From the NCBI GenBank assembly GCA_022446965.1, contig JAKVBV010000011.1, forward strand, positions 1,335-65,334: a stretch of DNA of 64,000 nucleotides, in the 5' to 3' direction. The position numbers and the translations under genes are program-made. This stretch comes from Phycisphaerales bacterium. Lineage in GTDB: Bacteria > Planctomycetota > Phycisphaerae > Phycisphaerales > SM1A02. Numbering within the stretch: position 1 is the stretch's first letter; every line of letters starts with the position of its first letter. The notes under the pieces are model-generated. The model searched no databases and had not been told where the DNA came from. It was given only the letters and a program-made list of their open reading frames with translations. Positions 1 to 64,000 of this stretch are shown in pieces.

Positions 1-30
1 TCTTCCCACACCAGTCAAGAGGCGTAGTGC

Positions 31-2136
31 ATGTTGGAGTCCTTGGGCAATGTGGTGCTAGTGATGGCGGGCTTCGGCCTGCTGATCCTCGTACACGAGG
101 CGGGGCACTTCCTCGCCGCCAAGTGGGCGAACATCCGCACTGACGCCTTCGCGATCGGATTTGGTCCGGTGCTGGTGTCATACCGTCGCGGTGTGGGTGT
201 GCGTCTTGGCTCGTGTGACCCCGATGTAGTCCGCCGAGCCGGTGCGCCGCCGCGAGCGTTGACTGATGAGCAATTGGCCAATCACGGGATCGGTGAAACC
301 GAGTATTCGTTGCGTGTCTTTCCTCTCGGTGGATTCGTGCGAATGCTCGGGCAAGACGACGTCGATCCATCGGCTGTGTTTCCAGATCCACGAGCATTCA
401 ATCGAGCGTCAATCGGCCGCCGGATGGTGGTGATCTCCGCCGGCGTGGTGATGAATCTACTGCTGGCTGCAGTGCTGTTTGTCATCGCCTTCTCCATGGG
501 TGTGCACTTTGATGCCCCGGTGGTGGGGTCGGTGCGGCCTGGGTCGGCGGCGGAACTGGCAGTGAATGCTGACGGTGACATCACGCCGATCAAGGCGGGC
601 GACCGCATCGTGCGCATTGACGGGGCACCTACGCCGACATTCGCCGATGTGCAGGTGGCCGCAGCTATGGCGGTGCCCGGTTCCACGTTGGACATCGAAC
701 TGCAACGCGGCGAGGCCACGGTGCAGGTGTTCGCGGAGATTCAGGTGGACCCCGCGACGGACCTGCCGTCCTTGGGTGTGGCCCCTGCGGCGTCAACCAC
801 GGTGTTGGCCAATCCAGCCGTCAAGGGTGTGCTCGACCGCACGGTGTCGCAGTGGGCAGTAAGTGGTCCCACGCCACAACCAGGGTGGACACTCGTCGGC
901 CTGGGGCCCACGGTGGATGATCTTCGTCCTGTGGAGCTGATGGTGGAGCTCGAAGACGTGGCCCGTCGTACACAGGGCCAGACTTTCGCATGGGGCTGGC
1001 GTGATGGTGAGGGCACCGTGCACACTGGCACGGTCGTTGCACAACCGATGTGGCAACGGCTCCGCTATCCCGACGCCACGGGCTCGACGATGGTGGGGTG
1101 GGAAGAAGGCCTCATCGGCCTCGTGCCCATGATCGAGATCAGCTCTGTGGTGCCAGGCAGCGTGAACGATGGCGTGTTGCAAGCGGGCGATCTCGTGCTC
1201 GAGTTTGCCGGCATCAATGCACCACGCATGCGGGAGTTTCGCGAGGGTGTGTTGGCGCACGGCGTGGGCGACGTGGAGATGCGCATCGAACGTGGCGGCA
1301 CCGTGATGGACGTCACCGCTCGCATCGTGCCCCAGAGCACCTTCAATCCCGTACCCAAGATGCACCTCTATCCGGCCTATGCCTGGCACGCACCGCGCTT
1401 CAGCGGACCGATGCCGGCCGTGGCCATGCCTGGTGGTCCCGGGACGCCCGCTCGGACCGCAACACCCGCGGCCGATGCGTCGATTGCTGCCGGTGCGAGA
1501 TTCGCCATCAACGGTCAGGACGGTGTGTCGCCATGGATCGACCTGTGGCAACTGGTACACGGCTCCGTGGTCAAGGCACTGGGCGAAGTGCAGTTCAACG
1601 TGATCGAAGAGGGCGCCACGCGTGAAGTGGCGCTGCAGTTGGATGACACGTGGACGGCGTCTGTCATGGACCTGCATTGGCAGTCACCCATGCCTGTGAT
1701 GTTCTTCGAACCGCTGCAGGTGGAGCGATCCAGTGGCGGTGATCCGATCGAAGCGGTTCGCATGGGGCTGCACGAAACGTGGAACTTCGTCGTGCTCACC
1801 TACGTGACGATCGATCGACTCTTTCGCGGCACGGTAGGCGTGGAGCAACTGCATGGCCCAGTGGGCATCGTGCATTTGGGCACCCGCATTGCCGACCGGG
1901 GCATCGCCTACATGTTGTTCTTCCTGGCCCTCATCAGCGTGAATCTCGCGGTGCTCAACTTCTTGCCGCTGCCAATCGTTGATGGCGGACTGATGCTGTA
2001 TCTGGTGTACGAGAAGGTCAAGGGCGAACCACCCTCGATCGCGTTCCAGAACGGCGCCGCCCTCGTGGGATTGCTGCTCATCGGATCATTGTTCATGGTG
2101 ACGTTCTACAACGACATCGTGAGGCTGATGGGATGA
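31..2136 (+). CDS. rseP: RIP (site-2) zinc metalloprotease, M50 family, RseP-like, long form with extended PDZ-like periplasmic region
   Basis: N-terminal TM segment followed by the HExxH motif 'HEAGHFLAAK'. C-terminal 'NLAVLNFLPLPIVDGG' (the LDG motif of M50 proteases). ATG at 31. Confidence 0.85.
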   Translation: MLESLGNVVLVMAGFGLLILVHEAGHFLAAKWANIRTDAFAIGFGPVLVSYRRGVGVRLGSCDPDVVRRAGAPPRALTDEQLANHGIGETEYSLRVFPLGGFVRMLGQDDVDPSAVFPDPRAFNRASIGRRMVVISAGVVMNLLLAAVLFVIAFSMGVHFDAPVVGSVRPGSAAELAVNADGDITPIKAGDRIVRIDGAPTPTFADVQVAAAMAVPGSTLDIELQRGEATVQVFAEIQVDPATDLPSLGVAPAASTTVLANPAVKGVLDRTVSQWAVSGPTPQPGWTLVGLGPTVDDLRPVELMVELEDVARRTQGQTFAWGWRDGEGTVHTGTVVAQPMWQRLRYPDATGSTMVGWEEGLIGLVPMIEISSVVPGSVNDGVLQAGDLVLEFAGINAPRMREFREGVLAHGVGDVEMRIERGGTVMDVTARIVPQSTFNPVPKMHLYPAYAWHAPRFSGPMPAVAMPGGPGTPARTATPAADASIAAGARFAINGQDGVSPWIDLWQLVHGSVVKALGEVQFNVIEEGATREVALQLDDTWTASVMDLHWQSPMPVMFFEPLQVERSSGGDPIEAVRMGLHETWNFVVLTYVTIDRLFRGTVGVEQLHGPVGIVHLGTRIADRGIAYMLFFLALISVNLAVLNFLPLPIVDGGLMLYLVYEKVKGEPPSIAFQNGAALVGLLLIGSLFMVTFYNDIVRLMG

Positions 2137-2843
2137 GCAGTTCGGCACCAATGGCCATTGTGACCGGCGGTGGCTCGGGCATCGGGCAGGCCACAGGCTG
2201 GCAATTGGCTCAATCGGATTGGGACGTTTTGATCGTTGGTCGACGGGCATCGGCACTGCAGGACACCGCGGCGCGGTATGCCGATCGCATCAGCACACTT
2301 GCAGGAGATCTTCGTGATCCGATGGTATGCGACGCAGTGATCGATCGAGCGAATGCCCACGGTCGGCTTGATGCGATCGTGCACTGCGCAGGTGATGCCC
2401 GATTTGATGCCATGGAGCAGCTGCGTGCTCAGGCGAGTGTTGACACGTTGCGTTCGTACATGGAACTGCACGTGGAGTCGGCACTGCGTCTGGTGACCGC
2501 TGGCTGGTCGTTGTTGCAGGTCGCGGCGCCCGGCCGCGTGGTGCTGGTGTCGTCTTTGGCGGCTCACGATCCACTCGAGCACCTTGGCATCTATGGCATG
2601 GCCAAGTCGGCGCTCGAAGGCCTCGCCCGGGCGACGCACGTGGACAGCGGCGGCGCGATCAAGGCATTCGCTGTGGCGCCCGGATGTGTGGACACCCCGA
2701 TGCTGCACGGCCTTGTCGATGTGGCGGCCCTCCCTGATGCGGTGCATGTCGCCACGGCGCAGGACGTGGCCAGCCACATGTACAGCTTGCTCGAAGGGGC
2801 GCAGGACGAGTGTTCCGGCTCGTCCATCCTGCTGCAAGGGTGA
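2133..2843 (+). CDS. short-chain dehydrogenase/reductase (SDR) family oxidoreductase
   Basis: Rossmann motif 'AIVTGGGSGIGQA' at the N-terminus and 'YGMAKSAL' (YxxxK active site). The start overlaps the rseP stop (ATGA at 2133-2136). Confidence 0.85.
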   Translation: MSSSAPMAIVTGGGSGIGQATGWQLAQSDWDVLIVGRRASALQDTAARYADRISTLAGDLRDPMVCDAVIDRANAHGRLDAIVHCAGDARFDAMEQLRAQASVDTLRSYMELHVESALRLVTAGWSLLQVAAPGRVVLVSSLAAHDPLEHLGIYGMAKSALEGLARATHVDSGGAIKAFAVAPGCVDTPMLHGLVDVAALPDAVHVATAQDVASHMYSLLEGAQDECSGSSILLQG

Positions 2844-2987
2844 CCCCAGCGGGCGATTTGAAGCTTCTGTGAAACAAGGCCTCGCCTGAGGGCTCTTCAT
2901 ATTGGACGTTCATCGTGGGCGTCCAGCGCGGTCACCACGGCCGCACCTGGCCCACGTCGGGCGTATGCACGGGAGCCGTCGATTGCC

Positions 2988-4052
2988 ATGATCGCACCAA
3001 CACCATCTCGACTGCCCAGCGTGCTGGTGCTGGAAAGCGACAGTGCCGTGGCGTGTCGGTTGGTCAATGCCCTTGCTGCAGCTCGCGTCGAAGCGGGGGA
3101 CTGCGGCCCTGAGGCCGTGAGCAGCGCTCAAGATCTGGCCGGGTGCACGGTGGTGGGGCGCATCGGCGATCTGGCCACGATGGATCTGTCGGCCTTCGGT
3201 GTGTGTCTCGCCGCCACAGCACTGTGTGACGCCGTGGGGCCGGACATCATCGCCCTGATCGAGCACCTCGCGCCGGGCTTGCCGGTTGTGGTGGTGGGGC
3301 CCACAGCCGACCTGGCGATGGCGCCGGAGTTCATCCGGGCCGGCGCGGCCGACGTGCTCGTGCTCACCGGCCACGAACTGGTGACCGTGCCACTTTCCTT
3401 GCGCAAGGCGATCGCACAACAACAACTCAAGGAAGAGAACGAGGCACTGCAGCAGAATCTCTCCCGCAGCGCTGCGGAGTTGGCCGAGGCCAATGCCCGA
3501 CTCGAGGGCACCGTGCAGCGACTGCAGATCGCCGTGCGGACCGACGAACTCACCGAACTAATGAACCGTCGTTGGTTGGATGTCACTCTGGAAGCGCGGT
3601 GGGTCGAAGCGCAGCGTCACGATCAAGATCTCGGTGTGATCATGATTGATCTCGATCGCTTCAAGCAGCTCAATGACTGCCGAGGCCATCAGGCTGGTGA
3701 TGAAGTTTTGCGTCTGGTGGGTCGGGTGTTGCGTGACACGTGCCGCGAAATCGACACCGCTGCTCGCTACGGGGGCGATGAATTCTGTGTGCTGCTGCCG
3801 CATGCCGATCTGAAGTCGACCATGGCCGTGGCGCATCGGATTCTCAACGCATTTCACGCTGCACTGGATGCCCGTGAACTGCAGGACACCGTGGACATGT
3901 CCATCGGCGTGGCCTGCCGCAGCATGAGCCGCCCGCAGCATTCGCAGGAGCTGCTGGTGCACGCCGATGCGGCGATGTACACGGCCAAGGGGGCGTCCAA
4001 CCGCGTTGCTGTACATGGCACGTCGGCAGGTCGCTGGACGCTGGCGGGCTGA
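2988..4052 (+). CDS. diguanylate cyclase: receiver-like N-terminal domain, coiled coil, GGDEF domain
   Basis: 'RYGGDEFCVLLP' active site with an upstream RxxD I-site ('REID'). The N-terminal 'VLVLESD...' region resembles a degenerate REC domain. Confidence 0.85.
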   Translation: MIAPTPSRLPSVLVLESDSAVACRLVNALAAARVEAGDCGPEAVSSAQDLAGCTVVGRIGDLATMDLSAFGVCLAATALCDAVGPDIIALIEHLAPGLPVVVVGPTADLAMAPEFIRAGAADVLVLTGHELVTVPLSLRKAIAQQQLKEENEALQQNLSRSAAELAEANARLEGTVQRLQIAVRTDELTELMNRRWLDVTLEARWVEAQRHDQDLGVIMIDLDRFKQLNDCRGHQAGDEVLRLVGRVLRDTCREIDTAARYGGDEFCVLLPHADLKSTMAVAHRILNAFHAALDARELQDTVDMSIGVACRSMSRPQHSQELLVHADAAMYTAKGASNRVAVHGTSAGRWTLAG

Positions 4053-4058
4053 GGTCGA

Positions 4059-4541
4059 TCAGCGTTCGCGTTCGATGTCGCGCTGGTGCGCCTTCTTCTT
4101 CATCGACTCACGCTTGTCGTGCTTCTTCTTGCCCACACCTAGGCCGATCACGAGCTTGGCGCGTGCATCCTGCCAGACGATCTCCAGTGGCACGATGGTT
4201 GCGCCGCGAGCGTTCGCGGCCACGGCCCACTTGCGAATCTCACGCTTGTGGGCGAGCAGCACTCGGGTTCTGGTGGGTTCGTGCTGATGCTTGGGACCCG
4301 CGCCCGGGTATTCGGCAATATGCACCCCATGTAGCGTGAGTTGAGGCGGATCAGCTTGGGCCCGGACATAGCCTTCCTGCAGCGAGGCCTGTCCAGATCG
4401 GATCGACTTGATCTCCGTACCGGTGAGCTTCAGCCCGCACGTCAGCGTGTCCGAGATGAAAAAATCATGCCGGGCCCGCCGATTCCGGATGGCGGGTTCT
4501 CGCGTGTTGGACCGTGCAGATTTGGACCCTCGCTTGGCCAT
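4059..4541 (-). CDS. smpB: SsrA-binding protein SmpB
   Basis: 'IRNRRARHDFFISDTLTCGLKLTGTEIKSIR...LLAHKREI' is typical SmpB. The track ORF (to 4895) is over-extended. I chose the ATG at 4541 ('MAKRGSKS'), which gives about 160 aa. Confidence 0.9.
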   Translation of the reverse strand: MAKRGSKSARSNTREPAIRNRRARHDFFISDTLTCGLKLTGTEIKSIRSGQASLQEGYVRAQADPPQLTLHGVHIAEYPGAGPKHQHEPTRTRVLLAHKREIRKWAVAANARGATIVPLEIVWQDARAKLVIGLGVGKKKHDKRESMKKKAHQRDIERER

Positions 4542-4615
4542 CGGTACATGGTAGATCGTGCCATCGTCCCAAGCGCCCCTGTCCGCCGCCACCTTGATAT
4601 GATGCCGCCCCCCAA

Positions 4616-4701
4616 GCGCGAGTGGCGGAATTGGCAGACGCGCCAGCTTGAGGTGCTGGTGGGAGTAAAATCCCGTGGAGGTTCGAGTCCTCTCTCGCGC
4701 A
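4616..4701 (+). tRNA. tRNA-Leu (anticodon GAG), class II with long variable arm, no encoded CCA
   Basis: Hand-folded. Acceptor GCGCGAG/CTCGCGC. Anticodon stem CCAGC/GCTGG with loop TTGAGGT (anticodon GAG). Variable arm GGGA-GTAAAA-TCCC. T arm GGAGG-TTCGAGT-CCTCT. Discriminator A. Confidence 0.85.
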
Positions 4702-4785
4702 TTGTTTGCTTGGGCCCGCCAGCGACGGCGCTCACGGGGCCTGCACCAGTGGGGCCTTGATTGGAGGCCACGGGCGAGGACAGTC

Positions 4786-5466
4786 ATGGCCAGCCTGCTC
4801 ATCAACGAATGCTTCCACTCGATCCAGGGTGAATCCACCCGGGCGGGATTGCCGTGTTTGTTTATCAGATTGCGAGGATGCCATCTGCGGTGCACCTACT
4901 GCGACACGTCGTACGCATTCAACGAAGGTGATCGTCGATCGATCGACGACCTGATGGCATGGGTTCGTTCGCATGCCACCACGCTGGTGCAGATCACCGG
5001 CGGTGAGCCGTTGCTGCAGGCACCCGTCCATGAGCTCATGACCGCGCTGGCCGACGACGGCCGAACCGTGCTGCTGGAGACCAGCGGTGCGTGTGACATC
5101 TCGCCCTGTGATGAGCGAGTGATCCGCATCGTCGACTTCAAGACCCCTGGCAGTGGCGAAGTGGACCGGAACGACTGGGGCAATGTGGCACACCTGAAGC
5201 AGACGGACGAGGTGAAGTTCGTGCTGTGCGACCGGGCCGACTACAAGTGGGCTCGTGATCGCATCGCCGAACATGATCTGGCGTCCCGATGTGGATGTGT
5301 GTTGCTGTCGCCTGTCCATGCGCAGCCCGGTGACGATCACATCAAGGGTGCCTCCGAGCTCGATCCAGCCGCTGTGTCGGCGTGGATGCTGGAAGACGCA
5401 CTGCCAGCGCGACTGCAATTGCAGATGCACAAGTTCATCTGGAGCCCGCAGACTCGTGGCGTGTGA
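4786..5466 (+). CDS. queE: 7-carboxy-7-deazaguanine synthase (radical SAM)
   Basis: 'LINECFHSIQGESTRAGLPCLFIRLRGCHLRCTYCDT' (CxxxCxxC radical-SAM cluster, QueE-type N-terminus). ATG at 4786 chosen; the track ORF starts inside the tRNA. Confidence 0.85.
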   Translation: MASLLINECFHSIQGESTRAGLPCLFIRLRGCHLRCTYCDTSYAFNEGDRRSIDDLMAWVRSHATTLVQITGGEPLLQAPVHELMTALADDGRTVLLETSGACDISPCDERVIRIVDFKTPGSGEVDRNDWGNVAHLKQTDEVKFVLCDRADYKWARDRIAEHDLASRCGCVLLSPVHAQPGDDHIKGASELDPAAVSAWMLEDALPARLQLQMHKFIWSPQTRGV

Positions 5467-6037
5467 TTTGGAGCTGGTCAGTGGCCCATTGGGCACCTTC
5501 GCCGGTCGTGCCTGGCTCGATCAAGATCTGATCGATGGCTATTGGCCCGATACACCCTGCGTCCTGTGGAGTGGGTCTCGCACTGGCAGCCGCTTTGAGC
5601 CTGGCCCAGCCAACTGGTTGCCCGATGCAAGGGCGGCCTTGACGGCCGCGCTCGAGCGCATGCCCGAGCACGTGCTCGTGCGACCCCACTGGGCGCAACT
5701 GCTCAACGATGTGCCTGGCACCCGGTCGGCATTGCAGGCCGTGGAGGGGGGGCATCGTCTGGCTCTGGATGTGGCGGCGCTGCTGGCCCCGAGCATGGTG
5801 GCCTCGGCTGCGGAGCACATCGAACGAATCATGATGGGACTGGGGGGGCTTTCGGCCTGCGTGCTGCTGACCGACGTGCGTGTGGAAGAGGACGTTTGCC
5901 GTGCGGTTCCACTTGGAGGAGGTAGCCTGCCTGGGCAGGTTGTGGGCGAGCACCTCCAGCAGTGGGTGCCTGATGAGACGCCGATCTGTGTCTGGGCAGA
6001 TGATGAGGAAACGGCGCGGCAGTGGCTGGCTGTATGA
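5456..6037 (+). CDS. hypothetical protein (start uncertain: GTG 5456 or TTG 5468)
   Basis: Open frame with GC-rich third positions between queE and nuoC. No motif recognised. The upstream part of the track ORF overlaps queE and was discarded. Confidence 0.5.
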   Translation: MACDLELVSGPLGTFAGRAWLDQDLIDGYWPDTPCVLWSGSRTGSRFEPGPANWLPDARAALTAALERMPEHVLVRPHWAQLLNDVPGTRSALQAVEGGHRLALDVAALLAPSMVASAAEHIERIMMGLGGLSACVLLTDVRVEEDVCRAVPLGGGSLPGQVVGEHLQQWVPDETPICVWADDEETARQWLAV

Positions 6038-6047
6038 TGCAGCCCTC

Positions 6048-6596
6048 ATGACCGCTCTCGAACACCATGCCGTCACCCGGGTTGTTGAAGCCTTCGGCGA
6101 TCGCACGCTGAGCCGCACGAATTTCCGTGACCAGACCACGCTGATCGTGCAGCCTGAGGACGCCCATGAGATTCTCCGCTTCCTTCGGGATGACGCCGCA
6201 TGCGACTACGCCTTGTTGGTGGACGTCACCGCAGCGGACTACCTCGAATACCCGGTGGATCAACCGGGGCGATTCGGTGTGGTCTGGGTGTTGCGCAGCC
6301 ACACCCACGACGATCTGCTGCTGGTGAAGACGTGGCTGAATCCGTCGATCGACACCAGCGGCATCGAGCACGATCCGGCCCTGGAAGTGGACAGCGCCTG
6401 TGACATCTGGCCCGGTGCCGAGTGGCGGGAGCGTGAGGTGTTCGACATGTTCGGGATCCGCTTCAACGGGCACCCCGATCTTCGCCGCATCCTCACCTGG
6501 CGTGACTTCCCTGCCCATCCACTACGCAAGGACTACCCCCTGCGTGGTCGCGGTGAGCGTGAGAACTACGAAGTCATCGATCGCGATTCCGTCTGA
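6048..6596 (+). CDS. nuoC: NADH-quinone oxidoreductase subunit C
   Basis: 'WPGAEWREREVFDMFGIRFNGHPDLRRILT...FPAHPLRKDYPLRG' is the NuoC/30-kDa subunit signature. ATG at 6048. Confidence 0.85.
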   Translation: MTALEHHAVTRVVEAFGDRTLSRTNFRDQTTLIVQPEDAHEILRFLRDDAACDYALLVDVTAADYLEYPVDQPGRFGVVWVLRSHTHDDLLLVKTWLNPSIDTSGIEHDPALEVDSACDIWPGAEWREREVFDMFGIRFNGHPDLRRILTWRDFPAHPLRKDYPLRGRGERENYEVIDRDSV

Positions 6597-6608
6597 GTCG
6601 AATCGAAA

Positions 6609-9600
6609 TCAAAGTCCACCAAGACCACGCGGGCTTTCCAGCGTGATCGTGTCGATGGCGGGATCCATGTTCCACGTCATCGCCGTGGCCCGCACTGGCA
6701 ACGGGACGCCGTCATTGAGCACGGCCACGGGATGGCCGGGGCGACCTTCCAGTCGGGCGATCCCGGTGCGGGTGTTGTACTTCAGCGTGTCGGCGTCGGC
6801 CCGTCGTGTTGGTGTGGCCAGATAGACACGGCCATCTGCAATGAGACGTTCCACTGTGGCTTCGCCATCGAAGTCCAGCGGTGCCGGTGTGTCGGTGGCG
6901 GTGTCCTGCGTGCCAACCTGTCGTCGGGTGACGGCTCGCACGGTGTCGGCGGTCAGCGTGGCGATGTCCATGGCATCCTGTTCGCCCTTCCACTGGCCTT
7001 CAACCATGCCCTTCATGTCGATGGTGTAGCGACCGTCGGTCGTGCGGTTCATGTGCAGTGTCTTCTGCCAGGTGAACCGCGCCGTGCCCGCACCGCGGAA
7101 TGGTCCGTCGGAATCAGCGCCGGCCCAAGCCGGCTGTCGTGTGACAAAGTCGCCTTGACCTTCCACCGATGCCTTCACGTTGAGGTCGTCCCACGTGATG
7201 CGTTCGCCGCCGATGTAGATGATCTCGGGCGTTTCCAGTCTGGCTTTGGTGGGCCAGGTGCGGCGTTCCAGTCGGGCCTGGCCCGATGCGATCATGCGCG
7301 AGAGCACTCGTCCGTCGGTGCCCAGCAGATCACCGTTGCCGCTGGTGGTCGGTGTCTGCTGCGCCGTGGCCGCGGTGGCGAATTCCAACCGCAGGCCGTC
7401 GCCATGCAGGCTTGCTCGTTCGGTGGGTTGTTGTTGTGACACCACCGCGACGGCGCCGGCCAGATCGAGTGCGCCTGCGCCATCGCCGAACTTGGCGTCG
7501 TACAGCAGGCCGTCGTTCCATGTGGCCTGCATGCTCACCACCCGCTTCACGCGGTCGGTGGGCGCAGGTACGGCGGGCCGCGTGATGCGGTGATCCTGCA
7601 TCACGTCGATGGGGCGGGCAAGCAGTCGAGCTCGGCCACCACCAGGCCAGGACGCCCGGCCTTCTTGTCGTTCAATGAGCACTTGCTTGCCGTGTTCGAT
7701 CAAGAGATCGCTGCGGGCCACCACGATGTTCTCGCCTTTGAGCAGCACCTTTTCCTGCCGTGCGTCGCCTTCGAGCACGTCGGCGAAGGCACGGGCACCA
7801 TCGGCCAGCAGCACCTGCACATTGCCCTGAGCGAAGAAGTCCTTCACACGGGCGTCGGCGAAGGGGTCATCGCTCGGTGCAGTGTCCGCTGCTGCCACAG
7901 GGTGTGGTGGCTCGAGCGTGGCGGTAAGCGTGTCGGTCCAGATGGTCTGATCGGCATTGCGGGCCATCACCTCACCCGTCGCCTGCATGCGGTCAGGGTG
8001 AGATTGTCCATCGGGTCCCGGCGCGAAGTGCATCTCCATGGCCTCGGCGTCGATGGCACCATCAGCGCTGCGCACCTGCACGTCGCCGTTGAAGCGGATG
8101 GACCGCATCGAGCCGGCGGCGTCTTCCCCGGCCGGGTCGAAGCGGACGTCCACTCCACCGGTCCATTCGATGCTCATGTCCTGTTCGATCGACGCAGGCG
8201 CTGTGGGATCAAGTTGGGCGGCGTTCTCCGACACGATCGCGGCGGTCAGTGGCGAGGCCGTCAGCAGGTGGGCGCTGCCGGGCACCGCGTCGGCGCCGGC
8301 CAGCCCGGTGTCCATCTCCACCCACAACTGTTCGCTGTGCAGCCAGACATCGTCGGTCATGACCACCACCGGCACCTGGGCATCGCCCACAAGATCGATG
8401 CGGCCTGCGGCCGTGTCGTATTGCATTGAGGCCGCGACAGCGCCCAGCCGGTCGCTCGTGGCCAGCAGACGCACGGGTGTGCCATGCAGGGCCAGCCGGG
8501 CGGCATCGGCATGGGACGGGTGGCTGTGGTTATCGGCCAGCGGCACCATGGTCAAGGGGCCGTCGCACGTGACAAGGATTTCGTCCAAGGCCGGGGTTGG
8601 CGGATCTGTCGCCGCAGCGAGGGCCGCCCAGGCCAATGCTGCACTGGCCGAGGGGGCGGTGCTGGACTGCGACGCACTGGCCACGGCGGTGCCGGGCAGG
8701 TCGGCAGCATCCATCGAAAATGTGACGTCGAGGCGGTCACCCACCGCGATCCGTCGGCCCGAAACGGTGGTCTGCTCGATGCGGATGTTGGTGTCGAGCT
8801 GCACCTGGTACCAGTGGGCTTCGGCTGCGGCACTTTGGGGCGGTGCGTGGTGATTGGATGCGAACATCACCCGCCGTTGTGGAGCTGTACGAGCTGACGT
8901 GGTGGCTCTGGTCTGCATCGCCAGGTAGTCGACGTGCTGCAGGCGTAAGAACTCGATGCGGTTGTCACGGTCGTTGAGCAGCACGATCAGTTCACGCCCG
9001 GCCATGCGTTCCGTGGGCGTGGTGGCCGTGATGGCGTTGGGGCACTCGATACGGCCGGCGAGGTTGTCGAAACTGGCCCGATCGGTACGCACGGTCATCG
9101 CTGGCGTCAGCCCGTCGATCGAAGGGGCGCTACCCGTGGGGTGTGGCGAAGGTTCGAACAGTTCGATGGTCACGTTGCCGATCAGCGCGCCTTCCTCGAG
9201 GGCACGGTCTGGGGCGTGCGCATCAAGGGTGTCTCCGGAGAGCACCACCACCCGACCGCCGCTGAGGAACAACTGCACCTTGGGCTGGTCCATGCGGAGC
9301 CAATGGGTGGGCAGGTCTTGTGGGTCCGGGTCGAGGTGGTCGAATCGATACTGCTGCGCGAGGTCGCCGTTGGCATCGGCCACCTGCACCCATCCGCCGT
9401 GCGCCAGTTCAACCTGCAACTGCGGATCGCCCAGGTCCACCACGGCGGGGGCTTCGCGTTCTCCTGGTCCGGCGATGTCGGGCGCTTCACTGGGCTGGGC
9501 CGAGCGCCGCTGTGGCGCATCGAGCACCATGACCGTGGTGATGGCGGCTGAAGTCAACACGGCACTGGCCGTCACGATCTTGGTGAGGTTGTTCACGGCA

Positions 9601-9737
9601 GGGCCTTCCTGCAATGGGCGGAAACTGTGCGTTGCTCGTTCATGCGACTCCTTCGTGTGAACGATGTGCGAGGTGCAGCCTATCCTTGGGGGCCGATCAT
9701 GGCCCGGTGATCCGTGGGGCCAGGAGATCCTGAACAT
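6609..9737 (-). CDS. large membrane-anchored envelope protein with several OstA/LptA/LptC-like segments (tentative); alternative starts TTG 9614 and GTG 9596
   Basis: Single N-terminal TM ('IVTASAVLTSAAITTVMVL'). Repeated segments of the type 'A..L..D...G...L.G.V' (for example 'ADADTLKYNTRTGIARLEGRPGHPVAVL' and 'FADVLEGDARQEKVLLKGENIVV'). Lies immediately downstream of kdsD. Coding status is solid; the family call is by eye. Confidence 0.6.
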   Translation of the reverse strand: MFRISWPHGSPGHDRPPRIGCTSHIVHTKESHERATHSFRPLQEGPAVNNLTKIVTASAVLTSAAITTVMVLDAPQRRSAQPSEAPDIAGPGEREAPAVVDLGDPQLQVELAHGGWVQVADANGDLAQQYRFDHLDPDPQDLPTHWLRMDQPKVQLFLSGGRVVVLSGDTLDAHAPDRALEEGALIGNVTIELFEPSPHPTGSAPSIDGLTPAMTVRTDRASFDNLAGRIECPNAITATTPTERMAGRELIVLLNDRDNRIEFLRLQHVDYLAMQTRATTSARTAPQRRVMFASNHHAPPQSAAAEAHWYQVQLDTNIRIEQTTVSGRRIAVGDRLDVTFSMDAADLPGTAVASASQSSTAPSASAALAWAALAAATDPPTPALDEILVTCDGPLTMVPLADNHSHPSHADAARLALHGTPVRLLATSDRLGAVAASMQYDTAAGRIDLVGDAQVPVVVMTDDVWLHSEQLWVEMDTGLAGADAVPGSAHLLTASPLTAAIVSENAAQLDPTAPASIEQDMSIEWTGGVDVRFDPAGEDAAGSMRSIRFNGDVQVRSADGAIDAEAMEMHFAPGPDGQSHPDRMQATGEVMARNADQTIWTDTLTATLEPPHPVAAADTAPSDDPFADARVKDFFAQGNVQVLLADGARAFADVLEGDARQEKVLLKGENIVVARSDLLIEHGKQVLIERQEGRASWPGGGRARLLARPIDVMQDHRITRPAVPAPTDRVKRVVSMQATWNDGLLYDAKFGDGAGALDLAGAVAVVSQQQPTERASLHGDGLRLEFATAATAQQTPTTSGNGDLLGTDGRVLSRMIASGQARLERRTWPTKARLETPEIIYIGGERITWDDLNVKASVEGQGDFVTRQPAWAGADSDGPFRGAGTARFTWQKTLHMNRTTDGRYTIDMKGMVEGQWKGEQDAMDIATLTADTVRAVTRRQVGTQDTATDTPAPLDFDGEATVERLIADGRVYLATPTRRADADTLKYNTRTGIARLEGRPGHPVAVLNDGVPLPVRATAMTWNMDPAIDTITLESPRGLGGL

Positions 9738-10740
9738 CCACGAGGCCCAGAGGGCGGCCGGCGTCGTCGACCACGGGGATCTCGTCTATGCGATGTTCGG
9801 TGACCATGGCCCGGGCATCGGACACCCTGGCGCCGGCCGACAAGGACATGGGCGATGCCGTCATGACGTCGTTCAGCGTGCGGCCTAGGAAGTGCTCGTC
9901 CTGCAAGGCGAGACGTCGCAGATCACCGTCAGTGAGAATGCCAGCGAGCACGCCGGTATCGTCCACTACGAGTAAGGCACCAGCGTGACGTGTGGCGGTG
10001 GCGGCGGCTTGCGCTTCTGCAGCGGCCAGCGCATCCTTGAGCGTGTCCGTGGTGGTGCACGTACACAGATTCGTGCCCACGGCAAATCGCATCACTTCCT
10101 GCACCGGACGCAACATGGCGCCCAGCGCACCACCGGGGTGGCGGCGCTGGAAATCGGTTTCCGTGAACGCTCGGCGATGGGCGACCGCAAGGGCCAGGGC
10201 GTCACCGCAGGCCAGCGTGGCGGTGGTGGAGGTGGTGGGGGCCAATGCCAGATTGCCCGCTTCGTCGAGATCGCCCAGTGCCAGATGAACATCACACAAG
10301 CTCGCAAGCTTGGAGTCGTGGCTGCGGGAAATGCCGATCCGCGGGACGCCGTCGGTCCGGAGTAGTGCGGCGAGGTTGACCACTTCTTCGGTGCCGCCGG
10401 AGAAACTCAACAGCAACACCACGTCATCGGTGCGGACGCGGCCCAGATCGCCATGAACGGCATCGGCCGGATGCAGCACGTGCGAGGGCACGCCAACCGA
10501 GGCGAGGGTGGCGGAGATCTTGGCGCCGATCAGGCCCGACTTGCCCATGCCGCTGACGACCACATGACTGGCACACGTGTCGATCAGGTCCAGGGCCTGA
10601 TCCCAGCGGGCGGCCTCGTCGTCATCGCGTTCGATCGCGTCGCCCAGTGCACGCAACGCCTGAGCTTCTGTTCGAAGCACATCGACGAGAAATGCCCGGT
10701 CCGAGACGAGCCCCGCAGCGGTAGGATGCCCATTGGCCAT
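9697..10740 (-). CDS. kdsD: arabinose-5-phosphate isomerase (SIS domain + tandem CBS), KdsD/KpsF family
   Basis: 'VVVSGMGKSGLIGAKISATLASVGVPSHVLHPADAVHGDLG' (SIS), 'ALAPTTSTTATLACGDALA', and a C-terminal CBS pair. Confidence 0.85.
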   Translation of the reverse strand: MANGHPTAAGLVSDRAFLVDVLRTEAQALRALGDAIERDDDEAARWDQALDLIDTCASHVVVSGMGKSGLIGAKISATLASVGVPSHVLHPADAVHGDLGRVRTDDVVLLLSFSGGTEEVVNLAALLRTDGVPRIGISRSHDSKLASLCDVHLALGDLDEAGNLALAPTTSTTATLACGDALALAVAHRRAFTETDFQRRHPGGALGAMLRPVQEVMRFAVGTNLCTCTTTDTLKDALAAAEAQAAATATRHAGALLVVDDTGVLAGILTDGDLRRLALQDEHFLGRTLNDVMTASPMSLSAGARVSDARAMVTEHRIDEIPVVDDAGRPLGLVDVQDLLAPRITGP

Positions 10741-10773
10741 GGCGGCATTCTACCGCCGTGGCGGATTCAGCCC

Positions 10774-11625
10774 ATGCCATCCACAGCACCCACCGCGAGC
10801 CAGGACGACTACCGCATCCAGTTGGAGACCTTTGAAGGGCCTCTGGACCTGCTGTTGTTCCTCATTCGCCGGGCTGAGGTGGACATCACCGACATTCCCA
10901 TCGCCAGCATTGCGGATGAGTATCTGGCCATTTTGCGGCAGGCCACCGACGTGGATGTGGACGCCGCAGGTGAGTTTCTCGTGATGGCCGCCACCCTGAT
11001 CGAGCTCAAGAGCCGCACGCTGATGCCCGTCGAGGTCCGCGAAGCCGCCGACGCAGACGGGGACGATGACGATCCGCGACAGACGCTCATTCAGCAACTG
11101 CTCGACTACCAACGGGTTCGCCGTGCTGCCGAAGGGCTGGCCGTTTGCAAGGACGACGCCGCTCGCCGACTGGAGATTCGCATTCGCATGGGGGCACAGG
11201 CTCAGCCCGAGCCGGTGGAGCTCGACCTCGAAGATGTCCACGCGATGGATCTTGCCGAGGCGTGGGAACGTCTTGCTTCGGTGATTGATTTCAATCGTCT
11301 GGGCGATCACGTCGTGGCCGTCGACGACACGCCGATCATGCTGCACCAGGCCGATCTGATGGATCGGCTGCAGCGGCGTTCCGGTGATGCCCTCAACCTG
11401 CTCGACGTGTTCGCAGGTTGCTCACCGGGACAACGCGTGGGCTTGTTCCTCGCCACGCTTGAACTGGTGCGGCAAGGCCAGGTGCATGTGGATCAAGACG
11501 GCGACGGACCGATCGTCCTCGCGCTGCGTGACGATCCACCGACGGCTGAAGACGCTACTTCAGAAGATGCGCCGCACGACGAAGGCGACGAAGTTCGTCA
11601 CGATCAAGCTCACGCCACTGACTAG
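10774..11625 (+). CDS. scpA: segregation and condensation protein A (kleisin)
   Basis: 'YRIQLETFEGPLDLLLFLIRRAEVDITDIPIASIADEYL' is the canonical ScpA N-terminus. ATG at 10774. Confidence 0.85.
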   Translation: MPSTAPTASQDDYRIQLETFEGPLDLLLFLIRRAEVDITDIPIASIADEYLAILRQATDVDVDAAGEFLVMAATLIELKSRTLMPVEVREAADADGDDDDPRQTLIQQLLDYQRVRRAAEGLAVCKDDAARRLEIRIRMGAQAQPEPVELDLEDVHAMDLAEAWERLASVIDFNRLGDHVVAVDDTPIMLHQADLMDRLQRRSGDALNLLDVFAGCSPGQRVGLFLATLELVRQGQVHVDQDGDGPIVLALRDDPPTAEDATSEDAPHDEGDEVRHDQAHATD

Positions 11626-12496
11626 GCTGCAAACCCTTCAGTTTCAGCGGACCAATCGACAGACGCTTGAGTCGTTTGACCGGATGGCCCAAGGCAGCGG
11701 TCATGCGACGGATCTGTCGGTTGCGGCCTTCACCGAGGACCACTTCAAATCGAGTGCGACGGGCATCGCGCATCTTAAGGTCGATCGACTTCACCCGGGC
11801 TCGTCGAGGCTTCTGGCCTTCCTTGTCCACCAGGAACACGCCATCGAGCAAGGTGCGGCAGGTGTCGTCGCTCATGAAGCCACGGACCAGCACTTCGTAG
11901 ACCTTCTCGATGTTATGGCTCGGGTGCACCAGACGCTGGGCGAGGGCACCATCGTTGGTGAGCAGCAGCAGGCCGCTGGAATCGATGTCAAGACGTCCAA
12001 CGGTGAAGAGCCGAGTGCGCGACGGGTGCTGCACGAGATCCACGGCGCGACGGCGCTGCTCCGGGTCGTCGTTCGTGCAGACCACGCCGCGGGGCTTGTA
12101 GAGCATCACCGTGACCGAGGCGGCCGGGCCATGAATGCGTCGGCCGTCGACTTCGATGCGGTCACGCTGCGGATGCGCCCAGGCGGGCAGCTCATTCACC
12201 ACGGCGCCATTGACGGTCACCTTGCCCTCAAGAATGAGCGCCTCACAGTGTCGGCGTGAGCCGATGCCCGCAGCGGCCAGCACCTTCTGCAGGCGGTCAC
12301 CCCGCGAAGCATCTCGCAGATCGGCGCTGTCCGGGGCGGTGTCTTGCCTGTCGAATTCTGCGGAGGCCTCGGGCTGGTTCCAGCCTGCGGGCAGTGGCTG
12401 CAGATCGGGCGCCAGCGGTTGCTGTGACGCTTGGGCGTTACCAGCGTGTGGAGGTGTGGTTGGATCGATGCGATCGCTGTCGGGTCGGGAGTCCAT
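11555..12496 (-). CDS. rluB: 23S rRNA pseudouridine synthase, RsuA/RluB family (S4 domain + catalytic domain)
   Basis: S4 motif 'RLQKVLAAAGIGSRRHCEALILEGKVTVNG'. Catalytic 'GRLDIDSSGLLLLTNDG'. ATG at 12496 chosen; a longer start at 12643 is possible. Confidence 0.8.
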   Translation of the reverse strand: MDSRPDSDRIDPTTPPHAGNAQASQQPLAPDLQPLPAGWNQPEASAEFDRQDTAPDSADLRDASRGDRLQKVLAAAGIGSRRHCEALILEGKVTVNGAVVNELPAWAHPQRDRIEVDGRRIHGPAASVTVMLYKPRGVVCTNDDPEQRRRAVDLVQHPSRTRLFTVGRLDIDSSGLLLLTNDGALAQRLVHPSHNIEKVYEVLVRGFMSDDTCRTLLDGVFLVDKEGQKPRRARVKSIDLKMRDARRTRFEVVLGEGRNRQIRRMTAALGHPVKRLKRLSIGPLKLKGLQPSQWRELDRDELRRLRRAAHLLK

Positions 12497-12634
12497 CACG
12501 GGTGCCTTTCCGAGGGGTCCGCCAAGGGCGGACGCAGGGGTTGATTGAACCCTACAGTGTACCCAGTGAGCGACCGATTCAGGCATTGGCGACGCAGATG
12601 GCGAACCTTGCGCTGGCACGTGCGGCGACGGCCC

Positions 12635-13543
12635 ATGTCGCAATTGTCACCCCCAGAGCGTCGCCTGCGATGGGCATTGGACATGGGCCGGCTGGCTTTC
12701 GTGCGATTGCGACGCAATCGGGCTGGGTTCATCGCGGCGGGCCTGTCGTTCCGACTGCTGTTCTCACTCATCCCGATGATGGCGATCGCTGCTGTAGTGG
12801 CGCGCTGGTCGGTGTCCGAAGCGGCGCTTTTGGAGGCCGTCGATAGCCTCGTGAGCCAGACCGGGCTCGACAGCGTGCACGTGCAACACGACGGTGGTGA
12901 CGAGTCTCTGGGGCAGTGGATGCGCACGCAGGCCAAGGCGGCCATGGCGATCAATCCCGCCAGTCTGGGGCTCGCCGGGGCGTTGCTGCTGGCCTGGTCG
13001 GGCCTGCGGCTGTTTGACGACATCGAGGCGGGCTTCAGCTATCTCACAGGTGGCGTCCATCGACGTCGAAAGCGAGATCGACTCGTGATCGCCGTCTCGT
13101 TGCTGGTTTTGCTCCCTGTGGCGGCGACATTCGGGCTGCAGTTGCTCGGTCATGCACTTGCATTGATTCCCGAAGCCGAAGGCGGCTTGCGTTGGGCCGG
13201 TGAGGTGGTGCATCTGATCGTGCGGCTCGGGGTGATGACGGCGCTGGCGATGATGCTGTATCGCTGGTATCCCGTGCATGGTCCGTCATGGCGGGCGGCG
13301 CGATGGGGCGGCGCGTGTGCGGCTGTGGGCATCGTGGCCGGTGAGTGGGGACTGCGAACCTACGTGTTCAAGGCGTTGCCCAATTCGCCGCTTGGCGGTG
13401 CGATCGGCCTGGTGCCATTGGTCATGTTGTGGGTCTACGTGATGTGGTTATGTTTGCTCTACGGCCTAGAAATGGCTGTATTGATCGATCGTGGGCGTGA
13501 TCGGTGGCAGCGTCGGGTGACGGTTGTCAACGATGTTGGCTAG
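12635..13543 (+). CDS. YihY/BrkB family inner-membrane protein
   Basis: 'RNRAGFIAAGLSFRLLFSLIPMMAI' plus multiple TM helices and C-terminal 'LVMLWVYVMWLCLLYGLE'. The track start at 12545 is TTG, so ATG 12635 is preferred. Confidence 0.75.
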   Translation: MSQLSPPERRLRWALDMGRLAFVRLRRNRAGFIAAGLSFRLLFSLIPMMAIAAVVARWSVSEAALLEAVDSLVSQTGLDSVHVQHDGGDESLGQWMRTQAKAAMAINPASLGLAGALLLAWSGLRLFDDIEAGFSYLTGGVHRRRKRDRLVIAVSLLVLLPVAATFGLQLLGHALALIPEAEGGLRWAGEVVHLIVRLGVMTALAMMLYRWYPVHGPSWRAARWGGACAAVGIVAGEWGLRTYVFKALPNSPLGGAIGLVPLVMLWVYVMWLCLLYGLEMAVLIDRGRDRWQRRVTVVNDVG

Positions 13544-13556
13544 GACTGGGTTAACT

Positions 13557-13589
13557 GGTGCGTTGCACAGTTAGGTCTCAGTGCACACC
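13557..13589 (+). terminator. possible hairpin downstream of the yihY-like gene
   Basis: GGTG(cgt)TGCAC, 12-nt loop, GTGCA CACC, followed by GCTTTGG. The T-tract is weak, so this is only a candidate. Confidence 0.3.
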
Positions 13590-13671
13590 GCTTTGGTAGG
13601 GATGACGAGCCATGTGAAGTTCTGGAGCTTCTAACGGATTGTGTCCTCGTGAGCACTGATTTACACGACAC

Positions 13672-14256
13672 CTAGTCTTGGCAAGTGGCGCATTGGCACC
13701 GGCAGCCCAAGCGATGATTAGTAAGGTGCGCAATTACAAGGATCACGCCGCCCAAGGGCGTCATCAGTACCCAGAAGAAATCTGTGTCTACGCCGGCATT
13801 CATTGGAACGACCGTGTTTGCATCGTCCGGGCAGCAGCTTGCAGAACAGGCAGGTTGATCAGTCGCGGCTATGGTGGTCAGCTGCAGATCATTTTGAGAA
13901 GAGGTAGTAGTTGGAGCGTATGTAGTAGACCTATCGCATGGTGTTGGACAGCAGTCTTCTGGTCCAGCAAATGCGGCGATAGAGATTAGGCTCAGTCCAA
14001 GCAGGCCGACTATGGCAGGCGATAGTCGATGATGTCGCCGCCAGCCAGGAATAAAAGCTAGCAGTGCCATACCTAGGCAGACTCCGACCATCCACTTATG
14101 AAAGGAGGGATCAGCGAGAAAACTTAGTCCTAGGAGCGGGAGGAATCCAACTATGAAGGGCATTGCAGCACAGTGAATCGCGCAGAGAAGTGATGCTGCG
14201 ACCCCTAGCCAGTCTGGATAGGCTTTCCTAGTTGGAGCGGTGAATGATGCTGGCAT
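13672..14256 (-). CDS. MerC-family membrane protein with Cys-rich C-terminal extension
   Basis: 'LGVAASLLCAIHCAAMPFIVGFLPLLGL...FIPGWRRHHR' matches the MerC-domain pattern (CxxHC in TM1, basic His cluster after TM2). Extra motifs: 'CCPTPC', 'CSASCCPDD', 'CRCQCATC'. Confidence 0.7.
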   Translation of the reverse strand: MPASFTAPTRKAYPDWLGVAASLLCAIHCAAMPFIVGFLPLLGLSFLADPSFHKWMVGVCLGMALLAFIPGWRRHHRLSPAIVGLLGLSLISIAAFAGPEDCCPTPCDRSTTYAPTTTSSQNDLQLTTIAATDQPACSASCCPDDANTVVPMNAGVDTDFFWVLMTPLGGVILVIAHLTNHRLGCRCQCATCQD

Positions 14257-14460
14257 AATTTTGCTTGATCTGGCAAGGCTGAAACGCCCCGCGGGCAGTT
14301 TTTGCAGTGGTAAGAAATCTAAATTTGGTAGCAGGGCAGGTGATCTTAATGGCAGTAAGATGCCAATAGTACTTTCTAATGACCTGCTGTCAAGTTTGAG
14401 GGGACACTCTCAAAGCCTGAATATGAGTAAGGACGACCACGGGGGGTACACTGTCAGTTA

Positions 14461-15030
14461 ATGGGTCTTGAAGCTGCCATTCCAGTCGACGGGTTTCTCA
14501 CCACGTCTCTCAACCGCGTGATCAATTGGGCACGCCGGTCGGCGGTCTGGCCCATGCCCTTCGCCACCGCCTGCTGCGGCATCGAGCTAATGGCCACCGC
14601 CTCGAGCCGATACGACCTTGCCCGATTCGGTGCTGAGGTGTTCCGGTTCAGCCCCCGTCAGGCAGACCTGATGATCGTCGCAGGCCGCGTGAGCGTCAAA
14701 ATGCTCCCGGTGCTGCAACGCATCTACAAGCAGATGTGCGAGCCCAAGTGGGTGATCTCCATGGGGGCCTGTGCCAGCACGGGTGGTGTGTTCGATACCT
14801 ATGCCGTGGTGCAGGGTGTGGACCAGTACATCCCGGTGGATGTGTACGTGCCCGGGTGCCCGCCGCGTCCCGAGATGTTGATCGAAGGCGTGATGGCCAT
14901 CCAGCGCATCATCGATCAGGACAACATTCCATTCGACGGCGATGGCCGTCGACTCCCACTTGAGATCGCACTCGAGCCCACGCACCGGCCGTCAGATCAG
15001 CCGGTCGATGTCACCATCGGCGCCACCTGA
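14461..15030 (+). CDS. nuoB: NADH-quinone oxidoreductase subunit B
   Basis: '[16 protein letters not shown]...', '[13 protein letters not shown]' and 'VPGCPPRPE' are the N2 Fe-S cluster cysteines of NuoB. Confidence 0.9.
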
Positions 15031-15066
15031 GCGCCGCGATCCCACTGCAATTGAACTGCGATGACG

Positions 15067-16710
15067 TCAGTGCCGGAAGGCACGTGTGCCTGTCAACAAG
15101 CACGTGGCATTGCGGCTGCGGCACAGCTCGAACGTGTCTTCATCTCGCTTGGACCCGCCTGGATGCAGCAGGCACGTGACGCCTGCGTCGAGCAACAGTT
15201 CCGGGCCGTCGGAGAAGGGGAAGAAGGCGTCCGATGCGGCCACAACGCAGCTGCCTGCGCCGATGGCCTCGGCGGCCTTCTCAGCAGCGATGCGTGATGC
15301 CGTGACGCGGTCGACCTGACCGCCGCCAACGCCGGCAAGCGTGCCATCAACGGCAATCGCCACAGCGTTGCTTGGCAGATGCTTGACGGCTGTCCAGGCG
15401 CACATCGCCGTGTCGGTGGTCATCGCATCGGGCTCGTCGCCCACCGCAACGATCCAGGATCGAGGATCAGCAATTTTGTGGTCGGAGGACTGCACGAGCA
15501 GCCCGCCGGGAATGGTGCGGATGTCCTTGCCATTGCGAGGTCGGTGCATGATGTCCGGCACGGCCACCATGCGGAGGTTCTTCCAGCGACCGGACAGCGC
15601 ATCCATCGCATCCTGTTCGAAGGCCGGGGCGAGGATCACCTCGAGGAACCGCTCACCAGCGATGATGGTGTTGGCCAAGGCGGCGTCGACCGGTTCGTTG
15701 ATCGCCACGATGCCACCGAAGGCTGCCATGGGATCGCCCGACCATGCCGCCTCGAAGGCGTCCACGGCGTTGTCGCGTGTGGCAAGACCACACGGGCTGG
15801 CATGCTTGACGACGACAGCCACAGCCTGGCCCGGACGTGCTGCAGCCAGATCACGGCAGCATCGAAGCGCGCCGGCCGCATCGTTGTAGTTGTTGTATGA
15901 CAGCGGCTTGCCGTCGACCGTGGAGGCCGTGGCCAGGCCAGCATCGCCCGAGTCTGGAATGGCGTACAGCGCCGCTTCCTGATGCGGGTTCTCGCCGTAT
16001 CGGAGCATTCGCTCACGTGAGGCCACGGTGTGCAGCCATGCGGGGAAGTTGTCGCCACCCGATTCCATCCATCCGGCGATGGCCGCGTCATAGCGGGCGG
16101 TTCGAGCGAAGGCCATCGTGGCCAGATCGCGCCGCAATGCCATACTGGTGCAGCCGTCATTGGCGGTCAGTTCCGAGATCACCCGGTCGTACTGTGAGGC
16201 GTCGGTGACCACCGTGACAAATGCGTGATTCTTGCTGGCGCTGCGCAGCGCCGCAGGGCCACCGATGTCGATCTGCTCGATCGCTTCGTCGGGCTGCACG
16301 CCGGGTATGGCCACGGTGCGTTCGAACGGATACAGGTTGATGCAGATCAGATCGATGGCTTCGATGCCGTGATCCTGCATGGCCTGCACGTGGGAATCCA
16401 GATCGCGACGGGCCAGCAGGCCGCCGTGAATACGGGGATGGAGTGTCTTCACGCGACCGTCCATCATCTCCGGGAATTCCGTGACGTCCTCCACGGGGGT
16501 GACATCAAGCCCGGCTTCGGCGAGCACCTTGGCAGTGCCACCGGTGGAGATCAACTGCACACCATGATTCGCAAGCGCCTTGGCGAAGGGCACGAGGTCG
16601 CTCTTGTCTGAGACGGACAGGAGGGCGCGACGAACAGCAATCAGATCCTGCATTTGATGCAGCACTCCTCCACTGGTGTGCTCAGCGGCGTGTGTTTGGT
16701 TGTCGGACAT
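15067..16710 (-). CDS. purH: bifunctional AICAR formyltransferase / IMP cyclohydrolase
   Basis: 'RRALLSVSDKSDLVPFAKALANHGVQLISTGGTAKVL', 'VKTLHPRIHGGLL' and a C-terminal AICARFT domain. ATG 16710 chosen; ATG 16764 would overlap the upstream gene by 38 nt. Confidence 0.9.
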   Translation of the reverse strand: MSDNQTHAAEHTSGGVLHQMQDLIAVRRALLSVSDKSDLVPFAKALANHGVQLISTGGTAKVLAEAGLDVTPVEDVTEFPEMMDGRVKTLHPRIHGGLLARRDLDSHVQAMQDHGIEAIDLICINLYPFERTVAIPGVQPDEAIEQIDIGGPAALRSASKNHAFVTVVTDASQYDRVISELTANDGCTSMALRRDLATMAFARTARYDAAIAGWMESGGDNFPAWLHTVASRERMLRYGENPHQEAALYAIPDSGDAGLATASTVDGKPLSYNNYNDAAGALRCCRDLAAARPGQAVAVVVKHASPCGLATRDNAVDAFEAAWSGDPMAAFGGIVAINEPVDAALANTIIAGERFLEVILAPAFEQDAMDALSGRWKNLRMVAVPDIMHRPRNGKDIRTIPGGLLVQSSDHKIADPRSWIVAVGDEPDAMTTDTAMCAWTAVKHLPSNAVAIAVDGTLAGVGGGQVDRVTASRIAAEKAAEAIGAGSCVVAASDAFFPFSDGPELLLDAGVTCLLHPGGSKRDEDTFELCRSRNATCLLTGTRAFRH

Positions 16711-16726
16711 GCGTGTGTGGTGGCAC

Positions 16727-17959
16727 TCATCGCGCCGGAACGAGTGACTCGATTCGGCCCGCATCGGAGATGACGAACAGTCGACCGTTTCGAGTGGCCG
16801 AAGCCTGAACCCGGGTGGTGTCGCCCAGTTCCAGCGTGGTGTCGGCGGCGCCCGTGGTGGGGCTGGCCGTGGCGAGCGTGCCCGTGCGGGCGTCGAACGT
16901 GAGCAATCGGTCGTGCAACGAGCTGATGACGTTGCCGTTGATTGTGGACGAGGTCCAGCGGCGAATGCCGTCAGGGGCGTCGGCGGGGTTGGCTTCCCAG
17001 GCCGTGAGGCCTTCGGCCGGATTCAGTTGATACACGGTGTCACCGAGGACGACCGGGGCGCTGGTGAGCTTGGCGGTCAGCAGGGCGGTCCATACGGGCT
17101 TGCCACGATCAAGTGACACGCACCGCAGGTGCTGATCGAGACCGGCGATGTACACCAGATCATTGGCGATGGCAGGCGTGCCACCGAGGCGGTCGAGCAG
17201 CGGACGCGACCACCGCAGATCGGCGGATCCGGCGCCCAGTGCGGCCACCGTGCCCTTGAGGGAAGACGCGATGATCACCTCGCCGTCGGTGGTGGGCGCG
17301 ATGCCCATCCGGCGACCAACACGATGCGCCTTGGAACTGAATCCGCGCAGCCAAGACTGCCACACGACTTCGCCACCGAGGCCCCCGTAGATCAGATCGC
17401 TGCCCACGCGAACTCCACCGGTTCGAGCGAGCCATTCCAGACGTTGCACCGGAGGCACGGCGCCATTGAGCGGGCCTTCCGGGAAACCAGTGTCAAGATT
17501 GACGGTGACCAGTGCATCGGAGCGCAACACGATCACGAGGCCTTGGTCGGGGGCCACGTGCAGGTCGAGTACCTGATCGCCCGGGTCGGCGATGAAGGCA
17601 CGCCAGCGACGCAGGCCCGTGTCCGTGTCGAGCATGGACAGCTCGTTGCGACCGTCGAGGACGAACACGCCTTCGTCGGTGGACCAGAGTTGCTGCACGC
17701 CACCATCAGGTTGGAACGAGGTGGTCCATGTGGGACGCCAGCCCAGCGCACGAGCCGATGCCGGGCCGATCATCATGTCGGCCTCGAGCTGCGCAGTGAT
17801 GGCTGTTTGGTTGGCGGGCGCCTTGGCGGTGACGTCCTGACCCATAGCCCCCGGAGCGGGTTGATCGCCAGTGGCGGCACATCCCCCGAGCAGGGCGACG
17901 CTGAGCACAGCGGTCAGGCCGCCGGACGTGATGCAAATGTTGGACCGAAACTCACCCAT
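16727..17959 (-). CDS. PQQ-like beta-propeller lipoprotein (BamB-like)
   Basis: Lipobox 'VLSVALLGGCAATG' after ATG 17959. Repeated 'G.VY.....L.A.D..TG...W'-type blades ('DLVYIAGLDQHLRCVSLDRGKPVWTA'). Confidence 0.7.
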   Translation of the reverse strand: MGEFRSNICITSGGLTAVLSVALLGGCAATGDQPAPGAMGQDVTAKAPANQTAITAQLEADMMIGPASARALGWRPTWTTSFQPDGGVQQLWSTDEGVFVLDGRNELSMLDTDTGLRRWRAFIADPGDQVLDLHVAPDQGLVIVLRSDALVTVNLDTGFPEGPLNGAVPPVQRLEWLARTGGVRVGSDLIYGGLGGEVVWQSWLRGFSSKAHRVGRRMGIAPTTDGEVIIASSLKGTVAALGAGSADLRWSRPLLDRLGGTPAIANDLVYIAGLDQHLRCVSLDRGKPVWTALLTAKLTSAPVVLGDTVYQLNPAEGLTAWEANPADAPDGIRRWTSSTINGNVISSLHDRLLTFDARTGTLATASPTTGAADTTLELGDTTRVQASATRNGRLFVISDAGRIESLVPAR

Positions 17960-18082
17960 GGCGAGGCGTTCTCCTGAGGATTCGTGCCACAAGGCCACGA
18001 AGGCGAAGTATAGCCCCCTGAGGTGGGTCAATGGCTGATTTGGCACGGGCTTGTCGAGTCCTGATGGGCGTACCATGCCCCC

Positions 18083-18682
18083 ATGTTCACGGGACTCATC
18101 GAGCATCAAGCGACGGTGGTAGATACAGCGGCAACTGCTGCAGGCTGCCGAATCGTGCTGGACCCCGAGGGATGGGGGCATGAGCCTGCCGTGGGTGATT
18201 CCATCGCCGTCAATGGGTGTTGCCTGACCCTCGTGGAGGGGCCAGCGGGGACCCTGGCCTTTGATGTCATCCCGCAGACATTGACCCTGACCACACTGGG
18301 GGGCCTCAGTGCCGGTGACCGCGTGAATCTGGAAGCCGCGGCGTCCATGCAGTCTCGCTTTGATGGACACATGGTGCAGGGTCACATTGAAGGCACGGGC
18401 GAGGTGGTCGAGTTGACGGATGACGACACCGGCCGCCGCCTACGGGTGCACCTCGATGCCGCCATGGCGCAATTCTGTGTGCCGCAGGGATCCATCGCGA
18501 TCGACGGCGTGAGCCTCACCATTTCCGGGTGTGGCGATGACTGGATCGAGGTGGCCTTGATTCCCCTCACACTCGAACGCACCAGGTTGGGCCAGCTTCA
18601 TCCCGGTGATCGGGTGAACATCGAGACTGATGTGCTCGCTCGCCACGTGGCCCGGCTGCTGGGCGCACAGCGGCAGCCTTGA
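18083..18682 (+). CDS. ribE: riboflavin synthase alpha chain
   Basis: 'MFTGLIEHQATVV' and duplicated 'GDSIAVNGCCLTLV' / 'GSIAIDGVSLTI' lumazine-binding repeats. Confidence 0.9.
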   Translation: MFTGLIEHQATVVDTAATAAGCRIVLDPEGWGHEPAVGDSIAVNGCCLTLVEGPAGTLAFDVIPQTLTLTTLGGLSAGDRVNLEAAASMQSRFDGHMVQGHIEGTGEVVELTDDDTGRRLRVHLDAAMAQFCVPQGSIAIDGVSLTISGCGDDWIEVALIPLTLERTRLGQLHPGDRVNIETDVLARHVARLLGAQRQP

Positions 18683-18697
18683 TCCGCACGCCCGCCG

Positions 18698-19207
18698 TCA
18701 AGGGGTGTGTTGGGCGCGATCCAACAACGTCCGCACATCGAGTGTGAACTTGTCCCCGCGCTTCATGCCGACCCGGTCGATCGTTCCGGCAGGAAATTCC
18801 GCAGCGAATCGCACCGGCACACCACTGGGATAGGACGGCATCCGGTTGAGATACGCAAACTCCGATTCCTGTTCACCCTTGGAGGGCTCCACGGTCATGC
18901 GGTGTACTGCCACGATGCGACCGAATGCATCAAGAAAGGCCAGGTCGATGTCCATCACGCACCATGCCATCCAGAACTGACGTGGCTCGGGCCGCGGGAA
19001 GACGAACAACATGCCCGTGCCTTCAGCCAGGTGGTCGCGATGCATCAGGCCCTGCTTGATCGCGTCTTCGCCGATCGCCAACTCCATCGTCCAGACGTGA
19101 TCGTCCAGTGTGATGGTCGTGTGCGTCGGTGGCGGCGTAGCGCAGCTGCACATGCACGCCGCCAGTGCGGTCAATGCGAGGACATGAATCAGTGCTCGTC
19201 GAGCCAT
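18698..19207 (-). CDS. DUF192 domain lipoprotein
   Basis: Signal/lipobox 'LALTALAACMCSC'. 'GLMHRDHLAEGTGMLFVF...FWMAWCVMDIDLAFLDAFGRIV' matches the DUF192 pattern. Confidence 0.7.
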   Translation of the reverse strand: MARRALIHVLALTALAACMCSCATPPPTHTTITLDDHVWTMELAIGEDAIKQGLMHRDHLAEGTGMLFVFPRPEPRQFWMAWCVMDIDLAFLDAFGRIVAVHRMTVEPSKGEQESEFAYLNRMPSYPSGVPVRFAAEFPAGTIDRVGMKRGDKFTLDVRTLLDRAQHTP

Positions 19208-20121
19208 GCCAGATGGGCCTCCGTGATGATGACATCCTCCTTGGGCAGACGAGCCACGTCAAAGGCCTCGGCAAACTGGGACGCAGTCATGGTGTCGGGT
19301 GCGTCGGGCAGGCCACTGATCCGGGCGAGGAATGCGATCAGGCGTTCAGACGATCGGCCTGCACACCATCGTGCAATCCGCGAGTCGCCGTGGCGTTTGG
19401 CCAGCCGGCGCCCATCAGGGCCACGGAGCAGGGGCAGATGCCACCAGCGAGGGACAGGCAGCCCAAGGCACTCGAGCACCAACTGCTGGCGGGCCGCCGA
19501 GGGCAACAGGTCGTCACCCCGAACCACGTCCGTCACGCCTTGGCGGGCGTCGTCAACCGCCACCGCCAACTGGTAGGCGGGCACGTTGCGACGGGTCCAG
19601 ACGGCAAAGTCGCCGCAATCGGCTGCGACATCGATGTGATGGTTGCCGGTGCATTCGTCGTGCACATGCACCAGCCCTGGTGGCACGCACAGTCTCCAGG
19701 TGCGATCTCGCTCAGGTGACGCGACGATATCGCCCGCGCAGGCAGGACGATCGGATGCTCGGGCGATGACCTGCTGGTCACCTTCGTTCGGGGCCGAGGC
19801 GGCCAACTCAGCACGCGTGCGGTCGCAGGGATAGATCATGCCCTTGTGGCCCAGGGTGTTCAGCGCGTCATGGCAGGGCTTGAGTTGGGTGGATTGCAGG
19901 GCCACCTCCTCATCCCAGTGCACGCCCAGCCAGTGCAATTCGTCTCGTGTGGTGTCGATCGTGTCGGGCTTCACCCTCGGATGATCGATGTCCTCGATTC
20001 GCAGAATGACCCGCCAGCCTCGCTGCTTGGCCAGTGCCCAGTTCACGAGAAACGTGCGGGCATTGCCCAGATGCAGGGCGCCGGTGGGCGACGGGGCCAG
20101 TCTCGTGGTCGCGGTGGTCAT
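19189..20121 (-). CDS. gluQ: glutamyl-Q tRNA(Asp) synthetase
   Basis: 'RLAPSPTGALHLGNARTFLVNWALAKQRGWRVILRIEDID' (truncated GluRS catalytic domain, about 310 aa, no anticodon-binding domain). ATG 20121. Confidence 0.8.
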   Translation of the reverse strand: MTTATTRLAPSPTGALHLGNARTFLVNWALAKQRGWRVILRIEDIDHPRVKPDTIDTTRDELHWLGVHWDEEVALQSTQLKPCHDALNTLGHKGMIYPCDRTRAELAASAPNEGDQQVIARASDRPACAGDIVASPERDRTWRLCVPPGLVHVHDECTGNHHIDVAADCGDFAVWTRRNVPAYQLAVAVDDARQGVTDVVRGDDLLPSAARQQLVLECLGLPVPRWWHLPLLRGPDGRRLAKRHGDSRIARWCAGRSSERLIAFLARISGLPDAPDTMTASQFAEAFDVARLPKEDVIITEAHLAWLDEH

Positions 20122-20161
20122 GGCACTGCGGGCAATGGTACGGTGAGGCCGGAGCCGAACC

Positions 20162-20479
20162 ATGACCACCGACGAACCAGCCACCGTGCAGCCGCTTTTG
20201 GATGAAGAGATCGATCAATGTCTCGCTTCACATCCCGACTGGATTCGCAGCGGCGAAGCGATTCAACGAACGTGTGCGTGTGGTGATTTTGTCGCGGCGA
20301 TGGCATTTGTCAATCGGGTGGCGACGCTGGCTGAATCGGCCTGCCACCACCCTGACATTCTCGTTCGCTACGCCAAGGTCACGCTGACTTTGTCGACGCA
20401 CGACGCCGGTGGCATCACCGAGAAGGATTTTGCGTTGGCCGCGTCGATCGATGCGTGCTTTGGTGATTCGGCCGACTGA
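20162..20479 (+). CDS. 4a-hydroxytetrahydrobiopterin (pterin-4-alpha-carbinolamine) dehydratase
   Basis: 'HHPDILVRYAKVTLTLSTHDAGGITEKDFALA' is the PCD signature. Confidence 0.85.
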   Translation: MTTDEPATVQPLLDEEIDQCLASHPDWIRSGEAIQRTCACGDFVAAMAFVNRVATLAESACHHPDILVRYAKVTLTLSTHDAGGITEKDFALAASIDACFGDSAD

Positions 20480-20490
20480 CCTGGCCCGAT

Positions 20491-21531
20491 TCAGAGGGAT
20501 AGCATCTGACGGACGAGCTCCGCGCGAACCGCTCGAGCATCGGCCGGTGACAGCGTGCCCCCGACACGATCACGCAGGTGCGCAGATTGCGTGTGCAAGA
20601 ACAACGCGTTGATGGTGTCCAGCGGGATTTCGTCGATCAGCCCAAGGCAGATGCCCAGCCGAACAGAACTCAGGCGACGCATGGCTTCGTCGGCTTTGAG
20701 TAGACGAGCAGCCCTCAGTTGGGCCAGGTCACGATGGACGCGGTCTTCCACGGCCAGTCGTTCGCGATCCATGAGCACATCACGAGCGGCACGTTCATAT
20801 CGCACGACGCCAGGAATCAGGACACGCTGGAATTGATCCAGCAATTCCTCTTCCGAGACGCCCAGTGTGCGTTGGTTGCTGATCTGGAAAAAGTTGCCGG
20901 CGGTCTCCGAGCCTTCGCCATAGTAGCCCCGCACCGCAAGATGCAGATCTTTGGCGGCCTGTCGCACCTTGGCGAATTCGCCGGTCATTCGGAGCGCGGG
21001 CAGGTGAACCATCGCCGAGAAGCGAATGCCGGTGCCCACATTGGTGGGGCAGGCACACAAGTATCCCCAGCGTTCGTGCACGGCCCAGTTGAGCCGCGTT
21101 TCCAACTCGCCGTCGAGGCGGATGAGCCGACGCAGACATCGTTCTGGTTGCAGTCCCGCGGCGATGGCGGACATGCGGATATGGTCTTCTTCATTGACCA
21201 TCACGCTCATCGTTTCGTCGTCGGCCACGGCCACGCCTCGCGGGGTGGTCGACTCGGCGAGGTGTCGTGAGATCAGATGCCGCTCCACCAGCAGTTGCTT
21301 GTCGTGGCCACTGGCCGTTTCCAGGTCGATCCAGGACAGGTTCTCGTCCAGATCACCCTGCAACAGGGCGCCGCGCAGCATGGCCGTGATGCTTCTGCTG
21401 CGGTCGGGATCACAGCGATGGGCAAAGGGCTCGCCGGTGAGATTGCGAGCCAGTCGGACACGCGAGCTCAGCACGACGTCGCTGTCGGGGACATCGGTGC
21501 GTGCCAGCGGTGGGGGGCGGTCGCTTCGCAT
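20491..21531 (-). CDS. mcsB: protein arginine kinase (ATP:guanido phosphotransferase)
   Basis: 'SSRVRLARNLTGEPF', 'VNEEDHIRM' and 'CPTNVGTGIRFSAMVHLPAL' are phosphagen-kinase/McsB motifs. Confidence 0.85.
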   Translation of the reverse strand: MRSDRPPPLARTDVPDSDVVLSSRVRLARNLTGEPFAHRCDPDRSRSITAMLRGALLQGDLDENLSWIDLETASGHDKQLLVERHLISRHLAESTTPRGVAVADDETMSVMVNEEDHIRMSAIAAGLQPERCLRRLIRLDGELETRLNWAVHERWGYLCACPTNVGTGIRFSAMVHLPALRMTGEFAKVRQAAKDLHLAVRGYYGEGSETAGNFFQISNQRTLGVSEEELLDQFQRVLIPGVVRYERAARDVLMDRERLAVEDRVHRDLAQLRAARLLKADEAMRRLSSVRLGICLGLIDEIPLDTINALFLHTQSAHLRDRVGGTLSPADARAVRAELVRQMLSL

Positions 21532-21533
21532 GG

Positions 21534-22019
21534 TCAGCCTTCGCCTCGGCTGCGCTTGGCCAGTTCATCTCGGATTGCAGCGGCGCGTTCGTACTGCTCG
21601 GCGGCCACGGCCGCTTCGAGTTCGTGCATCAGCCGCTGGGTCTCGTGTCGCCGTGAGACGTCTTCGTCATTGCCTGCAGGGCGGCGGCCCACGTGATGTG
21701 TGGCGCCGTACTGCGATTGGCCGATCAATCTTCCGATGGGCTTGTCGAAGGCGTCGTAGCAGTCGGGGCAGCCCAGCAGGCTTGACTGGCGAATCTGAGG
21801 CACGGTCGTGCCGCACGTGGGGCAACTTGGTGACTGCACCGCGGCGGACCCCACTTTGGTCGTGAACGACGCCATGGAGACATGCTTGATGTCAGCGAAT
21901 CCGTGTTCAGCAGCGTGCTCGGCACACAGGTGAATCTCACGCTTGGTGCCGTCGATGATGTGGGTGTCGTGCACCACCGCCGGTTTGTTGCACATGTCGC
22001 ACTTCACGGGATGACTCAC
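21534..22019 (-). CDS. mcsA: McsA-like activator (CxxC zinc fingers + UVR domain)
   Basis: 'CDMCNKPA...HLCAEHA' and 'CPTCGTT...CPDCYDAF'. C-terminal UVR motif 'ELEAAVAAEQYERAAAIRDEL'. Lies 2 nt upstream of mcsB. Confidence 0.7.
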   Translation of the reverse strand: MSHPVKCDMCNKPAVVHDTHIIDGTKREIHLCAEHAAEHGFADIKHVSMASFTTKVGSAAVQSPSCPTCGTTVPQIRQSSLLGCPDCYDAFDKPIGRLIGQSQYGATHHVGRRPAGNDEDVSRRHETQRLMHELEAAVAAEQYERAAAIRDELAKRSRGEG

Positions 22020-22867
22020 GCAGTGACCTGATCAGTGGCGGCGCGAATGGCGGCCACGTCGCGGATGATCGCGGCAGTCTGTTCAAGCGTCTGCACCGTG
22101 GCGCCGTCGGATCGTGCTGCGGACGGATCAGGGTGGCACTCGATGAAGAGGGCATCGACACCTGCGGCCACCGCAGCGCGGGCGAGCAGTGCAGCACGCT
22201 CAGGGCGGCCGGCGCTGCTGTTGCCACCACCGCCGGGCAGTTGCGTGCTGTGTGTGGCGTCGAAGCACACGGGCCAACCGAGATCCATCATGTCGCCCAG
22301 GCCGATGAAGTCGTTGACGAGACGGTGGTAGCCAAAGAACGTGCCCCGCTCGGTTAGCATGAGGCCGCCGGCACCAGCGTCATTCGCCTTCTGCGCGGCA
22401 TGCGTCATCTCGGCGGGAGACAGGAACTGTCCCTTCTTGATGTTCACCGGCTTGCCGGTCTCGCCGCATGCGGCCAGCAGATCTGTCTGGCGACAGAGAA
22501 ATGCGGGAATCTGCAGCAGGTCGACCTGTACCGCCACGGCGGCCGCTTGAGCAGGCTCATGCACATCGGTCGTGACGGGCACGCCGAACGCCTCGCCTGT
22601 GGCCTGCAGCAGATCAAGGCCCTTCTGCATGCCCGGCCCGCGGGGGCTGGTCAAGCTGGTGCGGTTGGCCTTGTCGAACGACCCTTTGAAGATCCACGGC
22701 AGGCCCGCGTCGGCACAGGCCTCGGCCACGTACTGGGCGATCGCCGTGTGGATGTCCGGGGTTTCCAAGACGCATGGGCCGGCGATGATCACCAGTGGGT
22801 GCCCGGTACCGATCGAGATGGATCCAATATCCAATGACATGGCCGCATTGTATGTGGCCTCAGGCAT
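22016..22867 (-). CDS. kdsA: 3-deoxy-8-phosphooctulonate (KDO-8-P) synthase
   Basis: 'LVIIAGPCVLE', 'FKGSFDKANRTS', 'VTTDVHE', 'LQIPAFLCRQTDLL' and 'FDATHS'. Confidence 0.9.
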   Translation of the reverse strand: MPEATYNAAMSLDIGSISIGTGHPLVIIAGPCVLETPDIHTAIAQYVAEACADAGLPWIFKGSFDKANRTSLTSPRGPGMQKGLDLLQATGEAFGVPVTTDVHEPAQAAAVAVQVDLLQIPAFLCRQTDLLAACGETGKPVNIKKGQFLSPAEMTHAAQKANDAGAGGLMLTERGTFFGYHRLVNDFIGLGDMMDLGWPVCFDATHSTQLPGGGGNSSAGRPERAALLARAAVAAGVDALFIECHPDPSAARSDGATVQTLEQTAAIIRDVAAIRAATDQVTA

Positions 22868-22948
22868 CGATTCGGGCTGTGCGGCCTTGATGCGGCGGGA
22901 TTTGGTCAGAACCCGGATGGATCACTTGCCTCGGGCCCGATTGGGGGG

Positions 22949-23758
22949 ATGGTGAGGATTGACCGTATGCGCCATTTGCCACGAGAACCCGAAGCTTTCT
23001 GCGAGGCCATCGCTGAAACACTGCGAAAGCAATTCGCTGACCAGAAGATTCGCATGGTCGGCCCGCTTGACGTCATGATCGGCTCGCGCCATCTGGCATT
23101 GGGCAACCTCTATCGCATGGTGCGTTGTGAGCCTGACCGCGGCCCGCAGCTGGTGAAGGACTTCCTTGACGGCCTGCAAGAAGGCGACCTTGTTGGTGAC
23201 CTCACGTTGCCGCTGTCGCTGGCTCGCGGTCGCATCATGCCTCGACTGCAATCTGCGATGATTTTCGATCGTCTCGATCCGGCCCAGGTGGCGCACAGGC
23301 CATGGGTGAACGATACCGTCATCGTATACGTGATCGATCTGCCCCGCGTCACCGTGAGCATCACCACCGAGCAGGTGATCCGCTGGGGCATTGGCATCGA
23401 TGAGATCGATGAACTGGCTCGAGCCAATCTGAGCCGATATCGCCCCGGATTGGAAGTAAAGCTTGTGGAATCGGAAGACGGCGGTCGTGCGGCCGTGATG
23501 TCCGCCCTCGATGGCTACGACGCGGCCCGCCTGCTGCTTGATGGCTTCCATGAACGATTGGCACCGCAGCTTCGTGGTGACTTTCTCGTGGCGACACCCG
23601 CTCGCGATGTGCTCGTGGCGATCAGCGCCGATCCGCCGAACTTCGTCGATCGCGTTCGGTCGCGCATTCATCGAGACTTCCGTCGCCTTCCGTATCCCAT
23701 CACGAGCGACCTGTTCCTTGTGACACGCGACGGCATCGCCGGTACACGCGCGGCCTGA
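22949..23758 (+). CDS. hypothetical protein, DUF1444-like (tentative); alternative ATG at 22967
   Basis: Coherent ORF with a C-terminal pattern 'LDGYDAARLLLDGF...FLVATPARDVLVA' reminiscent of the YtpQ/DUF1444 family. Call made by eye only. Confidence 0.5.
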   Translation: MVRIDRMRHLPREPEAFCEAIAETLRKQFADQKIRMVGPLDVMIGSRHLALGNLYRMVRCEPDRGPQLVKDFLDGLQEGDLVGDLTLPLSLARGRIMPRLQSAMIFDRLDPAQVAHRPWVNDTVIVYVIDLPRVTVSITTEQVIRWGIGIDEIDELARANLSRYRPGLEVKLVESEDGGRAAVMSALDGYDAARLLLDGFHERLAPQLRGDFLVATPARDVLVAISADPPNFVDRVRSRIHRDFRRLPYPITSDLFLVTRDGIAGTRAA

Positions 23759-23783
23759 GCGAGGGATCGCTAGGCTGCACGCC

Positions 23784-24422
23784 GTGCTGCTGCTTCTGGA
23801 CAATTACGACTCCTTCACTTGGAATCTGGTGCACCTCATCGGTGTGGTTGCTCCGGGTCTGCAGGTGGCGGTGCATCGCAATGATGCCCTCGATGTCGAC
23901 GCCATCGAAGCCATGGGGCCCGAGGCCATCGTCATCTCTCCCGGCCCGTGCACACCCACTGAAACAGGAATCTGTCGAGACGTGATCCGGGCGATGGGCG
24001 GCACCGTGCCCATGCTGGGTGTGTGTCTGGGCCATCAGGCCATGGCCGACGTGAACGGCATCGCCGTGGCTCGCCACGATCGGCCTGTGCACGGCCGCAC
24101 GTCTACCATCACACACGACGGACAGGGTGTGTTCGCCGGGCTGCCCGACCGCATTCAGGTGGCGCGGTATCACTCGCTCATCGTGCCTGCCAAGGAGATC
24201 CGCCTGCCCTTGCAGGCTAGTGCCACCACCGACGAGGGTGAGGTGATGGCGATGCGGCTGGTCGACTCAGCAGCACCGATGGTCGGCCTGCAGTTTCATC
24301 CGGAGAGTTTCCTGACGCCCACGGGCGGTCGGCTGATGGCCAACTTCCTCACCATGGCCGGTATTGAGGTGGACCAGAGCGCGATACCATGCCCCGCCGG
24401 AGTGATGCCCACCAATGAGTGA
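23784..24422 (+). CDS. trpG: anthranilate/aminodeoxychorismate synthase component II (glutamine amidotransferase)
   Basis: 'LLLLDNYDSFTWNLVHLI', 'SPGPCTP', 'LGVCLGHQ' (catalytic Cys) and 'QFHPES'. GTG start. Confidence 0.85.
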   Translation: MLLLLDNYDSFTWNLVHLIGVVAPGLQVAVHRNDALDVDAIEAMGPEAIVISPGPCTPTETGICRDVIRAMGGTVPMLGVCLGHQAMADVNGIAVARHDRPVHGRTSTITHDGQGVFAGLPDRIQVARYHSLIVPAKEIRLPLQASATTDEGEVMAMRLVDSAAPMVGLQFHPESFLTPTGGRLMANFLTMAGIEVDQSAIPCPAGVMPTNE

Positions 24423-24810
24423 CGCCTCAAGCAGATTCAACGCAGTCATCGAGTCGGTGCAGGACGACCAGGTGGTCGTGTCCGTACCTGGCAATGCCTA
24501 TCGCATTCGCCTGCAGTGGGCAGGTGACGGCACGCCCGAGGCTGGCCGTCTTCCGGCGGAGATCCACGCCCACGCGTTGCGTGTGCATCCGGCCAGCGCC
24601 GGTGGTCGGTTCATCGAGCCCGTCAATGGCGCCCCGCGCATCGTTGCGGGGACGATTGAAGCGGTCGATACACAAGCGGCGATCGTCGCCTTGCGTAGCG
24701 TGGTGCCGATGCGGGTGGCATTGGCGGATCGTGGCGATCTCGAGCAATGCACGGTGGGTGCGACGGTCAACTTCCACGTGCAGAGCGATTCCTCGCTGCA
24801 CCCGGCCTGA
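24415..24810 (+). CDS. hypothetical protein
   Basis: 131-aa ORF overlapping the trpG stop by 8 nt, with GC-rich third positions. No motif recognised. Confidence 0.5.
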   Translation: MSDASSRFNAVIESVQDDQVVVSVPGNAYRIRLQWAGDGTPEAGRLPAEIHAHALRVHPASAGGRFIEPVNGAPRIVAGTIEAVDTQAAIVALRSVVPMRVALADRGDLEQCTVGATVNFHVQSDSSLHPA

Positions 24811-24833
24811 CGTCGATACAACTCAACGCAAAC

Positions 24834-25541
24834 TTAGTTCGGTGTGGTGCGAAGGCCATCGACCATCCGTATGAATGCTGCGCGATTGGCTTCTACGGTT
24901 GCACTCGGGCCCAGCAGACGAACAATGGTCGTGGTCTTGGGGCCGTCGATGATCGCCGTGAGCTGGCGATGATCAGGGCGGTGCCAGCCACCACCCATGC
25001 CTGAATACTCGCCGGCGAGTTCCACGATGGTTACGTCCATTTCGCCGATCGTGCGATGGTTGATCGCAGGTGGGTGCGGCACCACACCTGAGCGAAACTG
25101 CTTGGACCATTCGGGCACTGTGTTGGCCACTACGGTCGCTCGGTCACGACCGGGGGCCCAGATGCTCAGGTGGGCTGGATCACTCGGAGACGAGGCGTCG
25201 GCAGGCACGACCCACGAGGCGAGCATGGCTACACCGCGCGGGGGCTGCCACTGCCATCGTTTGGAGATCGGTGCCTCCATACCCAAGAAGAGCAGGCGGC
25301 CGGGATCGACCGGTTTGTCGATCTTCAATTGCGGGGTGTCTGGCGTATCCGTGGTGGCCGGGCGGCCTTGAAGCAGATCGTCGAATACGCTCGACCCTTC
25401 GCCTGTGCCGGGGGCCACAGGGGCGGTGCCGGTGGGCTGGGACCCGTCTGTGCCACTGCCCTCTGGCGCAGGATCGCTGCAGCCGCCCAATCCGGGCAGG
25501 GTCAATACGACACACAGGCTCAAGCAGGCAAAAACACGCAT
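24834..25541 (-). CDS. hypothetical lipoprotein
   Basis: ATG 25541 gives 'MRVFACLSLCVVLTLPGLGGCSD' (signal peptide plus lipobox). No other motif recognised. Confidence 0.6.
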   Translation of the reverse strand: MRVFACLSLCVVLTLPGLGGCSDPAPEGSGTDGSQPTGTAPVAPGTGEGSSVFDDLLQGRPATTDTPDTPQLKIDKPVDPGRLLFLGMEAPISKRWQWQPPRGVAMLASWVVPADASSPSDPAHLSIWAPGRDRATVVANTVPEWSKQFRSGVVPHPPAINHRTIGEMDVTIVELAGEYSGMGGGWHRPDHRQLTAIIDGPKTTTIVRLLGPSATVEANRAAFIRMVDGLRTTPN

Positions 25542-25564
25542 CTCAGCACAGTAGCATCGGCCCG

Positions 25565-27043
25565 ATGGCTTTCGTGCTGCAGGATATTCGTCTTTGGGAT
25601 CCATCGGATCCGGGCAAAACAGCGTTGATCATCGATGGTGACCGGGTCGGTGACGGCACCAGCATGGTCAATGAGATCATCGACGGCGGTGGCTGCACGG
25701 TGACACCTGGCCTCGTGGATGCCCATGTGCACCTGGTGATGGGCGCGCAGTATCGCCGTGGCGTGGATCTGAGCGGGTGTGCCAGCAGGCAGACCTGCCT
25801 TGCGGCACTGCACGAGGCGGCAACGTCGCTTGATGCAGGCGCATGGCTCATCGGTCACGGCTGGAACGAACAGACGTGGCCCGACGCCACGCCTCCGGAC
25901 CGTACGTGGCTTGCCGAGTTTGGCGACCACCCGGTGGTGTGTTGGCGGTGCGATCTGCATGCTGCAGTGGTGAATGACGTGGTCCTTGAACACCTCGCCG
26001 ACGCGGCCTTGTCTGATGCGGCGCGCCGCACAGGCGTGCTGGTGGAAGCCGATGCCTGGGAGTGCCTGATTCCTGCCATGCCTCAACTGACGGCCGAAGA
26101 TTCGCAGGCGGCCCTCCGCGATGCAGCACAGTGGCTTGGCAGCATGGGCATCACGGCTGTACGCACGATGGAGTACCGCGACGAGCTGGAGCATGTGATC
26201 GACCCGATCGCGGTCGAATTGCCGTTGCGCATCACGGTCACCATGCTGGATCGCACCTTGCCGCTTGATCTGGCGTGGATCAAGAATCGTGCGACGGCAC
26301 TGCCTCGCGTGATCGGCTGCAAGGCATTCTTCGACGGCACTATCGGTTCGCGTACAGCGCGGATGGTGTCGCCCTATCTCGACCGCGGAAAGCACGGGCT
26401 CTGGGTTGAACTGGCCCTGCGTGATGAAGACGAGCAGTGGTGCGCGGCCGTGGTGGACGCTGGATTGACGCCGTCCATTCACGCCATCGGTGACGCTGCG
26501 GTGGCCCGTGCGATCCGGGTGCTGCAGGATGTGCCTCGCGAACTGCATGCATCCATCGAGCACGCCGAGGTCGTGCCCGGCGACGCGGCGCTGTACGACT
26601 TGATGACGTCCATGTGCCTGAGTGTGCAGCCGGTGCATCGCGCCGAAGATGCTCCGACGGTGGAGCGGTGTCTGGAGCCAGCGGCGATGAAGCGACTGTT
26701 GCCCTTGCGCCGTCTGCTGGATGACGGTGCGCCGTTGGCCTTCGGCACTGACTGGCCCGTGACGAGCGCCGATCCCATGCGCACTTTTGCCGCGGCAATC
26801 ACCGGGCGTGATGTGGATGGCCACGTGCGACATGCGCCGATCAGGAGTGACGAAGCGATGCGATGCATGACTACCGAGGCAGCGGCCATGGTGGGATTGC
26901 CGACAGGTGCGGGGCTCACGCCCGACGCCCCGGCGGACTTCGTGATCTGGGACGCCGACCCGTTGTCGTGGGACGGACACGGTGATCCGCCACGTCCACG
27001 ATCCACCTGGATCGGTGGCGTGCAGGTCTGGCCACCCACGTGA
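25565..27043 (+). CDS. amidohydrolase family (YtcJ-like metal-dependent hydrolase)
   Basis: 'TPGLVDAHVHLVMG' (HxH metal site), 'SIHAIGDAA', 'SIEHAE' and 'FGTDWPV'. ATG 25565; the track ORF is over-extended by 165 codons. Confidence 0.8.
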   Translation: MAFVLQDIRLWDPSDPGKTALIIDGDRVGDGTSMVNEIIDGGGCTVTPGLVDAHVHLVMGAQYRRGVDLSGCASRQTCLAALHEAATSLDAGAWLIGHGWNEQTWPDATPPDRTWLAEFGDHPVVCWRCDLHAAVVNDVVLEHLADAALSDAARRTGVLVEADAWECLIPAMPQLTAEDSQAALRDAAQWLGSMGITAVRTMEYRDELEHVIDPIAVELPLRITVTMLDRTLPLDLAWIKNRATALPRVIGCKAFFDGTIGSRTARMVSPYLDRGKHGLWVELALRDEDEQWCAAVVDAGLTPSIHAIGDAAVARAIRVLQDVPRELHASIEHAEVVPGDAALYDLMTSMCLSVQPVHRAEDAPTVERCLEPAAMKRLLPLRRLLDDGAPLAFGTDWPVTSADPMRTFAAAITGRDVDGHVRHAPIRSDEAMRCMTTEAAAMVGLPTGAGLTPDAPADFVIWDADPLSWDGHGDPPRPRSTWIGGVQVWPPT

Positions 27044-27057
27044 TCTATGCTGTGGGC

Positions 27058-27525
27058 ATGTCCGAATCGCTCACGCACATCGACGAACACGGCAACGCAG
27101 GCATGGTGGATGTGTCGAACAAGCCGCCCATGCGACGGACAGCGGTGGCGCAGGCCTGCTTCGTGGCGGCTCAGGACACACTCGACCGCGTGATGGATGG
27201 CGATCTGCCCAAGGGTGAAGGGCTCGGTGTGGCCCGTATCGCGGGGATTCAAGCGGCAAAATCGGTGGACCGGATGATTCCCTTGTGTCATACGCTCGGA
27301 TTGTCACACGCTGGCGTGACGTTTCATCGTCATGCGGACGATTGCATCCGCATCGAAGCGTCGGCCACGGTCGTGTCTTCGACTGGTGTGGAGATGGAAG
27401 CGCTGGCCGCCGCGACCACGGCCGCGCTCACGCTCTGGGACATGGTCAAGGCGATCGATGCCGACCTGTCCATCACGGACGTGCGCTTGTTGTCGAAAGA
27501 GAAGACGTCGCTCAACGCTGATTGA
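27058..27525 (+). CDS. moaC: cyclic pyranopterin monophosphate synthase
   Basis: 'LTHIDEHGNAGMVDVSNKPPMRRTA', 'IPLCHTL' and 'GVEMEALAAATTAALTLWDMVKA'. Confidence 0.9.
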   Translation: MSESLTHIDEHGNAGMVDVSNKPPMRRTAVAQACFVAAQDTLDRVMDGDLPKGEGLGVARIAGIQAAKSVDRMIPLCHTLGLSHAGVTFHRHADDCIRIEASATVVSSTGVEMEALAAATTAALTLWDMVKAIDADLSITDVRLLSKEKTSLNAD

Positions 27526-28144
27526 TCGCGTCGCAGAACGCGCGAATCTTGCCGTGATCCTTGGTGCCGCGGGTGGATTCCACGCCTGAACTGACATCCA
27601 CGCCCCAGGGCTTGATCGTGTCGATCACCAGCGCGACGGTGTCCGCATCAAGTCCGCCGGCGAGCACCAGCGGGGTGCGCAGTGTGGCGCGAGTCGCGGC
27701 GAAGGCCTCGTGATCGAATGCTTCGCCGCTGCCTCCGGATGGGGCATCCACCAGCAGGCGGGACACGGTGTCGTCGGCATCCAGCGCCAGCAGTCGATCG
27801 GTGTGTTCTGCAGGCACCGCCTTGACGACCGACGCGCTCGCGGCTGCAGCATGGATGACATCGTCTGGTTCGTCTCCATGAAGCTGTACCCATCGGCACG
27901 GCGGCTGCTGGAGCTGCTCGATCGTCGGGTCAACATGCAGGCAGATTGGCGTGATGGCATCCGAGCACCAGTCGATCAGCGTTCGGGCCGTGGCGACGTC
28001 GATCGCACGGGGCGACGACGGCACCAGAACCAGGCCGACAGCGTGGGCGCCTGCATCGATCGCCGCGTCGATGTCAGCCTGTGTGCGGACACCGCAGATC
28101 TTGATGCGCACCATGTCGCCGTGGGATGTTGTCCAGGCCGTCAT
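27512..28144 (-). CDS. trpF: phosphoribosylanthranilate isomerase
   Basis: 'VRIKICGVRTQADIDAAIDAGAHAVGLVL' and 'LVLAGGLDADTV'. Confidence 0.85.
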   Translation of the reverse strand: MTAWTTSHGDMVRIKICGVRTQADIDAAIDAGAHAVGLVLVPSSPRAIDVATARTLIDWCSDAITPICLHVDPTIEQLQQPPCRWVQLHGDEPDDVIHAAAASASVVKAVPAEHTDRLLALDADDTVSRLLVDAPSGGSGEAFDHEAFAATRATLRTPLVLAGGLDADTVALVIDTIKPWGVDVSSGVESTRGTKDHGKIRAFCDAINQR

Positions 28145-29328
28145 GACGTTGTCTCAAGGAGTTCGATGGCCAGCGCGCGTTGGGCGTCATCGTGCAGTTG
28201 ATCACGGGCTTGCAGGAGCAGTGGCCGCGCGTCATCGGGACGGTGCAGGTGGCGAATCAACAGGACACCGAGCATGAGACGAACCATCGGCGATTCGGGG
28301 TGGTCGCCATGATTGTCGAGCATGCGACGATAGGCATCGGCCGCTTCGGCATGGTGACCGCCAGCCTGCAGATGGTTGGCGAGATCCAGTTGAACTGGTG
28401 CGGACAGGCACGCATCGGGGAATCGATCGCACTCACGCATCCATCGCTGCATGCCACCCCTGCTGCGGCCGCTGTGCATGGCTGCTTCGACATCACGAAG
28501 CCAGGCGTGTTCTTCAATGACATCGTCCTGTGGAGCTCGATCGGCATCGTGCGGCACGGGAGTGGGTGGAGGCGGCGTGGGGGTTGTTAGCACGGCACGG
28601 GCGTGTTGTCGGCGTCGCCATTGCCGAAACAGCCACAAGGCATCCACGTCATCGCCTTTGGGACGCGTGCACAGCAGCAACAGCAGCCCGGCGCCAACGC
28701 CGCCGACGTAGCCTCCGAGGTGCGCGGCATATGCTGTGGTTGCCTTGCCGCCCCCTGCGAAGCCCACCAGATCGAGCACCACCCAGAAGCCGACCACCCA
28801 CAGTGACGGGATGGTCCAGATGCCAATGAGGATGAAGATCACCAACACGCGGATGTGCACTCTTGGCAGCAACATGGCGAAGGCGCCAACGAGGGCGCAC
28901 ACACTGCCGCTGGCCCCGATCACCGAGCCCGGTGAATCGAGCACTTGCGCCAGGCCGGCCACGATGCCGCCGCCGAGATAGACCCCGAGCAGCCCAACGT
29001 GGCCCAGTCGATCTTCCAGCGGGCGACCAAAGACCCACAGGCCAAGCATGTTGAAGGCCAAGTGCAGCAGCCGCCACAGGCCGCCGCCGGTGCCCGTGCC
29101 GGCGAAGGGGCTGTCATGGGCGAACTGATAGGTGAGGAAGGTCCATGGCTCGGTCCAGGCGGTGGTCTGTGCCAGCGACATGGCATCCACGAGCGCCGCG
29201 GCACTGTCCGGCGACTGAAGGCCGATCAGCAGCACCAGCACCTGAGCGGCAACGGTGACCACCAAGAGCGTTTCACACGCGCGTGGTCGCCGACGGAGCG
29301 GTCGATCAGTGCCCAATGGCAGCAGCAT
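28141..29328 (-). CDS. rhomboid family intramembrane serine protease with helical (TPR-like) C-terminal domain
   Basis: 'LLHLAFNMLGLWVFG', 'GASGSVCALVGAF' (GxSG catalytic Ser) and 'AHLGGYVGG' (catalytic His). The stop overlaps the trpF start (ATGA). Confidence 0.85.
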   Translation of the reverse strand: MLLPLGTDRPLRRRPRACETLLVVTVAAQVLVLLIGLQSPDSAAALVDAMSLAQTTAWTEPWTFLTYQFAHDSPFAGTGTGGGLWRLLHLAFNMLGLWVFGRPLEDRLGHVGLLGVYLGGGIVAGLAQVLDSPGSVIGASGSVCALVGAFAMLLPRVHIRVLVIFILIGIWTIPSLWVVGFWVVLDLVGFAGGGKATTAYAAHLGGYVGGVGAGLLLLLCTRPKGDDVDALWLFRQWRRRQHARAVLTTPTPPPPTPVPHDADRAPQDDVIEEHAWLRDVEAAMHSGRSRGGMQRWMRECDRFPDACLSAPVQLDLANHLQAGGHHAEAADAYRRMLDNHGDHPESPMVRLMLGVLLIRHLHRPDDARPLLLQARDQLHDDAQRALAIELLETTS

Positions 29329-29430
29329 GATCGGATTCTAGATACAATCGGGGCTTCAACTCACGTGCAGCCGGAGTGCCGGGTCTTCCCCGATGCTGCT
29401 AGTGCGCTCGTACAGGAAGGGCAGGATCTG

Positions 29431-30579
29431 ATGGCCGACGCAACGGCAGCGATGACCATGGACAAGGGACTGGACCACACCATCATTGGTGAGTCCACCA
29501 AGTCGTGGATTGACGGAACAAAGGGCGTTCTTGAGTACGTGGGCATCGACATCGATGATCTCGCCCGCAACTCGACCTTTGAAGAAACCTGCTTCCTGTT
29601 GTTCAACGACCGCCTGCCATCGCAGGCCGAGCTCGAGGCATTCACCGCCGATCTCCGCAGTCATTACGGCTTGTCGGAGTCGATGCTCGCCATGCTGCGC
29701 ACGTTCCCGTCGACCGCGTCGCCCATGCATGTGGTTGCCACGATGACCGCGGCGATGGCGTTTGAGGACAGCGCCTGCAACGACACGTCCCCAGAAGCCG
29801 AGATGAACAAGGCCCTGCGAATCATTGCCAAGACCCCGGCGGTGATCGCCACGTTCGACAGACTGCGCAAGGGGCTCGATCCGGTGCCCGCCGATGCGGC
29901 CAACTGCATTGCGGTCGACTTCCTGCACATGCTCAACGGTGAATTGCCTGGCGAAGCGACAGCTCGCGCTTTGGATGTGTGCCTGATTCTGCACGCTGAT
30001 CACGGCATCAACGCGTCCACCTTCGCCACCATGGTGTGTGTGGGTACGGAGAGCGACATGTACTCGGCCATCGCCGGTGCCGTTGGCACACTGCGTGGTC
30101 CGTTGCATGGTGGCGCCAATGAACGTGTGATGGCGGCACTCGAGCAGATTGGCGCTGTCGACGATGTCGAAGACTTCGTCATGGGCCGCCTCAGTCGCAA
30201 GGAAAAGGTGCCTGGGTTCGGCCACCGCGTCTACAAGGCGTACGACCCGCGGGCCACGTTCCTCAAGACTTTCGCCAAGGCCATCGCCGACGAAACCGGC
30301 AATGAAGCGTTGTACGAGAGGTCACGGGCGATCGAAGAAGTCATGGCACGCGAGGTGGGTGCCAAGGGCATTCATCCGAACGTGGACTTCTATTCTGCGA
30401 CCACGTACTTCTCCATGGGTCTGTCGATCGACCTCTTCACGCCGGTGTTCGCGCTCAGCCGCAATGCGGGCTGGGCGGCCCACGCCATGGAGCGTCGAGC
30501 TGACAACCGGTTGATTCGACCCCGATGTCAGTACACGGGTCCGCATGGTGCGGATTACGTGCCGATCGCTGATCGCTGA
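29431..30579 (+). CDS. gltA: citrate synthase (about 380-aa type)
   Basis: 'LILHADHGINAST', 'GPLHGGANE' and 'VPGFGHRVYKAYDPRA' are catalytic His/Asp motifs. ATG 29431; the track ORF is over-extended. Confidence 0.9.
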   Translation: MADATAAMTMDKGLDHTIIGESTKSWIDGTKGVLEYVGIDIDDLARNSTFEETCFLLFNDRLPSQAELEAFTADLRSHYGLSESMLAMLRTFPSTASPMHVVATMTAAMAFEDSACNDTSPEAEMNKALRIIAKTPAVIATFDRLRKGLDPVPADAANCIAVDFLHMLNGELPGEATARALDVCLILHADHGINASTFATMVCVGTESDMYSAIAGAVGTLRGPLHGGANERVMAALEQIGAVDDVEDFVMGRLSRKEKVPGFGHRVYKAYDPRATFLKTFAKAIADETGNEALYERSRAIEEVMAREVGAKGIHPNVDFYSATTYFSMGLSIDLFTPVFALSRNAGWAAHAMERRADNRLIRPRCQYTGPHGADYVPIADR

Positions 30580-30594
30580 TCGACGGCCCGAACG

Positions 30595-32844
30595 CTATTG
30601 CGTGTACAGCACCAGACGATCGTGCACCAGAAGCACGATGTCGTCGGCGCCGTCGCCATCGGTATCTGTGATCCAGGCCTGGCGGGGCTGATACTCGCGG
30701 CTGCTGCCGCCGCTGAACAAGCGTGATTCGAACACCGGGAATCCTGTGGCATGCAGCAGGCGGCCGCTGTCGGTGAACGTGAGGATGTCCAGCGTCTGTT
30801 CGCCCGCATCGAGCGAGACGATGTCGAGGTGGCCATCATTGTTGACATCGCCCACGCTGAGTTCGTGGGGCGTGTGGTCAGTGGTGTCGCTCCGCCAGGC
30901 CCCAACTTCACGCAACGTGGCCTGATTGCCAGCTCGTGTGATGGTGGCCATGGCATCGGTGCTCAGGGCCAGAATCGTGTCTGTTGCACTGTCCCGATGC
31001 AGCGGCGCGACGAGGAGGGCGTCTGGTTCCATGCCGGGGATCTCGATCGAGTCGGCTTGGGACCAGCCTGTGGCCGTGTCGGTGAACTCAAGCAGCGTGT
31101 GTGATCGATCGTCGGCAGCGACCAGGCCTGTTTCGGTGGCGGCGAGTGCCACCAGATCGGCATCGTCATCTGCCGCGTTGATCTGGGCAACCACCTGCCA
31201 GCCGGCCTCGCGGTCAAAGCGCAGCGAGCGGATGTAGTTGCGATCGGCCACGAAAAGTGCGCGGTGTCCTTCGGGGCCCGAGATGCGGGTGGTCATCGCT
31301 GCGGCGTCGCCGTCGCCGATGAGTCCGTATTGCGGCATGTCGTCCTTGGTGAGCACGGTCCAGTCGCCATCGGGGTCGTCCAGCACCAACACCATCGGGC
31401 GGTCGGGCGTGAGCAGCAGCAGGTCGTCGTGGCCGTCCTGATCGACATCGGCCACCACGATGTCCTGTGGTGCGCGGCTCAGTGCGCCGAGATCAACGTG
31501 AGCCGGGGTGCCTTGGCCATGTGGAATCAGTTGCAGTCGGTACTCACGACCCTTGTTGCGAACGATGGCAGTGTTCGTGGCCGTGACTGCCACAGCTTCG
31601 GGATCCCAGCCACGGCCATCGCCGATGGCGGTGGGGAATGCCAGGGCGCGTTCGCCTGCCAAGGGCGTGGCTCCGACGAAGGCCTCCTTGGACGACAGCA
31701 CGATGAGCTCGGCCGGGCGGTCGCCCTGGGCTGGTTTGATCGCCACGGCATTGACGTCAGCCACCGTGGGTGAGTCGACGGCGGGCAGCAGCCCGCCGTC
31801 GCAGTGCTGCTGATACACGGCGATGGCGCTGCCTTTGGCGTCGGCCACGAGAATGTCCAGCAGGCCGTCGTCGTTGACGTCGGCCACTGCGGCCGCTCGA
31901 TCCCGATTGCCTCGGTCACTGAAGCCGATCAGCTTCACATCGGGTTCGTCTTCGATCCGTGTGCGCTCGACGGCGTGCACCACGATGCGGCGGGATGGTC
32001 GTTCAATCACACCCAGCAGGGCGGCGTAGCGATCGTCGAGGCGGATGGGTTCGAACTCCACCAGCGGCGGCATGTCAAAGAGTGTCTGGCCTCCGATGGT
32101 GCGTTCGTCACCATCTTGGTTGGCGAACCAGATGCGTACCGGGGCACCGTCGTCGGGCGCGATGCCAGCGATGTCGGTGAGGCCGTCGCCGTCGTAGTCG
32201 GCGGGCACCACGGCAACGAGTTCCACACCGGCGGGGCGGCGCCGCATGGGACCGATGCGTGTGCCATCCATCGGCCACCAGGCCAGATCGCCGTCGACGA
32301 TGGACACCAGCTCATTGCCGGCGTCGCCTTCAAGATCCGCCAGCACGAATGACGCAGTGGATGCGGACAGGTCGCGAACGGTTTGATGTCGAGATTGCGT
32401 GAAGCCGCCCTCGTCATGCTGCACGAGTGCATTGATGCGACCGCCCTGGCCGGCAACGAGCAGATCCATGTCGCCGTCACCGTCGAGATCATCAGCGATC
32501 ACAGCTCGCACTTGATTGGTGACAGGGATCAGCACACGATCCCAGGCGGGATGCTCAGGGAAGGCATTCACAGTGGGGCCCGGTCCAGCATCGGCGCGTC
32601 GCTCATCCGCCGGCAGTTGTCGCAACAGTTCGATGCGGCTGCGGTGATTGTTGGCCACCACGAGATCCGTGAGGCCATCGCCGTCCATGTCCGCCGTGGT
32701 CATGGGTCCCGGGTCGTCGCCGATGGGCAGCACGTCCATGCCCGCGAAGCCGAAGTATTCGGCCAGCGCGGGTTGCTCCTGTCCCCAGGCAGGTGCAGTG
32801 AGGCTGAGGGCCAGGGTCAATGGCACGATGCGACGGTGGTTCAT
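30595..32844 (-). CDS. FG-GAP/VCBS repeat secreted protein
   Basis: Signal peptide 'LTLALSLTAPAWGQ'. At least 7 repeats of the type 'D.DGDG..D.VV' ('DMDGDGLTDLVV', 'DVNDDGLLDILV', 'DTDGDGADDIVL'). Confidence 0.8.
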   Translation of the reverse strand: MNHRRIVPLTLALSLTAPAWGQEQPALAEYFGFAGMDVLPIGDDPGPMTTADMDGDGLTDLVVANNHRSRIELLRQLPADERRADAGPGPTVNAFPEHPAWDRVLIPVTNQVRAVIADDLDGDGDMDLLVAGQGGRINALVQHDEGGFTQSRHQTVRDLSASTASFVLADLEGDAGNELVSIVDGDLAWWPMDGTRIGPMRRRPAGVELVAVVPADYDGDGLTDIAGIAPDDGAPVRIWFANQDGDERTIGGQTLFDMPPLVEFEPIRLDDRYAALLGVIERPSRRIVVHAVERTRIEDEPDVKLIGFSDRGNRDRAAAVADVNDDGLLDILVADAKGSAIAVYQQHCDGGLLPAVDSPTVADVNAVAIKPAQGDRPAELIVLSSKEAFVGATPLAGERALAFPTAIGDGRGWDPEAVAVTATNTAIVRNKGREYRLQLIPHGQGTPAHVDLGALSRAPQDIVVADVDQDGHDDLLLLTPDRPMVLVLDDPDGDWTVLTKDDMPQYGLIGDGDAAAMTTRISGPEGHRALFVADRNYIRSLRFDREAGWQVVAQINAADDDADLVALAATETGLVAADDRSHTLLEFTDTATGWSQADSIEIPGMEPDALLVAPLHRDSATDTILALSTDAMATITRAGNQATLREVGAWRSDTTDHTPHELSVGDVNNDGHLDIVSLDAGEQTLDILTFTDSGRLLHATGFPVFESRLFSGGSSREYQPRQAWITDTDGDGADDIVLLVHDRLVLYTQ

Positions 32845-32903
32845 GTCGGACTCCTGCTGAACATCCTAAGACTCTCACGGACACGGTGGCTACACTCGAT
32901 CGC

Positions 32904-33842
32904 ATGCGAATCTGCTGTGCCATCGTGTTTGTCGCCGTCTCGGTGGCCCCCGTCAACGCTGATGTCGTCGTGCTCGAATCGGGCAGCGAACTGCACGGCA
33001 CCGTGGTCAAGCAGAACGAGCATCGACTGTGGATTGATCTGGGCCCACAGATCATCGAAGTGAGCAACGCCGACGTTGCCGATGTGCGGATCGAAGGCAC
33101 CCCCGAAGCGGTGCGATCCACTCAGGATTCGCTGTTTCACACCGTCGAGAACCCGCCGGAATTGAGCGTTCGGCAGCAGGCGGCGCGCGTGAAGTCCAGC
33201 GTGGTGCTCGTGCGCACGCCGTCGGGTCTTGGCTCCGGAGTGATCGTCAACGATGACGGCTACGCCATCACCAATGCGCATGTCGTGCAGGGCGAACAGC
33301 AGTTGCGGGCAGTGGCGTGGATTCCACAGCCCGACGGCACACTCAAGCGAACGACGATCGAAGACGTGGAGATTGTCGCGATCAACAATCACCTCGATCT
33401 GGCGCTGCTGCGTGTGCCGCATCCGGAGGGCGGTACGTTTTCTTGGTCTCCGCTTGAACGATTTGAGACGATCGAAGTGGGGCAGCCTGTCTTCGCCATC
33501 GGCAACCCGCTCGGGCTGGAACAGACCACCAGTCAGGGCGTGATCTCCACGACACAGCGCAATTTTGAGGGGCTCAGTTACATCCAGACGGACGCAGCCA
33601 TCAATCCCGGCAATTCGGGCGGTCCGTTGTTCAACACTCGGGGCGAGGTGGTGGGCATCACCAATATGGGGATCACAGGTGGCGAGGCGTTGGGATTCGC
33701 CATCCCAGCACGCTATGTGAAGGACTTCATCCGCAATCGTGAGGCGTTCGCGTACGACACGTCCAATCCCAACGCCGGTCATATCTACAACCATCCTCCT
33801 GTGCGTCGTCGTCAAGGCACGGCGCCGCAACTGTCCAACTGA
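32904..33842 (+). CDS. trypsin-like (S1C) serine protease, no PDZ domain
   Basis: Signal peptide. 'GSGVIVNDDGYAITNAHVV' (His), 'DLALLRV' (Asp) and 'INPGNSGGPLFN' (Ser). Confidence 0.85.
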   Translation: MRICCAIVFVAVSVAPVNADVVVLESGSELHGTVVKQNEHRLWIDLGPQIIEVSNADVADVRIEGTPEAVRSTQDSLFHTVENPPELSVRQQAARVKSSVVLVRTPSGLGSGVIVNDDGYAITNAHVVQGEQQLRAVAWIPQPDGTLKRTTIEDVEIVAINNHLDLALLRVPHPEGGTFSWSPLERFETIEVGQPVFAIGNPLGLEQTTSQGVISTTQRNFEGLSYIQTDAAINPGNSGGPLFNTRGEVVGITNMGITGGEALGFAIPARYVKDFIRNREAFAYDTSNPNAGHIYNHPPVRRRQGTAPQLSN

Positions 33843-33859
33843 TACGAGAGCACATCACC

Positions 33860-35560
33860 ATGTCATCCATCAGGCTGTCACTGTCGACACTGTTCCTCAT
33901 TACGCCCGCGGCCCTGGCCGCCGATCTTCGGATCGAAACGGCACTGCCCGAACGGACGGCCATCGCCGTGTCGCTGACCGGTGGCGCCGATCTGCATGCA
34001 CGGCTGAGCGACGCAGGTGTGTTCGAGGCCATGGCCGGTGACGATGAAGACGCCCAGCAAGTTTGGGTCGATGCATTGATCGAACAGATGCCCGGCCCTG
34101 TGGCCGACGCCATCACACAGGCCATCGGTGACGAAGACCCATTTGCGGTGCTGTCGGCCATGGACATTGGTTTCGGCGCATGGCCCGCTGATGTCAAGGG
34201 ATTCGCCCTGCCCGCCGAGGGTGCAGCATGGATGAACCTCGGTGACAAGGCCGCGGAGCTTGGTGCCGCGATTGACGAGGCGCTCAACGCAGCACGACGC
34301 CAAGGCGATGCCGAGTCGACAACGGTGCGGGGCGTCGATGTTGACAAGTTCATCATCGGCGGGCCCGATGATCTGCTCTGCTTCGCACATGTCTCGCCTT
34401 GGTTGATCGCAGGTAGCACCGAGTCGGCCATGGACCACATGCTCGAAGTGCTGCAGGATGGACCGGCGGACACGCCATTGGGCGAAACCGAAGCCTGGGT
34501 GGAAGCCTCGGCCATGATGAAGGGCAACTCCGGCCTTCGTCTGGTGGCGTTCCCCGAGGTCATTCAAGATCTCTACCAACTGTCCCCGGATGGACAGATG
34601 CTCGGCATGATTCGACCGGTGACCGGAGCCGTGTTGGGGCAGCACGAAGTGATGTCGCTGCGGGTGTCACCCGGTGAAGGCGATCAGATTCTCAATCTCG
34701 ATGGTGGCTCATGGATGCCAGGCGGAGCGGTGGGTCTATTGTTGCCGTTCCAGCAGGGCAACATCGCAAGTGATGCCCAGCGCATGTTTGCTGGTCCCGA
34801 CACCGTGTCGGTGCTTCGCATGAACGTTGATTTGCCCGGGCTGCCGGACATCGTGGGGGCGATCATCAAGTCGTCGCCGATGTTGTTCATGGCGCAACAG
34901 CCTTGGGATCAGATGAAGCCGATGGTGGAGACCTTCGTCAAACCACTAGGTACACAGATCACGCAGATCAGTTGGATCGAACGGCCGATCACTGCGGACA
35001 GCATGCAGTCATTGTTCGCTGTGGACGTGCAGGATCGTCAGGCCATGGCCGATGCACTCAGCGGCACGCTCGCTGAGGCCGGATTCGAGTCCCGTGAATT
35101 CGTCGGGCACGAGATCTGGTCGATTACGACGGCAGGCATGTTGCCCGGCGCTCCTGATCAGACCACCGCAATGGCCGCAGCTGGCGGATTCCTGTTGTTC
35201 GGCACCGATGCGTCGGTGGAGTGGGCGCTGCGGCATCTCGGATCGCGAGCGGCGCAGCCAGACTGGTTGGTCGAGGCGCCCTCATCCGGAGACATGGCGG
35301 CTGTGATCTCGGGCGTCATGCACCTGGGCGACATGCTTGGCACGATTCAACGCATTGCCGAATTGGAGAATGCCAGAATCGCTCGGGCGTTGCAGGCTGA
35401 AGATCCAGAGCTGTGGGAGCTGCTCAGTGAAGACACCGGCGACACGGACGCATGGGAAGAAGCACAGCGGCTCGCGGGCGTGCTTGGTGTGTTGTCGTGG
35501 CAGGTGGATCGAGAGGACACCGCGATCACGATCAGCGCCACGGTGATCGCGGCGCCTTGA
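33860..35560 (+). CDS. hypothetical secreted protein
   Basis: Signal peptide 'LSTLFLITPAALAAD'. 566-aa acidic protein with no motif recognised. Confidence 0.6.
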   Translation: MSSIRLSLSTLFLITPAALAADLRIETALPERTAIAVSLTGGADLHARLSDAGVFEAMAGDDEDAQQVWVDALIEQMPGPVADAITQAIGDEDPFAVLSAMDIGFGAWPADVKGFALPAEGAAWMNLGDKAAELGAAIDEALNAARRQGDAESTTVRGVDVDKFIIGGPDDLLCFAHVSPWLIAGSTESAMDHMLEVLQDGPADTPLGETEAWVEASAMMKGNSGLRLVAFPEVIQDLYQLSPDGQMLGMIRPVTGAVLGQHEVMSLRVSPGEGDQILNLDGGSWMPGGAVGLLLPFQQGNIASDAQRMFAGPDTVSVLRMNVDLPGLPDIVGAIIKSSPMLFMAQQPWDQMKPMVETFVKPLGTQITQISWIERPITADSMQSLFAVDVQDRQAMADALSGTLAEAGFESREFVGHEIWSITTAGMLPGAPDQTTAMAAAGGFLLFGTDASVEWALRHLGSRAAQPDWLVEAPSSGDMAAVISGVMHLGDMLGTIQRIAELENARIARALQAEDPELWELLSEDTGDTDAWEEAQRLAGVLGVLSWQVDREDTAITISATVIAAP

Positions 35561-35563
35561 GGA

Positions 35564-36379
35564 TCAGGTCCACCCCAGCTGCAGGAACACTGCGGTGTAC
35601 AGCATGTCCACGATGATCACACTCACGATGGTCTGCACCACCGTGTCCGTGGTGGCCTTGCCCACGCCGGCGGCACCGCCACTGACCTTCAGTCCGTTGT
35701 AGCAGGCCAAACCGGCGAGCATGGTGGCGAACGTGGCGGCCTTGATCATGCCGGTCATGAAGTCCATCGTGCTCAGTTCGGTGAGCGTGTTGTCGATGTA
35801 GACCTGCCAGCTCACGCCAAATGCGGTGGTGGTGACGATCGCAGAAGCCAGAATGGCCATGATGTCGGCCATGACGGTGAGCACGAGCAGGCTCACGACG
35901 GTGGCGATCAAGCGGGGCAGCACCAGGAACCGAATCGGATTGAGGGCGTGCGATTCGAGCGCCTCGATCTCTTCACCGACCACCATCGTGCCCAGTTCCG
36001 CTGCGATCGAGGCACCGGCGAATCCTGTCAGCACGATGGCCGAAATCATCGGCCCAAGTTCGCGAGTGATCGCGATGGCGACGATGTTGGCGATGGACGC
36101 CTGTTGGCCGAATTGCTCCAGCGGGGGAAACATGGCCATGGCGAGAATCAGGCCGATGCAGCCACTGACCACCAGCACGATGCCGATCGACCGCGTACCG
36201 ATTCGCACGATCTGGGCGGAAATCGCCTGTCGGCCAAGGCGGACGTCGCCGCGCAGGCTGCGGAACAGCCATGTCATGGTGTTCACGGCGAGCAGCGTGG
36301 TGCCGCCCACGATGGACAGCATGCCAAGCGTGCGGCGGCCTAATTCTGCGATCAGGCGACGGGGCAACGCCCAACTCAC
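35564..36379 (-). CDS. mlaE: MlaE-family ABC transporter permease
   Basis: 'RELGPMISAIVLTGFAGASIAAELGTMVVGEEIEALE' is the MlaE/YrbE signature. GTG start overlaps the stop of the upstream STAS gene. Confidence 0.85.
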   Translation of the reverse strand: MSWALPRRLIAELGRRTLGMLSIVGGTTLLAVNTMTWLFRSLRGDVRLGRQAISAQIVRIGTRSIGIVLVVSGCIGLILAMAMFPPLEQFGQQASIANIVAIAITRELGPMISAIVLTGFAGASIAAELGTMVVGEEIEALESHALNPIRFLVLPRLIATVVSLLVLTVMADIMAILASAIVTTTAFGVSWQVYIDNTLTELSTMDFMTGMIKAATFATMLAGLACYNGLKVSGGAAGVGKATTDTVVQTIVSVIIVDMLYTAVFLQLGWT

Positions 36380-36729
36380 GTATCAGTCCCTAGGGCTGCG
36401 TCGAGGGTGTCGGCGATGGTGAAGATGGCATCCAGCCGGGAGATTTGGAAAATCGAGAGCACACGGTCACTCATGCCGCACAGGAGAAAGGCACTGTCCG
36501 CGCGGCGCGTTCGTTGCAGCCCCTCAACCAGCGTGGCCACACCGCTGGAGTCCATGTAGCCGACGCTTGTCAGGTCGACGATCGTGCGTGGCTTGGATTG
36601 GGCGATCGCTTGTTCCAGTGACGTTCGCAACATCGGCGACGATGACAAGTCCACGTCGCCCACCGGTCGCACGATGGCAGCCACGTCTGTGGATTCGACA
36701 TGCACGGCGAAGGTGTGGTCAGCGGACAT
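36376..36729 (-). CDS. STAS domain protein (anti-sigma-factor antagonist / MlaB-like)
   Basis: 'DLTSVGYMDSSGVATLVEGL' contains the phosphorylatable DSSG motif of SpoIIAA/RsbV-type STAS proteins. Confidence 0.85.
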   Translation of the reverse strand: MSADHTFAVHVESTDVAAIVRPVGDVDLSSSPMLRTSLEQAIAQSKPRTIVDLTSVGYMDSSGVATLVEGLQRTRRADSAFLLCGMSDRVLSIFQISRLDAIFTIADTLDAALGTDT

Positions 36730-37171
36730 CGTGTTCTCTCATGGTCACTTCTGGGCTGGTGGCCATGGTCTTGCGCAGGATCAACTGCATACCGCCTTCG
36801 GGCCGATGTGACCAGACGGCTTCGTCCATGGTTTCCTTCATCAGGTACACACCCAGACCGCCGGGGCGGACCTCATCCAATGGCCGGGAGCAGATGGACT
36901 CTAGCGGCACCTGGCGGGCGTTGTCTGTCAGGGTGAACTGCACGGTGGGGCCGTCGCGATGAAACTCGATCTCTATGCTACCGTCAGGGCTGTTGTCATA
37001 GCCATGGCGGATGATGTTGGCGATGGCCTCGTCCATGGCCAAGCCGACCGCGGCGAGTTCAGCCTCGGCACAGCCGGTGAGGCTGCACCAGGCTTCTACC
37101 GTGCGGCGCACGCACGACAGCAGGGCGGGCCTGCTCAGCAGGGTGATCCGGAGTGCACAGGCGTCGTCCAT
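36719..37171 (-). CDS. anti-sigma regulatory factor / Ser-Thr kinase (RsbW/SpoIIAB-like HATPase)
   Basis: '[13 protein letters not shown]' (N-box) and '[14 protein letters not shown]' (G-box). Overlaps the STAS start by 11 nt. Confidence 0.8.
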
Positions 37172-37265
37172 CGGCGTTTCGCATCATAGCCCCGCTCGGT
37201 ACACTGGGCCGCTTTCCTGTCCAGCCCCGGTGCCACCTCTGGTGCCTCTGCCTGTGGAACGCACG

Positions 37266-38852
37266 ATGTCCGTCTCGACCACTGATCCTCGCCCTGGCGA
37301 CGTAGACACGATTCCGATTCTCGACTTCGGCAGTCAGTATGTGCAGCTCATCGCACGCCGAGTGCGCGAGGCTGGTGCCTTCGGCGTGCTGCTGGCTCCC
37401 GATGCCTCGCCCGAAGAGATCATGCGCTGGAAGCCCAAGGGCATCATTCTTTCCGGCGGCCCGGCAAGCATCGACGAAGATGGCGCGCCGACATGCCATC
37501 CCGATCTGTTCGATCTCGATCTGCCCATGCTTGGTATCTGTTACGGCATGCAGTTGGGGAGCAGCAAGCTCGGCGCCACGGTGTGTCGCGCCGAGGCTTC
37601 GGAGTACGGGCGAGCCCAGCTGCAGGTGAAGCAGGCGACTGGCTTGTTCGCGGGCCTTCCGGACGACACCACGGTGTGGATGAGCCACGGCGATCAGGTG
37701 GAATCGGTCACCGATCACTTTGATGTGCTCGCCTCGACCGACACGTGCCCGGTGGCCGCGGTCAAACACAAGCATCGTGACTTCTATGGCCTCCAGTTCC
37801 ACCCCGAAGTCACGCACACGCCGCTTGGTGCAGACATCCTTCGCAACTTCATCTACGAAGTCTGCTCGTGCTCCGGCACATGGCGGATGGCCGACTACAT
37901 GGAGATGCAGTGCGCCGCGCTGCCTGAGATCGTCGGTGATCACCGAGTGGTCTGCGGGCTCAGCGGTGGCGTCGACTCATCGGTGGTGGCGGCACTGCTG
38001 CACAAGGCCATCGGCGACAAACTCACCTGCATCTTCGTGGACAACGGGCTGCTGCGGAAGAACGAACGAGATATGGTGGAAACCACGTTTCGTGATCACT
38101 TCGACATCGATCTGCGGGTGGTCGACGCAGAGGCTGAGTTCCTGTCCGATCTCGAGGGCATCGATGATCCTCAGGAAAAGCGCAAACGCATTGGTCACCG
38201 GTTCATTGACGTGTTCTCCAAGTCGGCCGCCGAGGTAGTCAAGGATGGCGGCCCTGCCGTGAAGTTCCTTGCCCAGGGCACGCTGTACCCCGATGTCATC
38301 GAATCAGGCCACGGTCATGCCGGTACGGCCGCCAACATCAAACTGCACCACAACGTCGGCGGACTGCCCGACGATCTGGAATTCGATTTGATCGAGCCGC
38401 TGCGTGATCTGTTCAAGGACGAGGTTCGCGCTCTGGGTGAAGTGCTCGGTGTGCCGCCAGACATTGTCTGGCGGCATCCGTTCCCAGGGCCGGGGCTGGC
38501 CGTTCGAGTGCTGGGCGAGATCACCAAGCCGCGGTTGGATCTGCTTCGTGAGTGTGATGAAATCGTACTCGAGGAAATAGTCGCAGCCGACCTTTACCGG
38601 TCCACACAGCAGGTGTTCGCCGTGCTCTTGCCTGTGCGTTCAGTTGGTGTGATGGGTGATGGTCGCACCTACGACTCGGTTGTCGCCGTTCGAGCGGTGG
38701 AAACTCAGGACTTCATGACCGCAGACTGGGCGCGTATTCCTCACGACGTGCTGGCCACGATCAGCAACCGCATCATCAACGAAGTCGATGGTGTCAATCG
38801 CGTCGTGTACGACATCTCCAGCAAGCCGCCAGCCACAATCGAGTGGGAGTGA
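37266..38852 (+). CDS. guaA: GMP synthase (glutamine-hydrolysing)
   Basis: '[20 protein letters not shown]', 'GICYGMQ', '[11 protein letters not shown]' (PP-loop) and C-terminal '[10 protein letters not shown]'. ATG 37266. Confidence 0.92.
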
Positions 38853-38861
38853 GGTCGCGGT

Positions 38862-39941
38862 TCACTCCGCGGCGAGGCGGGCGAACACGAGTCGGCCGGC
38901 GGTGGTCTGCACCGAGTTGGTGATCTCGATGGTGACCGTGGAGCCCACCGCCTCGGCGGCGTGTTCAATCACGACCATGGTGCCGTCGGGCATGAATCCT
39001 ACGCCCTGATCTGGCGACTCGCCCACACGTTGCACGTCGATTTCCATGTGCTGTCCGGGCACGACAGGTCCACGCAGCAGGCCGCCAAGATCATGCAGGC
39101 TGAGCACGGCAACATTGCGCACTTCCGCAACGCGGGCGAGGTTGGTGTCTGACGTCACGATGCGGAGGTTCTTTTCCTCGGCCAGATCGACCAGCAACGC
39201 GTCGACATCGTGATCGGTGTCGTCCATCCGCTCGATGTTCACATTGACCCGCGGAATGGCCTGCAGCTGGCGGAGATTCGCCATGCCGCGGCGACCTCGT
39301 TCCCGTTTCGTCTTGTCGTCGGAATCCGAGAGCCGGTGCATTTCGTCAATCACGGGTTGAGGCACGATCAATGGGGCATCGAGGAAGCCGGTTTCGGCCA
39401 CGGTGCCGATGCGGCCGTCGATCAAGGCCGATGTGTCGATCAACATGGGCCGTACGCCGCGGACTTGCCGGGAGAATTCAACATAGGGCAGCAGCAGGCG
39501 GATGCTGTCGCGGGTGCTCAGCACCACCGACACCGCCAGATACGTGAGGGTGAGGCCTGTGGCCAGTTTGAGCAGCGTGAGGTATTGCAGCGCCTGCGAG
39601 TCGTTGGCGATGCCCCAGGCTTCGGCGATCAGGTCGATGAGCGTGCCCACAGCCAGCGCCGCAAAGAGCCCGGCCACGATGGCCAGATACACACCGACCA
39701 CATTGGAGATGCGTTTGTTCGGTGTGCGGGCGTCCAGGAGAATCACGATCACCGACACGGCGATCGTGGCGGCCAGCGGCGCGAGTGCCATGGTCCAGCC
39801 CCAGCCGGTGGTCGGGGCCGGGCCGATCAGCGGCAGCGAGGCTGCGGCGATCATCAACGCGATGTACACCAGACGAACCGACAGCAGCAGGAAGGGCTGG
39901 CCGTCGGGGCGGGCGGACTGTGCCTTGTCTGTTGATTCCAT
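38862..39941 (-). CDS. PIN/TRAM domain membrane protein (YacL-like)
   Basis: Four N-terminal TM helices, a PIN core ('MLIDTSALIDGRI...IVTSDTNL') and a C-terminal TRAM ('MEIDVQRVGESPDQGVGFMPDGTMVVI'). ATG 39941; GTG 39950 is also possible. Confidence 0.8.
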   Translation of the reverse strand: MESTDKAQSARPDGQPFLLLSVRLVYIALMIAAASLPLIGPAPTTGWGWTMALAPLAATIAVSVIVILLDARTPNKRISNVVGVYLAIVAGLFAALAVGTLIDLIAEAWGIANDSQALQYLTLLKLATGLTLTYLAVSVVLSTRDSIRLLLPYVEFSRQVRGVRPMLIDTSALIDGRIGTVAETGFLDAPLIVPQPVIDEMHRLSDSDDKTKRERGRRGMANLRQLQAIPRVNVNIERMDDTDHDVDALLVDLAEEKNLRIVTSDTNLARVAEVRNVAVLSLHDLGGLLRGPVVPGQHMEIDVQRVGESPDQGVGFMPDGTMVVIEHAAEAVGSTVTIEITNSVQTTAGRLVFARLAAE

Positions 39942-39999
39942 GGACGTCACACAGGCCAGTGTACCTCGCAGGCTTCGCCTCGATTACCATGTGTCCGAC

Positions 40000-40116
40000 G
40001 GGATCAGGAGGCGGTCGGGCCCCCGGGCGGGTGGCTCGTGAACCTGGTCAGGGCTTGATCGCAGCAGCCATAAGCGTCGCGATCCGTGCCGTGGATCGCC
40101 TGGCCGCCTCCCGGTC
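40000..40116 (+). ncRNA. ffs: signal recognition particle RNA (small 4.5S-type), boundaries approximate
   Basis: 'ACCTGGTCAGG-N10-AGCAGCC' aligns position for position with the E. coli 4.5S domain IV 'ACCAGGUCAGGUCCGGAAGGAAGCAGCC'. The flanks pair (GGAGGCGGTCGGGC ... GCCTGGCCGCCTCC). Location directly upstream of dnaX-ybaB-recR is the classical ffs position. The apical loop is not an obvious GNRA. Confidence 0.6.
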
Positions 40117-40155
40117 CCGTCAAGCATTTGGACGCTTGTCCACAGTGGAGGTTGT

Positions 40156-41817
40156 GTGAGTTACACGGTTCTTGCCCGGCGATATCGATCCCGCGACTTT
40201 GACGAGCTCGTTGGACAGGATGTCGTCGCCGACACGCTTCGACGCGCTGTCGAGCAGGATCGAGTGGCCCATGCGTATCTCTTCTGCGGCACACGCGGTG
40301 TGGGCAAGACCAGCATGGCCCGCATCCTTGCCCGAGCCTTGAACGCGGTGGACACCCTCGGCGATACCCAAGGTGTGGGCGACGCCATCATGCGGGGCGA
40401 CGATCTCGACGTGATCGAGATCGACGGCGCGTCCAATCGAGGCGTCGAACAGGCCAGAGAACTGATCGCAGCCGCCGGGCTGTCGCCGGCTCGGTGTCCC
40501 TATCGGATCTACATCATCGACGAGGTGCACATGCTCACCTCGGAGGCGTTCAACACGCTGCTCAAGACGATGGAAGAACCGCCGTCGCACGTGAAGTTCA
40601 TCCTGTGCACGACCGAGCCGCACAAGGTGCCGGCCACGATCCGCAGCCGTTGCCAGCGGTTCGATTTCAAGCCCATCGCCATGAGCGACATCGTGGGGCA
40701 TCTGCAGCACGTGGTCGACACCGAAGGCGTGAAGGTAGAAGCCGGTGTGCTCGACCGAGTGGCCGCACTGGGGCAGGGCTCGATGCGAGACGCACTCAGC
40801 GTGCTCGAACGACTATTGGCCGCCGGCGACGCTTCGATCGATATGGACACGGTGGAAGCCACGCTCGGACTGCCACCAACCGCGCTGGTACACGGCATCA
40901 TCGATGCGGTGTTGGATGGCGCTGCCGATGCTGCCTTGCAACAGGCCAATGCGTTGCAACAGCAGGGCATCGCACTCGATCAGGTGATCGAGTCGCTGGT
41001 GGAAACCAATCGTGAGCTCATGCTGATGTGCACGTGCGGGGTGGACACCGAATTGATCGACGCCGGCGAGACGCAGCGTGAGGCACTTGCCCAGCGGGCC
41101 CAGCTTGGACGCCCGGATGTGTTTGCTCATGCCGTGGCGGTGTTCGAAGCCGTCGCGCGGCAGTCGGCCATGGCCGCCTCGGCCGGTGCGCTCTTTGACG
41201 CAGCCCTGGTGCGATTGGCACTGGCCAGTTCGATGGAAGACGACACGCGCACAGATGCGCAGCAGTCCGCGCCGGTCGCGGCTAAAAAAAAACGACCCGC
41301 AGCACGGCCTGAGCCGTCGGTGAAGCCAGCGGCGGCCACGCCAAGCATCACGCCCGCTGCCGCCAAGTCTCCCCGGAAGAAGAAGGCGCCGGATGTCTCC
41401 GCGACGGCTGAAACACCGCCGCCTGCGGCCGGCTCATCGATGACCGAATCGTGGGCGACATTCTGTAGCAGCTTGGAGTCACGAGCACTGCAGGTAGCTG
41501 CGGAAATGCTCACGCCCAGATCCATGGACAATGGCACGATTCACCTCGATGTGGACGGCAGTTCCATCGTGGTGGAAGACAAACTCGATCAATTGCAGGC
41601 GGCTGCCGCAGGCATTCTGGGCAGCGGCACCACACTTGTCTTGAACTCGTCGACGCCCGCCACGCCGCCGCCATCGGCATCGGCGTCGTTGTCTCAGGCT
41701 GGCGCCGATCCACTGGTCAAGATGGTCAGTGAAGTCTTTGATGCCGAAGTCGTGCAGGTCAAGGCGTCCAGTGCGTCGGCGCCACAGCACACGCAGGAGC
41801 GAACGCAGGATGTTTGA
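40156..41817 (+). CDS. dnaX: DNA polymerase III subunits gamma/tau
   Basis: 'YTVLARRYRSRDFDELVGQD' and 'AHAYLFCGTRGVGKTSMARILA' (Walker A), 'YIIDEVHML', 'FILCTTEPHKVP'. GTG start. Confidence 0.92.
   Translation: MSYTVLARRYRSRDFDELVGQDVVADTLRRAVEQDRVAHAYLFCGTRGVGKTSMARILARALNAVDTLGDTQGVGDAIMRGDDLDVIEIDGASNRGVEQARELIAAAGLSPARCPYRIYIIDEVHMLTSEAFNTLLKTMEEPPSHVKFILCTTEPHKVPATIRSRCQRFDFKPIAMSDIVGHLQHVVDTEGVKVEAGVLDRVAALGQGSMRDALSVLERLLAAGDASIDMDTVEATLGLPPTALVHGIIDAVLDGAADAALQQANALQQQGIALDQVIESLVETNRELMLMCTCGVDTELIDAGETQREALAQRAQLGRPDVFAHAVAVFEAVARQSAMAASAGALFDAALVRLALASSMEDDTRTDAQQSAPVAAKKKRPAARPEPSVKPAAATPSITPAAAKSPRKKKAPDVSATAETPPPAAGSSMTESWATFCSSLESRALQVAAEMLTPRSMDNGTIHLDVDGSSIVVEDKLDQLQAAAAGILGSGTTLVLNSSTPATPPPSASASLSQAGADPLVKMVSEVFDAEVVQVKASSASAPQHTQERTQDV
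41284..41292 (+). promoter_or_regulatory. A9 slippery tract in dnaX (candidate -1 frameshift / transcriptional slippage site)
   Basis: In-frame AAA AAA AAA (codons 377-379), i.e. heptamer A_AAA_AAA. The -1 frame stops at TGA 41310-41312. The +1 frame stops at TGA 41321-41323. Confidence 0.45.
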
Positions 41818-42163
41818 TGGACTTAAGAACCTCGGCGCGATGGCGTCACTGATGAAGGACCTGCCCCGCATGCAGGCACGCATGCAGGAAGTGCGCGAGT
41901 CGCTCGCTGAGATTCGGGCCTACGGATCCGATGCATCGGGCACCGTGAACGTGGTGGCTCGAGGTGATCTGCGGGTGGACGATGTGCACATCGGCGACGG
42001 GGCACCGCAAGATTGCGCCGCGCTGCAGCAGGCGGTGAAGCAGGCCGCCAATGCCGCGTTGGAATCAGCGCAGGCCCAGGCCCAAGAACGGCTCGCGGCG
42101 GTAGCGCAAGAGATGGGTCTGCCCACGCCTTCAGCTGGTCAGCTGCCAGGCATGGGCATGTAA
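41810..42163 (+). CDS. ybaB: YbaB/EbfC family nucleoid-associated protein
   Basis: 'MFDGLKNLGAMASLMKDLPRMQARMQEVRE...' and its position between dnaX and recR. ATG 41810 overlaps the dnaX end by 8 nt. Confidence 0.85.
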   Translation: MFDGLKNLGAMASLMKDLPRMQARMQEVRESLAEIRAYGSDASGTVNVVARGDLRVDDVHIGDGAPQDCAALQQAVKQAANAALESAQAQAQERLAAVAQEMGLPTPSAGQLPGMGM

Positions 42164-42166
42164 GCG

Positions 42167-42793
42167 ATGCGTGGCTACCCCGAACCAGTCGAGCGGCTGC
42201 TGGCGGCGCTGGAGCGCCTGCCGGGTATCGGTCGTCGAACAGCGGGACGTCTGGCGTTTCATCTGCTCAAGGCCCCTCCGGAAGAAGCACGCGAGTTGTC
42301 CGCCGCCGTGGCGGCGGTCGTGGAGACGGTGGGGTGTTGCGGCACCTGCTGGCATCTCACGGATGTGCAGCCCTGTGCCATCTGCAGCAGGCACGACCGG
42401 CAGCGTGGCTGCGTGCTCGTGGTGGAACAGCCGCGTGATCTGCTTGGCATTGAAGGCACCGGCCTGCACGATGGCGTCTATCACGTGCTCATGGGCCGCA
42501 TCGATCCGCTTGGTGGGGTTGGGCCATCTGATCTCACCATCGGCGCGTTGGTCGAGCGTGTCACCGATCCGTCGTGCAATGCCGGCGGGGTGGCGGTGGC
42601 CGAGGTCATTCTTGGGCTGAGCCCCACCCTGGAGGGCGACGCCACGGCACTGCATCTGGCCGAAGTGCTTCGGCCCACCGGTGTGCGTGTGACCCGACTG
42701 GCTCGAGGTCTCTCTGCCGGAAGCAGTTTGGAACATGCGACGGCCGCCGTGCTCGCAGATGCACTGCATGGCCGAGCTTCGGTTGCGGAATGA
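42167..42793 (+). CDS. recR: recombination protein RecR
   Basis: 'LERLPGIGRRTAGRLAFHLL' (HhH), the 'C..C....C.IC' zinc finger and a Toprim region 'VLVVEQPRDLLGIE'. Confidence 0.92.
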   Translation: MRGYPEPVERLLAALERLPGIGRRTAGRLAFHLLKAPPEEARELSAAVAAVVETVGCCGTCWHLTDVQPCAICSRHDRQRGCVLVVEQPRDLLGIEGTGLHDGVYHVLMGRIDPLGGVGPSDLTIGALVERVTDPSCNAGGVAVAEVILGLSPTLEGDATALHLAEVLRPTGVRVTRLARGLSAGSSLEHATAAVLADALHGRASVAE

Positions 42794-44256
42794 TGGAACA
42801 GCGGCTGACACATACGACGTCACAGCAGACGCAGCAGAACCTGCGTACCTCACCGCGCATGATTCAATCGATGGAGATTCTGCAGATGCCGCTTCCGGCC
42901 TTGCAGGAGCGCATTGATCAGGAACTCGAGAGCAACATCGCGTTGGAGATCGACGAGGGTGCCGAGTCAGCCGAGACGGCCGCCGATGAGCAGCATGCTG
43001 ACGCCCCCGGGGAGAATGCCGAAGAGTTCGCTCGTCTCGACTCGATGGAGCGTGATTTCGGTGAGGACTACGACAACACCTACGGATCGCGTGGACTGCG
43101 ACGAGAGCGATCTGGAGACGGCGACTGGCGACAGGACTTCATGGCGAATCTCCGGGCGCGGGGCGACTCGCTCCAGGATGAAGTACTGCACCAGTGGACG
43201 TTCGCGGAGGTCGAGTCAGACATCGCCAAGGCCGGGCAGGTCTTGATCGAGTCGCTGTCCCCCGACGGTCTTCTTGAAGTGCCGCTCGAGGAACTCGCTG
43301 ACACGAGCGTGTCGCACGATGCGCTCGAGCAGGCGCTGGCCACGCTGCAAACGCTGGTGGAGCCATCGGGCATCGGTGCCCGCAGCTTGCAGGAGTGTCT
43401 GCTGCTGCAGGTGCGAGCCCAGATCGAGCAGGCGCCCGAAGATGCCGCGGCGTGGGGCGCGGTGCAGGCACTCATCGAGGATCACCTCGACGATCTCGTA
43501 CAGAACCGCCTTCCGGACATCGTCAAGGCCACGCCCTATGACATGGCGCAGGTTCGTGATGCCATGCGGTTGATGCATCGGTTGAGCCTGGCGCCTGGCA
43601 AGGACCTCACGCCAGATGACGTACTCCCGGTGATTCCCGACGTGCTCGTGGAGTACGACGACGTCTCGGACACCTACGTTGCCACGTTGCTCGACGGCCC
43701 GATTCCGCCGCTGCGAGTGTCGCCTCGCTATGTGGAGATGGCCCGAGACAAGGCGGTGGACACCCGTACTCGTCAGTTTCTTGAACGCAATGTCGACAAC
43801 GCGCGTTGGCTGGTGGATGCGCTGCAACAGCGGGGGGCCACGTTGCTCAAGGTGGTCGATGTGGTGCTCGACAAACAACGTCCGTTCTTTGATGAAGGGC
43901 CACGCAGTTTGAAGCCCCTGCCCATGACCGCAGTGGCGGACATCATCGGTGTGCACGTGGCGACGATCAGTCGTACGGTGGCCGACAAGTGGATGCAGAC
44001 ACCACGCGGCATCTTGCCGTTGCGTAGGTTCTTCTCCGGCGGTACGGCGACATCATCGGGTGAGCAGATGTCCTGGGATGCCGTCCGTGAGGTGCTGCGT
44101 GAGGTTGTCGAGCAGGAGGACTGCCGCAAACCTCACAGCGACGAGGCGCTCGCCGCTGCATTGCGTGAGCGCGGCATCGACATCGCCCGCAGGACGGTGG
44201 TCAAGTATCGACAGAAGATGGGCATTCCGCCGGCACGATTGCGGCGGGAGCATTAG
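42790..44256 (+). CDS. rpoN: RNA polymerase sigma-54 factor
   Basis: 'LRTSPRMIQSMEILQMPLPALQERIDQELESN' (region I), 'DIIGVHVATISRTVADKWMQTPRG' (HTH) and 'RRFFSGG' (RpoN box). The ATG overlaps the recR stop. Confidence 0.9.
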   Translation: MMEQRLTHTTSQQTQQNLRTSPRMIQSMEILQMPLPALQERIDQELESNIALEIDEGAESAETAADEQHADAPGENAEEFARLDSMERDFGEDYDNTYGSRGLRRERSGDGDWRQDFMANLRARGDSLQDEVLHQWTFAEVESDIAKAGQVLIESLSPDGLLEVPLEELADTSVSHDALEQALATLQTLVEPSGIGARSLQECLLLQVRAQIEQAPEDAAAWGAVQALIEDHLDDLVQNRLPDIVKATPYDMAQVRDAMRLMHRLSLAPGKDLTPDDVLPVIPDVLVEYDDVSDTYVATLLDGPIPPLRVSPRYVEMARDKAVDTRTRQFLERNVDNARWLVDALQQRGATLLKVVDVVLDKQRPFFDEGPRSLKPLPMTAVADIIGVHVATISRTVADKWMQTPRGILPLRRFFSGGTATSSGEQMSWDAVREVLREVVEQEDCRKPHSDEALAAALRERGIDIARRTVVKYRQKMGIPPARLRREH

Positions 44257-44262
44257 TGACGA

Positions 44263-44826
44263 TCAGATCTGCTCGATCTCGGTGACTTTGTTCGAGCACA
44301 ACTCTTCGATCTCGCCGATCTTGGCCTTGGTCAGGTCTTCGATGTCCGACTTGGCTCGTTTGGCTTGATCTTCAGACAACGGGTTGCTCTTGTCCTTGCA
44401 ATCCGAGTCAATCTGCTTGAGCACGTCGCGGCGTTCATTGCGAACGGCGACCTTGGCTTCTTCGCCCATCTTCTTCACCTGACCAGCCAATTGGGCACGC
44501 CGATCAGCCGATGGCGCGGGCACGCTCACACGGATGGCGTCACCTTCGACCATGGGGTTCAATCCCAGATCAGCGCCTTCGATTGTCTTGGCGATCTCGT
44601 TCTTGAGCGTCGGGTCGAATGGCTTCACCAGCAGCTGCGTGGACTCAGGCACGCTGACGGCGGCCAGATCACGCAGGTCACATGGCGAGCCGTAGGCTTC
44701 CACCTTGAGGTACTCCAGCAGCGCGGTGCTGGCTCGTCCGGTGCGAATACCTCGCAGTTCCTTGACGTAGTACTCGACGGGTTTGGACATGGCCGCACGG
44801 GCCGGCTTGACGTATTCAGTGCTCAT
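44263..44826 (-). CDS. frr: ribosome recycling factor
   Basis: 'LRGIRTGRASTALLEYLKVEAYG' and 'VRNERRDVLKQI'. Confidence 0.92.
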   Translation of the reverse strand: MSTEYVKPARAAMSKPVEYYVKELRGIRTGRASTALLEYLKVEAYGSPCDLRDLAAVSVPESTQLLVKPFDPTLKNEIAKTIEGADLGLNPMVEGDAIRVSVPAPSADRRAQLAGQVKKMGEEAKVAVRNERRDVLKQIDSDCKDKSNPLSEDQAKRAKSDIEDLTKAKIGEIEELCSNKVTEIEQI

Positions 44827-44844
44827 GATTGGATCCAGAGGGGC

Positions 44845-45570
44845 TCAGTCGGTTGATTTCACGCGGGTGCCGACATCCTCGCCATCGATGACGCGTTGGA
44901 TGTTGCCCCGTTGCTTGAAGTCGAATACCACCACGGGCAGGCCGTGTTCCATGCACATTGACAAGGCGGTGAGGTCCATCACGCCCAGTCGCTTGTCGAT
45001 GGCTTCGGCGAAGCTCAGCGTGTCGTAGCGCACGGCGTTGGCGTTGGTTGCTGGGTCGGCGCTGTAGACGCCGTCGACTTTGGTGGCCTTCAGCAGCACG
45101 TCGCAGTTGAGTTCTGTCGCTCGTAGGGCGGCGCAGGTGTCGGTCGTGAAGAAGGGGTTTCCTGTGCCGGCGGCCAGGATGACGACCCGGCCCTTGCCGA
45201 GGTGTCGCAATGCTCGCTTGCGGATGAAATCTTCGGCGATGGCGGGCATGTTGATGGCCGACATCAGACGTGCTTCGCATTCGGCGGCCTCCAGCGCCTC
45301 CTTGAGTGCCATGCCGTTCATCACGGTGCCCAGCATGCCCATGTAGTCGGCGGTGGACTGGTCGATGCCCAGCGTGCGGGCGACATTGGCGCCACGCATC
45401 ATGTTGCCACCGCCAACGACGACAGCCAGTTCGACGTCACCCTTGGCGGCCTGGGCGATCTCTCCGGCGATAGTGCCCAGTTCGTCGGCATCGATCCCCA
45501 TCTCGCCTGGGGTCGAGAAGCTCTCGCCGCTGATCTTCAGCAGCACGCGTCGGTAGGTGGTTGTGCCCAT
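44845..45570 (-). CDS. pyrH: UMP kinase
   Basis: 'YRRVLLKISGESF', 'VVGGGNMMRG' and 'AAGTGNPFFTTDT'. Confidence 0.92.
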   Translation of the reverse strand: MGTTTYRRVLLKISGESFSTPGEMGIDADELGTIAGEIAQAAKGDVELAVVVGGGNMMRGANVARTLGIDQSTADYMGMLGTVMNGMALKEALEAAECEARLMSAINMPAIAEDFIRKRALRHLGKGRVVILAAGTGNPFFTTDTCAALRATELNCDVLLKATKVDGVYSADPATNANAVRYDTLSFAEAIDKRLGVMDLTALSMCMEHGLPVVVFDFKQRGNIQRVIDGEDVGTRVKSTD

Positions 45571-45649
45571 GGGTGGGCATTGGACCTTGGCGGGTGGGTG
45601 CAGGTCAAGTCCGGCCCCTTGGTGTCCTCAGGGGCGGTAGGCTGGAGCC

Positions 45650-46561
45650 ATGGCCGTCTTGAGGCGTCTTCCCGTGCACAGTGCCGAACGCATCGGACTG
45701 ATCGTCCTTGTTGTGGCGTGTTCGGTGCTCCTACATCTGCTGCTGCTGAGCCTTGTGCGGTGGCCAGCGGCCGCGGCGACCAGGACACCTGAGACGGTTA
45801 CCTTGACCCTACGGCCACCTGTGGCACAGCCTGTTGCCGCGGCCCCTGTGGCCTCGGGCACCACCATGATTGATTTGACACCCGCCACCGAGCCGGCGCC
45901 GGCGCCAGCGCAGCCAACCGTACCTGTACTCGATCTCCCGGTCGTCGATGGCTCCACTGGCCAAGGGGCCTCCGGTGGCAGTGGCATGGCGGCGGGGGTG
46001 TCGATCGAGCCGGGGCTACTGGTGGATGTCGGCCCGGTGCAGGTGCCCGCTCGACGCATGGTCTTTCTCGTGGATGTCTCTGCCAGCATGGGGGGATCAC
46101 TCGGGCGTGAAAGCAGACTGGCTGACGCAGCGAGCGAGGCGGTGTGCACCGCGCTGCGTGGCTTGCCCGACACCGTGCAGTTTCGGGTGATGCTGTTCAG
46201 TGGCGCGGTGCGTGAACCGCTCGGTGACCGGTGGCTCTGGCCCAGTGCCACCGACGATGCCTGTGCAGCCGTGCAGGCGGCGCTGGCCACACCCAGTGGG
46301 CTCACCCGTACCGGCGCCGTGTTTGATGAAGCGGCGCTGCACACCATCGGCGCAGAGGCACTCGTGCTGGTGACAGATGGGGGCATTCAAGATCTCGAAG
46401 CTGGCACGTTGGCCCAATGGCTGGAGTACGCCCCGAGCGTGCGATTGGACGTGGTGTTGATTGGCCCGGTCGGCACACCCGATGCCGCGCAGCGTCAGCT
46501 CGAGCAGATGGCCAGACGCAGCGGTGGAGGATTGCACCGTCTCTTTGGAGGTGCACCATGA
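45650..46561 (+). CDS. membrane-anchored Pro/Ala-rich-linker VWA domain protein
   Basis: TM 'IGLIVLVVACSVLLHLLLLSLV'. Pro/Ala-rich spacer ('PPVAQPVAAAPVA...EPAPAPAQPTVP'). MIDAS 'VFLVDVSASMGG' (Asp codon at 46073) and 'LVLVTDGG'. Confidence 0.75.
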   Translation: MAVLRRLPVHSAERIGLIVLVVACSVLLHLLLLSLVRWPAAAATRTPETVTLTLRPPVAQPVAAAPVASGTTMIDLTPATEPAPAPAQPTVPVLDLPVVDGSTGQGASGGSGMAAGVSIEPGLLVDVGPVQVPARRMVFLVDVSASMGGSLGRESRLADAASEAVCTALRGLPDTVQFRVMLFSGAVREPLGDRWLWPSATDDACAAVQAALATPSGLTRTGAVFDEAALHTIGAEALVLVTDGGIQDLEAGTLAQWLEYAPSVRLDVVLIGPVGTPDAAQRQLEQMARRSGGGLHRLFGGAP

Positions 46562-47328
46562 TGTTGGCGATGATGCTGGTCTGTCTCGGGTCGGTGCGGA
46601 GTGAGGCGATCGCATTGATCGACGCCGGCCGATCGCTGCAGGCCGAGGCGGTTTTGATCCGGTCCGCCGACGAACCCCACCACGATCTGCTCATGGTGGC
46701 GCGGGCCCAGCGGGGCGATGCTGCAGCCTTGGCCGATGTGCCATGGGTGCTCGATCACATGAGTAAGGGCGGCGTGTTCGCTGCGGCGGTGGAAGCTCGC
46801 CTCGATCGAGCGCAGCGCATGGTCTGGTCCGTACCGCCGCTGGTTCGCAGTGCCGATGAACAGTCGTGGATCATCTCGGCCTTGCAGAAATCCATGCCGG
46901 ATGAAACGGATGGTGGCGATTGTCGCCGGGCGATCATCGCCGTGCTCAGTGGCACACTTGAAGGTCCGGTCGGCGACGCACCGACGGCCTGGCGAGATGC
47001 CGCACTGGCGATCGCTGGAGATGCGACGCAGCGTCGTGGTGCGCGTCATCGTCTGCAGCGGTCCGCCGCGCCGCCGCACGAGTTGGCCTGGCGACTGCAT
47101 GTGGTGGGCCGATCATGGCTGCAAGAAGACACGGACGGCGCCCGCCGCACCGGTCTGGTGCACCTGGCTCGCATTGTGGCTGACCCTGAACTTCGTGCGG
47201 CCAACGGGCACCTGGCGCTGCACGCACTGGACACGTTGATCGATGCGAGTGGACCACATGCAGAAGCACGGGATCGATTGATGGCGCAACGAACACAACT
47301 GCTCACTTCCATGGAGATGAAGCCGTGA
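46558..47328 (+). CDS. hypothetical exported helical protein
   Basis: ATG 46558 overlaps the upstream stop (ATGA). Putative signal 'MMLAMMLVCLGSVRSEA'. No motif recognised. Confidence 0.55.
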   Translation: MMLAMMLVCLGSVRSEAIALIDAGRSLQAEAVLIRSADEPHHDLLMVARAQRGDAAALADVPWVLDHMSKGGVFAAAVEARLDRAQRMVWSVPPLVRSADEQSWIISALQKSMPDETDGGDCRRAIIAVLSGTLEGPVGDAPTAWRDAALAIAGDATQRRGARHRLQRSAAPPHELAWRLHVVGRSWLQEDTDGARRTGLVHLARIVADPELRAANGHLALHALDTLIDASGPHAEARDRLMAQRTQLLTSMEMKP

Positions 47329-47981
47329 CCGTAGTACTGGCGATAGAAGACGGACTGCTCCCACTGGTGCAGGCTGGTGGCACGATCGGATGGATCCTGC
47401 TGGGTCTGTCCATCGTGGCGCTCGCGCTGGTGTTCCTGCATCTGTGGGTGATCAGGCGGGGCAGGCTGTTGCCGCAGGCGCAGATCGACGTTATCGGTGC
47501 CGCGCTGGCCAAGGGCGACGTGGATGAGGTGTTGGACACCTGCCAAGCGCAATCTGGCGATGCCCTTCCTGCTCGGATCACGATCGCAGCTATTCAACGC
47601 ATGCGGGTGTCTCCGCTTGGCGCACTGGAGGTGCACGATGCTGCTGAAGAGGCGGGCGCGGCTGAAGTCGCACGAATCGACCGTTCGCTGGAGGGCCTGT
47701 CGGTCATCGCCGCCGTCGCGCCGTTGATCGGGTTGTTGGGCACGGTACTCGGCATGGTTGACGCCTTCGGGGCCATTGCCGATCGTGGTCCCGAAGCGGC
47801 GTCTGAGCTGGCGTCGAGCATCTCGCTGGCGCTCGTCACCACCCTGCTCGGGCTGGGTGTGGCGATTCCGTGCGTGGCCTTGCATGCATGGTTTCGCGTA
47901 CGGCTGGAAGCCATCGCCGCCGATGCGGCGGAGGTGATGGAACTGCTGCTGGCGCCATTGATGGAGTCCGCGGAGGACTGA
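47325..47981 (+). CDS. exbB: MotA/TolQ/ExbB proton-channel family protein
   Basis: Three TM helices. 'IAAVAPLIGLLGTVLGMVDAFGAI' and 'LVTTLLGLGVAIPC' are ExbB/TolQ signatures. GTG overlaps the upstream stop (GTGA). Confidence 0.85.
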   Translation: MTVVLAIEDGLLPLVQAGGTIGWILLGLSIVALALVFLHLWVIRRGRLLPQAQIDVIGAALAKGDVDEVLDTCQAQSGDALPARITIAAIQRMRVSPLGALEVHDAAEEAGAAEVARIDRSLEGLSVIAAVAPLIGLLGTVLGMVDAFGAIADRGPEAASELASSISLALVTTLLGLGVAIPCVALHAWFRVRLEAIAADAAEVMELLLAPLMESAED

Positions 47982-48367
47982 TGCCTCGTCGTCGACGATC
48001 TCTGGCGGTAGTGGAACTCACACCCATGATCGATGTGGTGTTCCTGCTCATCGTGTTCTTTCTGGTGGCGGCCGATGCCACCCGGATGTCGCGACCGAGC
48101 GTGTCCCTCGTGGACGGCCCCGGTGAGGCACCGGTTGGTACGCATTGGGATCACGTGTTCACGCTCCAAGCCAATGGCCAATGGCGATCAGGACGCGAAG
48201 ATGAACCGGTCCGCCCGACACAGATCAAGTTGAAGGCGACAGATCGTGTGCTGCTGCGGACAGACGCCGCTGCGCCCAGCGGTCTACTGCTTGAACTCGC
48301 GGGACACCTGCGCGGACAGGGCATTGATCATGTCGAATTCGCCGTAGGTGCGGGGGTGGATCAATGA
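47981..48367 (+). CDS. exbD: ExbD/TolR family biopolymer transport protein (paralogue 1)
   Basis: 'ELTPMIDVVFLLIVFFLV' with the conserved TM Asp. The start overlaps the exbB stop (TGATG). Confidence 0.8.
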   Translation: MPRRRRSLAVVELTPMIDVVFLLIVFFLVAADATRMSRPSVSLVDGPGEAPVGTHWDHVFTLQANGQWRSGREDEPVRPTQIKLKATDRVLLRTDAAAPSGLLLELAGHLRGQGIDHVEFAVGAGVDQ

Positions 48368-48765
48368 GGTTTGCTGCGCATCGTCGTCGACAATATCGCG
48401 CTCGCGCCGTGGTGCGGCTCGCAGGACTGATCGACCTCGTGTTCCTGCTGCTGACGTTCTTTCTCGCCACAACGGCCCTGCTGGATCCGGAGTTTCGCGT
48501 GGGCACGATGCTGCAAGGCAGGGGAAGCAGCCAGAACGCGGTGCATGTGCCACCTGTCGTCGTGCACGTGCATGCCGAGGGATGGTCGGTCGGGCCACGG
48601 GCATGTTCCACGGTGTCCCAATTGCGGCACGTGCTTGAAGGGCTGCCTTCCGAGCCGGGTGTGGACATTGCAGTATCGGCCGATGCGCCAGCAGGCCATG
48701 TGGTGGTCGCAGTCCGTGAGGCCCGTCAGGCTGGCATGCAGGCCTTGCGGTTGCAAACACCATGA
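48364..48765 (+). CDS. exbD: ExbD/TolR family biopolymer transport protein (paralogue 2)
   Basis: 'RLAGLIDLVFLLLTFFLA' with the conserved TM Asp. ATGA overlap with the preceding gene. Confidence 0.8.
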   Translation: MRFAAHRRRQYRARAVVRLAGLIDLVFLLLTFFLATTALLDPEFRVGTMLQGRGSSQNAVHVPPVVVHVHAEGWSVGPRACSTVSQLRHVLEGLPSEPGVDIAVSADAPAGHVVVAVREARQAGMQALRLQTP

Positions 48766-50906
48766 CGGTTGCCGCCCTGTGTGCAGTTGCGGTGTTGTCC
48801 TTGGCAGATGGGTGGACAGAGACTGCCGCGTGGCTGCAGCGCACGGGGCAGCGTGATCTCGCACTCGAGGCGGCGGTCCTTCAGGCCCATGCGGGAGATG
48901 GTGGACGCGTTGCGCAAGGCGCACTGCTCGAAGCCATCATCGCCGTACTCGACGACCCCATGACTGATGCCCAGACACGCACTCGAGCCATCGCGGAACT
49001 CAAACGGGCACGGCCTGACTTCAGCGGCATGCTTGCGGTCGAGGCAGGCCTGGCATTGATCACGGCCGAGCGTCAGGACGCACTGTCGGCCGAACAGCGC
49101 GATGTGCTGTTGGCTGGCGTACTTCGTGATGCTGCGGCCGTGCGACGATCGGTACAGGTGCAGTTGGACGAGAGCACGCGGCACGCGCAGCGGCGTCGAT
49201 TGCAGGCGCTCCTGCGTCGGGCCGCCTTGCTCGAAGGCACGGTGCGTGTCGATCTGGGTGGGCATGATTCGGGCACGCGGTCGCTGCTGCTCACCGCATT
49301 GACCGGTGATGCCCGGGCGGATGACACGCTCGTCGCCGCCATGCCCGAGGGCATGTACGAAACACCCGATGCCGCGTGGGCCTGTGCCGCATTGGCGCGG
49401 CTGGCCCTGTCGCACGGTGACGTGCCAGCGGCAACCAGATGGCTGGGCCACCTCATCGCGGTGCAGTCTCCGGTGCTCGATGCGCCGATCGACAATGTGC
49501 TCGTGGCCGTGTTATCTGCAATGGGCCAGGAGACGGCCACGGTGTTTGTCGAAGATCACATGCCGATGTTCAGCACGGAGGCCATGATCGAAGTGGTCCG
49601 ATGGGTGCCCATGCTCGATGGCACGATGGCAGGTCGACTAAGTGACGATCAGGTTCGCGCGGCGCTCGCCAATTCGCCACGGGCCTTGCCCGATTGGGAC
49701 ACGCCAGGTGTGGCGTTGGCGGCCCATGACCGGGCTGTTGCTGGTGCACGGCCATGGCACATGGCGCACCATCGGCTCGAGCAGCTGTGGGCGAAGGGTG
49801 ATCGTTCCGCGGTCATCGGCCACGCCTTGGCCATGAGCCATGCCCAGCAGGTTGACTTGACTTCAGCATGGGCCGTCCTTGGTCAGGTGCCCGAGGCCAA
49901 ACGCACTCGCATGACGGACGAGATGGTGGTTTCGGTCTACAGCCGCATGACACCAGAGCAACGGGCGGCTGCGAGCGGCGCTCGCCTGATGCTGCAGGCC
50001 GCGATGGCATCACCTGATCTGCAGGTACGCAAGCACGCTGCATTGGCGATCGCAGCTATGGATGACACACCACCGCAGGACGTGATCGCCTTGGTGCATG
50101 GTGATGACAGCCCAGCAGCCCGTGCAGTGCGTGATGCAGCCCTGTGGCGAGGCTGGCGTGCCGGGGAGGTTGCCGCTGCACAGGCGGTGCAGGCGGCCGC
50201 GGACATGTTGCCCGATCCGGGTGCTGCCCGCCGTGTGCTGGAGGCGTTGCCTCATGCCGAACTGCCTGTGGGTCTCGCTGATGTCCTGGCCACGCGGGCG
50301 ATTGCGTCCCTTGAGTCCGGGCAGCTGGTCGCTCAGATCCGATGGGCACTGCAGATCGATGACACGGCGCGGGCCCTGGCCGTCTTCAACACCCGCGAAG
50401 ACCACGTCTCACCGGAGGATGTTCGTATTGCAGCGGGCGTGCTGCTGGAGCATCCTGTGCCGCTGGGCGACCACGTGTCCGATGCGGCGGCCGTGTTGCT
50501 TGGGATGGCGCCCGCTGCGGTGCAGGAGAGTGCGCAGCTGACCACTGTTCACCGCACGGTGTTGCAGCATTGGGCTCGGCACGTGCTTGGTGGGGCACAC
50601 GTGCCACTGGACACCTTGCGCACCCTCGCTGCGATCGACGTGCTCGATCAGGACGGGTGCATGGCGCTGGCCACCGTGGCCCAATCCAAGGGCGACTGGC
50701 ATTTGGCGCATGATCGCTGGCGGCGAGCGGTGCGCTTTGGTGGCCCTCGGGTGGCCTGGCTGCAGCTACAGGAACTCAAGGCGCTGGTGCATGTCGACGT
50801 TGATGCGGCCAGAGTGATTGCAGCACAACTAGCCGTGTTGTTGGAAGGCACGGCAGAAGGTGACGAGATCGCCGCCCTACGGGATCAGCTGGAGCCCGCG
50901 CCATGA
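48762..50906 (+). CDS. hypothetical 714-aa Ala/Leu-rich helical protein with N-terminal hydrophobic segment
   Basis: ATGA overlap at both ends. 'MTVAALCAVAVLSLADGW' is a signal or anchor. The long helical-repeat-like sequence has no recognisable motif. Antisense ORFs here are all short. Confidence 0.6.
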   Translation: MTVAALCAVAVLSLADGWTETAAWLQRTGQRDLALEAAVLQAHAGDGGRVAQGALLEAIIAVLDDPMTDAQTRTRAIAELKRARPDFSGMLAVEAGLALITAERQDALSAEQRDVLLAGVLRDAAAVRRSVQVQLDESTRHAQRRRLQALLRRAALLEGTVRVDLGGHDSGTRSLLLTALTGDARADDTLVAAMPEGMYETPDAAWACAALARLALSHGDVPAATRWLGHLIAVQSPVLDAPIDNVLVAVLSAMGQETATVFVEDHMPMFSTEAMIEVVRWVPMLDGTMAGRLSDDQVRAALANSPRALPDWDTPGVALAAHDRAVAGARPWHMAHHRLEQLWAKGDRSAVIGHALAMSHAQQVDLTSAWAVLGQVPEAKRTRMTDEMVVSVYSRMTPEQRAAASGARLMLQAAMASPDLQVRKHAALAIAAMDDTPPQDVIALVHGDDSPAARAVRDAALWRGWRAGEVAAAQAVQAAADMLPDPGAARRVLEALPHAELPVGLADVLATRAIASLESGQLVAQIRWALQIDDTARALAVFNTREDHVSPEDVRIAAGVLLEHPVPLGDHVSDAAAVLLGMAPAAVQESAQLTTVHRTVLQHWARHVLGGAHVPLDTLRTLAAIDVLDQDGCMALATVAQSKGDWHLAHDRWRRAVRFGGPRVAWLQLQELKALVHVDVDAARVIAAQLAVLLEGTAEGDEIAALRDQLEPAP

Positions 50907-51547
50907 AGTCGCGTCGTCGGCGAGTGATGTTGGCCGCGCAGCGTCGTGGACGTCGGCCTGGTCGCACAGTACTGTCGGTGTCAGCGCCGCAAGTGCAACG
51001 GCCCGATCGCCGATGGGGTGGCGTGGTGTTGTGGAGCGCGGTGGGGGTGTTGATCGTGGCGGCGGCCATCGTGGGCGGCGCGTTGCCTGAGTCCCAGCCG
51101 CCACTACCAGCGAAGGCTGAAGCACCTGCACACGAATTGGATGGCGCTGCACACCCTGAAGCGCAATCGCCGAGCGTCCATGCCCCAAGCACGGAGCCCT
51201 CGGATGGGCCCGTACTGTCTCTTCAGTCGCCTGCGGTTCGCCCTCAGCACGATGTGCAGCGGCTGGTCACGCTCGCAGCATCAGTGGATCTCGACGAGGC
51301 GGCACTGCAGCGCCATGTTGGTGTGATCGACGATGTGTGGGCCGTGTTGTCAGCGCAAGAGCGCGTGGCCGCAGCGACTGCGATTGAACAAGCGTTGCGT
51401 TTGCGGCGTGATCGTGTCGTCTGGTCCGGTGCGTTGATCAACGCGATGTCCGCGCCGATGCGCATCGCGGTCAGCACCCGATTTCAGGAAGCATGGCCCC
51501 GGCAGGGATGGCCACCGGTGTTCGGCGACGTGGCGATCAGCCCATGA
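50903..51547 (+). CDS. hypothetical bitopic protein (Arg-rich N-terminus, one TM, Pro-rich spacer, C-terminal globular part)
   Basis: 'RRRRVMLAAQRRGRRPGR', TM 'WGGVVLWSAVGVLIVAAAIVGGA' and 'PESQPPLPAKAEAPA...'. ATGA overlap with the upstream gene. Confidence 0.55.
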   Translation: MKSRRRRVMLAAQRRGRRPGRTVLSVSAPQVQRPDRRWGGVVLWSAVGVLIVAAAIVGGALPESQPPLPAKAEAPAHELDGAAHPEAQSPSVHAPSTEPSDGPVLSLQSPAVRPQHDVQRLVTLAASVDLDEAALQRHVGVIDDVWAVLSAQERVAAATAIEQALRLRRDRVVWSGALINAMSAPMRIAVSTRFQEAWPRQGWPPVFGDVAISP

Positions 51548-52004
51548 GCCAGGCGTGGCGGGCCGTCACAACGCTGAGGACTTCGTCAGTGATGTTGGCA
51601 GCCGACAGCGACCAGACCGCCCAGCGTGTGTGGAACGGATCCTGGCCCAGTTCGAGACCATCGCGAATGGCTCTCTTGAGGCGGCGCACGTTCAAGGTGT
51701 CCATGAATGCCGCTTCGATGGGCATCGCCAACTGCAGGTCTTCCGCGGCCGGAATGATCAAGGCAACCGGGTCGTCATCGGTCGTGTTCTCATTCTCGAT
51801 GAAATAGCCGATCGACCAGAACCAGCAGTCGCCATACCACCGCATCTGCTCGCTGATCTGCTCGAACTTCAGCACCGTCTTGCGGGTGCGATCGAAGAGG
51901 TCCGCGGCTTCGGCGGTGAGACCACGACGCAACTGCGCCACGGTGGGGGTGGTGAACTGGTTCGTCCAGGGTGTCTGCGTCGTACTCACGCAAGGGCTCC
52001 TCAA
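51537..52004 (-). CDS. hypothetical protein (start TTG 52004 or GTG 51989)
   Basis: 155-aa ORF with GC-rich third positions, convergent with the previous operon and overlapping it by 11 nt. No motif recognised and no ATG start. Confidence 0.45.
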   Translation of the reverse strand: MRSPCVSTTQTPWTNQFTTPTVAQLRRGLTAEAADLFDRTRKTVLKFEQISEQMRWYGDCWFWSIGYFIENENTTDDDPVALIIPAAEDLQLAMPIEAAFMDTLNVRRLKRAIRDGLELGQDPFHTRWAVWSLSAANITDEVLSVVTARHAWLMG

Positions 52005-52107
52005 CGGCCATGACAGCCTTCAAGACGGCATAGTGTAGCCGCAACCGGGCCGTGGCTGGTAGCATCCGCCCCTGTCAGCCCTCAGGACCGGGCCGGCCCT
52101 CTGGAAG

Positions 52108-52680
52108 ATGATGCCCATGGATCAGGACACGCAAACCACACCTCAAGGCGATGGCCAGTGCGATCTCACCACCGCCCGCATTCTGGTGGTCGATGACAAC
52201 GCACAGAATCTCGAGCTGATGCAGGCCTACCTCGAAGGCCTCGGATGCTCGATCGAGACCGCTCCCGACGGCGTTTCCGCCATGGAAGCGATTGCGGCCC
52301 AGTCGCCTGATCTGGTGCTGCTTGACGTCATGATGCCGCGGATGTCTGGTTTTGAGGTGTGCCGCAAGATCAAGGCCGATCCAGCCACTCGAGACGTGGT
52401 GGTGATCATGGTCACCGCGCTCAACGAGGTTGCCGACTTTGAGCGAGCTGTGGAGTGCGGCACCAACGACTTCATCGCCAAGCCGGTGAACAAGCACGAG
52501 TTGCTCACACGGGTGCGGTCCTTGCTGCAGTTGCGACTGCTCAAGCAGCAGTTCGATCAGCTCGGTGGTGCCCCAGGCAGTGGGGCGATGCGGCCCAATG
52601 CGGCCGATGTCGAAGGCCTGCAGGATCACGGCGACGTGATCGAGCCACCGCCACCGGTGGATGCCCCGCAGGACGATTGA
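52108..52680 (+). CDS. stand-alone response regulator (CheY-like receiver)
   Basis: 'RILVVDDNAQNLELM', 'DLVLLDVMMPRMSGFEVCRKIK', 'VIMVTAL' and 'DFIAKPV'. Confidence 0.85.
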   Translation: MMPMDQDTQTTPQGDGQCDLTTARILVVDDNAQNLELMQAYLEGLGCSIETAPDGVSAMEAIAAQSPDLVLLDVMMPRMSGFEVCRKIKADPATRDVVVIMVTALNEVADFERAVECGTNDFIAKPVNKHELLTRVRSLLQLRLLKQQFDQLGGAPGSGAMRPNAADVEGLQDHGDVIEPPPPVDAPQDD

Positions 52681-52696
52681 CTGTCGATTCAAACGC

Positions 52697-52750
52697 ACGA
52701 CGCAACCGGTACCCCACCATGGACCGTCGCGGTCGGTACCGGTTGCGTGC
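52697..52750. terminator. nested inverted repeat downstream of the response regulator (candidate bidirectional terminator/structured element)
   Basis: CGCAACCGGTACC (52701-52713) pairs perfectly with GGTACCGGTTGCG (52735-52747). An inner hairpin GACCG-tcg-CGGTC lies within the loop. No T-tract follows. Confidence 0.35.
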
Positions 52751-52789
52751 ACTGTCGTGTATTCACCTCGAGGCGAGGTGCACCGTGGC

Positions 52790-52972
52790 TCAGGCGGCCA
52801 TCATCGCCGGGGCGTCATCGGGGCGAACCCATGTGTTGCCGCGGGGTGCCGTTGCCGTGAGCAGGTGATCGAGGTATCGCTGCAGGTTGGTCGTCTCAAA
52901 TCGCTCCAGCCAGGCGGCCGAGGCGGTGGGGTTCAAGCTGCGGATGGCATCGATCAGGTAGGTCTTGGGCAT
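52790..52972 (-). CDS. small hypothetical protein (60 aa)
   Basis: ATG 52972 gives 'MPKTYLIDAIRSLNPTASAAWLERFETTNLQRYLDHLL...' with strongly GC-biased third positions. The longer track ORF has no support upstream. Confidence 0.35.
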   Translation of the reverse strand: MPKTYLIDAIRSLNPTASAAWLERFETTNLQRYLDHLLTATAPRGNTWVRPDDAPAMMAA

Positions 52973-53166
52973 CGGGGTCTCGCTCTCTCTGGCTCGGTGC
53001 TGTGCTGTGTGGTGTGGCACACCGGCCGTGAGCATTGCTTCGGCAACTGACGTGGGCTGCTTCCATCTGATAACACAGCCCCGTGGCCCCTCAATGGCCT
53101 GTGCGGGGCGGTAGACGCCAAGGTCCGGGGATGGCCACACGGGCAACCACAACATCTTGGGGGGCA

Positions 53167-53190
53167 AAAAAACTCGCCGGAGGGTCCGGT
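53167..53190 (-). terminator. candidate intrinsic terminator after the CRTAC1-like gene
   Basis: The minus strand reads CCGGA-ccc-TCCGG, cgag, TTTTTTT. A T7 run is conspicuous in this GC-rich DNA. It starts 5 nt after the stop at 53195. Confidence 0.45.
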
Positions 53191-53194
53191 CTGA

Positions 53195-54814
53195 TCAGGG
53201 AATGTCGACCCGGAGCACCTGATTGGCCCTGATGGGCCCTGGCACCTGCACTGGCAGATACGGCGGCATGGTCACGGTGATCGAGTTCACCTGGTCAAAG
53301 TCGCCCAGCCCCACATGCACCAAGTGATCGCTGGCGGTCATGTACGAGGACGCCGTCTGAACCGGAACGGTGATCATGCGATCGACCAGACGCACCTGTA
53401 CCACGGCACCAAGCGCCGGGGCGAAGGATGATCGACGCACGTCCACGCCCAGCCAGTTCGAATCCGGAGTGATGTTGCGGTACACCCGGGCAGGTGCGTC
53501 GCGATTCACCACGACCACGTCAATCTTGCCGTCGCGATCGATGTCACCAAAGATCGCGCCACGTGAGGTGAGGGGCTCATGGTGCTCGACACCTGCGCGC
53601 ACCGCAGTGGGCTCAAAGCGGCCCGTAGCGGTGCCGGCCAGCAGTAGATTGCGCTGCGCGTACGGGTCGCCTGACTCGGGCAGGTGTTGGGGACGTAGTA
53701 CGGCACCATTGGCTTCGTACAGATCGATATGGCCGTCGTTGTTGAAGTCGACGAATCCCAGGCCGAAGCGGGTGTTCGCGCGGGTGTTGGCTCGCAGGCC
53801 CGCACGAGTGGTGATGTCCACGAAGTACTGGCCGTCATTGCGAAACAGTGAATCGGACTCGTTGCGCAGATTGCACACGATCAGATCGAAGTCGCCGTCG
53901 TCGTCGATGTCGGCGATGTCGACACCCATGCCGGCCTTGGGCTTGCCTTCGTCATCAATGGCCACGCCAACTTGCATGCCGATTTCGGTGAAGGTGCCAT
54001 CGCCGTTGTTGGTCCAGAGATGATCCGGCATCAGATCGTTGGCCACGAAGATGTCCATCGTGCCGTTCTGATCAAAGTCGGTCGCCACAATGCCAAGCCC
54101 CGTGCCGGGCTTGGTGGAGATGCCGGCCGATTCGGTGACATCGGTGAACGTGCCCTTGCCGTCATTGATGTACAGCCGGTCGACGGTGGGCGCCATGAAG
54201 TTGTTGGGTGAGCAATACTCGGGCGACCCGATGGCGTCGACGCAGTCGAGGGCCGTGTCAGGCGTCCAGGCGAGGTAGTTCACCACGAACAGATCCAGAT
54301 CGCCGTCGGTGTCGGCGTCGAAGAAGGCAGCCGATGCGCCCCAGCCGTCATCCTCCACACCGGCGTTCGGGGCTTCTTCAAACGTGCCATCGCCGGTGTT
54401 CAGCAGCAGCACATTGGGGCCCAGATTGGTGACGAACAGGTCAATGTCGCCGTCGCCATCCACGTCGCCGGTGGCCACTCCCATGCCGTAGCCCTCGTAT
54501 TCGGTGCCGTTGGTCCACGGCGTGAACGTGCCATCGCCATCGTTTCGCCACATGGCGTTGGGGCCCTTGCCCTGCACGAAGTACAGGTCTAGATCGCCAT
54601 CGACATCGGCGTCCAACAGGGCGCCGCCGCCGCCGATGATCTCGGGCATGTGAAACGCACCTTCAGCCCCGGAGTGCCATGTGAAGTCGACACCAGCGGC
54701 ATCCGTGTGATCCGCGAACCACGGGTGTTGCGGAGGGGCGGACTGCGGGGACTCGGGTGCGTTGTCGCTACAGCCACCGAGGAGCGCCAGCGCCAGGAGG
54801 CTTCGTCTGGTCAC
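53195..54814 (-). CDS. CRTAC1-family lipoprotein (FG-GAP/VCBS repeats + ASPIC/UnbV C-terminal domain)
   Basis: Lipobox 'LALALLGGCSD'. Repeats 'DADVDGDLDLYFV', 'DVDGDGDIDLFV' and 'DIDDDGDFDLIV'. UnbV-like 'VDVRRSSFAPALGAVVQVRLVDRMITVPVQTASSYMTASD..VHVGLG'. GTG overlaps the upstream stop. Confidence 0.85.
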   Translation of the reverse strand: MTRRSLLALALLGGCSDNAPESPQSAPPQHPWFADHTDAAGVDFTWHSGAEGAFHMPEIIGGGGALLDADVDGDLDLYFVQGKGPNAMWRNDGDGTFTPWTNGTEYEGYGMGVATGDVDGDGDIDLFVTNLGPNVLLLNTGDGTFEEAPNAGVEDDGWGASAAFFDADTDGDLDLFVVNYLAWTPDTALDCVDAIGSPEYCSPNNFMAPTVDRLYINDGKGTFTDVTESAGISTKPGTGLGIVATDFDQNGTMDIFVANDLMPDHLWTNNGDGTFTEIGMQVGVAIDDEGKPKAGMGVDIADIDDDGDFDLIVCNLRNESDSLFRNDGQYFVDITTRAGLRANTRANTRFGLGFVDFNNDGHIDLYEANGAVLRPQHLPESGDPYAQRNLLLAGTATGRFEPTAVRAGVEHHEPLTSRGAIFGDIDRDGKIDVVVVNRDAPARVYRNITPDSNWLGVDVRRSSFAPALGAVVQVRLVDRMITVPVQTASSYMTASDHLVHVGLGDFDQVNSITVTMPPYLPVQVPGPIRANQVLRVDIP

Positions 54815-56232
54815 GGTTGCTGACCGCTTTCTTCGGAGAGCGCCGCATTGCGAACAGCTCGAGCCAGACCCGAGAGTTGTGGATGTTGTGGGCTGTGCTG
54901 CAGGCCGGCCATGGCGGCTTCGAAGGCCAATTGCAATTCACCCTTGCGGCGATGTGCTTCACCCAGAATCAACCAGGCACGTGGCGTGGCCGGATGTGAT
55001 TGAGCAACCATGTGTGATTGGGTGATGGCGTTGTCGTATCGCTCCACTTCGATCAGCACGGCTGCGTATTGCAAGCGCTCAAGTGGATCGGTCACGCCCA
55101 GGGCGAAGGCGGTGTCCATCGCGGCAATTGCATCGGTGGGGCGTTTGGCGACCAGATGAATGCGGGCCACCTGCAGGTGGCCATCGGGGACGTCCGGCTG
55201 TGCGTCGGCCGCGGCCATGGCAGCCGTGAGCGCGGGGCCGAGTTGATCATTGGCCCGTAGTGCCATGGAGAGATTTAACTGCGTCATGTAGTCGTCGCGT
55301 GCCACACGGACAGCTTGTCGGGCGACACGAAGCCACGCTGCGGAGTCGTTCCGGCGGCGATGCACATCGCCGAGGCGAGCAAGCAGGCCGATGTCATCGG
55401 GCCATACCTTGAGCGCAGATTGCGCCGTGCGCTGCGCCTTGAGCAGGTCGTTGTCGGCGATGGCGCGATCGATGCGGTCATACTCCGCGTCAAGCCCGTG
55501 CTTGGCATCCAGCAGGGCTGTCGCCCGATCATCGGGGAAGCGTGGCGCTTGAGGATCACCATCACGCAAGAACGGCGCAGCAGCGTCGGCTTGGCCACTG
55601 CGTTGCAAGGCCTGGCCGAGCAGGTAGCGCACGTGCGGGTGGCTAGTGGCTTGCAGCAGCGACTGCAGGGCGGTGGCCGCCTGCTGATGCTCGCCACGTT
55701 CCATCTGGACCCTGGCTTGGCCAAGGCGAGCTGCCGCTGCAGACGGGTCGTGCTTCAGCGCCTCGGTGAATGCGGTCATGGCGTCGTCGGATCGACCCAG
55801 ATCGAGCAGCCACTGGCCGTGTCGCCAATGGGCCGGGGCGTGCGTCGGGTCCAGCGTGATCGATTGGGTCATGGCATCGACGGCGGCCTGTACATCGCCA
55901 CGCTCAGATGCCGCCATGGCGGTGTAGTAGGTCGGTCGCGGGTCGATTGGTGCCATCTGTGACACCTGTGCCCAGGCCGTCGATGCATCGGCGGCCAGGC
56001 CGTTGGCCTGCAGCACCAGAGCGTAGGCAATCCTAGCTTCGGCACTGTCCCCAGCGTCGACAGCCGTTTGATGCGCCTGTTCGATCGCGGATCGCACCAC
56101 CGGATCAGCCGCCTCGATGGTGCTTGATGGGGCGGCTGGAGGCGGGGCGGGCGCATCGCAGCCGGCGAGCATGAGTGTCGCCGTGAGGGCCAGTCCAGCA
56201 GTCGTGAATGAGAAGAGTCGCTCGATCGCCAT
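54811..56232 (-). CDS. TPR-repeat lipoprotein
   Basis: Lipobox 'LTATLMLAGCDAP'. Multiple 34-aa TPR-like units ('AEARIAYALVLQANGLAADA...', 'AWLILGEAHRRKGELQLAFEA'). Confidence 0.8.
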   Translation of the reverse strand: MAIERLFSFTTAGLALTATLMLAGCDAPAPPPAAPSSTIEAADPVVRSAIEQAHQTAVDAGDSAEARIAYALVLQANGLAADASTAWAQVSQMAPIDPRPTYYTAMAASERGDVQAAVDAMTQSITLDPTHAPAHWRHGQWLLDLGRSDDAMTAFTEALKHDPSAAAARLGQARVQMERGEHQQAATALQSLLQATSHPHVRYLLGQALQRSGQADAAAPFLRDGDPQAPRFPDDRATALLDAKHGLDAEYDRIDRAIADNDLLKAQRTAQSALKVWPDDIGLLARLGDVHRRRNDSAAWLRVARQAVRVARDDYMTQLNLSMALRANDQLGPALTAAMAAADAQPDVPDGHLQVARIHLVAKRPTDAIAAMDTAFALGVTDPLERLQYAAVLIEVERYDNAITQSHMVAQSHPATPRAWLILGEAHRRKGELQLAFEAAMAGLQHSPQHPQLSGLARAVRNAALSEESGQQP

Positions 56233-56273
56233 GGCCCCGATGATAGACGCTGACGGTGCTCTAGAATCCCGGC

Positions 56274-57278
56274 ATGGCTCGTGCCCCGCAGACCATCGCG
56301 CCGTATCACGCCGCTGCCATTCAAACCGCGATGCCCTCGCCGTCGCATCGCGATGCCATCCCTGAGCGAATCGAGCACATGCTGACGCTCGCCGGGCAGA
56401 CCATTACCGGATATGAGCCGTTCTTCGACGTGCGGTTGCTCGTGTTTCCTGAATTCGCCCACACGGTGCCGATCCACACCACGCTTGAGCCCATCGTGCG
56501 TGACCTGGCCGTTGAGCTGGATGACACCATGCTTGACCCCTACGCCAGGTTCTGCGCCCAGCACGGGTGCTGGATTCAAACGGGCAGTTTTCTCGAGGTG
56601 GATCCGGCGGTCGGCCGTGACGTCGTCTTCAACACCACGGTGCTCATGGGGCCCGACGGAATCGAGTTCACCTATCGCAAGCTCAATCCATGGATCCCGT
56701 GGGAGATCCATGCTTCGCCCCATGATGTCGATCCTGCCGGTGACCATCTGCCTGTCGCCCACACCGAGATCGGGTCCATTGGTGTGGCCATCTGCTACGA
56801 CTGGCTCTTCCCGGAGGTCCTGCGTGAACTGCGGCACAAGGGTGCCGAAGTGTTGTGCAGGGTGAGCGCCTACATGGATCCGTGGGGGGCCACCCCGCCG
56901 ATGGACTGGTGGACCCTGTTCAACAGGGCCAGGGCCGCCGAGAACACCTGCTTCGTGGTGGCCGCCAACCAAGGGGCACACATGGACCAGTACCCGCCGT
57001 TCTCCTGGCCTGGTGGATCCATGGTGGTCGACTTTGACGGGCGCGTATTGGCCCAGGCAGATCCAGGCCCGGGAGAGAAGGTGGTGGTGGCACCCATTGA
57101 TGTGATGGCATTGCGTGCGGCGCGCGACCGGCGACGTGGCCATGACATGGCGGCGCATCACCGAGGCACCGCCTACCCGTATGCACGCCAAGCAGGCTTT
57201 CCCCCGGCCACCGATCATCCCATCAGTGTCGAGTCACTTGACGCCCGCATCGCCCAGGCCAAGGAGCGGCCATCGTGA
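56274..57278 (+). CDS. carbon-nitrogen hydrolase (nitrilase superfamily; amidase/formamidase-like)
   Basis: Putative Glu-Lys-Cys triad contexts: 'LLVFPEF', 'FTYRKLNPW' and 'IGVAICYDWLFPE'. Confidence 0.85.
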   Translation: MARAPQTIAPYHAAAIQTAMPSPSHRDAIPERIEHMLTLAGQTITGYEPFFDVRLLVFPEFAHTVPIHTTLEPIVRDLAVELDDTMLDPYARFCAQHGCWIQTGSFLEVDPAVGRDVVFNTTVLMGPDGIEFTYRKLNPWIPWEIHASPHDVDPAGDHLPVAHTEIGSIGVAICYDWLFPEVLRELRHKGAEVLCRVSAYMDPWGATPPMDWWTLFNRARAAENTCFVVAANQGAHMDQYPPFSWPGGSMVVDFDGRVLAQADPGPGEKVVVAPIDVMALRAARDRRRGHDMAAHHRGTAYPYARQAGFPPATDHPISVESLDARIAQAKERPS

Positions 57279-57289
57279 ACCATCGTGAA
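57270..57289 (+). repeat. perfect 10-bp tandem duplication CCATCGTGAA x2 spanning the stop/start junction
   Basis: Read directly: ...ggC CATCGTGAAC CATCGTGAAt... The first copy holds the GTGA stop/start overlap of the two genes. Confidence 0.9.
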
Positions 57290-60200
57290 TTGCTGTGTGT
57301 CGGACTTGTGCTCTCCACCTCGCTGGTGAGTGGATGCAGCGATCCGCCGCCACCACCAGATCCACCCCAGCCAGCACCCACCGCCGAGGTTGATGTGGCA
57401 GTGCACAACGCCGCAGTGGCGGCCATGGGGCGGTACGACTACGCCGAAGCCTTCGAGTTGCTTGTCGAACTGGATCAACGGTATCCCCGGTGGCCAGATG
57501 GGCAGGTCGATCTGGCCATCGCTCAATTGAACAGGCAACGTGAAGGGGATGAAGCCGCTGCGTTGATCCGTGCCCAAGCGGTGCAGGCCATTGCGTCGGA
57601 CAATCTCAGAGCGTGGTACGTGTCCGGGTTGCTCCGCATGAACGCTGGAGATGCGCAAGGGGCATTGGCCGACTTCATGCGGGTGGCCGAGGCCGACTCG
57701 ACTGATGCCTACGCCGCGTACTACAACGGACAAGCATTGAGCCAACTCGGTCAACCAGACCAGGCCTTGCCGTGGTTCGAGCGTGCCATCGACATCAATC
57801 CGTATCTGCGGTCCAGCTACTACGCCGCCTCACAAGCAGCCCGTCGCTGTGGCGACAGCGCTGCGGCCGATGCCCACCTCGCCGCGTTTCAACGCATGGA
57901 ACACAACCCTCGCGCGCAATTGGCAGAGCTCAAGTACACCCGCATGGGCCCCAAGGCGAACGTGTCGTCCATCGCAGGTCCGCAGCATGTGGGCGTCGTG
58001 CCTGACGGGCCGTTGTTCAATACGGTGGAGGTCATTGCAGGCATCCAGAGTGCCGGCCAGTGGGCTTCATTGGCCGCTACCCGCGTCCTGGATCGGCCTG
58101 TGGTCCTGGCCTGTGGTGACAGCGGCCTCGTGCTTCTGCATCGCACAGGTGACCAGTGGGCGACCACCCCTTGGCCTGAACAGGTGGACGATGTCCGCGG
58201 TGCGATGTTCGGTGATGTGAATGATGACGGCCATGTCGATGCCGTACTGCTGCGTGATGGCCCGGATCAACTGTGGCTCGGTGGAGAAGGCCTTCGATTC
58301 ACCTGTGATGAACGATTCGTGAATGTTCTGCAAGACGCCACGGCAGATGGTGCCCTCTTCGATGCGGATCATGATGGTGACCTCGATGTACTCACCCTGA
58401 CCGATGACGGTGTGCTGCACCTGCTGAACAACAACGGCAATGGCACATGGCGTGACATCTCGTCTGAGGCGTGGGGCAATCAGCAGCGGTCCAGCGGTGG
58501 GCGGCAGGTGGTGATTGCGGATCTCGATGCCGATCTCGACAGCGACGTGATCGTGGTTCGTGACGACGGCTGCGAGGTGTGGGTGAACGATCGCCTGTGG
58601 GCATGGCGGGCGTCGCCGGATGTATACGACGCATTCGCATGCACCGTGCCTGAGGCGCTGATCGCCTCGGACATCGATGCCGATGGTGTCGTGGATCTCG
58701 TGGCGTGCAGCTCGGATGGGGTGCAGGCATGGTCGCGCACCATGGTTGGATTCACAGCGAGGCCGTGCTTTGGTGATGCGGCCTGCAGCGGGACCGCCAT
58801 GGCGATCGTCGACATGGATGGCGATGGCGCTGTGGACCTCGTGCACGCTGGCGATGGTCGCCGCATTGGAGTGACACGCCATGACGGCACCACCGTGGGC
58901 GATACCAACATGCCGCCGATCTGGACCGTGGTCAACACGGTGCAGGGCGAAGGCGTATCGCTGATCGGAATCGATGAGGCAGGCGATGTACACATGGCCG
59001 CGCCGGGCGCTGGTCGGTTCACGTTCGTGGATGTGCAGCTGGCCGGTCGAATTGACGAAGGACAGTCGATGCGATCCAATGCCAGTGGGATCGGCGCGAC
59101 GATCGCAGCGCGGAGCGGCTTGCGTTGGACGATGGCCGGAGGCGTACGTGCCACCGCCGGGCCAGGGCAGAATCTGCAACCTCTGGCCATCGGTCTGGGC
59201 GGTGCACCTGCGCTGGATTTCGTGTCCATCGACTGGACAGACGGCGTGTTCCAGACCGAGGCGATGGTGGCGCCCGGGCAGATGCACACGATCGTTGAGA
59301 CGCAGCGTCAGCTCAGTTCATGTCCTGTGATCTTTGGTTTCAACGGCACGGAAATGGCGTTCATCACCGATTGCCTGGGTGTTGGTGGCATCGGCTTCTT
59401 CTTGGCGCCCGACACCTTCGCCCCGTCTCGTGGGCATGAACGGGTGTTGTTACCCGATGGGGCGCTGCAGCCACGCCATGGCCGGATCGATGTGGTCATC
59501 GCCGAGCCCATGCAGGAGACGTGCTACCTCGACGATGTGTCGCTGTTGGCGGTCGACGTCCCTGACGGGTGGGAGGTGCTGCCGGATGAACGGATGGGCA
59601 CCGGCGGCGACGAGCCGACAGGGGAACTGCTCTTCAGCCGACACTCAATGCAGCCGACGGTGGTTCGCACCGACGATGATCGCGATGTGACCGCTGCAGT
59701 GCTGGAGGTTGATGGTGTGCCTGCCGATCCAGGTCCACTGCATCGTCGGTTCATCGGTCGGACGGTCGATCCGCTCGTGTTCACCGCTTGGTTCGATGCG
59801 GCTCTGGATTCGCATGTCGGCACACCACTGATGGTGATCGATGGGTGGGTGGAGTACCCCTACGGCCAGACCATGTTCGCTGCGTGGCAGGCCAAAGTCG
59901 CCTACGACCCGATCAGCGTGGAGGTGCAACTGCCCGGAGGGCTGTGGGTTCAAGTCGCGGATCGTGTGGGCTACCCCGCAGGCATGCCGCGCACCATGGT
60001 GCTGCCACTGCATGATCTGCCCAAGGGGGCTCACAATCTGCGCGTGCGAACCACATTGGCCATGTCGGTGGACGCCATTCGGATCGCTTGGTCTGAACCA
60101 TGTGCAGCGGCGCATGTGACGACGTGCGTTCCAGCCTTTGCCGAGCTCTTTGATGCGGGATTCCCACGGGCGTGGCACGACACGCATGGGCGTCCGCAGT

Positions 60201-60532
60201 TCGATTGGCATGATCGATCGCCGTGGTGGGATACCCGCACACAGCGTGGTCTGTATTCAGCCATGGGCGACGTGCGGCAATTGGTGCGCGACCGCGACGG
60301 CGTGCAGGCCGTTTTCGGTGCCGGTGATGCTGTTGCACTGCAGTTCGACTCGCCGCCAGATGCAAGCACGGGGTTCACCCGTCAATGGGTGCTCGATGTG
60401 GGCGGGTGGGCCAAGGACATGGATCTCATGACACGCACCGGAGCAACAGTGGCTCCACTGCCTGGGCGACGCGATGCCCACGGGCAGGCGCTGCAGGAGG
60501 CCACGCAGACCCGCTGGCGTGATGGCCGCTGA
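57275..60532 (+). CDS. TPR + FG-GAP/VCBS + ASPIC/UnbV lipoprotein with about 400-aa C-terminal extension
   Basis: Lipobox 'LSTSLVSGCSD'. N-terminal TPR units. Repeats 'GDVNDDGHVDAVLL', 'DADHDGDLDVLTL' and 'DMDGDGAVDLVHA'. UnbV-like 'SNASGIGATIAARSGLRW...LAIGLGGAPALDFVSIDWTDG'. GTG start. Confidence 0.85.
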   Translation: MNHRELLCVGLVLSTSLVSGCSDPPPPPDPPQPAPTAEVDVAVHNAAVAAMGRYDYAEAFELLVELDQRYPRWPDGQVDLAIAQLNRQREGDEAAALIRAQAVQAIASDNLRAWYVSGLLRMNAGDAQGALADFMRVAEADSTDAYAAYYNGQALSQLGQPDQALPWFERAIDINPYLRSSYYAASQAARRCGDSAAADAHLAAFQRMEHNPRAQLAELKYTRMGPKANVSSIAGPQHVGVVPDGPLFNTVEVIAGIQSAGQWASLAATRVLDRPVVLACGDSGLVLLHRTGDQWATTPWPEQVDDVRGAMFGDVNDDGHVDAVLLRDGPDQLWLGGEGLRFTCDERFVNVLQDATADGALFDADHDGDLDVLTLTDDGVLHLLNNNGNGTWRDISSEAWGNQQRSSGGRQVVIADLDADLDSDVIVVRDDGCEVWVNDRLWAWRASPDVYDAFACTVPEALIASDIDADGVVDLVACSSDGVQAWSRTMVGFTARPCFGDAACSGTAMAIVDMDGDGAVDLVHAGDGRRIGVTRHDGTTVGDTNMPPIWTVVNTVQGEGVSLIGIDEAGDVHMAAPGAGRFTFVDVQLAGRIDEGQSMRSNASGIGATIAARSGLRWTMAGGVRATAGPGQNLQPLAIGLGGAPALDFVSIDWTDGVFQTEAMVAPGQMHTIVETQRQLSSCPVIFGFNGTEMAFITDCLGVGGIGFFLAPDTFAPSRGHERVLLPDGALQPRHGRIDVVIAEPMQETCYLDDVSLLAVDVPDGWEVLPDERMGTGGDEPTGELLFSRHSMQPTVVRTDDDRDVTAAVLEVDGVPADPGPLHRRFIGRTVDPLVFTAWFDAALDSHVGTPLMVIDGWVEYPYGQTMFAAWQAKVAYDPISVEVQLPGGLWVQVADRVGYPAGMPRTMVLPLHDLPKGAHNLRVRTTLAMSVDAIRIAWSEPCAAAHVTTCVPAFAELFDAGFPRAWHDTHGRPQFDWHDRSPWWDTRTQRGLYSAMGDVRQLVRDRDGVQAVFGAGDAVALQFDSPPDASTGFTRQWVLDVGGWAKDMDLMTRTGATVAPLPGRRDAHGQALQEATQTRWRDGR

Positions 60533-60554
60533 TCGGGTTTCTGGTGTGAAAATC

Positions 60555-60571
60555 GACGGTCCTCGACCGTC
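60555..60571 (+). terminator. short perfect hairpin between the 1085-aa gene and the cytochrome gene
   Basis: GACGGTC-ctc-GACCGTC (7-bp stem), 22 nt after the stop and 47 nt before ATG 60619. No T-tract, so it could be an attenuator or processing site rather than a terminator. Confidence 0.3.
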
Positions 60572-60618
60572 ATTTGACCGAAGACTGTTGTTTGAGGCGA
60601 TCATCTGCCTTGGACAAC

Positions 60619-63420
60619 ATGCCCAACGATCACGCAGCATCTGAGACTCCTCTTCACGCCCGGCCTCGCCGTCGACGGCCTGATCCGGTGCTCCCCCCGT
60701 GGTTGGCACGTGTGCTGGCCGTGGTGCTGGCACTCTTCGCTCTGCTGGTGGTGAACTCCATCTATCTGGTGGGTGTTCGCGTGCTGGGATTGGCCACCGG
60801 CGAAACGCATGAGAACTGGTTCTATCTGGTGATGTTTATGGCCCACCTCGTGCTGGGCCTGTTCTTGTTGGTCCCCTTCGTGTGCTTCGGGATCGGGCAC
60901 ATGAAGCGAGGGCGCCGCCATCCCAACAAGCGGGCGGCGAAGGTCGGCTATGGCCTGCTCATCACCTCAATCATCGTGTTGCTCACGGGCATCGTGCTGA
61001 TGCGCATTGACGGTGTCATCGTGATCAAGGATCCCGTCATTCGCGACATCTTTTGGTGGCTGCATGTCGTGGCCCCGCTGGTGGCGGTGTGGTTGTATCT
61101 CTTGCACCGTCTCGTGGGCGTGCCAATGCGCTGGCGCGTTGGTGCGGCTTGGGCGGGCCTGGGCACGGTGCTCGCCGTGGTCATGGTGCTGCTGCAGTCG
61201 CAAGATCCAAGGGCCTGGAACACCGTGGGCAATCCCGACGGGGACGAGTACTTCTTTCCCTCTTTGGCTCGGACCGTCACCGGAGACTTCATCCCCGCTG
61301 ATGTGCTGCAGAACGATGAGTACTGCCTGCAATGTCATGCGGACATCCACGACAGTTGGATGCACTCGGTTCACAAGTTCAGTTCGTTCAACAATCCGGC
61401 ATATCTCTTCTCCGTCACGGAAACGCGCGAGAACGCGATGGAGGAAGACGGCAACGTGAATGCCAGTCGCTTCTGTGCCGGCTGCCACGATCCCGTGCCG
61501 TTCTTCAGCGGTGCATTCAACGATCCGAACTACGACATGGTGGACGATCCCACGGCCCACGCGGGCATCACGTGCACCGTGTGTCACAGCATCACCCATA
61601 TCAACTCACCGAGGGGCAATGCTGATTACACGATCGACGAACCGCCGCACTATCCCTTCGCGTTCAGCGATGAGCCGGTGTTGCAGTGGATCAACCAGCA
61701 GCTGGTGAAGGCCAAGCCGGAGTTTCACCGCAAAACATTCATGAAGCCACTGCATCGCACGGAGATGTTCTGCGGGACATGCCACAAGGTGCACCTGCCC
61801 GAAGAACTCAACAAGTACAAGTGGTTGCGCGGGCAGGACCATCAAGACGCATTTCGCTTGTCAGGCGTGTCGGGGCACGGCATCACGAGTTTCTACTACC
61901 CGCCCGTGGCGCATGTGAACTGCAACGATTGCCACATGCCGCTGATGGCGTCTGACGACTTCGGTGCTGCGGTGCGTGATGACAGTGGCGAACTCAAGGT
62001 GCACGATCACATGTTCCCCTCGGCGAACACGGCGATCCCCACCATGGTGACGATGCCGCGCAGTGAGGAGGCCATCGCCAAGCACCGCGACTTCCTCGAG
62101 GGTGTGATGCGGCTGGACCTCTTCGCCATTCATGAAGACGGCGAATTGGCCGGCGAACTGCATGCACCGCTCGACGAGACACTGCCCGTGCTTGAGCCCG
62201 GTGGGGCGTACGTGCTTGATGCCGTCATTCGCACGGTGAAGATGGGGCACATCTTCACTCAAGGCACGGCTGACTCCAATCAAGTGTGGATGGATGTCAC
62301 GATTCGGTGTGGTGACCGGATCATCGGCCGCAGTGGCGACATGACGGCTGACGGGCAGGTCGACCCATGGAGCCACTTCGTCAACGCATTCGTCATCGAC
62401 CGTGACGGCAACCGGATCAACCGTCGCAATGCGCAGGACATATTCACGTCGCTCTACAACCACCAGATTCCGCCAGGGGCAGCGGATGTGATCCACTATG
62501 GATTCGAAGTGCCGGCCGACTGCGACGAACCCATCACGATCGAGGCTGCACTGAAGTACCGCAAGTTCGACACCGAGTACATGCGGCTCGTGCACGATGA
62601 TCCAGACTGGAACAACGATCTCCCTATCACCGTCCTGGCGACCGACACGATCACATTGCCCGTGGCCGGTGGAGAGACGATCACGCCTGATCGCGGTTCG
62701 CCCGTGCCGGCGTGGCAACGATGGAACGACTACGGCATCGGGTTGTTCCGCAAAGGGGGCCAGGGGGAGCTTCGTGCTGCCGAGCATGCGTTCGGCCAGG
62801 TGGAAGCGTTGGGTCGATCGGAAGGACCGATCAATCTCGCCCGGGTATATCTCAAGGATGGCCAGGTCACAGAAGCAGCGCCGGCCGCCCTGGCTCGCGG
62901 CGCGGAGATGGATCATGCCGCCCGTGAGTGGCACCTGTTGTGGTTCGGTGGTCAGGTGGACCGCCAGAATGGCCGGCTCGATGCGGCCATCGACAAGTAC
63001 CGCCAGATTCTCGAAGGTGGCTTCGCTCAAGCGCAAGGTCGTGGCTTCGACTTCACGGAAGACTGGCGGGTACTCAACGAGTTCGCGTCGACCTTGTATC
63101 AACGTGCCCGTCGCGCACGTGGTTCCGATGCCGAGGCGCAGCGTACGGCGCTGCTGCACGAGGCCCGCGACATCTATGCCCAATCGCTGACGCTCGATCC
63201 GGAGAGTGCTGCCGCCCATCACGGGCTGTCTCTGGTGTATCGCGATCTCGGCGATACGGCCTTGGCGCAGCAGCATCAGCAGCTGCACGCTCGGTACAAG
63301 ATTGACGACAATGCCCGCGATCACGCGGTGTCTGAAGCACGCCGCAAGTATCCCGCAGCCAACGAGGCCGCCGAGCCGGTGATGATCTACGACCTGCAGC
63401 GAGAGCCCAAGGCCCTGTGA
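60619..63420 (+). CDS. membrane-anchored multiheme (5 x CxxCH) cytochrome c with C-terminal TPR domain
   Basis: About 5 N-terminal TM helices with paired His ('AHLVLG...GIGH', 'WLHVV...LLHRL'). Heme motifs 'CLQCH', 'CAGCH', 'CTVCH', 'CGTCH' and 'CNDCH'. C-terminal TPR ('AAHHGLSLVYRDLGDTALAQQHQ'). ATG 60619; the track start at 60574 is TTG. Confidence 0.85.
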   Translation: MPNDHAASETPLHARPRRRRPDPVLPPWLARVLAVVLALFALLVVNSIYLVGVRVLGLATGETHENWFYLVMFMAHLVLGLFLLVPFVCFGIGHMKRGRRHPNKRAAKVGYGLLITSIIVLLTGIVLMRIDGVIVIKDPVIRDIFWWLHVVAPLVAVWLYLLHRLVGVPMRWRVGAAWAGLGTVLAVVMVLLQSQDPRAWNTVGNPDGDEYFFPSLARTVTGDFIPADVLQNDEYCLQCHADIHDSWMHSVHKFSSFNNPAYLFSVTETRENAMEEDGNVNASRFCAGCHDPVPFFSGAFNDPNYDMVDDPTAHAGITCTVCHSITHINSPRGNADYTIDEPPHYPFAFSDEPVLQWINQQLVKAKPEFHRKTFMKPLHRTEMFCGTCHKVHLPEELNKYKWLRGQDHQDAFRLSGVSGHGITSFYYPPVAHVNCNDCHMPLMASDDFGAAVRDDSGELKVHDHMFPSANTAIPTMVTMPRSEEAIAKHRDFLEGVMRLDLFAIHEDGELAGELHAPLDETLPVLEPGGAYVLDAVIRTVKMGHIFTQGTADSNQVWMDVTIRCGDRIIGRSGDMTADGQVDPWSHFVNAFVIDRDGNRINRRNAQDIFTSLYNHQIPPGAADVIHYGFEVPADCDEPITIEAALKYRKFDTEYMRLVHDDPDWNNDLPITVLATDTITLPVAGGETITPDRGSPVPAWQRWNDYGIGLFRKGGQGELRAAEHAFGQVEALGRSEGPINLARVYLKDGQVTEAAPAALARGAEMDHAAREWHLLWFGGQVDRQNGRLDAAIDKYRQILEGGFAQAQGRGFDFTEDWRVLNEFASTLYQRARRARGSDAEAQRTALLHEARDIYAQSLTLDPESAAAHHGLSLVYRDLGDTALAQQHQQLHARYKIDDNARDHAVSEARRKYPAANEAAEPVMIYDLQREPKAL

Positions 63421-64000
63421 CCGACCCCAGCAACCAACGAGACCGGTATGTCCCTGAGGGCGGTGATGATCAAGTCATCGCCGTGGCCCTTCGTCGATCC
63501 TTGATCGGGCTGTTGGTGGCGGTCTGTGTGGTGGGTGTGGGCGTCGCTGTGGTGGTGCTCAGCGGCGAGGCGGAGCCCGAGCCGGTGGTGAAGGACACCA
63601 CGGCCCCCGTGGCCCTCGTGGCCGACGAGGCGATCTTGCCCGAGGTTCGATTCACAGACATCACCCGAGAGGCCGGCATCGACTTCGTGCATGTGAATGG
63701 TGCCCAGGGCGAGCGGCTCCTGCCCGAAACGATGGGGTCTGGTGCGGCATTCTTCGATGTCGACAATGACGGTGATCAAGATCTCTTGTGTGTCAATGGC
63801 ATGTGGTGGCCGCACAGTGATCGAGCCAACGAGCTGGCACCCGCCGGTGTGCTGTATCTCAACGATGGGGCGGGGTACTTCGTGGACAGCGGCTGGGGCT
63901 TGGGGCCACCGCTGCAGGGCACCGGCGTCGCCTGCGGTGATGTTGACGGCGATGGGCTGATCGATGTGTACATCGCGGCAGTCGGATCCAATCGGCTGCT
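63417..64000 (+). CDS. CRTAC1-like FG-GAP protein, N-terminal part (runs off window end)
   Basis: Own translation from GTG 63417 (GTGA overlap with the cytochrome stop). TM 'LIGLLVAVCVVGVGVAVVVL', 'FTDITREAGIDFVHVNG...GSGAAFFDVDNDGDQDLLCVNG' and 'GVACGDVDGDGLIDVYIA'. Not in the ORF track because no stop lies within the window. Confidence 0.7.
   Translation, partial: MTDPSNQRDRYVPEGGDDQVIAVALRRSLIGLLVAVCVVGVGVAVVVLSGEAEPEPVVKDTTAPVALVADEAILPEVRFTDITREAGIDFVHVNGAQGERLLPETMGSGAAFFDVDNDGDQDLLCVNGMWWPHSDRANELAPAGVLYLNDGAGYFVDSGWGLGPPLQGTGVACGDVDGDGLIDVYIAAVGSNRL

Follow-up and report, generated by a model that had tools for sequence, protein, structure and literature searches.

A candidate proton-driven envelope machine with a VWA-headed transducer in a marine Phycisphaerales bacterium

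The Ton and Tol systems are the textbook routes by which energy is carried from the inner membrane to the outer membrane of Gram-negative bacteria, and the heads of their transducers, the TonB C-terminal domain (TonB_C) and TolA domain III (TolA-III), bind their targets through beta-strand addition. Another type of machine was predicted in PVC bacteria by Williams-Jones et al. (2025, Mol Biol Evol 42:msaf138, PMC12204202), who named its components "vWA force transducers" and found their genes to adjoin one tolQ-like gene, two tolR-like genes and a TPR gene. The AF3 models of these authors put a conserved His at the TonB/TolA site of the motor; their paper also gives motor binding as the role of the SHLS motif in TonB/TolA, defines the "motor box" of TonB/TolA-type transducers, and describes a second family, TPH-vWA, which has a TolQ-like channel and a TolR-like pore helix with the Asp, and no tolR genes (PMC12204202). 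The deletion phenotype of the vWA transducers is not known, gliding is floated by the authors as a possible role (PMC12204202), and our literature search found no functional test of these machines.

Here we describe a seven-gene locus in a 64-kb stretch of DNA (the window) from a marine Phycisphaerales bacterium, which is not unprecedented but is a distinct variant of the machine type predicted in 2025. A previous reading made from the DNA letters only (the sequence-only reading) had proposed that the locus encodes a motor driven by the proton motive force with a VWA-headed transducer, and the proposal is strengthened by an invariant His in the anchor, a "VTLxL" segment, a wider protein family and synteny in distant Phycisphaerae. 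We consider it probable, although well short of certain, that the genes specify an envelope machine of Ton/Tol design whose transducer is headed by a VWA domain with a metal-ion-dependent adhesion site (MIDAS) and not by TonB_C or TolA-III. The genes are as follows.

45650 to 46561, + strand: gene 1, 303 aa, predicted VWA-headed TonB/TolA-like transducer
46558 to 47328, + strand: gene 2, 256 aa, exported partner, predicted helical, of an unnamed family
47325 to 47981, + strand: gene 3, 218 aa, GTG start, ExbB/TolQ-type proton-channel subunit
47981 to 48367, + strand: gene 4, 128 aa, ExbD/TolR paralogue 1, transmembrane (TM) Asp D18
48364 to 48765, + strand: gene 5, 133 aa, ExbD/TolR paralogue 2, TM Asp D24
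48762 to 50906, + strand: gene 6, 714 aa, all-alpha in a low-confidence model, hydrophobic signal or anchor at the N-terminus
50903 to 51547, + strand: gene 7, 214 aa, Arg-rich tail, TM helix and Pro-rich linker, clade-specific

The seven ORFs are real genes. We recovered all of them at the coordinates that the sequence-only reading had given, and the junctions, when reread, were those it had listed: ATGA at 46558, GTGA at 47325, TGATG at 47979, and ATGA at 48364, 48762 and 50903, with start/stop overlaps of 4 bases between all neighbours save for the single base at TGATG 47979. Inside the cluster there was neither a sigma-70-like promoter nor a + strand terminator-like site. Purifying selection acts on each of the seven (dN/dS 0.07-0.30, with values of 0.15, 0.14, 0.22 and 0.30 for genes 1, 2, 6 and 7, respectively), a relative at 88% identity has the same genes at the same lengths and in the same order, and the order is found again where the VWA protein of the relative is 41-48% identical. 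The hosts are Phycisphaerales MAGs from marine metagenomes.

What, then, stands at the place of TonB or TolA in this operon? The product of gene 1 is predicted to begin with a positively charged N-terminus in the cytoplasm, to cross the membrane by one TM helix, and to continue through a Pro/Ala-rich linker into a VWA domain in the periplasm.

45692 to 45760, + strand: TM helix, residues 15-37, carrying S25 and H29
45722 to 45724 (S25) and 45734 to 45736 (H29), + strand: the SxxxH part of the TonB/TolA SHLS motor-binding motif
45791 to 45814, + strand: candidate motor box, residues 48-55 "ETVTLTLR", beta-strand-like, just past the TM helix
45764 to 46048, + strand: linker, residues 39-133, 95 residues, 17% Pro and 17% Ala
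46058 to 46534, + strand: VWA domain, residues 137-295, MIDAS intact

This anchor, spacer and MIDAS-bearing head had been discerned by the sequence-only reading, and our searches bear out all three parts. Pfam VWA_3 (1.9e-8) and VWA_2 (2.8e-6) match residues 137-295, and the MIDAS residues D142-x-S144-x-S146 (46073-46087), T219 and D243 are invariant in nine family members. The domain also has two invariant Cys residues, C166 and C205, a pair that would be compatible with a periplasmic disulfide. All nine sequences of the alignment have H29, and at position 25 eight have Ser and one has Ala; the window protein has Val at +11 and Ala at +15 of SHLS, so that it has kept the S-H half of the motif alone. 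After the TM helix the nine sequences have the consensus "VTLxLxPP" with L54 invariant, and "IEFAVM" or "VEMAIM" occupies the same position in wider relatives. We take the "VTLTL" segment to be analogous to "ISVTMV" of E. coli TonB, and "ETVTLTLR" is a candidate motor box that would touch the ExbD/TolR dimer. The linker is the equivalent of domain II of TonB/TolA. Counting against the likeness, an hhalign comparison of the gene 1 family with E. coli TonB was not significant (E 0.32), and the gene 1 profile found nothing useful among PDB sequences.

Gene 1 has relatives well beyond the close clade. A profile search over 1.84 billion representatives gave 200 matches, and among the best 150 of the 200 are 72 proteins of 280-380 aa, 55 of which have an N-terminal [S/A/T]xxxH helix. 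Within that same subset of the best 150 of 200, DxSxS is kept in all 55 of these SxxxH relatives, 47 have Ser as the first residue of the motif, 29 have Leu at +11, and the median linker is 100 residues, matching the approximately 100 residues of transducer domain II (PMC12204202). At least 55 proteins of the same architecture were thereby found in Phycisphaerae, other Planctomycetota and Verrucomicrobiota. The linkage of VWA and motor is not universal, because in Cerasicoccus, Rubellicoccus and a Thermoguttaceae MAG a VWA gene of the same architecture has no neighbouring motor. A scan of genome contigs with the VWA alignment returned the same clade plus a single match in a Myxococcota MAG, which was 31% identical over 143 residues, in frame with a 1285-aa ORF and apparently unrelated.

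Are the VWA and partner genes then truly associated with the motor, or do they just lie beside it? In the close clade the whole dnaX-ybaB-recR-rpoN, frr and pyrH neighbourhood is syntenic, so that conservation of gene order there is weak proof on its own, and it would equally suit an ordinary Ton/Tol motor that serves a TonB or TolA and receptors encoded elsewhere, with the VWA and helical genes as mere neighbours in a housekeeping region. We judge that explanation to be quite improbable, since the overlaps chain all seven genes and the set persists in three more distant Phycisphaerae (loci L011, L014 and L016) in the order VWA-(gene 2-like)-ExbB-ExbD-ExbD-large protein. The flanks of L014 are wholly different, yet VWA-ExbB-ExbD-ExbD-large protein is retained. 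A comparison of gene neighbourhoods was among the checks that the sequence-only reading had suggested, and its outcome is that the VWA gene and a large gene stay with exbB-exbD-exbD in all three loci. The large protein of these loci has no Pfam match, and the helical model is that of the 714-aa window protein only. Also contrary to an ordinary Ton/Tol locus is the content of the window: a Pfam inventory of about 45 ORFs besides the seven contained no TonB_C, TonB-dependent receptor, TolB, Pal, flagellar or Glt protein, in agreement with the sequence-only reading, which had reported no TonB C-terminal motif, receptor, TolB/Pal or flagellar partner there. None of the seven proteins had a TonB_C or TolA match at E<=1 in Pfam or NCBIfam. 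Such a hit, together with receptors or TolB/Pal elsewhere in the genome, was what the sequence-only reading had named as the mark of an ordinary locus, and the seven proteins yielded no hit of the kind and the window no receptor, TolB or Pal; we accordingly rejected a canonical Ton/Tol assignment, as TonB_C, TolA-III, receptor, TolB and Pal are all absent within the window. In addition, Planctomycetes are reported to lack Pal (PMC12204202 supplement).

A further candidate for the transducer is gene 7, whose product has a TonB-like topology: a positively charged tail and a single TM helix (about residues 42-58) precede a Pro-rich linker (59-112) and a C-terminal domain of ~85 residues. If the motor acted through gene 7, or through a TonB encoded elsewhere, the VWA protein might be a static anchored scaffold or assembly factor whose MIDAS binds the helical proteins. 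VWA domains are commonly assembly or scaffold modules, and some SxxxH-VWA genes stand alone, as would suit such a role. In an alignment at 22-31% identity, however, no polar residue, His included, is conserved in the TM helix of gene 7, while the invariant His sits in the VWA helix; moreover, the gene 7 profile detected no counterpart in L011, L014 or L016, all three of which have the VWA gene. A single-sequence AF2 model of gene 7 (pLDDT 56) has five helices at 113-197 (pLDDT 60-77), and we found no match for the protein in Pfam, NCBIfam or PDB and no fold match by Foldseek on this low-confidence model. The tail, single TM helix and spacer that the sequence-only reading had described in the 214-aa protein are therefore present, but its placement as a stand-in at the TonB/TolA position did not hold: we rejected gene 7 as a TonB candidate on the basis of its TM helix and of a C-terminus modelled, at low confidence, as all-alpha. 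In our estimation the static-scaffold explanation is unlikely, and a transducing role for the VWA protein is the reading that we carry forward.

The two remaining partner genes differ in how far they can be traced. Gene 2, directly upstream of the tolQ-like gene and 40-42% identical within the clade, had no match in Pfam, NCBIfam or PDB sequences, although its profile matches the proteins at the same position in L011 (391 aa, 2.3e-10) and L016 (377 aa, 1.9e-9); a counterpart is absent from L014. Gene 6 is only 28-30% identical within the clade and had no Pfam or PDB-sequence match, and a word-indexed search found two proteins, those of the window and of the 88% relative, as did a search with the concatenated alignment of genes 2, 6 and 7. 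It is the positional counterpart of proteins of 773-917 aa that follow exbD2 in other Phycisphaerae, but has no detectable homology to L011_917 or L014_773 save for a weak colinear C-terminal match (E 0.009); at L016, too, the gene 6 profile did not pick up the corresponding protein. The AF2 model of gene 6, effectively a single-sequence one, consists of ~40 short helices with a mean pLDDT of 52.7 that climbs to 87 over residues 410-560, and Foldseek aligned it to generic TPR/HAT/HEAT solenoids at a TM score of about 0.2. The protein is thus probably an alpha-solenoid (TPR/HEAT-like), as far as so low-confidence a model can indicate, and the helical character that the sequence-only reading had assigned to it is supported to the same degree. 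Neither gene 2 nor gene 6 had a Pfam TPR match, and hhalign against a consensus TPR was not significant.

The motor itself is more readily recognized, and its composition of one ExbB/TolQ-type channel and two ExbD/TolR paralogues with the TM Asp is as the sequence-only reading had it. Gene 3 matches Pfam MotA_ExbB (8.9e-28) and has the segments "LIGLLGTVLGM" and "ALVTTLLGL..AIP", which are conserved across clades; its product presumably forms the pentamer. Genes 4 and 5 match Pfam ExbD (4.5e-10 and 3e-10) and their TM Asp (D18 and D24) is invariant in 12 of 12 homologues. The first paralogues are 31-50% identical among themselves and 17-28% identical to the second, which are an orthologous group apart, and the two presumably make a heterodimer. 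The best NCBIfam model for gene 3 is tolQ (1e-18), followed by exbB (1.1e-10), and all fall below the equivalog cut-offs (67.9 bits against 221 for tolQ; 20.5 against 127 for tolR).

The operon could conceivably be what Phycisphaerae, like other Planctomycetes reported to lack Pal, have instead of Tol-Pal: a vertically inherited core system that tethers or constricts the outer membrane during binary fission, in which TolQ-TolR1/R2 would pull, by way of the MIDAS-VWA protein, on the putative alpha-solenoid or the gene 2 protein as a partner in the periplasm or the outer membrane. Consistent with this are the tolQ/tolR best scores, the purifying selection on all seven genes, and the position of the operon, which adjoins pyrH in three separate clades (those of the window, L011 and L016) and frr too in two of them. 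We would give so specific a role only a small chance of being correct.

From the domain identities, motif conservation, operon structure, synteny and purifying selection that we observed, we infer how a machine with a VWA-headed transducer might dock, transmit force and find its ligand. The channel in the inner membrane would be built of ExbB/TolQ-like subunits, which would surround a heterodimer of ExbD1 and ExbD2 whose TM aspartates would carry protons. The VWA protein would dock outside the ExbB ring by its S25/H29 anchor helix, its "VTLTL" strand would engage the periplasmic ExbD domains, and the 95-residue linker would cross the periplasm. The MIDAS could then grip an acidic residue of a partner, such that movement of the motor would pull that partner. 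The 256-aa protein and the 714-aa putative alpha-solenoid may be a periplasmic scaffold or the targets, and the 214-aa anchored protein may be a clade-specific accessory; stoichiometry and physiological role are as conjectural as these steps.

Two further explanations start from known machines that include VWA domains or related motors. The first is a surface adhesion or gliding apparatus like Agl-Glt of Myxococcus, in which a TolQR-type motor ultimately acts on CglB, a VWA adhesin of the gliding machine (PMC9946355). Agl-Glt has in common with our locus the co-occurrence of a TolQR-type motor and a VWA domain within one envelope machine, and gliding has been floated for vWA transducers, as noted above. 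We know of no surface motility in Phycisphaerales, however, and the window has no Glt-type proteins. CglB, moreover, is an outer-membrane lipoprotein and has no SxxxH tether to the motor, unlike the gene 1 protein, whose VWA domain is anchored in the inner membrane. We regard a gliding apparatus as very unlikely. We think a Bat/MoxR-type VWA "aerotolerance" complex still less probable, and likewise a Zorya-type defence system. Bat operons do hold TM-anchored VWA proteins and TPR-like partners, and Zorya does run on a MotAB-like motor, but the seven genes include no MoxR AAA+, DUF58 or BatA_N (Pfam), and no protein among them had a PADLOC match at E<=0.01, by which we rejected both Bat/MoxR and Zorya or other defence.

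A MIDAS-VWA head on a transducer would imply a third kind of output in addition to those of Ton and Tol, namely a metal-dependent grip on an acidic ligand, in lineages that are reported to be without Pal and, here, in a window without a TonB-dependent receptor. For a first round of functional work on this class, the variant from Phycisphaerae has convenient points of attack in its intact MIDAS, invariant anchor His, two ExbD paralogues and conserved gene 2 partner family.

How closely does the locus resemble each of the known systems? With Ton it shares an ExbB/ExbD-family motor with the TM Asp and a transducer composed of an SxxxH helix, a strand-like segment and a Pro-rich spacer; it differs in having two ExbD paralogues, no TonB_C, no receptor in 64 kb, and a MIDAS VWA head, whose ligand would be bound via a metal ion, in contrast to the beta-strand addition by which TonB_C binds a TonB box. 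With Tol-Pal it shares motor subunits that match the tolQ/tolR models best, a core-genome context, and a putative helical-repeat partner that recalls CpoB, whereas TolA domain III, TolB and Pal are not in the window and the NCBIfam scores are far under the equivalog cut-offs. In the TPH-vWA family, too, a vWA protein tethered to the membrane goes together with a TolQ-like channel, but we rejected this assignment, since the gene 1 helix has a His but lacks an Asp and the locus includes two ExbD genes. The closest likeness is to the seed of Williams-Jones et al. (PMC12204202), Tichowtungia aerotolerans, also a member of the PVC bacteria: both have a single TM helix with the Ser...His motif, a disordered or Pro-rich linker of ~100 residues, a strand-like motor box (a candidate in the window), a vWA head in place of TonB_C, one tolQ-like and two heterologous tolR-like genes, and a helical-repeat partner (in the window, by a low-confidence model). 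The differences are nevertheless considerable. The transducers of the window family are ~300 aa, with a recognizable Pfam VWA_3 domain and an intact DxSxS...T...D MIDAS, as opposed to 474-476 aa and "LDANKLM" or "IDADKRM" in Tichowtungia, whose transducer 2, transcribed in full from the SI, had no Pfam VWA match and no DxSxS. An hhalign comparison of this protein with the gene 1 family gave a weak alignment (E 0.004, probability 8%, 59 columns), albeit one in register at the first VWA strand. The VWA gene is first in the window but last in Tichowtungia, which has two transducers where the window has one; the large partner of the window cannot be recognized as TPR from its sequence, and the window locus additionally has the conserved 256-aa partner family and the clade-specific 214-aa anchored protein. 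The class of vWA force transducers consequently holds at least two sequence-distinct heads, one with its MIDAS intact and one in which it is degenerate.

The seven ORFs that the sequence-only reading had assigned to one same-strand operon are all present on the + strand of this contig, which comes from a marine Phycisphaerales MAG:

45650-46561, + strand, gene 1, VWA protein (Pfam VWA_3, 1.9e-8)
46558-47328, + strand, gene 2, 256 aa (no Pfam match)
47325-47981, + strand, gene 3, ExbB/TolQ type (Pfam MotA_ExbB, 8.9e-28)
47981-48367, + strand, gene 4, ExbD paralogue 1 (Pfam ExbD, 4.5e-10)
48364-48765, + strand, gene 5, ExbD paralogue 2 (Pfam ExbD, 3e-10)
48762-50906, + strand, gene 6, 714 aa (no Pfam match)
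50903-51547, + strand, gene 7, 214 aa (no Pfam match)

The six junctions are, in gene order, the start/stop overlaps ATGA, GTGA, TGATG, ATGA, ATGA and ATGA, just as had been read, and inside the cluster we found neither sigma-70-like promoters nor + strand terminator-like sites. A relative of 88% identity carries the same seven genes at identical lengths, and because dN/dS relative to it is 0.07-0.30 for every one of them, the unannotatable genes 2, 6 and 7 are real genes. Converging on gene 7 from the other strand is a conserved ORF of 150-155 aa (51537-52004, - strand) for which Pfam gives nothing. The ends of the two genes overlap over the final 11 bases of gene 7, so that no terminator would fit between them; the same arrangement is found in all the close relatives (loci L001, L002, L004, L006 and L007).

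Genes 3-5 encode the motor. For gene 3 the NCBIfam tolQ model (1e-18) ranks over exbB (1.1e-10), and for both ExbD paralogues tolR ranks first, with all of these scores lying far under the equivalog cut-offs. Two ExbB helices, 'LLGTVxGM' and 'ALVTTxxGL..AIP', are kept across clades, and the TM Asp that had been pointed out in each ExbD paralogue is there, as D18 and D24, invariant in 12/12 sequences. The paralogues fall into two orthologous groups (identity 31-50% inside a group, 17-28% between them), so the pair is old, and its two members probably form a heterodimer.

The product of gene 1 starts with a positively charged N-terminus, followed by one hydrophobic helix (residues 15-37); a linker of 95 residues (17% Pro, 17% Ala) then leads to a VWA domain (residues 137-295). 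Across nine aligned family members (41-48% identity) D142, S144, S146, T219 and D243 never vary, bearing out the claim that the MIDAS, the metal-binding site of the domain, is intact; two Cys are likewise invariant. The anchor helix reads C-S25-V-L-L-H29, in which H29 is invariant (9/9) and position 25 is Ser in 8/9 and Ala in 1/9. S25 and H29 match the S-x-x-x-H portion of 'SHLS', the motif by which TonB and TolA attach to their motors (Williams-Jones et al., 2025; PMC12204202). Right behind the helix 'VTLxLxPP' is conserved, and L54 is invariant in the nine-member alignment. Escherichia coli TonB has 'ISVTMV' at the motor-box position. This beta-strand 'motor box' of TonB and TolA occupies the position directly after the helix (PMC12204202). 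Alignment of the gene 1 family with E. coli TonB by hhalign was not significant, so the resemblance is one of motif and architecture only.

Is the VWA gene tied to the motor beyond the close clade? Within that clade guaA, dnaX, ybaB, recR, rpoN, frr and pyrH are syntenic on one side of the operon and a response regulator and FG-GAP/TPR genes on the other; because the whole neighbourhood is conserved there, gene order in the clade is weak evidence alone. A search of 1.84 billion representative proteins with the VWA-family profile gave 200 matches, just two of them close. Among the best 150 of the 200, 72 are 280-380 aa long, and 55 of these 72 have an N-terminal [S/A/T]xxxH helix; in those 55, again among the best 150, the first position is Ser in 47, Leu stands at +11 in 29, DxSxS is kept in every one and the median linker is 100 residues. 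Named family members include MAGs of Phycisphaerales, Phycisphaeraceae, Thermoguttaceae, Opitutales and Verrucomicrobiae and two verrucomicrobial isolates, Cerasicoccus fimbriatus and Rubellicoccus peritrichatus.

Gene order at loci of more distant VWA family members:
L011, Phycisphaeraceae MAG: pyrH← / VWA-391aa-ExbB-ExbD-ExbD-917aa-975aa
L016, metagenome contig: frr← pyrH← / VWA-377aa-ExbB-ExbD-ExbD-899aa-979aa-...
L014, marine Phycisphaerae, flanks different: VWA-ExbB-ExbD-ExbD-773aa
L012, Cerasicoccus: VWA gene without adjoining motor, one ExbD gene ~7.5 kb off
L013, Thermoguttaceae MAG: VWA gene alone
L015, Rubellicoccus: VWA gene alone

The synteny of the VWA gene with exbB-exbD-exbD is thus kept in L011, L016 and L014, and the contexts of these three loci indicate that a module of VWA, ExbB, two ExbD and a large protein is conserved across Phycisphaerae whatever its flanks. 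The copies without a motor are comparable to orphan tonB paralogues. Those of Cerasicoccus fimbriatus (L012, 8001-8966) and Rubellicoccus peritrichatus (L015, 8001-9005) are SxxxH-linker-VWA genes whose neighbours include carbohydrate-active enzyme genes, glycoside hydrolases among them (rhamnosidase, GH16, SASA esterase, melibiase), a LacI regulator and a LamB porin; the arrangement recalls the orphan tonB paralogues of polysaccharide utilisation loci, a hint that these genes may serve glycan uptake. Other profile matches, of 489-610 aa (including P0045, P0051, P0064, P0069, P0092, P0098, P0102, P0127 and P0134), have the same [S/A]xxxH helix-linker-VWA module behind an N-terminal extension of 160-280 residues, which suggests transducer versions with a cytoplasmic domain.

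Gene 2 begins with a short signal-like segment and has no match in Pfam, NCBIfam or PDB sequences; it is nonetheless a conserved partner, for its profile matches the proteins in that position at L011 and L016 (2.3e-10 and 1.9e-9). Counterparts of gene 7 were found in the immediate clade and none was detected in the distant loci. The gene 6 model comprises ~40 short helices at low confidence (pLDDT 52.7 overall, up to 87 in residues 410-560); Foldseek returned generic TPR/HAT/HEAT solenoids alone, with TM-scores near 0.2, and the protein is probably an alpha-solenoid. In the distant loci proteins of 773-917 aa without Pfam match come after exbD2; beyond a weak colinear C-terminal match, no homology of these with gene 6 was detectable. 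The gene 7 product runs from an Arg-rich tail through a TM helix and a Pro-rich stretch to a C-terminal domain; no fold match was found for its model. We reject gene 7 as a TonB, as its TM helix has no conserved polar residue and its C-terminal domain is modelled, at low confidence, as helical. In L004 (15372-16010) and L006 (15305-15949) the called start of its homologue lies ~120 bases downstream of gene 6. The reading frame, however, stays open all the way from the end of gene 6 and covers the conserved Arg-rich N-terminus, so translation probably begins at a non-ATG codon further upstream.

Secreted beta-propeller proteins (FG-GAP/UnbV_ASPIC, CRTAC1-like) flank the operon and are also kept in relatives (30595-32844, 53195-54814 and 54811-56232, - strand; 57275-60532 and 63417-63998, + strand); one of them, of 1085 aa, also contains fused TPR repeats, and another forms a pair with a 473-aa TPR protein. 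A 948-aa protein (60574-63420, + strand) gives weak matches to multihaem cytochromes (best Cytochrome_C554, 1.2e-4) and, at its C-terminus, weak TPR matches under the cut-off. An ATP:guanido phosphotransferase resembling the protein arginine kinase McsB (20491-21531, - strand; 1.5e-60) adjoins a McsA-like UVR-motif protein (21534-22019, - strand), a pair best known from Firmicutes and here in a planctomycete. An LptD_N-like domain occurs in a protein of 1042 aa (6609-9737, - strand), and there is a BamB-like PQQ_2 beta-propeller (16727-18385, - strand); both fit a host whose outer membrane contains lipopolysaccharide.

The proposal of a PMF-driven motor with a VWA output is supported by domain identities, motifs, conservation, synteny and selection, all observed here, and as a whole we consider it the best supported reading and a reasonably probable one. 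Docking, force transmission, ligand and physiological role we infer as follows. The TolQ-like ring and TolR1/R2 heterodimer would draw on proton flow to produce movement; the VWA protein would ride the ring via S25/H29, its post-helix strand touching the TolR domains and its linker spanning the periplasm; and the MIDAS head would bind a partner at an acidic residue. This partner may be found among the exported helical proteins encoded alongside, or may be an outer-membrane component. Could the operon be the Phycisphaerae substitute for Tol-Pal? It is pyrH-adjacent in three clades (with frr too in two), its motor scores tolQ/tolR-like and Pal is reported absent in Planctomycetes (PMC12204202, supplement), but we think such a substitution unlikely.

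As for known systems, canonical Ton, Tol-Pal, the TolQ-only TPH-vWA family (PMC12204202), Bat/MoxR and Zorya were each rejected because at least one defining feature is missing from the seven proteins or the window. The sequence-only reading is borne out, but the design was published in 2025. Williams-Jones et al. (2025; PMC12204202), the only paper on a VWA transducer/TolQR machine found in our literature search, predicted this same design computationally, reported vWA transducers from Proteobacteria, Planctomycetes, Verrucomicrobia, Bacteroidetes and Rhodothermaeota, and presented AF3 models in which the conserved His occupies the motor's TonB/TolA site. Transducer 2 of their seed locus in Tichowtungia aerotolerans (sequence transcribed from the supplement) is 474 aa long, has the helix 'ISIGIH35' and 'LDANKLM' at the would-be MIDAS position, lacks Pfam VWA matches and aligns weakly with our VWA family (hhalign E 0.004, probability 8%). 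Given its length, its 'LDANKLM' and this weak alignment, the family described here is a sequence-distinct, shorter version with an intact MIDAS, and it differs also in having the VWA gene at the operon front and its own partner proteins. We conclude that the locus is a variant, not described before, of a design published as a computational prediction, and that its value lies mainly in being a clean and conserved example, with the MIDAS intact, for designing the first experiments.

Follow-up and report, generated by a model that had tools for sequence, protein, structure and literature searches.

A conserved gene cluster pairing a membrane pentaheme cytochrome with CRTAC1-family proteins in several bacterial phyla

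Proteins of the CRTAC1/ASPIC family, known from vertebrates (murine structure 9etn) and from bacteria, consist of a propeller with Dx[DN]xDG loops followed by an UnbV domain. Two kinds of membrane cytochrome are relevant to the locus described here. The CbcL-type proteins of Geobacter are fusions of a b-type membrane domain with a periplasmic multiheme c domain. The NapC/NirT quinol dehydrogenases (CymA, NrfH, and the pentaheme TorC) are bound to the membrane and have four or five hemes, through which electrons move between the quinone pool and a specific partner in the periplasm, which TorC docks through an extra domain. CRTAC1-family genes have been noted near heme proteins, enclosed in the hydrazine-synthase-homologue clusters of non-anammox bacteria (PMC12758564). 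Here, we describe a gene cluster that is conserved in several bacterial phyla and in which they are paired with a membrane cytochrome of a different kind; no description of this association was found in the literature searched, and the pairing provides the first testable functional context for bacterial CRTAC1 relatives.

The window analyzed, 64,000 nucleotides from a marine Phycisphaerales genome, ends with six genes, here called A to F. By the list of open reading frames, A (53195..54814, 539 aa) and B (54811..56232, 473 aa) lie on the minus strand, and C (56274..57278, 334 aa), D (57275..60532, 1085 aa), E (60619..63420, 933 aa), and F (63417..64000) on the plus strand. GTGA start/stop overlaps were read directly at three junctions: B/A (54811-54814), where the stop codon of B overlaps the start of A, C/D (57275-57278), and E/F (63417-63420). 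The two units diverge from a 41-bp gap (56233-56273), and in all these respects the original prediction was exact. One sigma-70-like match in the gap (56240-56267) is not above chance. For E, orthologs support an ATG start at 60619 over the alternative TTG at 60574. F runs past the end of the window, which holds its N-terminal 194 aa; the full-length protein has 616 aa in L081, a contig carrying a 98%-identical E.

Pfam confirmed the domains originally called in these proteins (FG-GAP/UnbV, TPR, and C-N hydrolase), the UnbV match of D lying marginally under threshold. A has a seven-blade FG-GAP propeller (FG-GAP_3, 151.6 bits) followed by UnbV_ASPIC (35.4 bits; cut-off 23.4), and B is a TPR protein. 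D consists of a TPR domain (residues ~38-208), a propeller (~245-600; FG-GAP_3, 60.8 bits), an UnbV domain (~605-675; UnbV_ASPIC, 21.1 bits, just below the 23.4 cut-off), and a beta-rich tail (685-1085) without a family match. The F fragment matched FG-GAP_3 (40.8 bits). Three FG-GAP and UnbV proteins had been predicted; A, D, and F are all homologous to CRTAC1, but the window stops short of the UnbV domain of F, which was seen in the full-length F of L081, the alignment with 9etn extending through it. The CRTAC1-like calls, which had been left to domain searches to decide, held: 9etn was matched by the F sequence (E=3e-17) and the D profile (8.6e-20), and was the best Foldseek match (E=4.8e-14, target TM-score 0.64, 546 alignment columns) of the model predicted for D, which has a pLDDT of 80.7. 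We thus assign A, D, and F to the CRTAC1/ASPIC-UnbV family from sequence and predicted structure.

These proteins also differ from CRTAC1 in several ways. D adds the N-terminal TPR domain and a 400-aa tail, and Pfam reported no EGF-like domain in any of the proteins here. Lipoboxes read from the sequence (LLGGC in A, LAGC in B, and VSGC in D, where an L-x-L-L-x-G-C pattern is kept in the alignment) make A, B, and D putative lipoproteins. F is instead membrane anchored, with a TM anchor in 71 of 73 orthologs and a conserved juxtamembrane motif (D18, A24, and S28). It forms an orthologous group distinct from A; among complete genes, F-type proteins scored 343-776 bits and A-type proteins 174-290. 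Finally, F adjoins a multiheme cytochrome, an arrangement with no animal counterpart. Putative Ca2+-binding loops (Dx[DN]xDG) are present in all three: A carries seven motifs, of the form Dx[DN]x[DN]G, D carries four, and the 194 aa of F inside the window carry two; the motifs are conserved among F orthologs. Neither a catalytic signature nor redox residues were found in F, D, or A; in the F ortholog alignment, no Cys is conserved and just two His are.

The partner of F, E, is a five-heme membrane cytochrome of a previously undescribed type. Its membrane domain (60619..61210), with a basic N-terminus and five predicted TM helices, is followed on the plus strand by a heme-c domain (61324..61935), a beta-sandwich (residues ~495-690; 62101..62688), and a C-terminal TPR domain (residues ~698-915; 62710..63363). 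Pfam identified Cytochrome_C554 (23.3 bits, and 23.3-26.3 across searches; cut-off 20.8) and TPR; the membrane domain had no Pfam or PDB match, and the beta-sandwich had no Pfam match. In the predicted model the beta-sandwich is mostly confident, and the heme region is unreliable (pLDDT <50). E contains exactly five CxxCH motifs, as predicted (61324-61338, 61474-61488, 61573-61587, 61771-61785, and 61921-61935). All ten Cys and five His of these motifs are invariant in 79 orthologs, and seven more heme-domain His show 91-100% conservation, a number sufficient to give each of the five hemes bis-His ligation. The family is large, comprising 670 clusters at 50% identity (membership threshold E<=1e-30).

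The basic N-terminus of E and its basic TM2-3 and TM4-5 loops form a positive-inside pattern that fits an N-in, C-out topology; combined with the five predicted helices, this pattern would place the heme domain in the periplasm. Four membrane His are invariant in the same 79 orthologs, namely, His76 (60844-60846) and His94 (60898-60900) in TM2, and His149 (61063-61065) and His163 (61105-61107) in TM4. Counted from the periplasmic end of their helices, H76 and H149 sit 9-10 residues in; H94 and H163 are at the cytoplasmic ends, and the spacing (H76-18-H94 and H149-14-H163) held in ten distant family members inspected (33-45% identical). Their matched depths and invariance suggest that the two pairs bind two b-hemes, although the four residues could alternatively bind another metal or a quinone.

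In joining a polytopic membrane domain with conserved His pairs to a predicted periplasmic multiheme c domain in one polypeptide, E resembles CbcL. However, its membrane domain lacks a sequence match to any cytochrome b family, with only sub-threshold hits to DUF2231 (5/16 members) and DUF4405 (2/16), and no Pfam or PDB match places it among the dihaem cytochromes b of the FdnI/HydC/CbcL or DUF4405/DUF2231-like types. E also has five hemes in place of the nine in CbcL, carries the additional beta-sandwich and TPR domains, and is partnered by a CRTAC1 propeller rather than by periplasmic or outer-membrane cytochromes. Assignment to NapC/NirT failed as well (Cytochrom_NNT, E=4.8, 7.3 bits), E having five TM helices where those proteins have a single anchor. 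NCBIfam scores for NrfB (20.2 vs. a cut-off of 184), DmsE-MtrA (21.5 vs. 192), and ExtKL (18.7 vs. 250) eliminated these families too.

C, originally called a nitrilase-superfamily enzyme acting on amides or nitriles, does match CN_hydrolase (131.9 bits), but the breadth of that call did not stand: from its sequence, C belongs to the AmiF/AmiE-like (formamidase/aliphatic-amidase) branch and not to the nitrilases. Its Glu-Lys-Cys triad is intact (FPEF, YRKLNPW, and AICYDW) and aligns with that of AmiF; the fold and the YRKLNPW motif are likewise shared with AmiF/AmiE, and the nearest solved structures are the AmiF formamidases 5g3o and 2dyu. Equivalence to AmiF itself was rejected (NF009803, 108.3 bits vs. 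a cut-off of 406). Unlike AmiF, C represents a separate, tightly conserved subfamily (62-67% identical across phyla), whose gene is translationally coupled to that of a predicted periplasmic lipoprotein, D. No signal peptide was found in C, which we take to be cytoplasmic.

The association of these genes, whose absence elsewhere would have refuted the original prediction, is conserved outside this genome. An F-type ortholog lies immediately downstream of E in 70 of the 74 loci with enough DNA, with a gap of <=150 bp in 62 of 72. Such E-F loci were found in at least five phyla (Planctomycetota, Verrucomicrobiota, Acidobacteriota, Pseudomonadota, and Methylomirabilota), and between phyla E is just 50-60% identical and all other neighbors differ. 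Within 10 kb of E in 80 loci, the only other genes to recur were F, D-like fusions (22/80 loci), and C; no porin, outer-membrane cytochrome, periplasmic shuttle cytochrome, or further redox enzyme did so. The co-occurrence of C, D, E, and F was recovered from two other starting points. All three D-centered look-ups contained the four genes, and in the C-centered sample D followed C in 40 of 58 loci, E followed C-D in 18 of 21, and F followed E in 12 of 14. The 4-bp C/D and E/F overlaps recur in distant lineages. Conversely, the majority of E-F loci are without C and D, and about a quarter of the C genes stand alone among unrelated neighbors.

We propose, at a probability of roughly 0.5, that these genes encode a cell-envelope system with an E-F core and a C-D accessory module, in which E would transfer electrons from the quinone pool to the periplasm and its TPR domain would dock Ca2+-binding, non-redox propellers. 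E would sit in the inner membrane with a cytoplasmic N-terminus and five crossings, exposing five c-hemes, the beta-sandwich, and the TPR domain to the periplasm; with two b-type hemes, most likely held by the His of TM2 and TM4, these would form a seven-heme wire linking the quinone pool of the membrane to the periplasm. F, which consists of a single-pass anchor, a predicted Ca2+-binding propeller, and UnbV, would be co-produced with E and would probably be held next to the hemes by the TPR domain of E and its own TM helix, and would act as a ligand-binding subunit. In the accessory module, the formamidase-like amidase, translationally coupled to the TPR-propeller fusion lipoprotein, may finish off in the cytoplasm a small nitrogen-containing (amide-type) substrate or product. 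The recurrence of the amidase suggests that this compound contains nitrogen; the link is weak because C and D are absent from most E-F loci and about a quarter of the C genes stand alone. As for the redox role, we infer it from the architecture of E.

Other readings assign the hemes a different part. The system might be a non-redox envelope scaffold or an adhesion or assembly device, whose TPR domains and propellers bind protein or glycan and in which the hemes of E are structural or sensory. We regard this as unlikely, even though TPR and FG-GAP/VCBS propellers classically mediate interactions, a GlcNAc-binding lectin was the best Foldseek match to the D propeller after CRTAC1, and the lack of redox residues in F, D, and A and of another recurring redox enzyme nearby would be expected of a scaffold. 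Five invariant covalent heme sites and four invariant membrane His are costly features to keep over 670 clusters, and E has no cytoplasmic output domain, which a sensor would need. Also unlikely is that E itself is the catalyst, as a membrane-tethered multiheme reductase or oxidase that, like NrfA, octaheme reductases, or HAO-type proteins, acts on a small N-, S-, or O-species, with F, D, and A serving in accessory, assembly, or substrate-channeling roles. The conservation of the heme domain across phyla is extreme, above that typical of a simple electron wire; the first three hemes fit the c554-type pattern common to NrfA-like enzymes, and weak matches to cytochrome c552 and MccSep were found. 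Moreover, an amidase of the C subfamily and a gene resembling CRTAC1 elsewhere accompany hydrazine-synthase-like heme proteins (PMC12758564). All five motifs of E, however, have the form CxxCH, and conserved His outside them, at least five in number, are available as distal ligands, implying no obviously open heme site, and the NrfB, DmsE, and ExtKL scores fell far under their cut-offs. A bolder proposal, which we consider doubtful, makes E-F an unrecognized type of membrane oxidoreductase: the CRTAC1 propeller would bind, and possibly convert, a small nitrogenous substrate, five c- and two b-hemes would connect it to the quinone pool, and the coupled amidase would hydrolyze an amide product. 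If this were true, the CRTAC1 gene and amidase subfamily near hydrazine-synthase-like heme proteins, recruited independently, would point to a broader branch of nitrogen redox chemistry, as yet undescribed, in the periplasm of Planctomycetota and other phyla.

The original prediction had raised an extracellular route for the electrons, with which a role for E like that of CbcL, ImcH, or CymA in Geobacter and Shewanella, as the inner-membrane entry to extracellular electron transfer or to metal (Fe/Mn) redox, would agree. E does follow a CbcL-like logic in combining His-rich membrane and periplasmic multiheme domains, but the absence of recurring porins and of outer-membrane or shuttle cytochromes within 10 kb of E in 80 loci left this route unsupported, and the hosts of E include cultured strains of Rhodopirellula and Stieleria, which are aerobic heterotrophs. 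We therefore consider it improbable. That the genes are mere neighbors, each with a function of its own, which common descent has left side by side, has next to no likelihood: the B-A pair and an upstream response regulator are indeed common only to close relatives, but this explanation is already largely refuted by the E-F adjacency in at least five phyla, with E so diverged and other neighbors differing, by the C-D synteny, and by the 4-bp C/D and E/F overlaps that recur in distant lineages.

The comparison with hydrazine-synthase-homologue clusters has clear bounds. Like the locus described here, these clusters set a CRTAC1-family gene among c-type heme and propeller proteins, and at L086 one of them, a heme-protein and CRTAC1 cluster different from ours, adjoins a 66%-identical copy of C. 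Their heme proteins (HZS_alpha and a c554-propeller fusion), however, have nothing in common with E except the generic c554 triheme pattern, and the clusters have neither TPR nor a polytopic membrane domain.

As to the whole divergent cluster, L082 and L083 repeat the entire A-B/C-D-E-F layout, with a D of just 41-46% identity and A orthologs (47-49% identical) in the same position, but the divergent B-A unit is lineage restricted, being present in 3 of 36 C-centered loci. B orthologs were found in L001, L082, L083, L090, and L091. The pairing of TPR with a propeller is seen three times at the locus, once as a fusion (D), and in this lineage B-A forms the third such pair.

The divergent cluster at window positions 53195-64000 is a real, non-random and conserved arrangement, and it withstood the two checks that could have refuted it, one on conservation and one on the CRTAC1-like calls. 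Its six open reading frames coincide exactly with the coordinates of the original prediction, and direct reading of the sequence showed the three GTGA overlaps of start and stop codons and the divergent gap of 41 bp. On the minus strand lie A (53195-54814; FG-GAP_3, 151.6 bits, and UnbV_ASPIC, 35.4 bits) and B (54811-56232; TPR throughout), and on the plus strand C (56274-57278; CN_hydrolase, 131.9 bits, without a signal peptide), D (57275-60532; TPR and FG-GAP_3, 60.8 bits), E (60574 or 60619 to 63420; Cytochrome_C554, above the cut-off, and TPR) and F (a fragment from 63417 to the window end; FG-GAP_3). Every domain call was thus confirmed by Pfam, with the UnbV match of D (21.1 bits) falling slightly under the 23.4 cut-off, and E has exactly five CxxCH motifs, in agreement with its description as a pentaheme protein. 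The ATG at 60619 is the more likely start of E, as it would yield a 933-aa product that matches the orthologues. F begins with a basic N-terminus followed by a single hydrophobic helix; A, B and D each carry a plausible lipobox, and it is from this motif that they are read as putative lipoproteins. A scan for promoters and terminators gave counts not over shuffled expectation.

The locus beyond position 64000 was recovered from a close relative. A marine Phycisphaerales MAG encodes a protein with 100% identity to E across 97% of E, and the copy on a 54-kb contig (L081), which has the whole locus, is 98% identical to E. There, F is a 616-aa protein with FG-GAP and UnbV domains, and the plus-strand unit terminates with it, the next gene being convergent. 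The UnbV domain of F lies outside the window, past its end. The convergent gene (L081:14631-16925, minus strand), just past the position of the window end, encodes a secreted, Cys-rich protein of 764 aa in which segments rich in C-x-x-x-C recur and which matches no Pfam family. At the other end of the cluster, just outside the 3' end of A, a stand-alone response-regulator receiver protein of 190 aa (52108-52680, plus strand) occupies the same position in L081 and in a second relative, L082; it may regulate the cluster, or may reflect plain synteny in Phycisphaerales.

Scanning one genome per species, we found relatives of E in at least 584 species, from which 80 loci were kept. These derive from Planctomycetota (Phycisphaerae, Pirellulales, Planctomycetales and Isosphaeraceae, including cultured Rhodopirellula and Stieleria strains such as R. 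europaea 6C, R. maiorica SM1 and S. magnilauensis TBK1r) as well as from Verrucomicrobiota, Acidobacteriota, several orders of Pseudomonadota, and Methylomirabilota. When every ORF in the 80 loci, taken with flanks of 10 kb, was clustered without bias, only four families recurred, namely E (79), F (71), D-like proteins (22) and C (6); all other recurring clusters were antisense shadows. Where at least 1.5 kb of downstream DNA was available, F followed on the same strand within 3 kb of E in 70 of 74 loci, so that the association is conserved well outside the source genome and in multiple phyla. The E-F gap did not exceed 150 bp in 62 of 72 loci, and the complete genes after E are F-type orthologues, scoring 343-776 bits against F and 174-290 against A.

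The remaining genes are less constant. All three D-centred look-ups had C-D-E-F, and two of the three had the divergent B-A pair as in the window, at only 41-46% identity in D. Among 80 metagenome loci centred on C, D came directly after C in 40 of 58, E after C-D in 18 of 21, and F after E in 12 of 14, with a divergent B-A pair upstream in three of 36. From the E-, D- and C-centred counts a hierarchy therefore emerges: E and F form a near-obligate core; C and D are tightly paired, their genes often overlapping by 4 bp, and are usually accompanied by E-F; and B-A is a lineage-specific addition. Two variant loci were seen. On an Acidobacteriota contig, C-D is followed by a 608-aa protein without a Pfam match (L085:14302-16128, plus strand) instead of E-F; and in one metagenomic version of the cluster, a gene for an ArgR-family repressor is inserted between D and E (L083:13390-13842, plus strand), a loose pointer towards nitrogen- or arginine-related regulation.

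E is a multiheme c-type cytochrome and belongs to a large family, with 5896 matches among 90% clusters, about 60% identity between phyla and, among 50% representatives, 670 clusters at E<=1e-30 and 1759 at E<=1e-10. Even distant members keep the order of an unannotated N-terminal membrane region, a multiheme domain and TPR. Invariant residues of E also occur in the stretches RWNDYGIG, RGFDF and YKxDDNAR. Both model and sequence indicate five transmembrane helices, and basic stretches occur at the N-terminus (RPRRRR) and in the TM2-3 and TM4-5 loops, which would therefore place the N-terminus in the cytoplasm and the heme domain in the periplasm. Covalent heme attachment requires a periplasmic location, and we regard it as very probable that E carries five periplasm-facing c-hemes. 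Membership in the NapC/NirT, NrfB, DmsE/MtrA or ExtKL families was considered and rejected.

Four histidines of the membrane domain do not vary among 79 orthologues: His76 in TM2 and His149 in TM4 sit 9-10 residues in from the periplasmic helix ends, and His94 and His163 at the cytoplasmic ends of the same helices. The H-18-H and H-14-H spacing is kept in relatives only 33-45% identical to E, and a transmembrane cytochrome b with two hemes has this geometry. Since the domain has no sequence match to known b-type families, heme b binding and a link to the quinone pool are put forward tentatively, at a little under even odds. In design logic, E resembles the quinol-linked cytochromes of CbcL and TorC type, with which it shares no sequence relationship. 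The structural model of E is poor (mean pLDDT 56, below 50 in the heme region), with the TPR and a beta-sandwich at about residues 495-690 mostly confident; in Foldseek it matched TPR proteins only, with no match for the heme, membrane or beta-sandwich folds. A whole-protein profile searched against solved structures likewise returned TPR proteins, plus marginal matches to MccSep and cytochrome c552. For the membrane domain, the same search by profile, and Pfam at E<=10, gave only chance-level matches; for the beta-sandwich, Pfam at E<=10 gave none. The E family has no description in the searchable literature.

Bacterial CRTAC1/ASPIC-UnbV proteins are numerous, above all in Planctomycetota and Verrucomicrobiota, and A, D and F belong to this family, showing each defining feature that was examined. 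Domain and structure searches upheld the assignment: full-length F matched 9etn, the structure of murine CRTAC1, at E=3e-17, a profile built from homologues of D matched it at 8.6e-20, and the good model of D (pLDDT 80.7, pTM 0.71) had 9etn as its top Foldseek match (E=4.8e-14, TM-score 0.64 on target), followed by an integrin-like fungal lectin. Each blade of the propeller in A has one Dx[DN]x[DN]G calcium motif, seven in all. In F orthologues, the calcium loops are kept, a TM anchor is present in 71 of 73, and a juxtamembrane motif comprises D18, A24 and S28. Since conserved cysteines are absent and only two histidines are conserved, F looks like a binding subunit rather than a redox enzyme; D, too, lacks metal-ligand clusters.

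D ends in a beta-rich tail of about 400 aa (residues 685-1085; 59327-60529, plus strand) that is confidently modelled and contains the strongly conserved motifs SSCPV, DGWVEYPYxQTxFAAWQ, GYPAGMPR and KDMD. The tail received no assignment from Pfam (E<=10), PDB sequences or Foldseek. By hhalign, no relationship was seen between the tail and F or the beta-sandwich of E, nor between that beta-sandwich and D or F (probabilities <1%). D-like proteins beside E in other orders have the tail in the same order of TPR, FG-GAP, UnbV and tail. The cluster thus holds one TPR module for each CRTAC1-like propeller (B with A, E with F, and fused in D), which we take as 'Rosetta-stone' evidence, at the level of domains, for an interaction between TPR and propeller. 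The TPRs of B and D are only generically similar, so the argument concerns domain type and not orthology.

The nitrilase-superfamily assignment of C was borne out by its CN_hydrolase match, with the refinement that the enzyme is amidase-like rather than nitrilase-like. It is nearest to AmiF formamidases (5g3o, E=3e-24) and has the catalytic Glu (FPEF), Lys (YRKLNPW) and Cys (AICYDW) in place, yet scores far under the formamidase equivalog cut-off; C forms a subfamily of its own, with 62-67% identity across phyla. On one metagenomic contig (L086:1-10984, contig_7840 of ERZ25039500), a 66%-identical homologue is divergent to a different cluster, which encodes a RidA-like protein, an HZS_alpha homologue, a CRTAC1-like protein (541 aa), a 795-aa c554 plus beta-propeller protein and two periplasmic binding proteins (Peripla_BP_6). 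This is the non-anammox hydrazine synthase (HZS)-homologue cluster whose embedded 'CRTAC1 family' gene was remarked on by its authors (PMC12758564). In a further three loci (L121, L125 and L162), C is flanked by CRTAC1-like genes of this type. A relationship between the c554 plus propeller protein of L086 and the heme domain of E was rejected, only a generic triheme pattern being in common. Amidases of the C subfamily are accordingly joined with CRTAC1-like propellers and c-type heme proteins in at least two architectures, a hint of nitrogen-compound chemistry, and only a hint because C is missing from most E-F loci and roughly one C gene in four stands alone amid unrelated neighbours. Where D is absent, the neighbours of C are unrelated genes that add no clue. 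A small nitrogenous substrate tied to the amidase is a doubtful proposition.

We consider that E and F work together as one membrane/periplasmic unit (probability about 0.85), and the system is best classed as a putative electron-transfer module, multiheme and anchored in the membrane, whose membrane domain is undescribed and whose propeller partner has no precedent. Electrons would pass from the quinone pool through E to the propeller. There is an even chance that F, and perhaps D and A too, docks on the TPR of E. That the cluster reflects mere gene neighbourhood is scarcely credible given its recurrence across phyla. A non-redox scaffold or adhesion system is unlikely; none of the ten heme-binding cysteines and five heme-binding histidines of E varies. 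It is improbable, too, that E itself is a catalytic multiheme enzyme: seven further histidines in its periplasmic part are conserved at 91-100%, sufficient for bis-His ligation of all five hemes, which speaks for electron transfer rather than for a catalytic heme with an open site. An entry point for extracellular electron transfer, the extracellular half of the envelope or extracellular redox system first proposed, is very unlikely and was discarded, as neither a porin nor an outer-membrane cytochrome recurs within 10 kb in the 80 E loci.

One orthologous CRTAC1/ASPIC-UnbV group is thus a nearly obligate partner for a large family of multiheme cytochromes whose membrane and beta-sandwich domains match no known type. 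The near-obligate pairing turns part of the vague 'FG-GAP repeat protein' class into a defined two-gene system, and a large orphan family gains a defined partner. Apart from the HZS-homologue observation, the searchable full-text literature yielded no paper describing a cytochrome-CRTAC1 pairing, and none giving bacterial UnbV proteins a function. Were the quinone-to-propeller path true, the unit would represent a novel type of redox module, respiratory or periplasmic, and may illuminate the role of the conserved CRTAC1 fold in animals.

The rest of the window consists of housekeeping genes and one further FG-GAP protein 20 kb off. The latter (30595-32844, minus strand; 749 aa) matches FG-GAP_3/FG-GAP and not UnbV, and its 5' end is overlapped by a trypsin-like peptidase gene on the opposite strand. 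Amid the housekeeping genes are one for an ATP:guanido phosphotransferase (McsB/arginine-kinase-like; 20491-21531, minus strand) and a sigma-54 gene (42574-44256). Upstream of the response regulator, two overlapping genes without Pfam matches (48762-51547, plus strand; ATGA overlap at 50903) encode proteins of 714 and 214 aa, and genes of like size and order are found upstream in L081 (714 and 214 aa) and L082 (681 and 208 aa).
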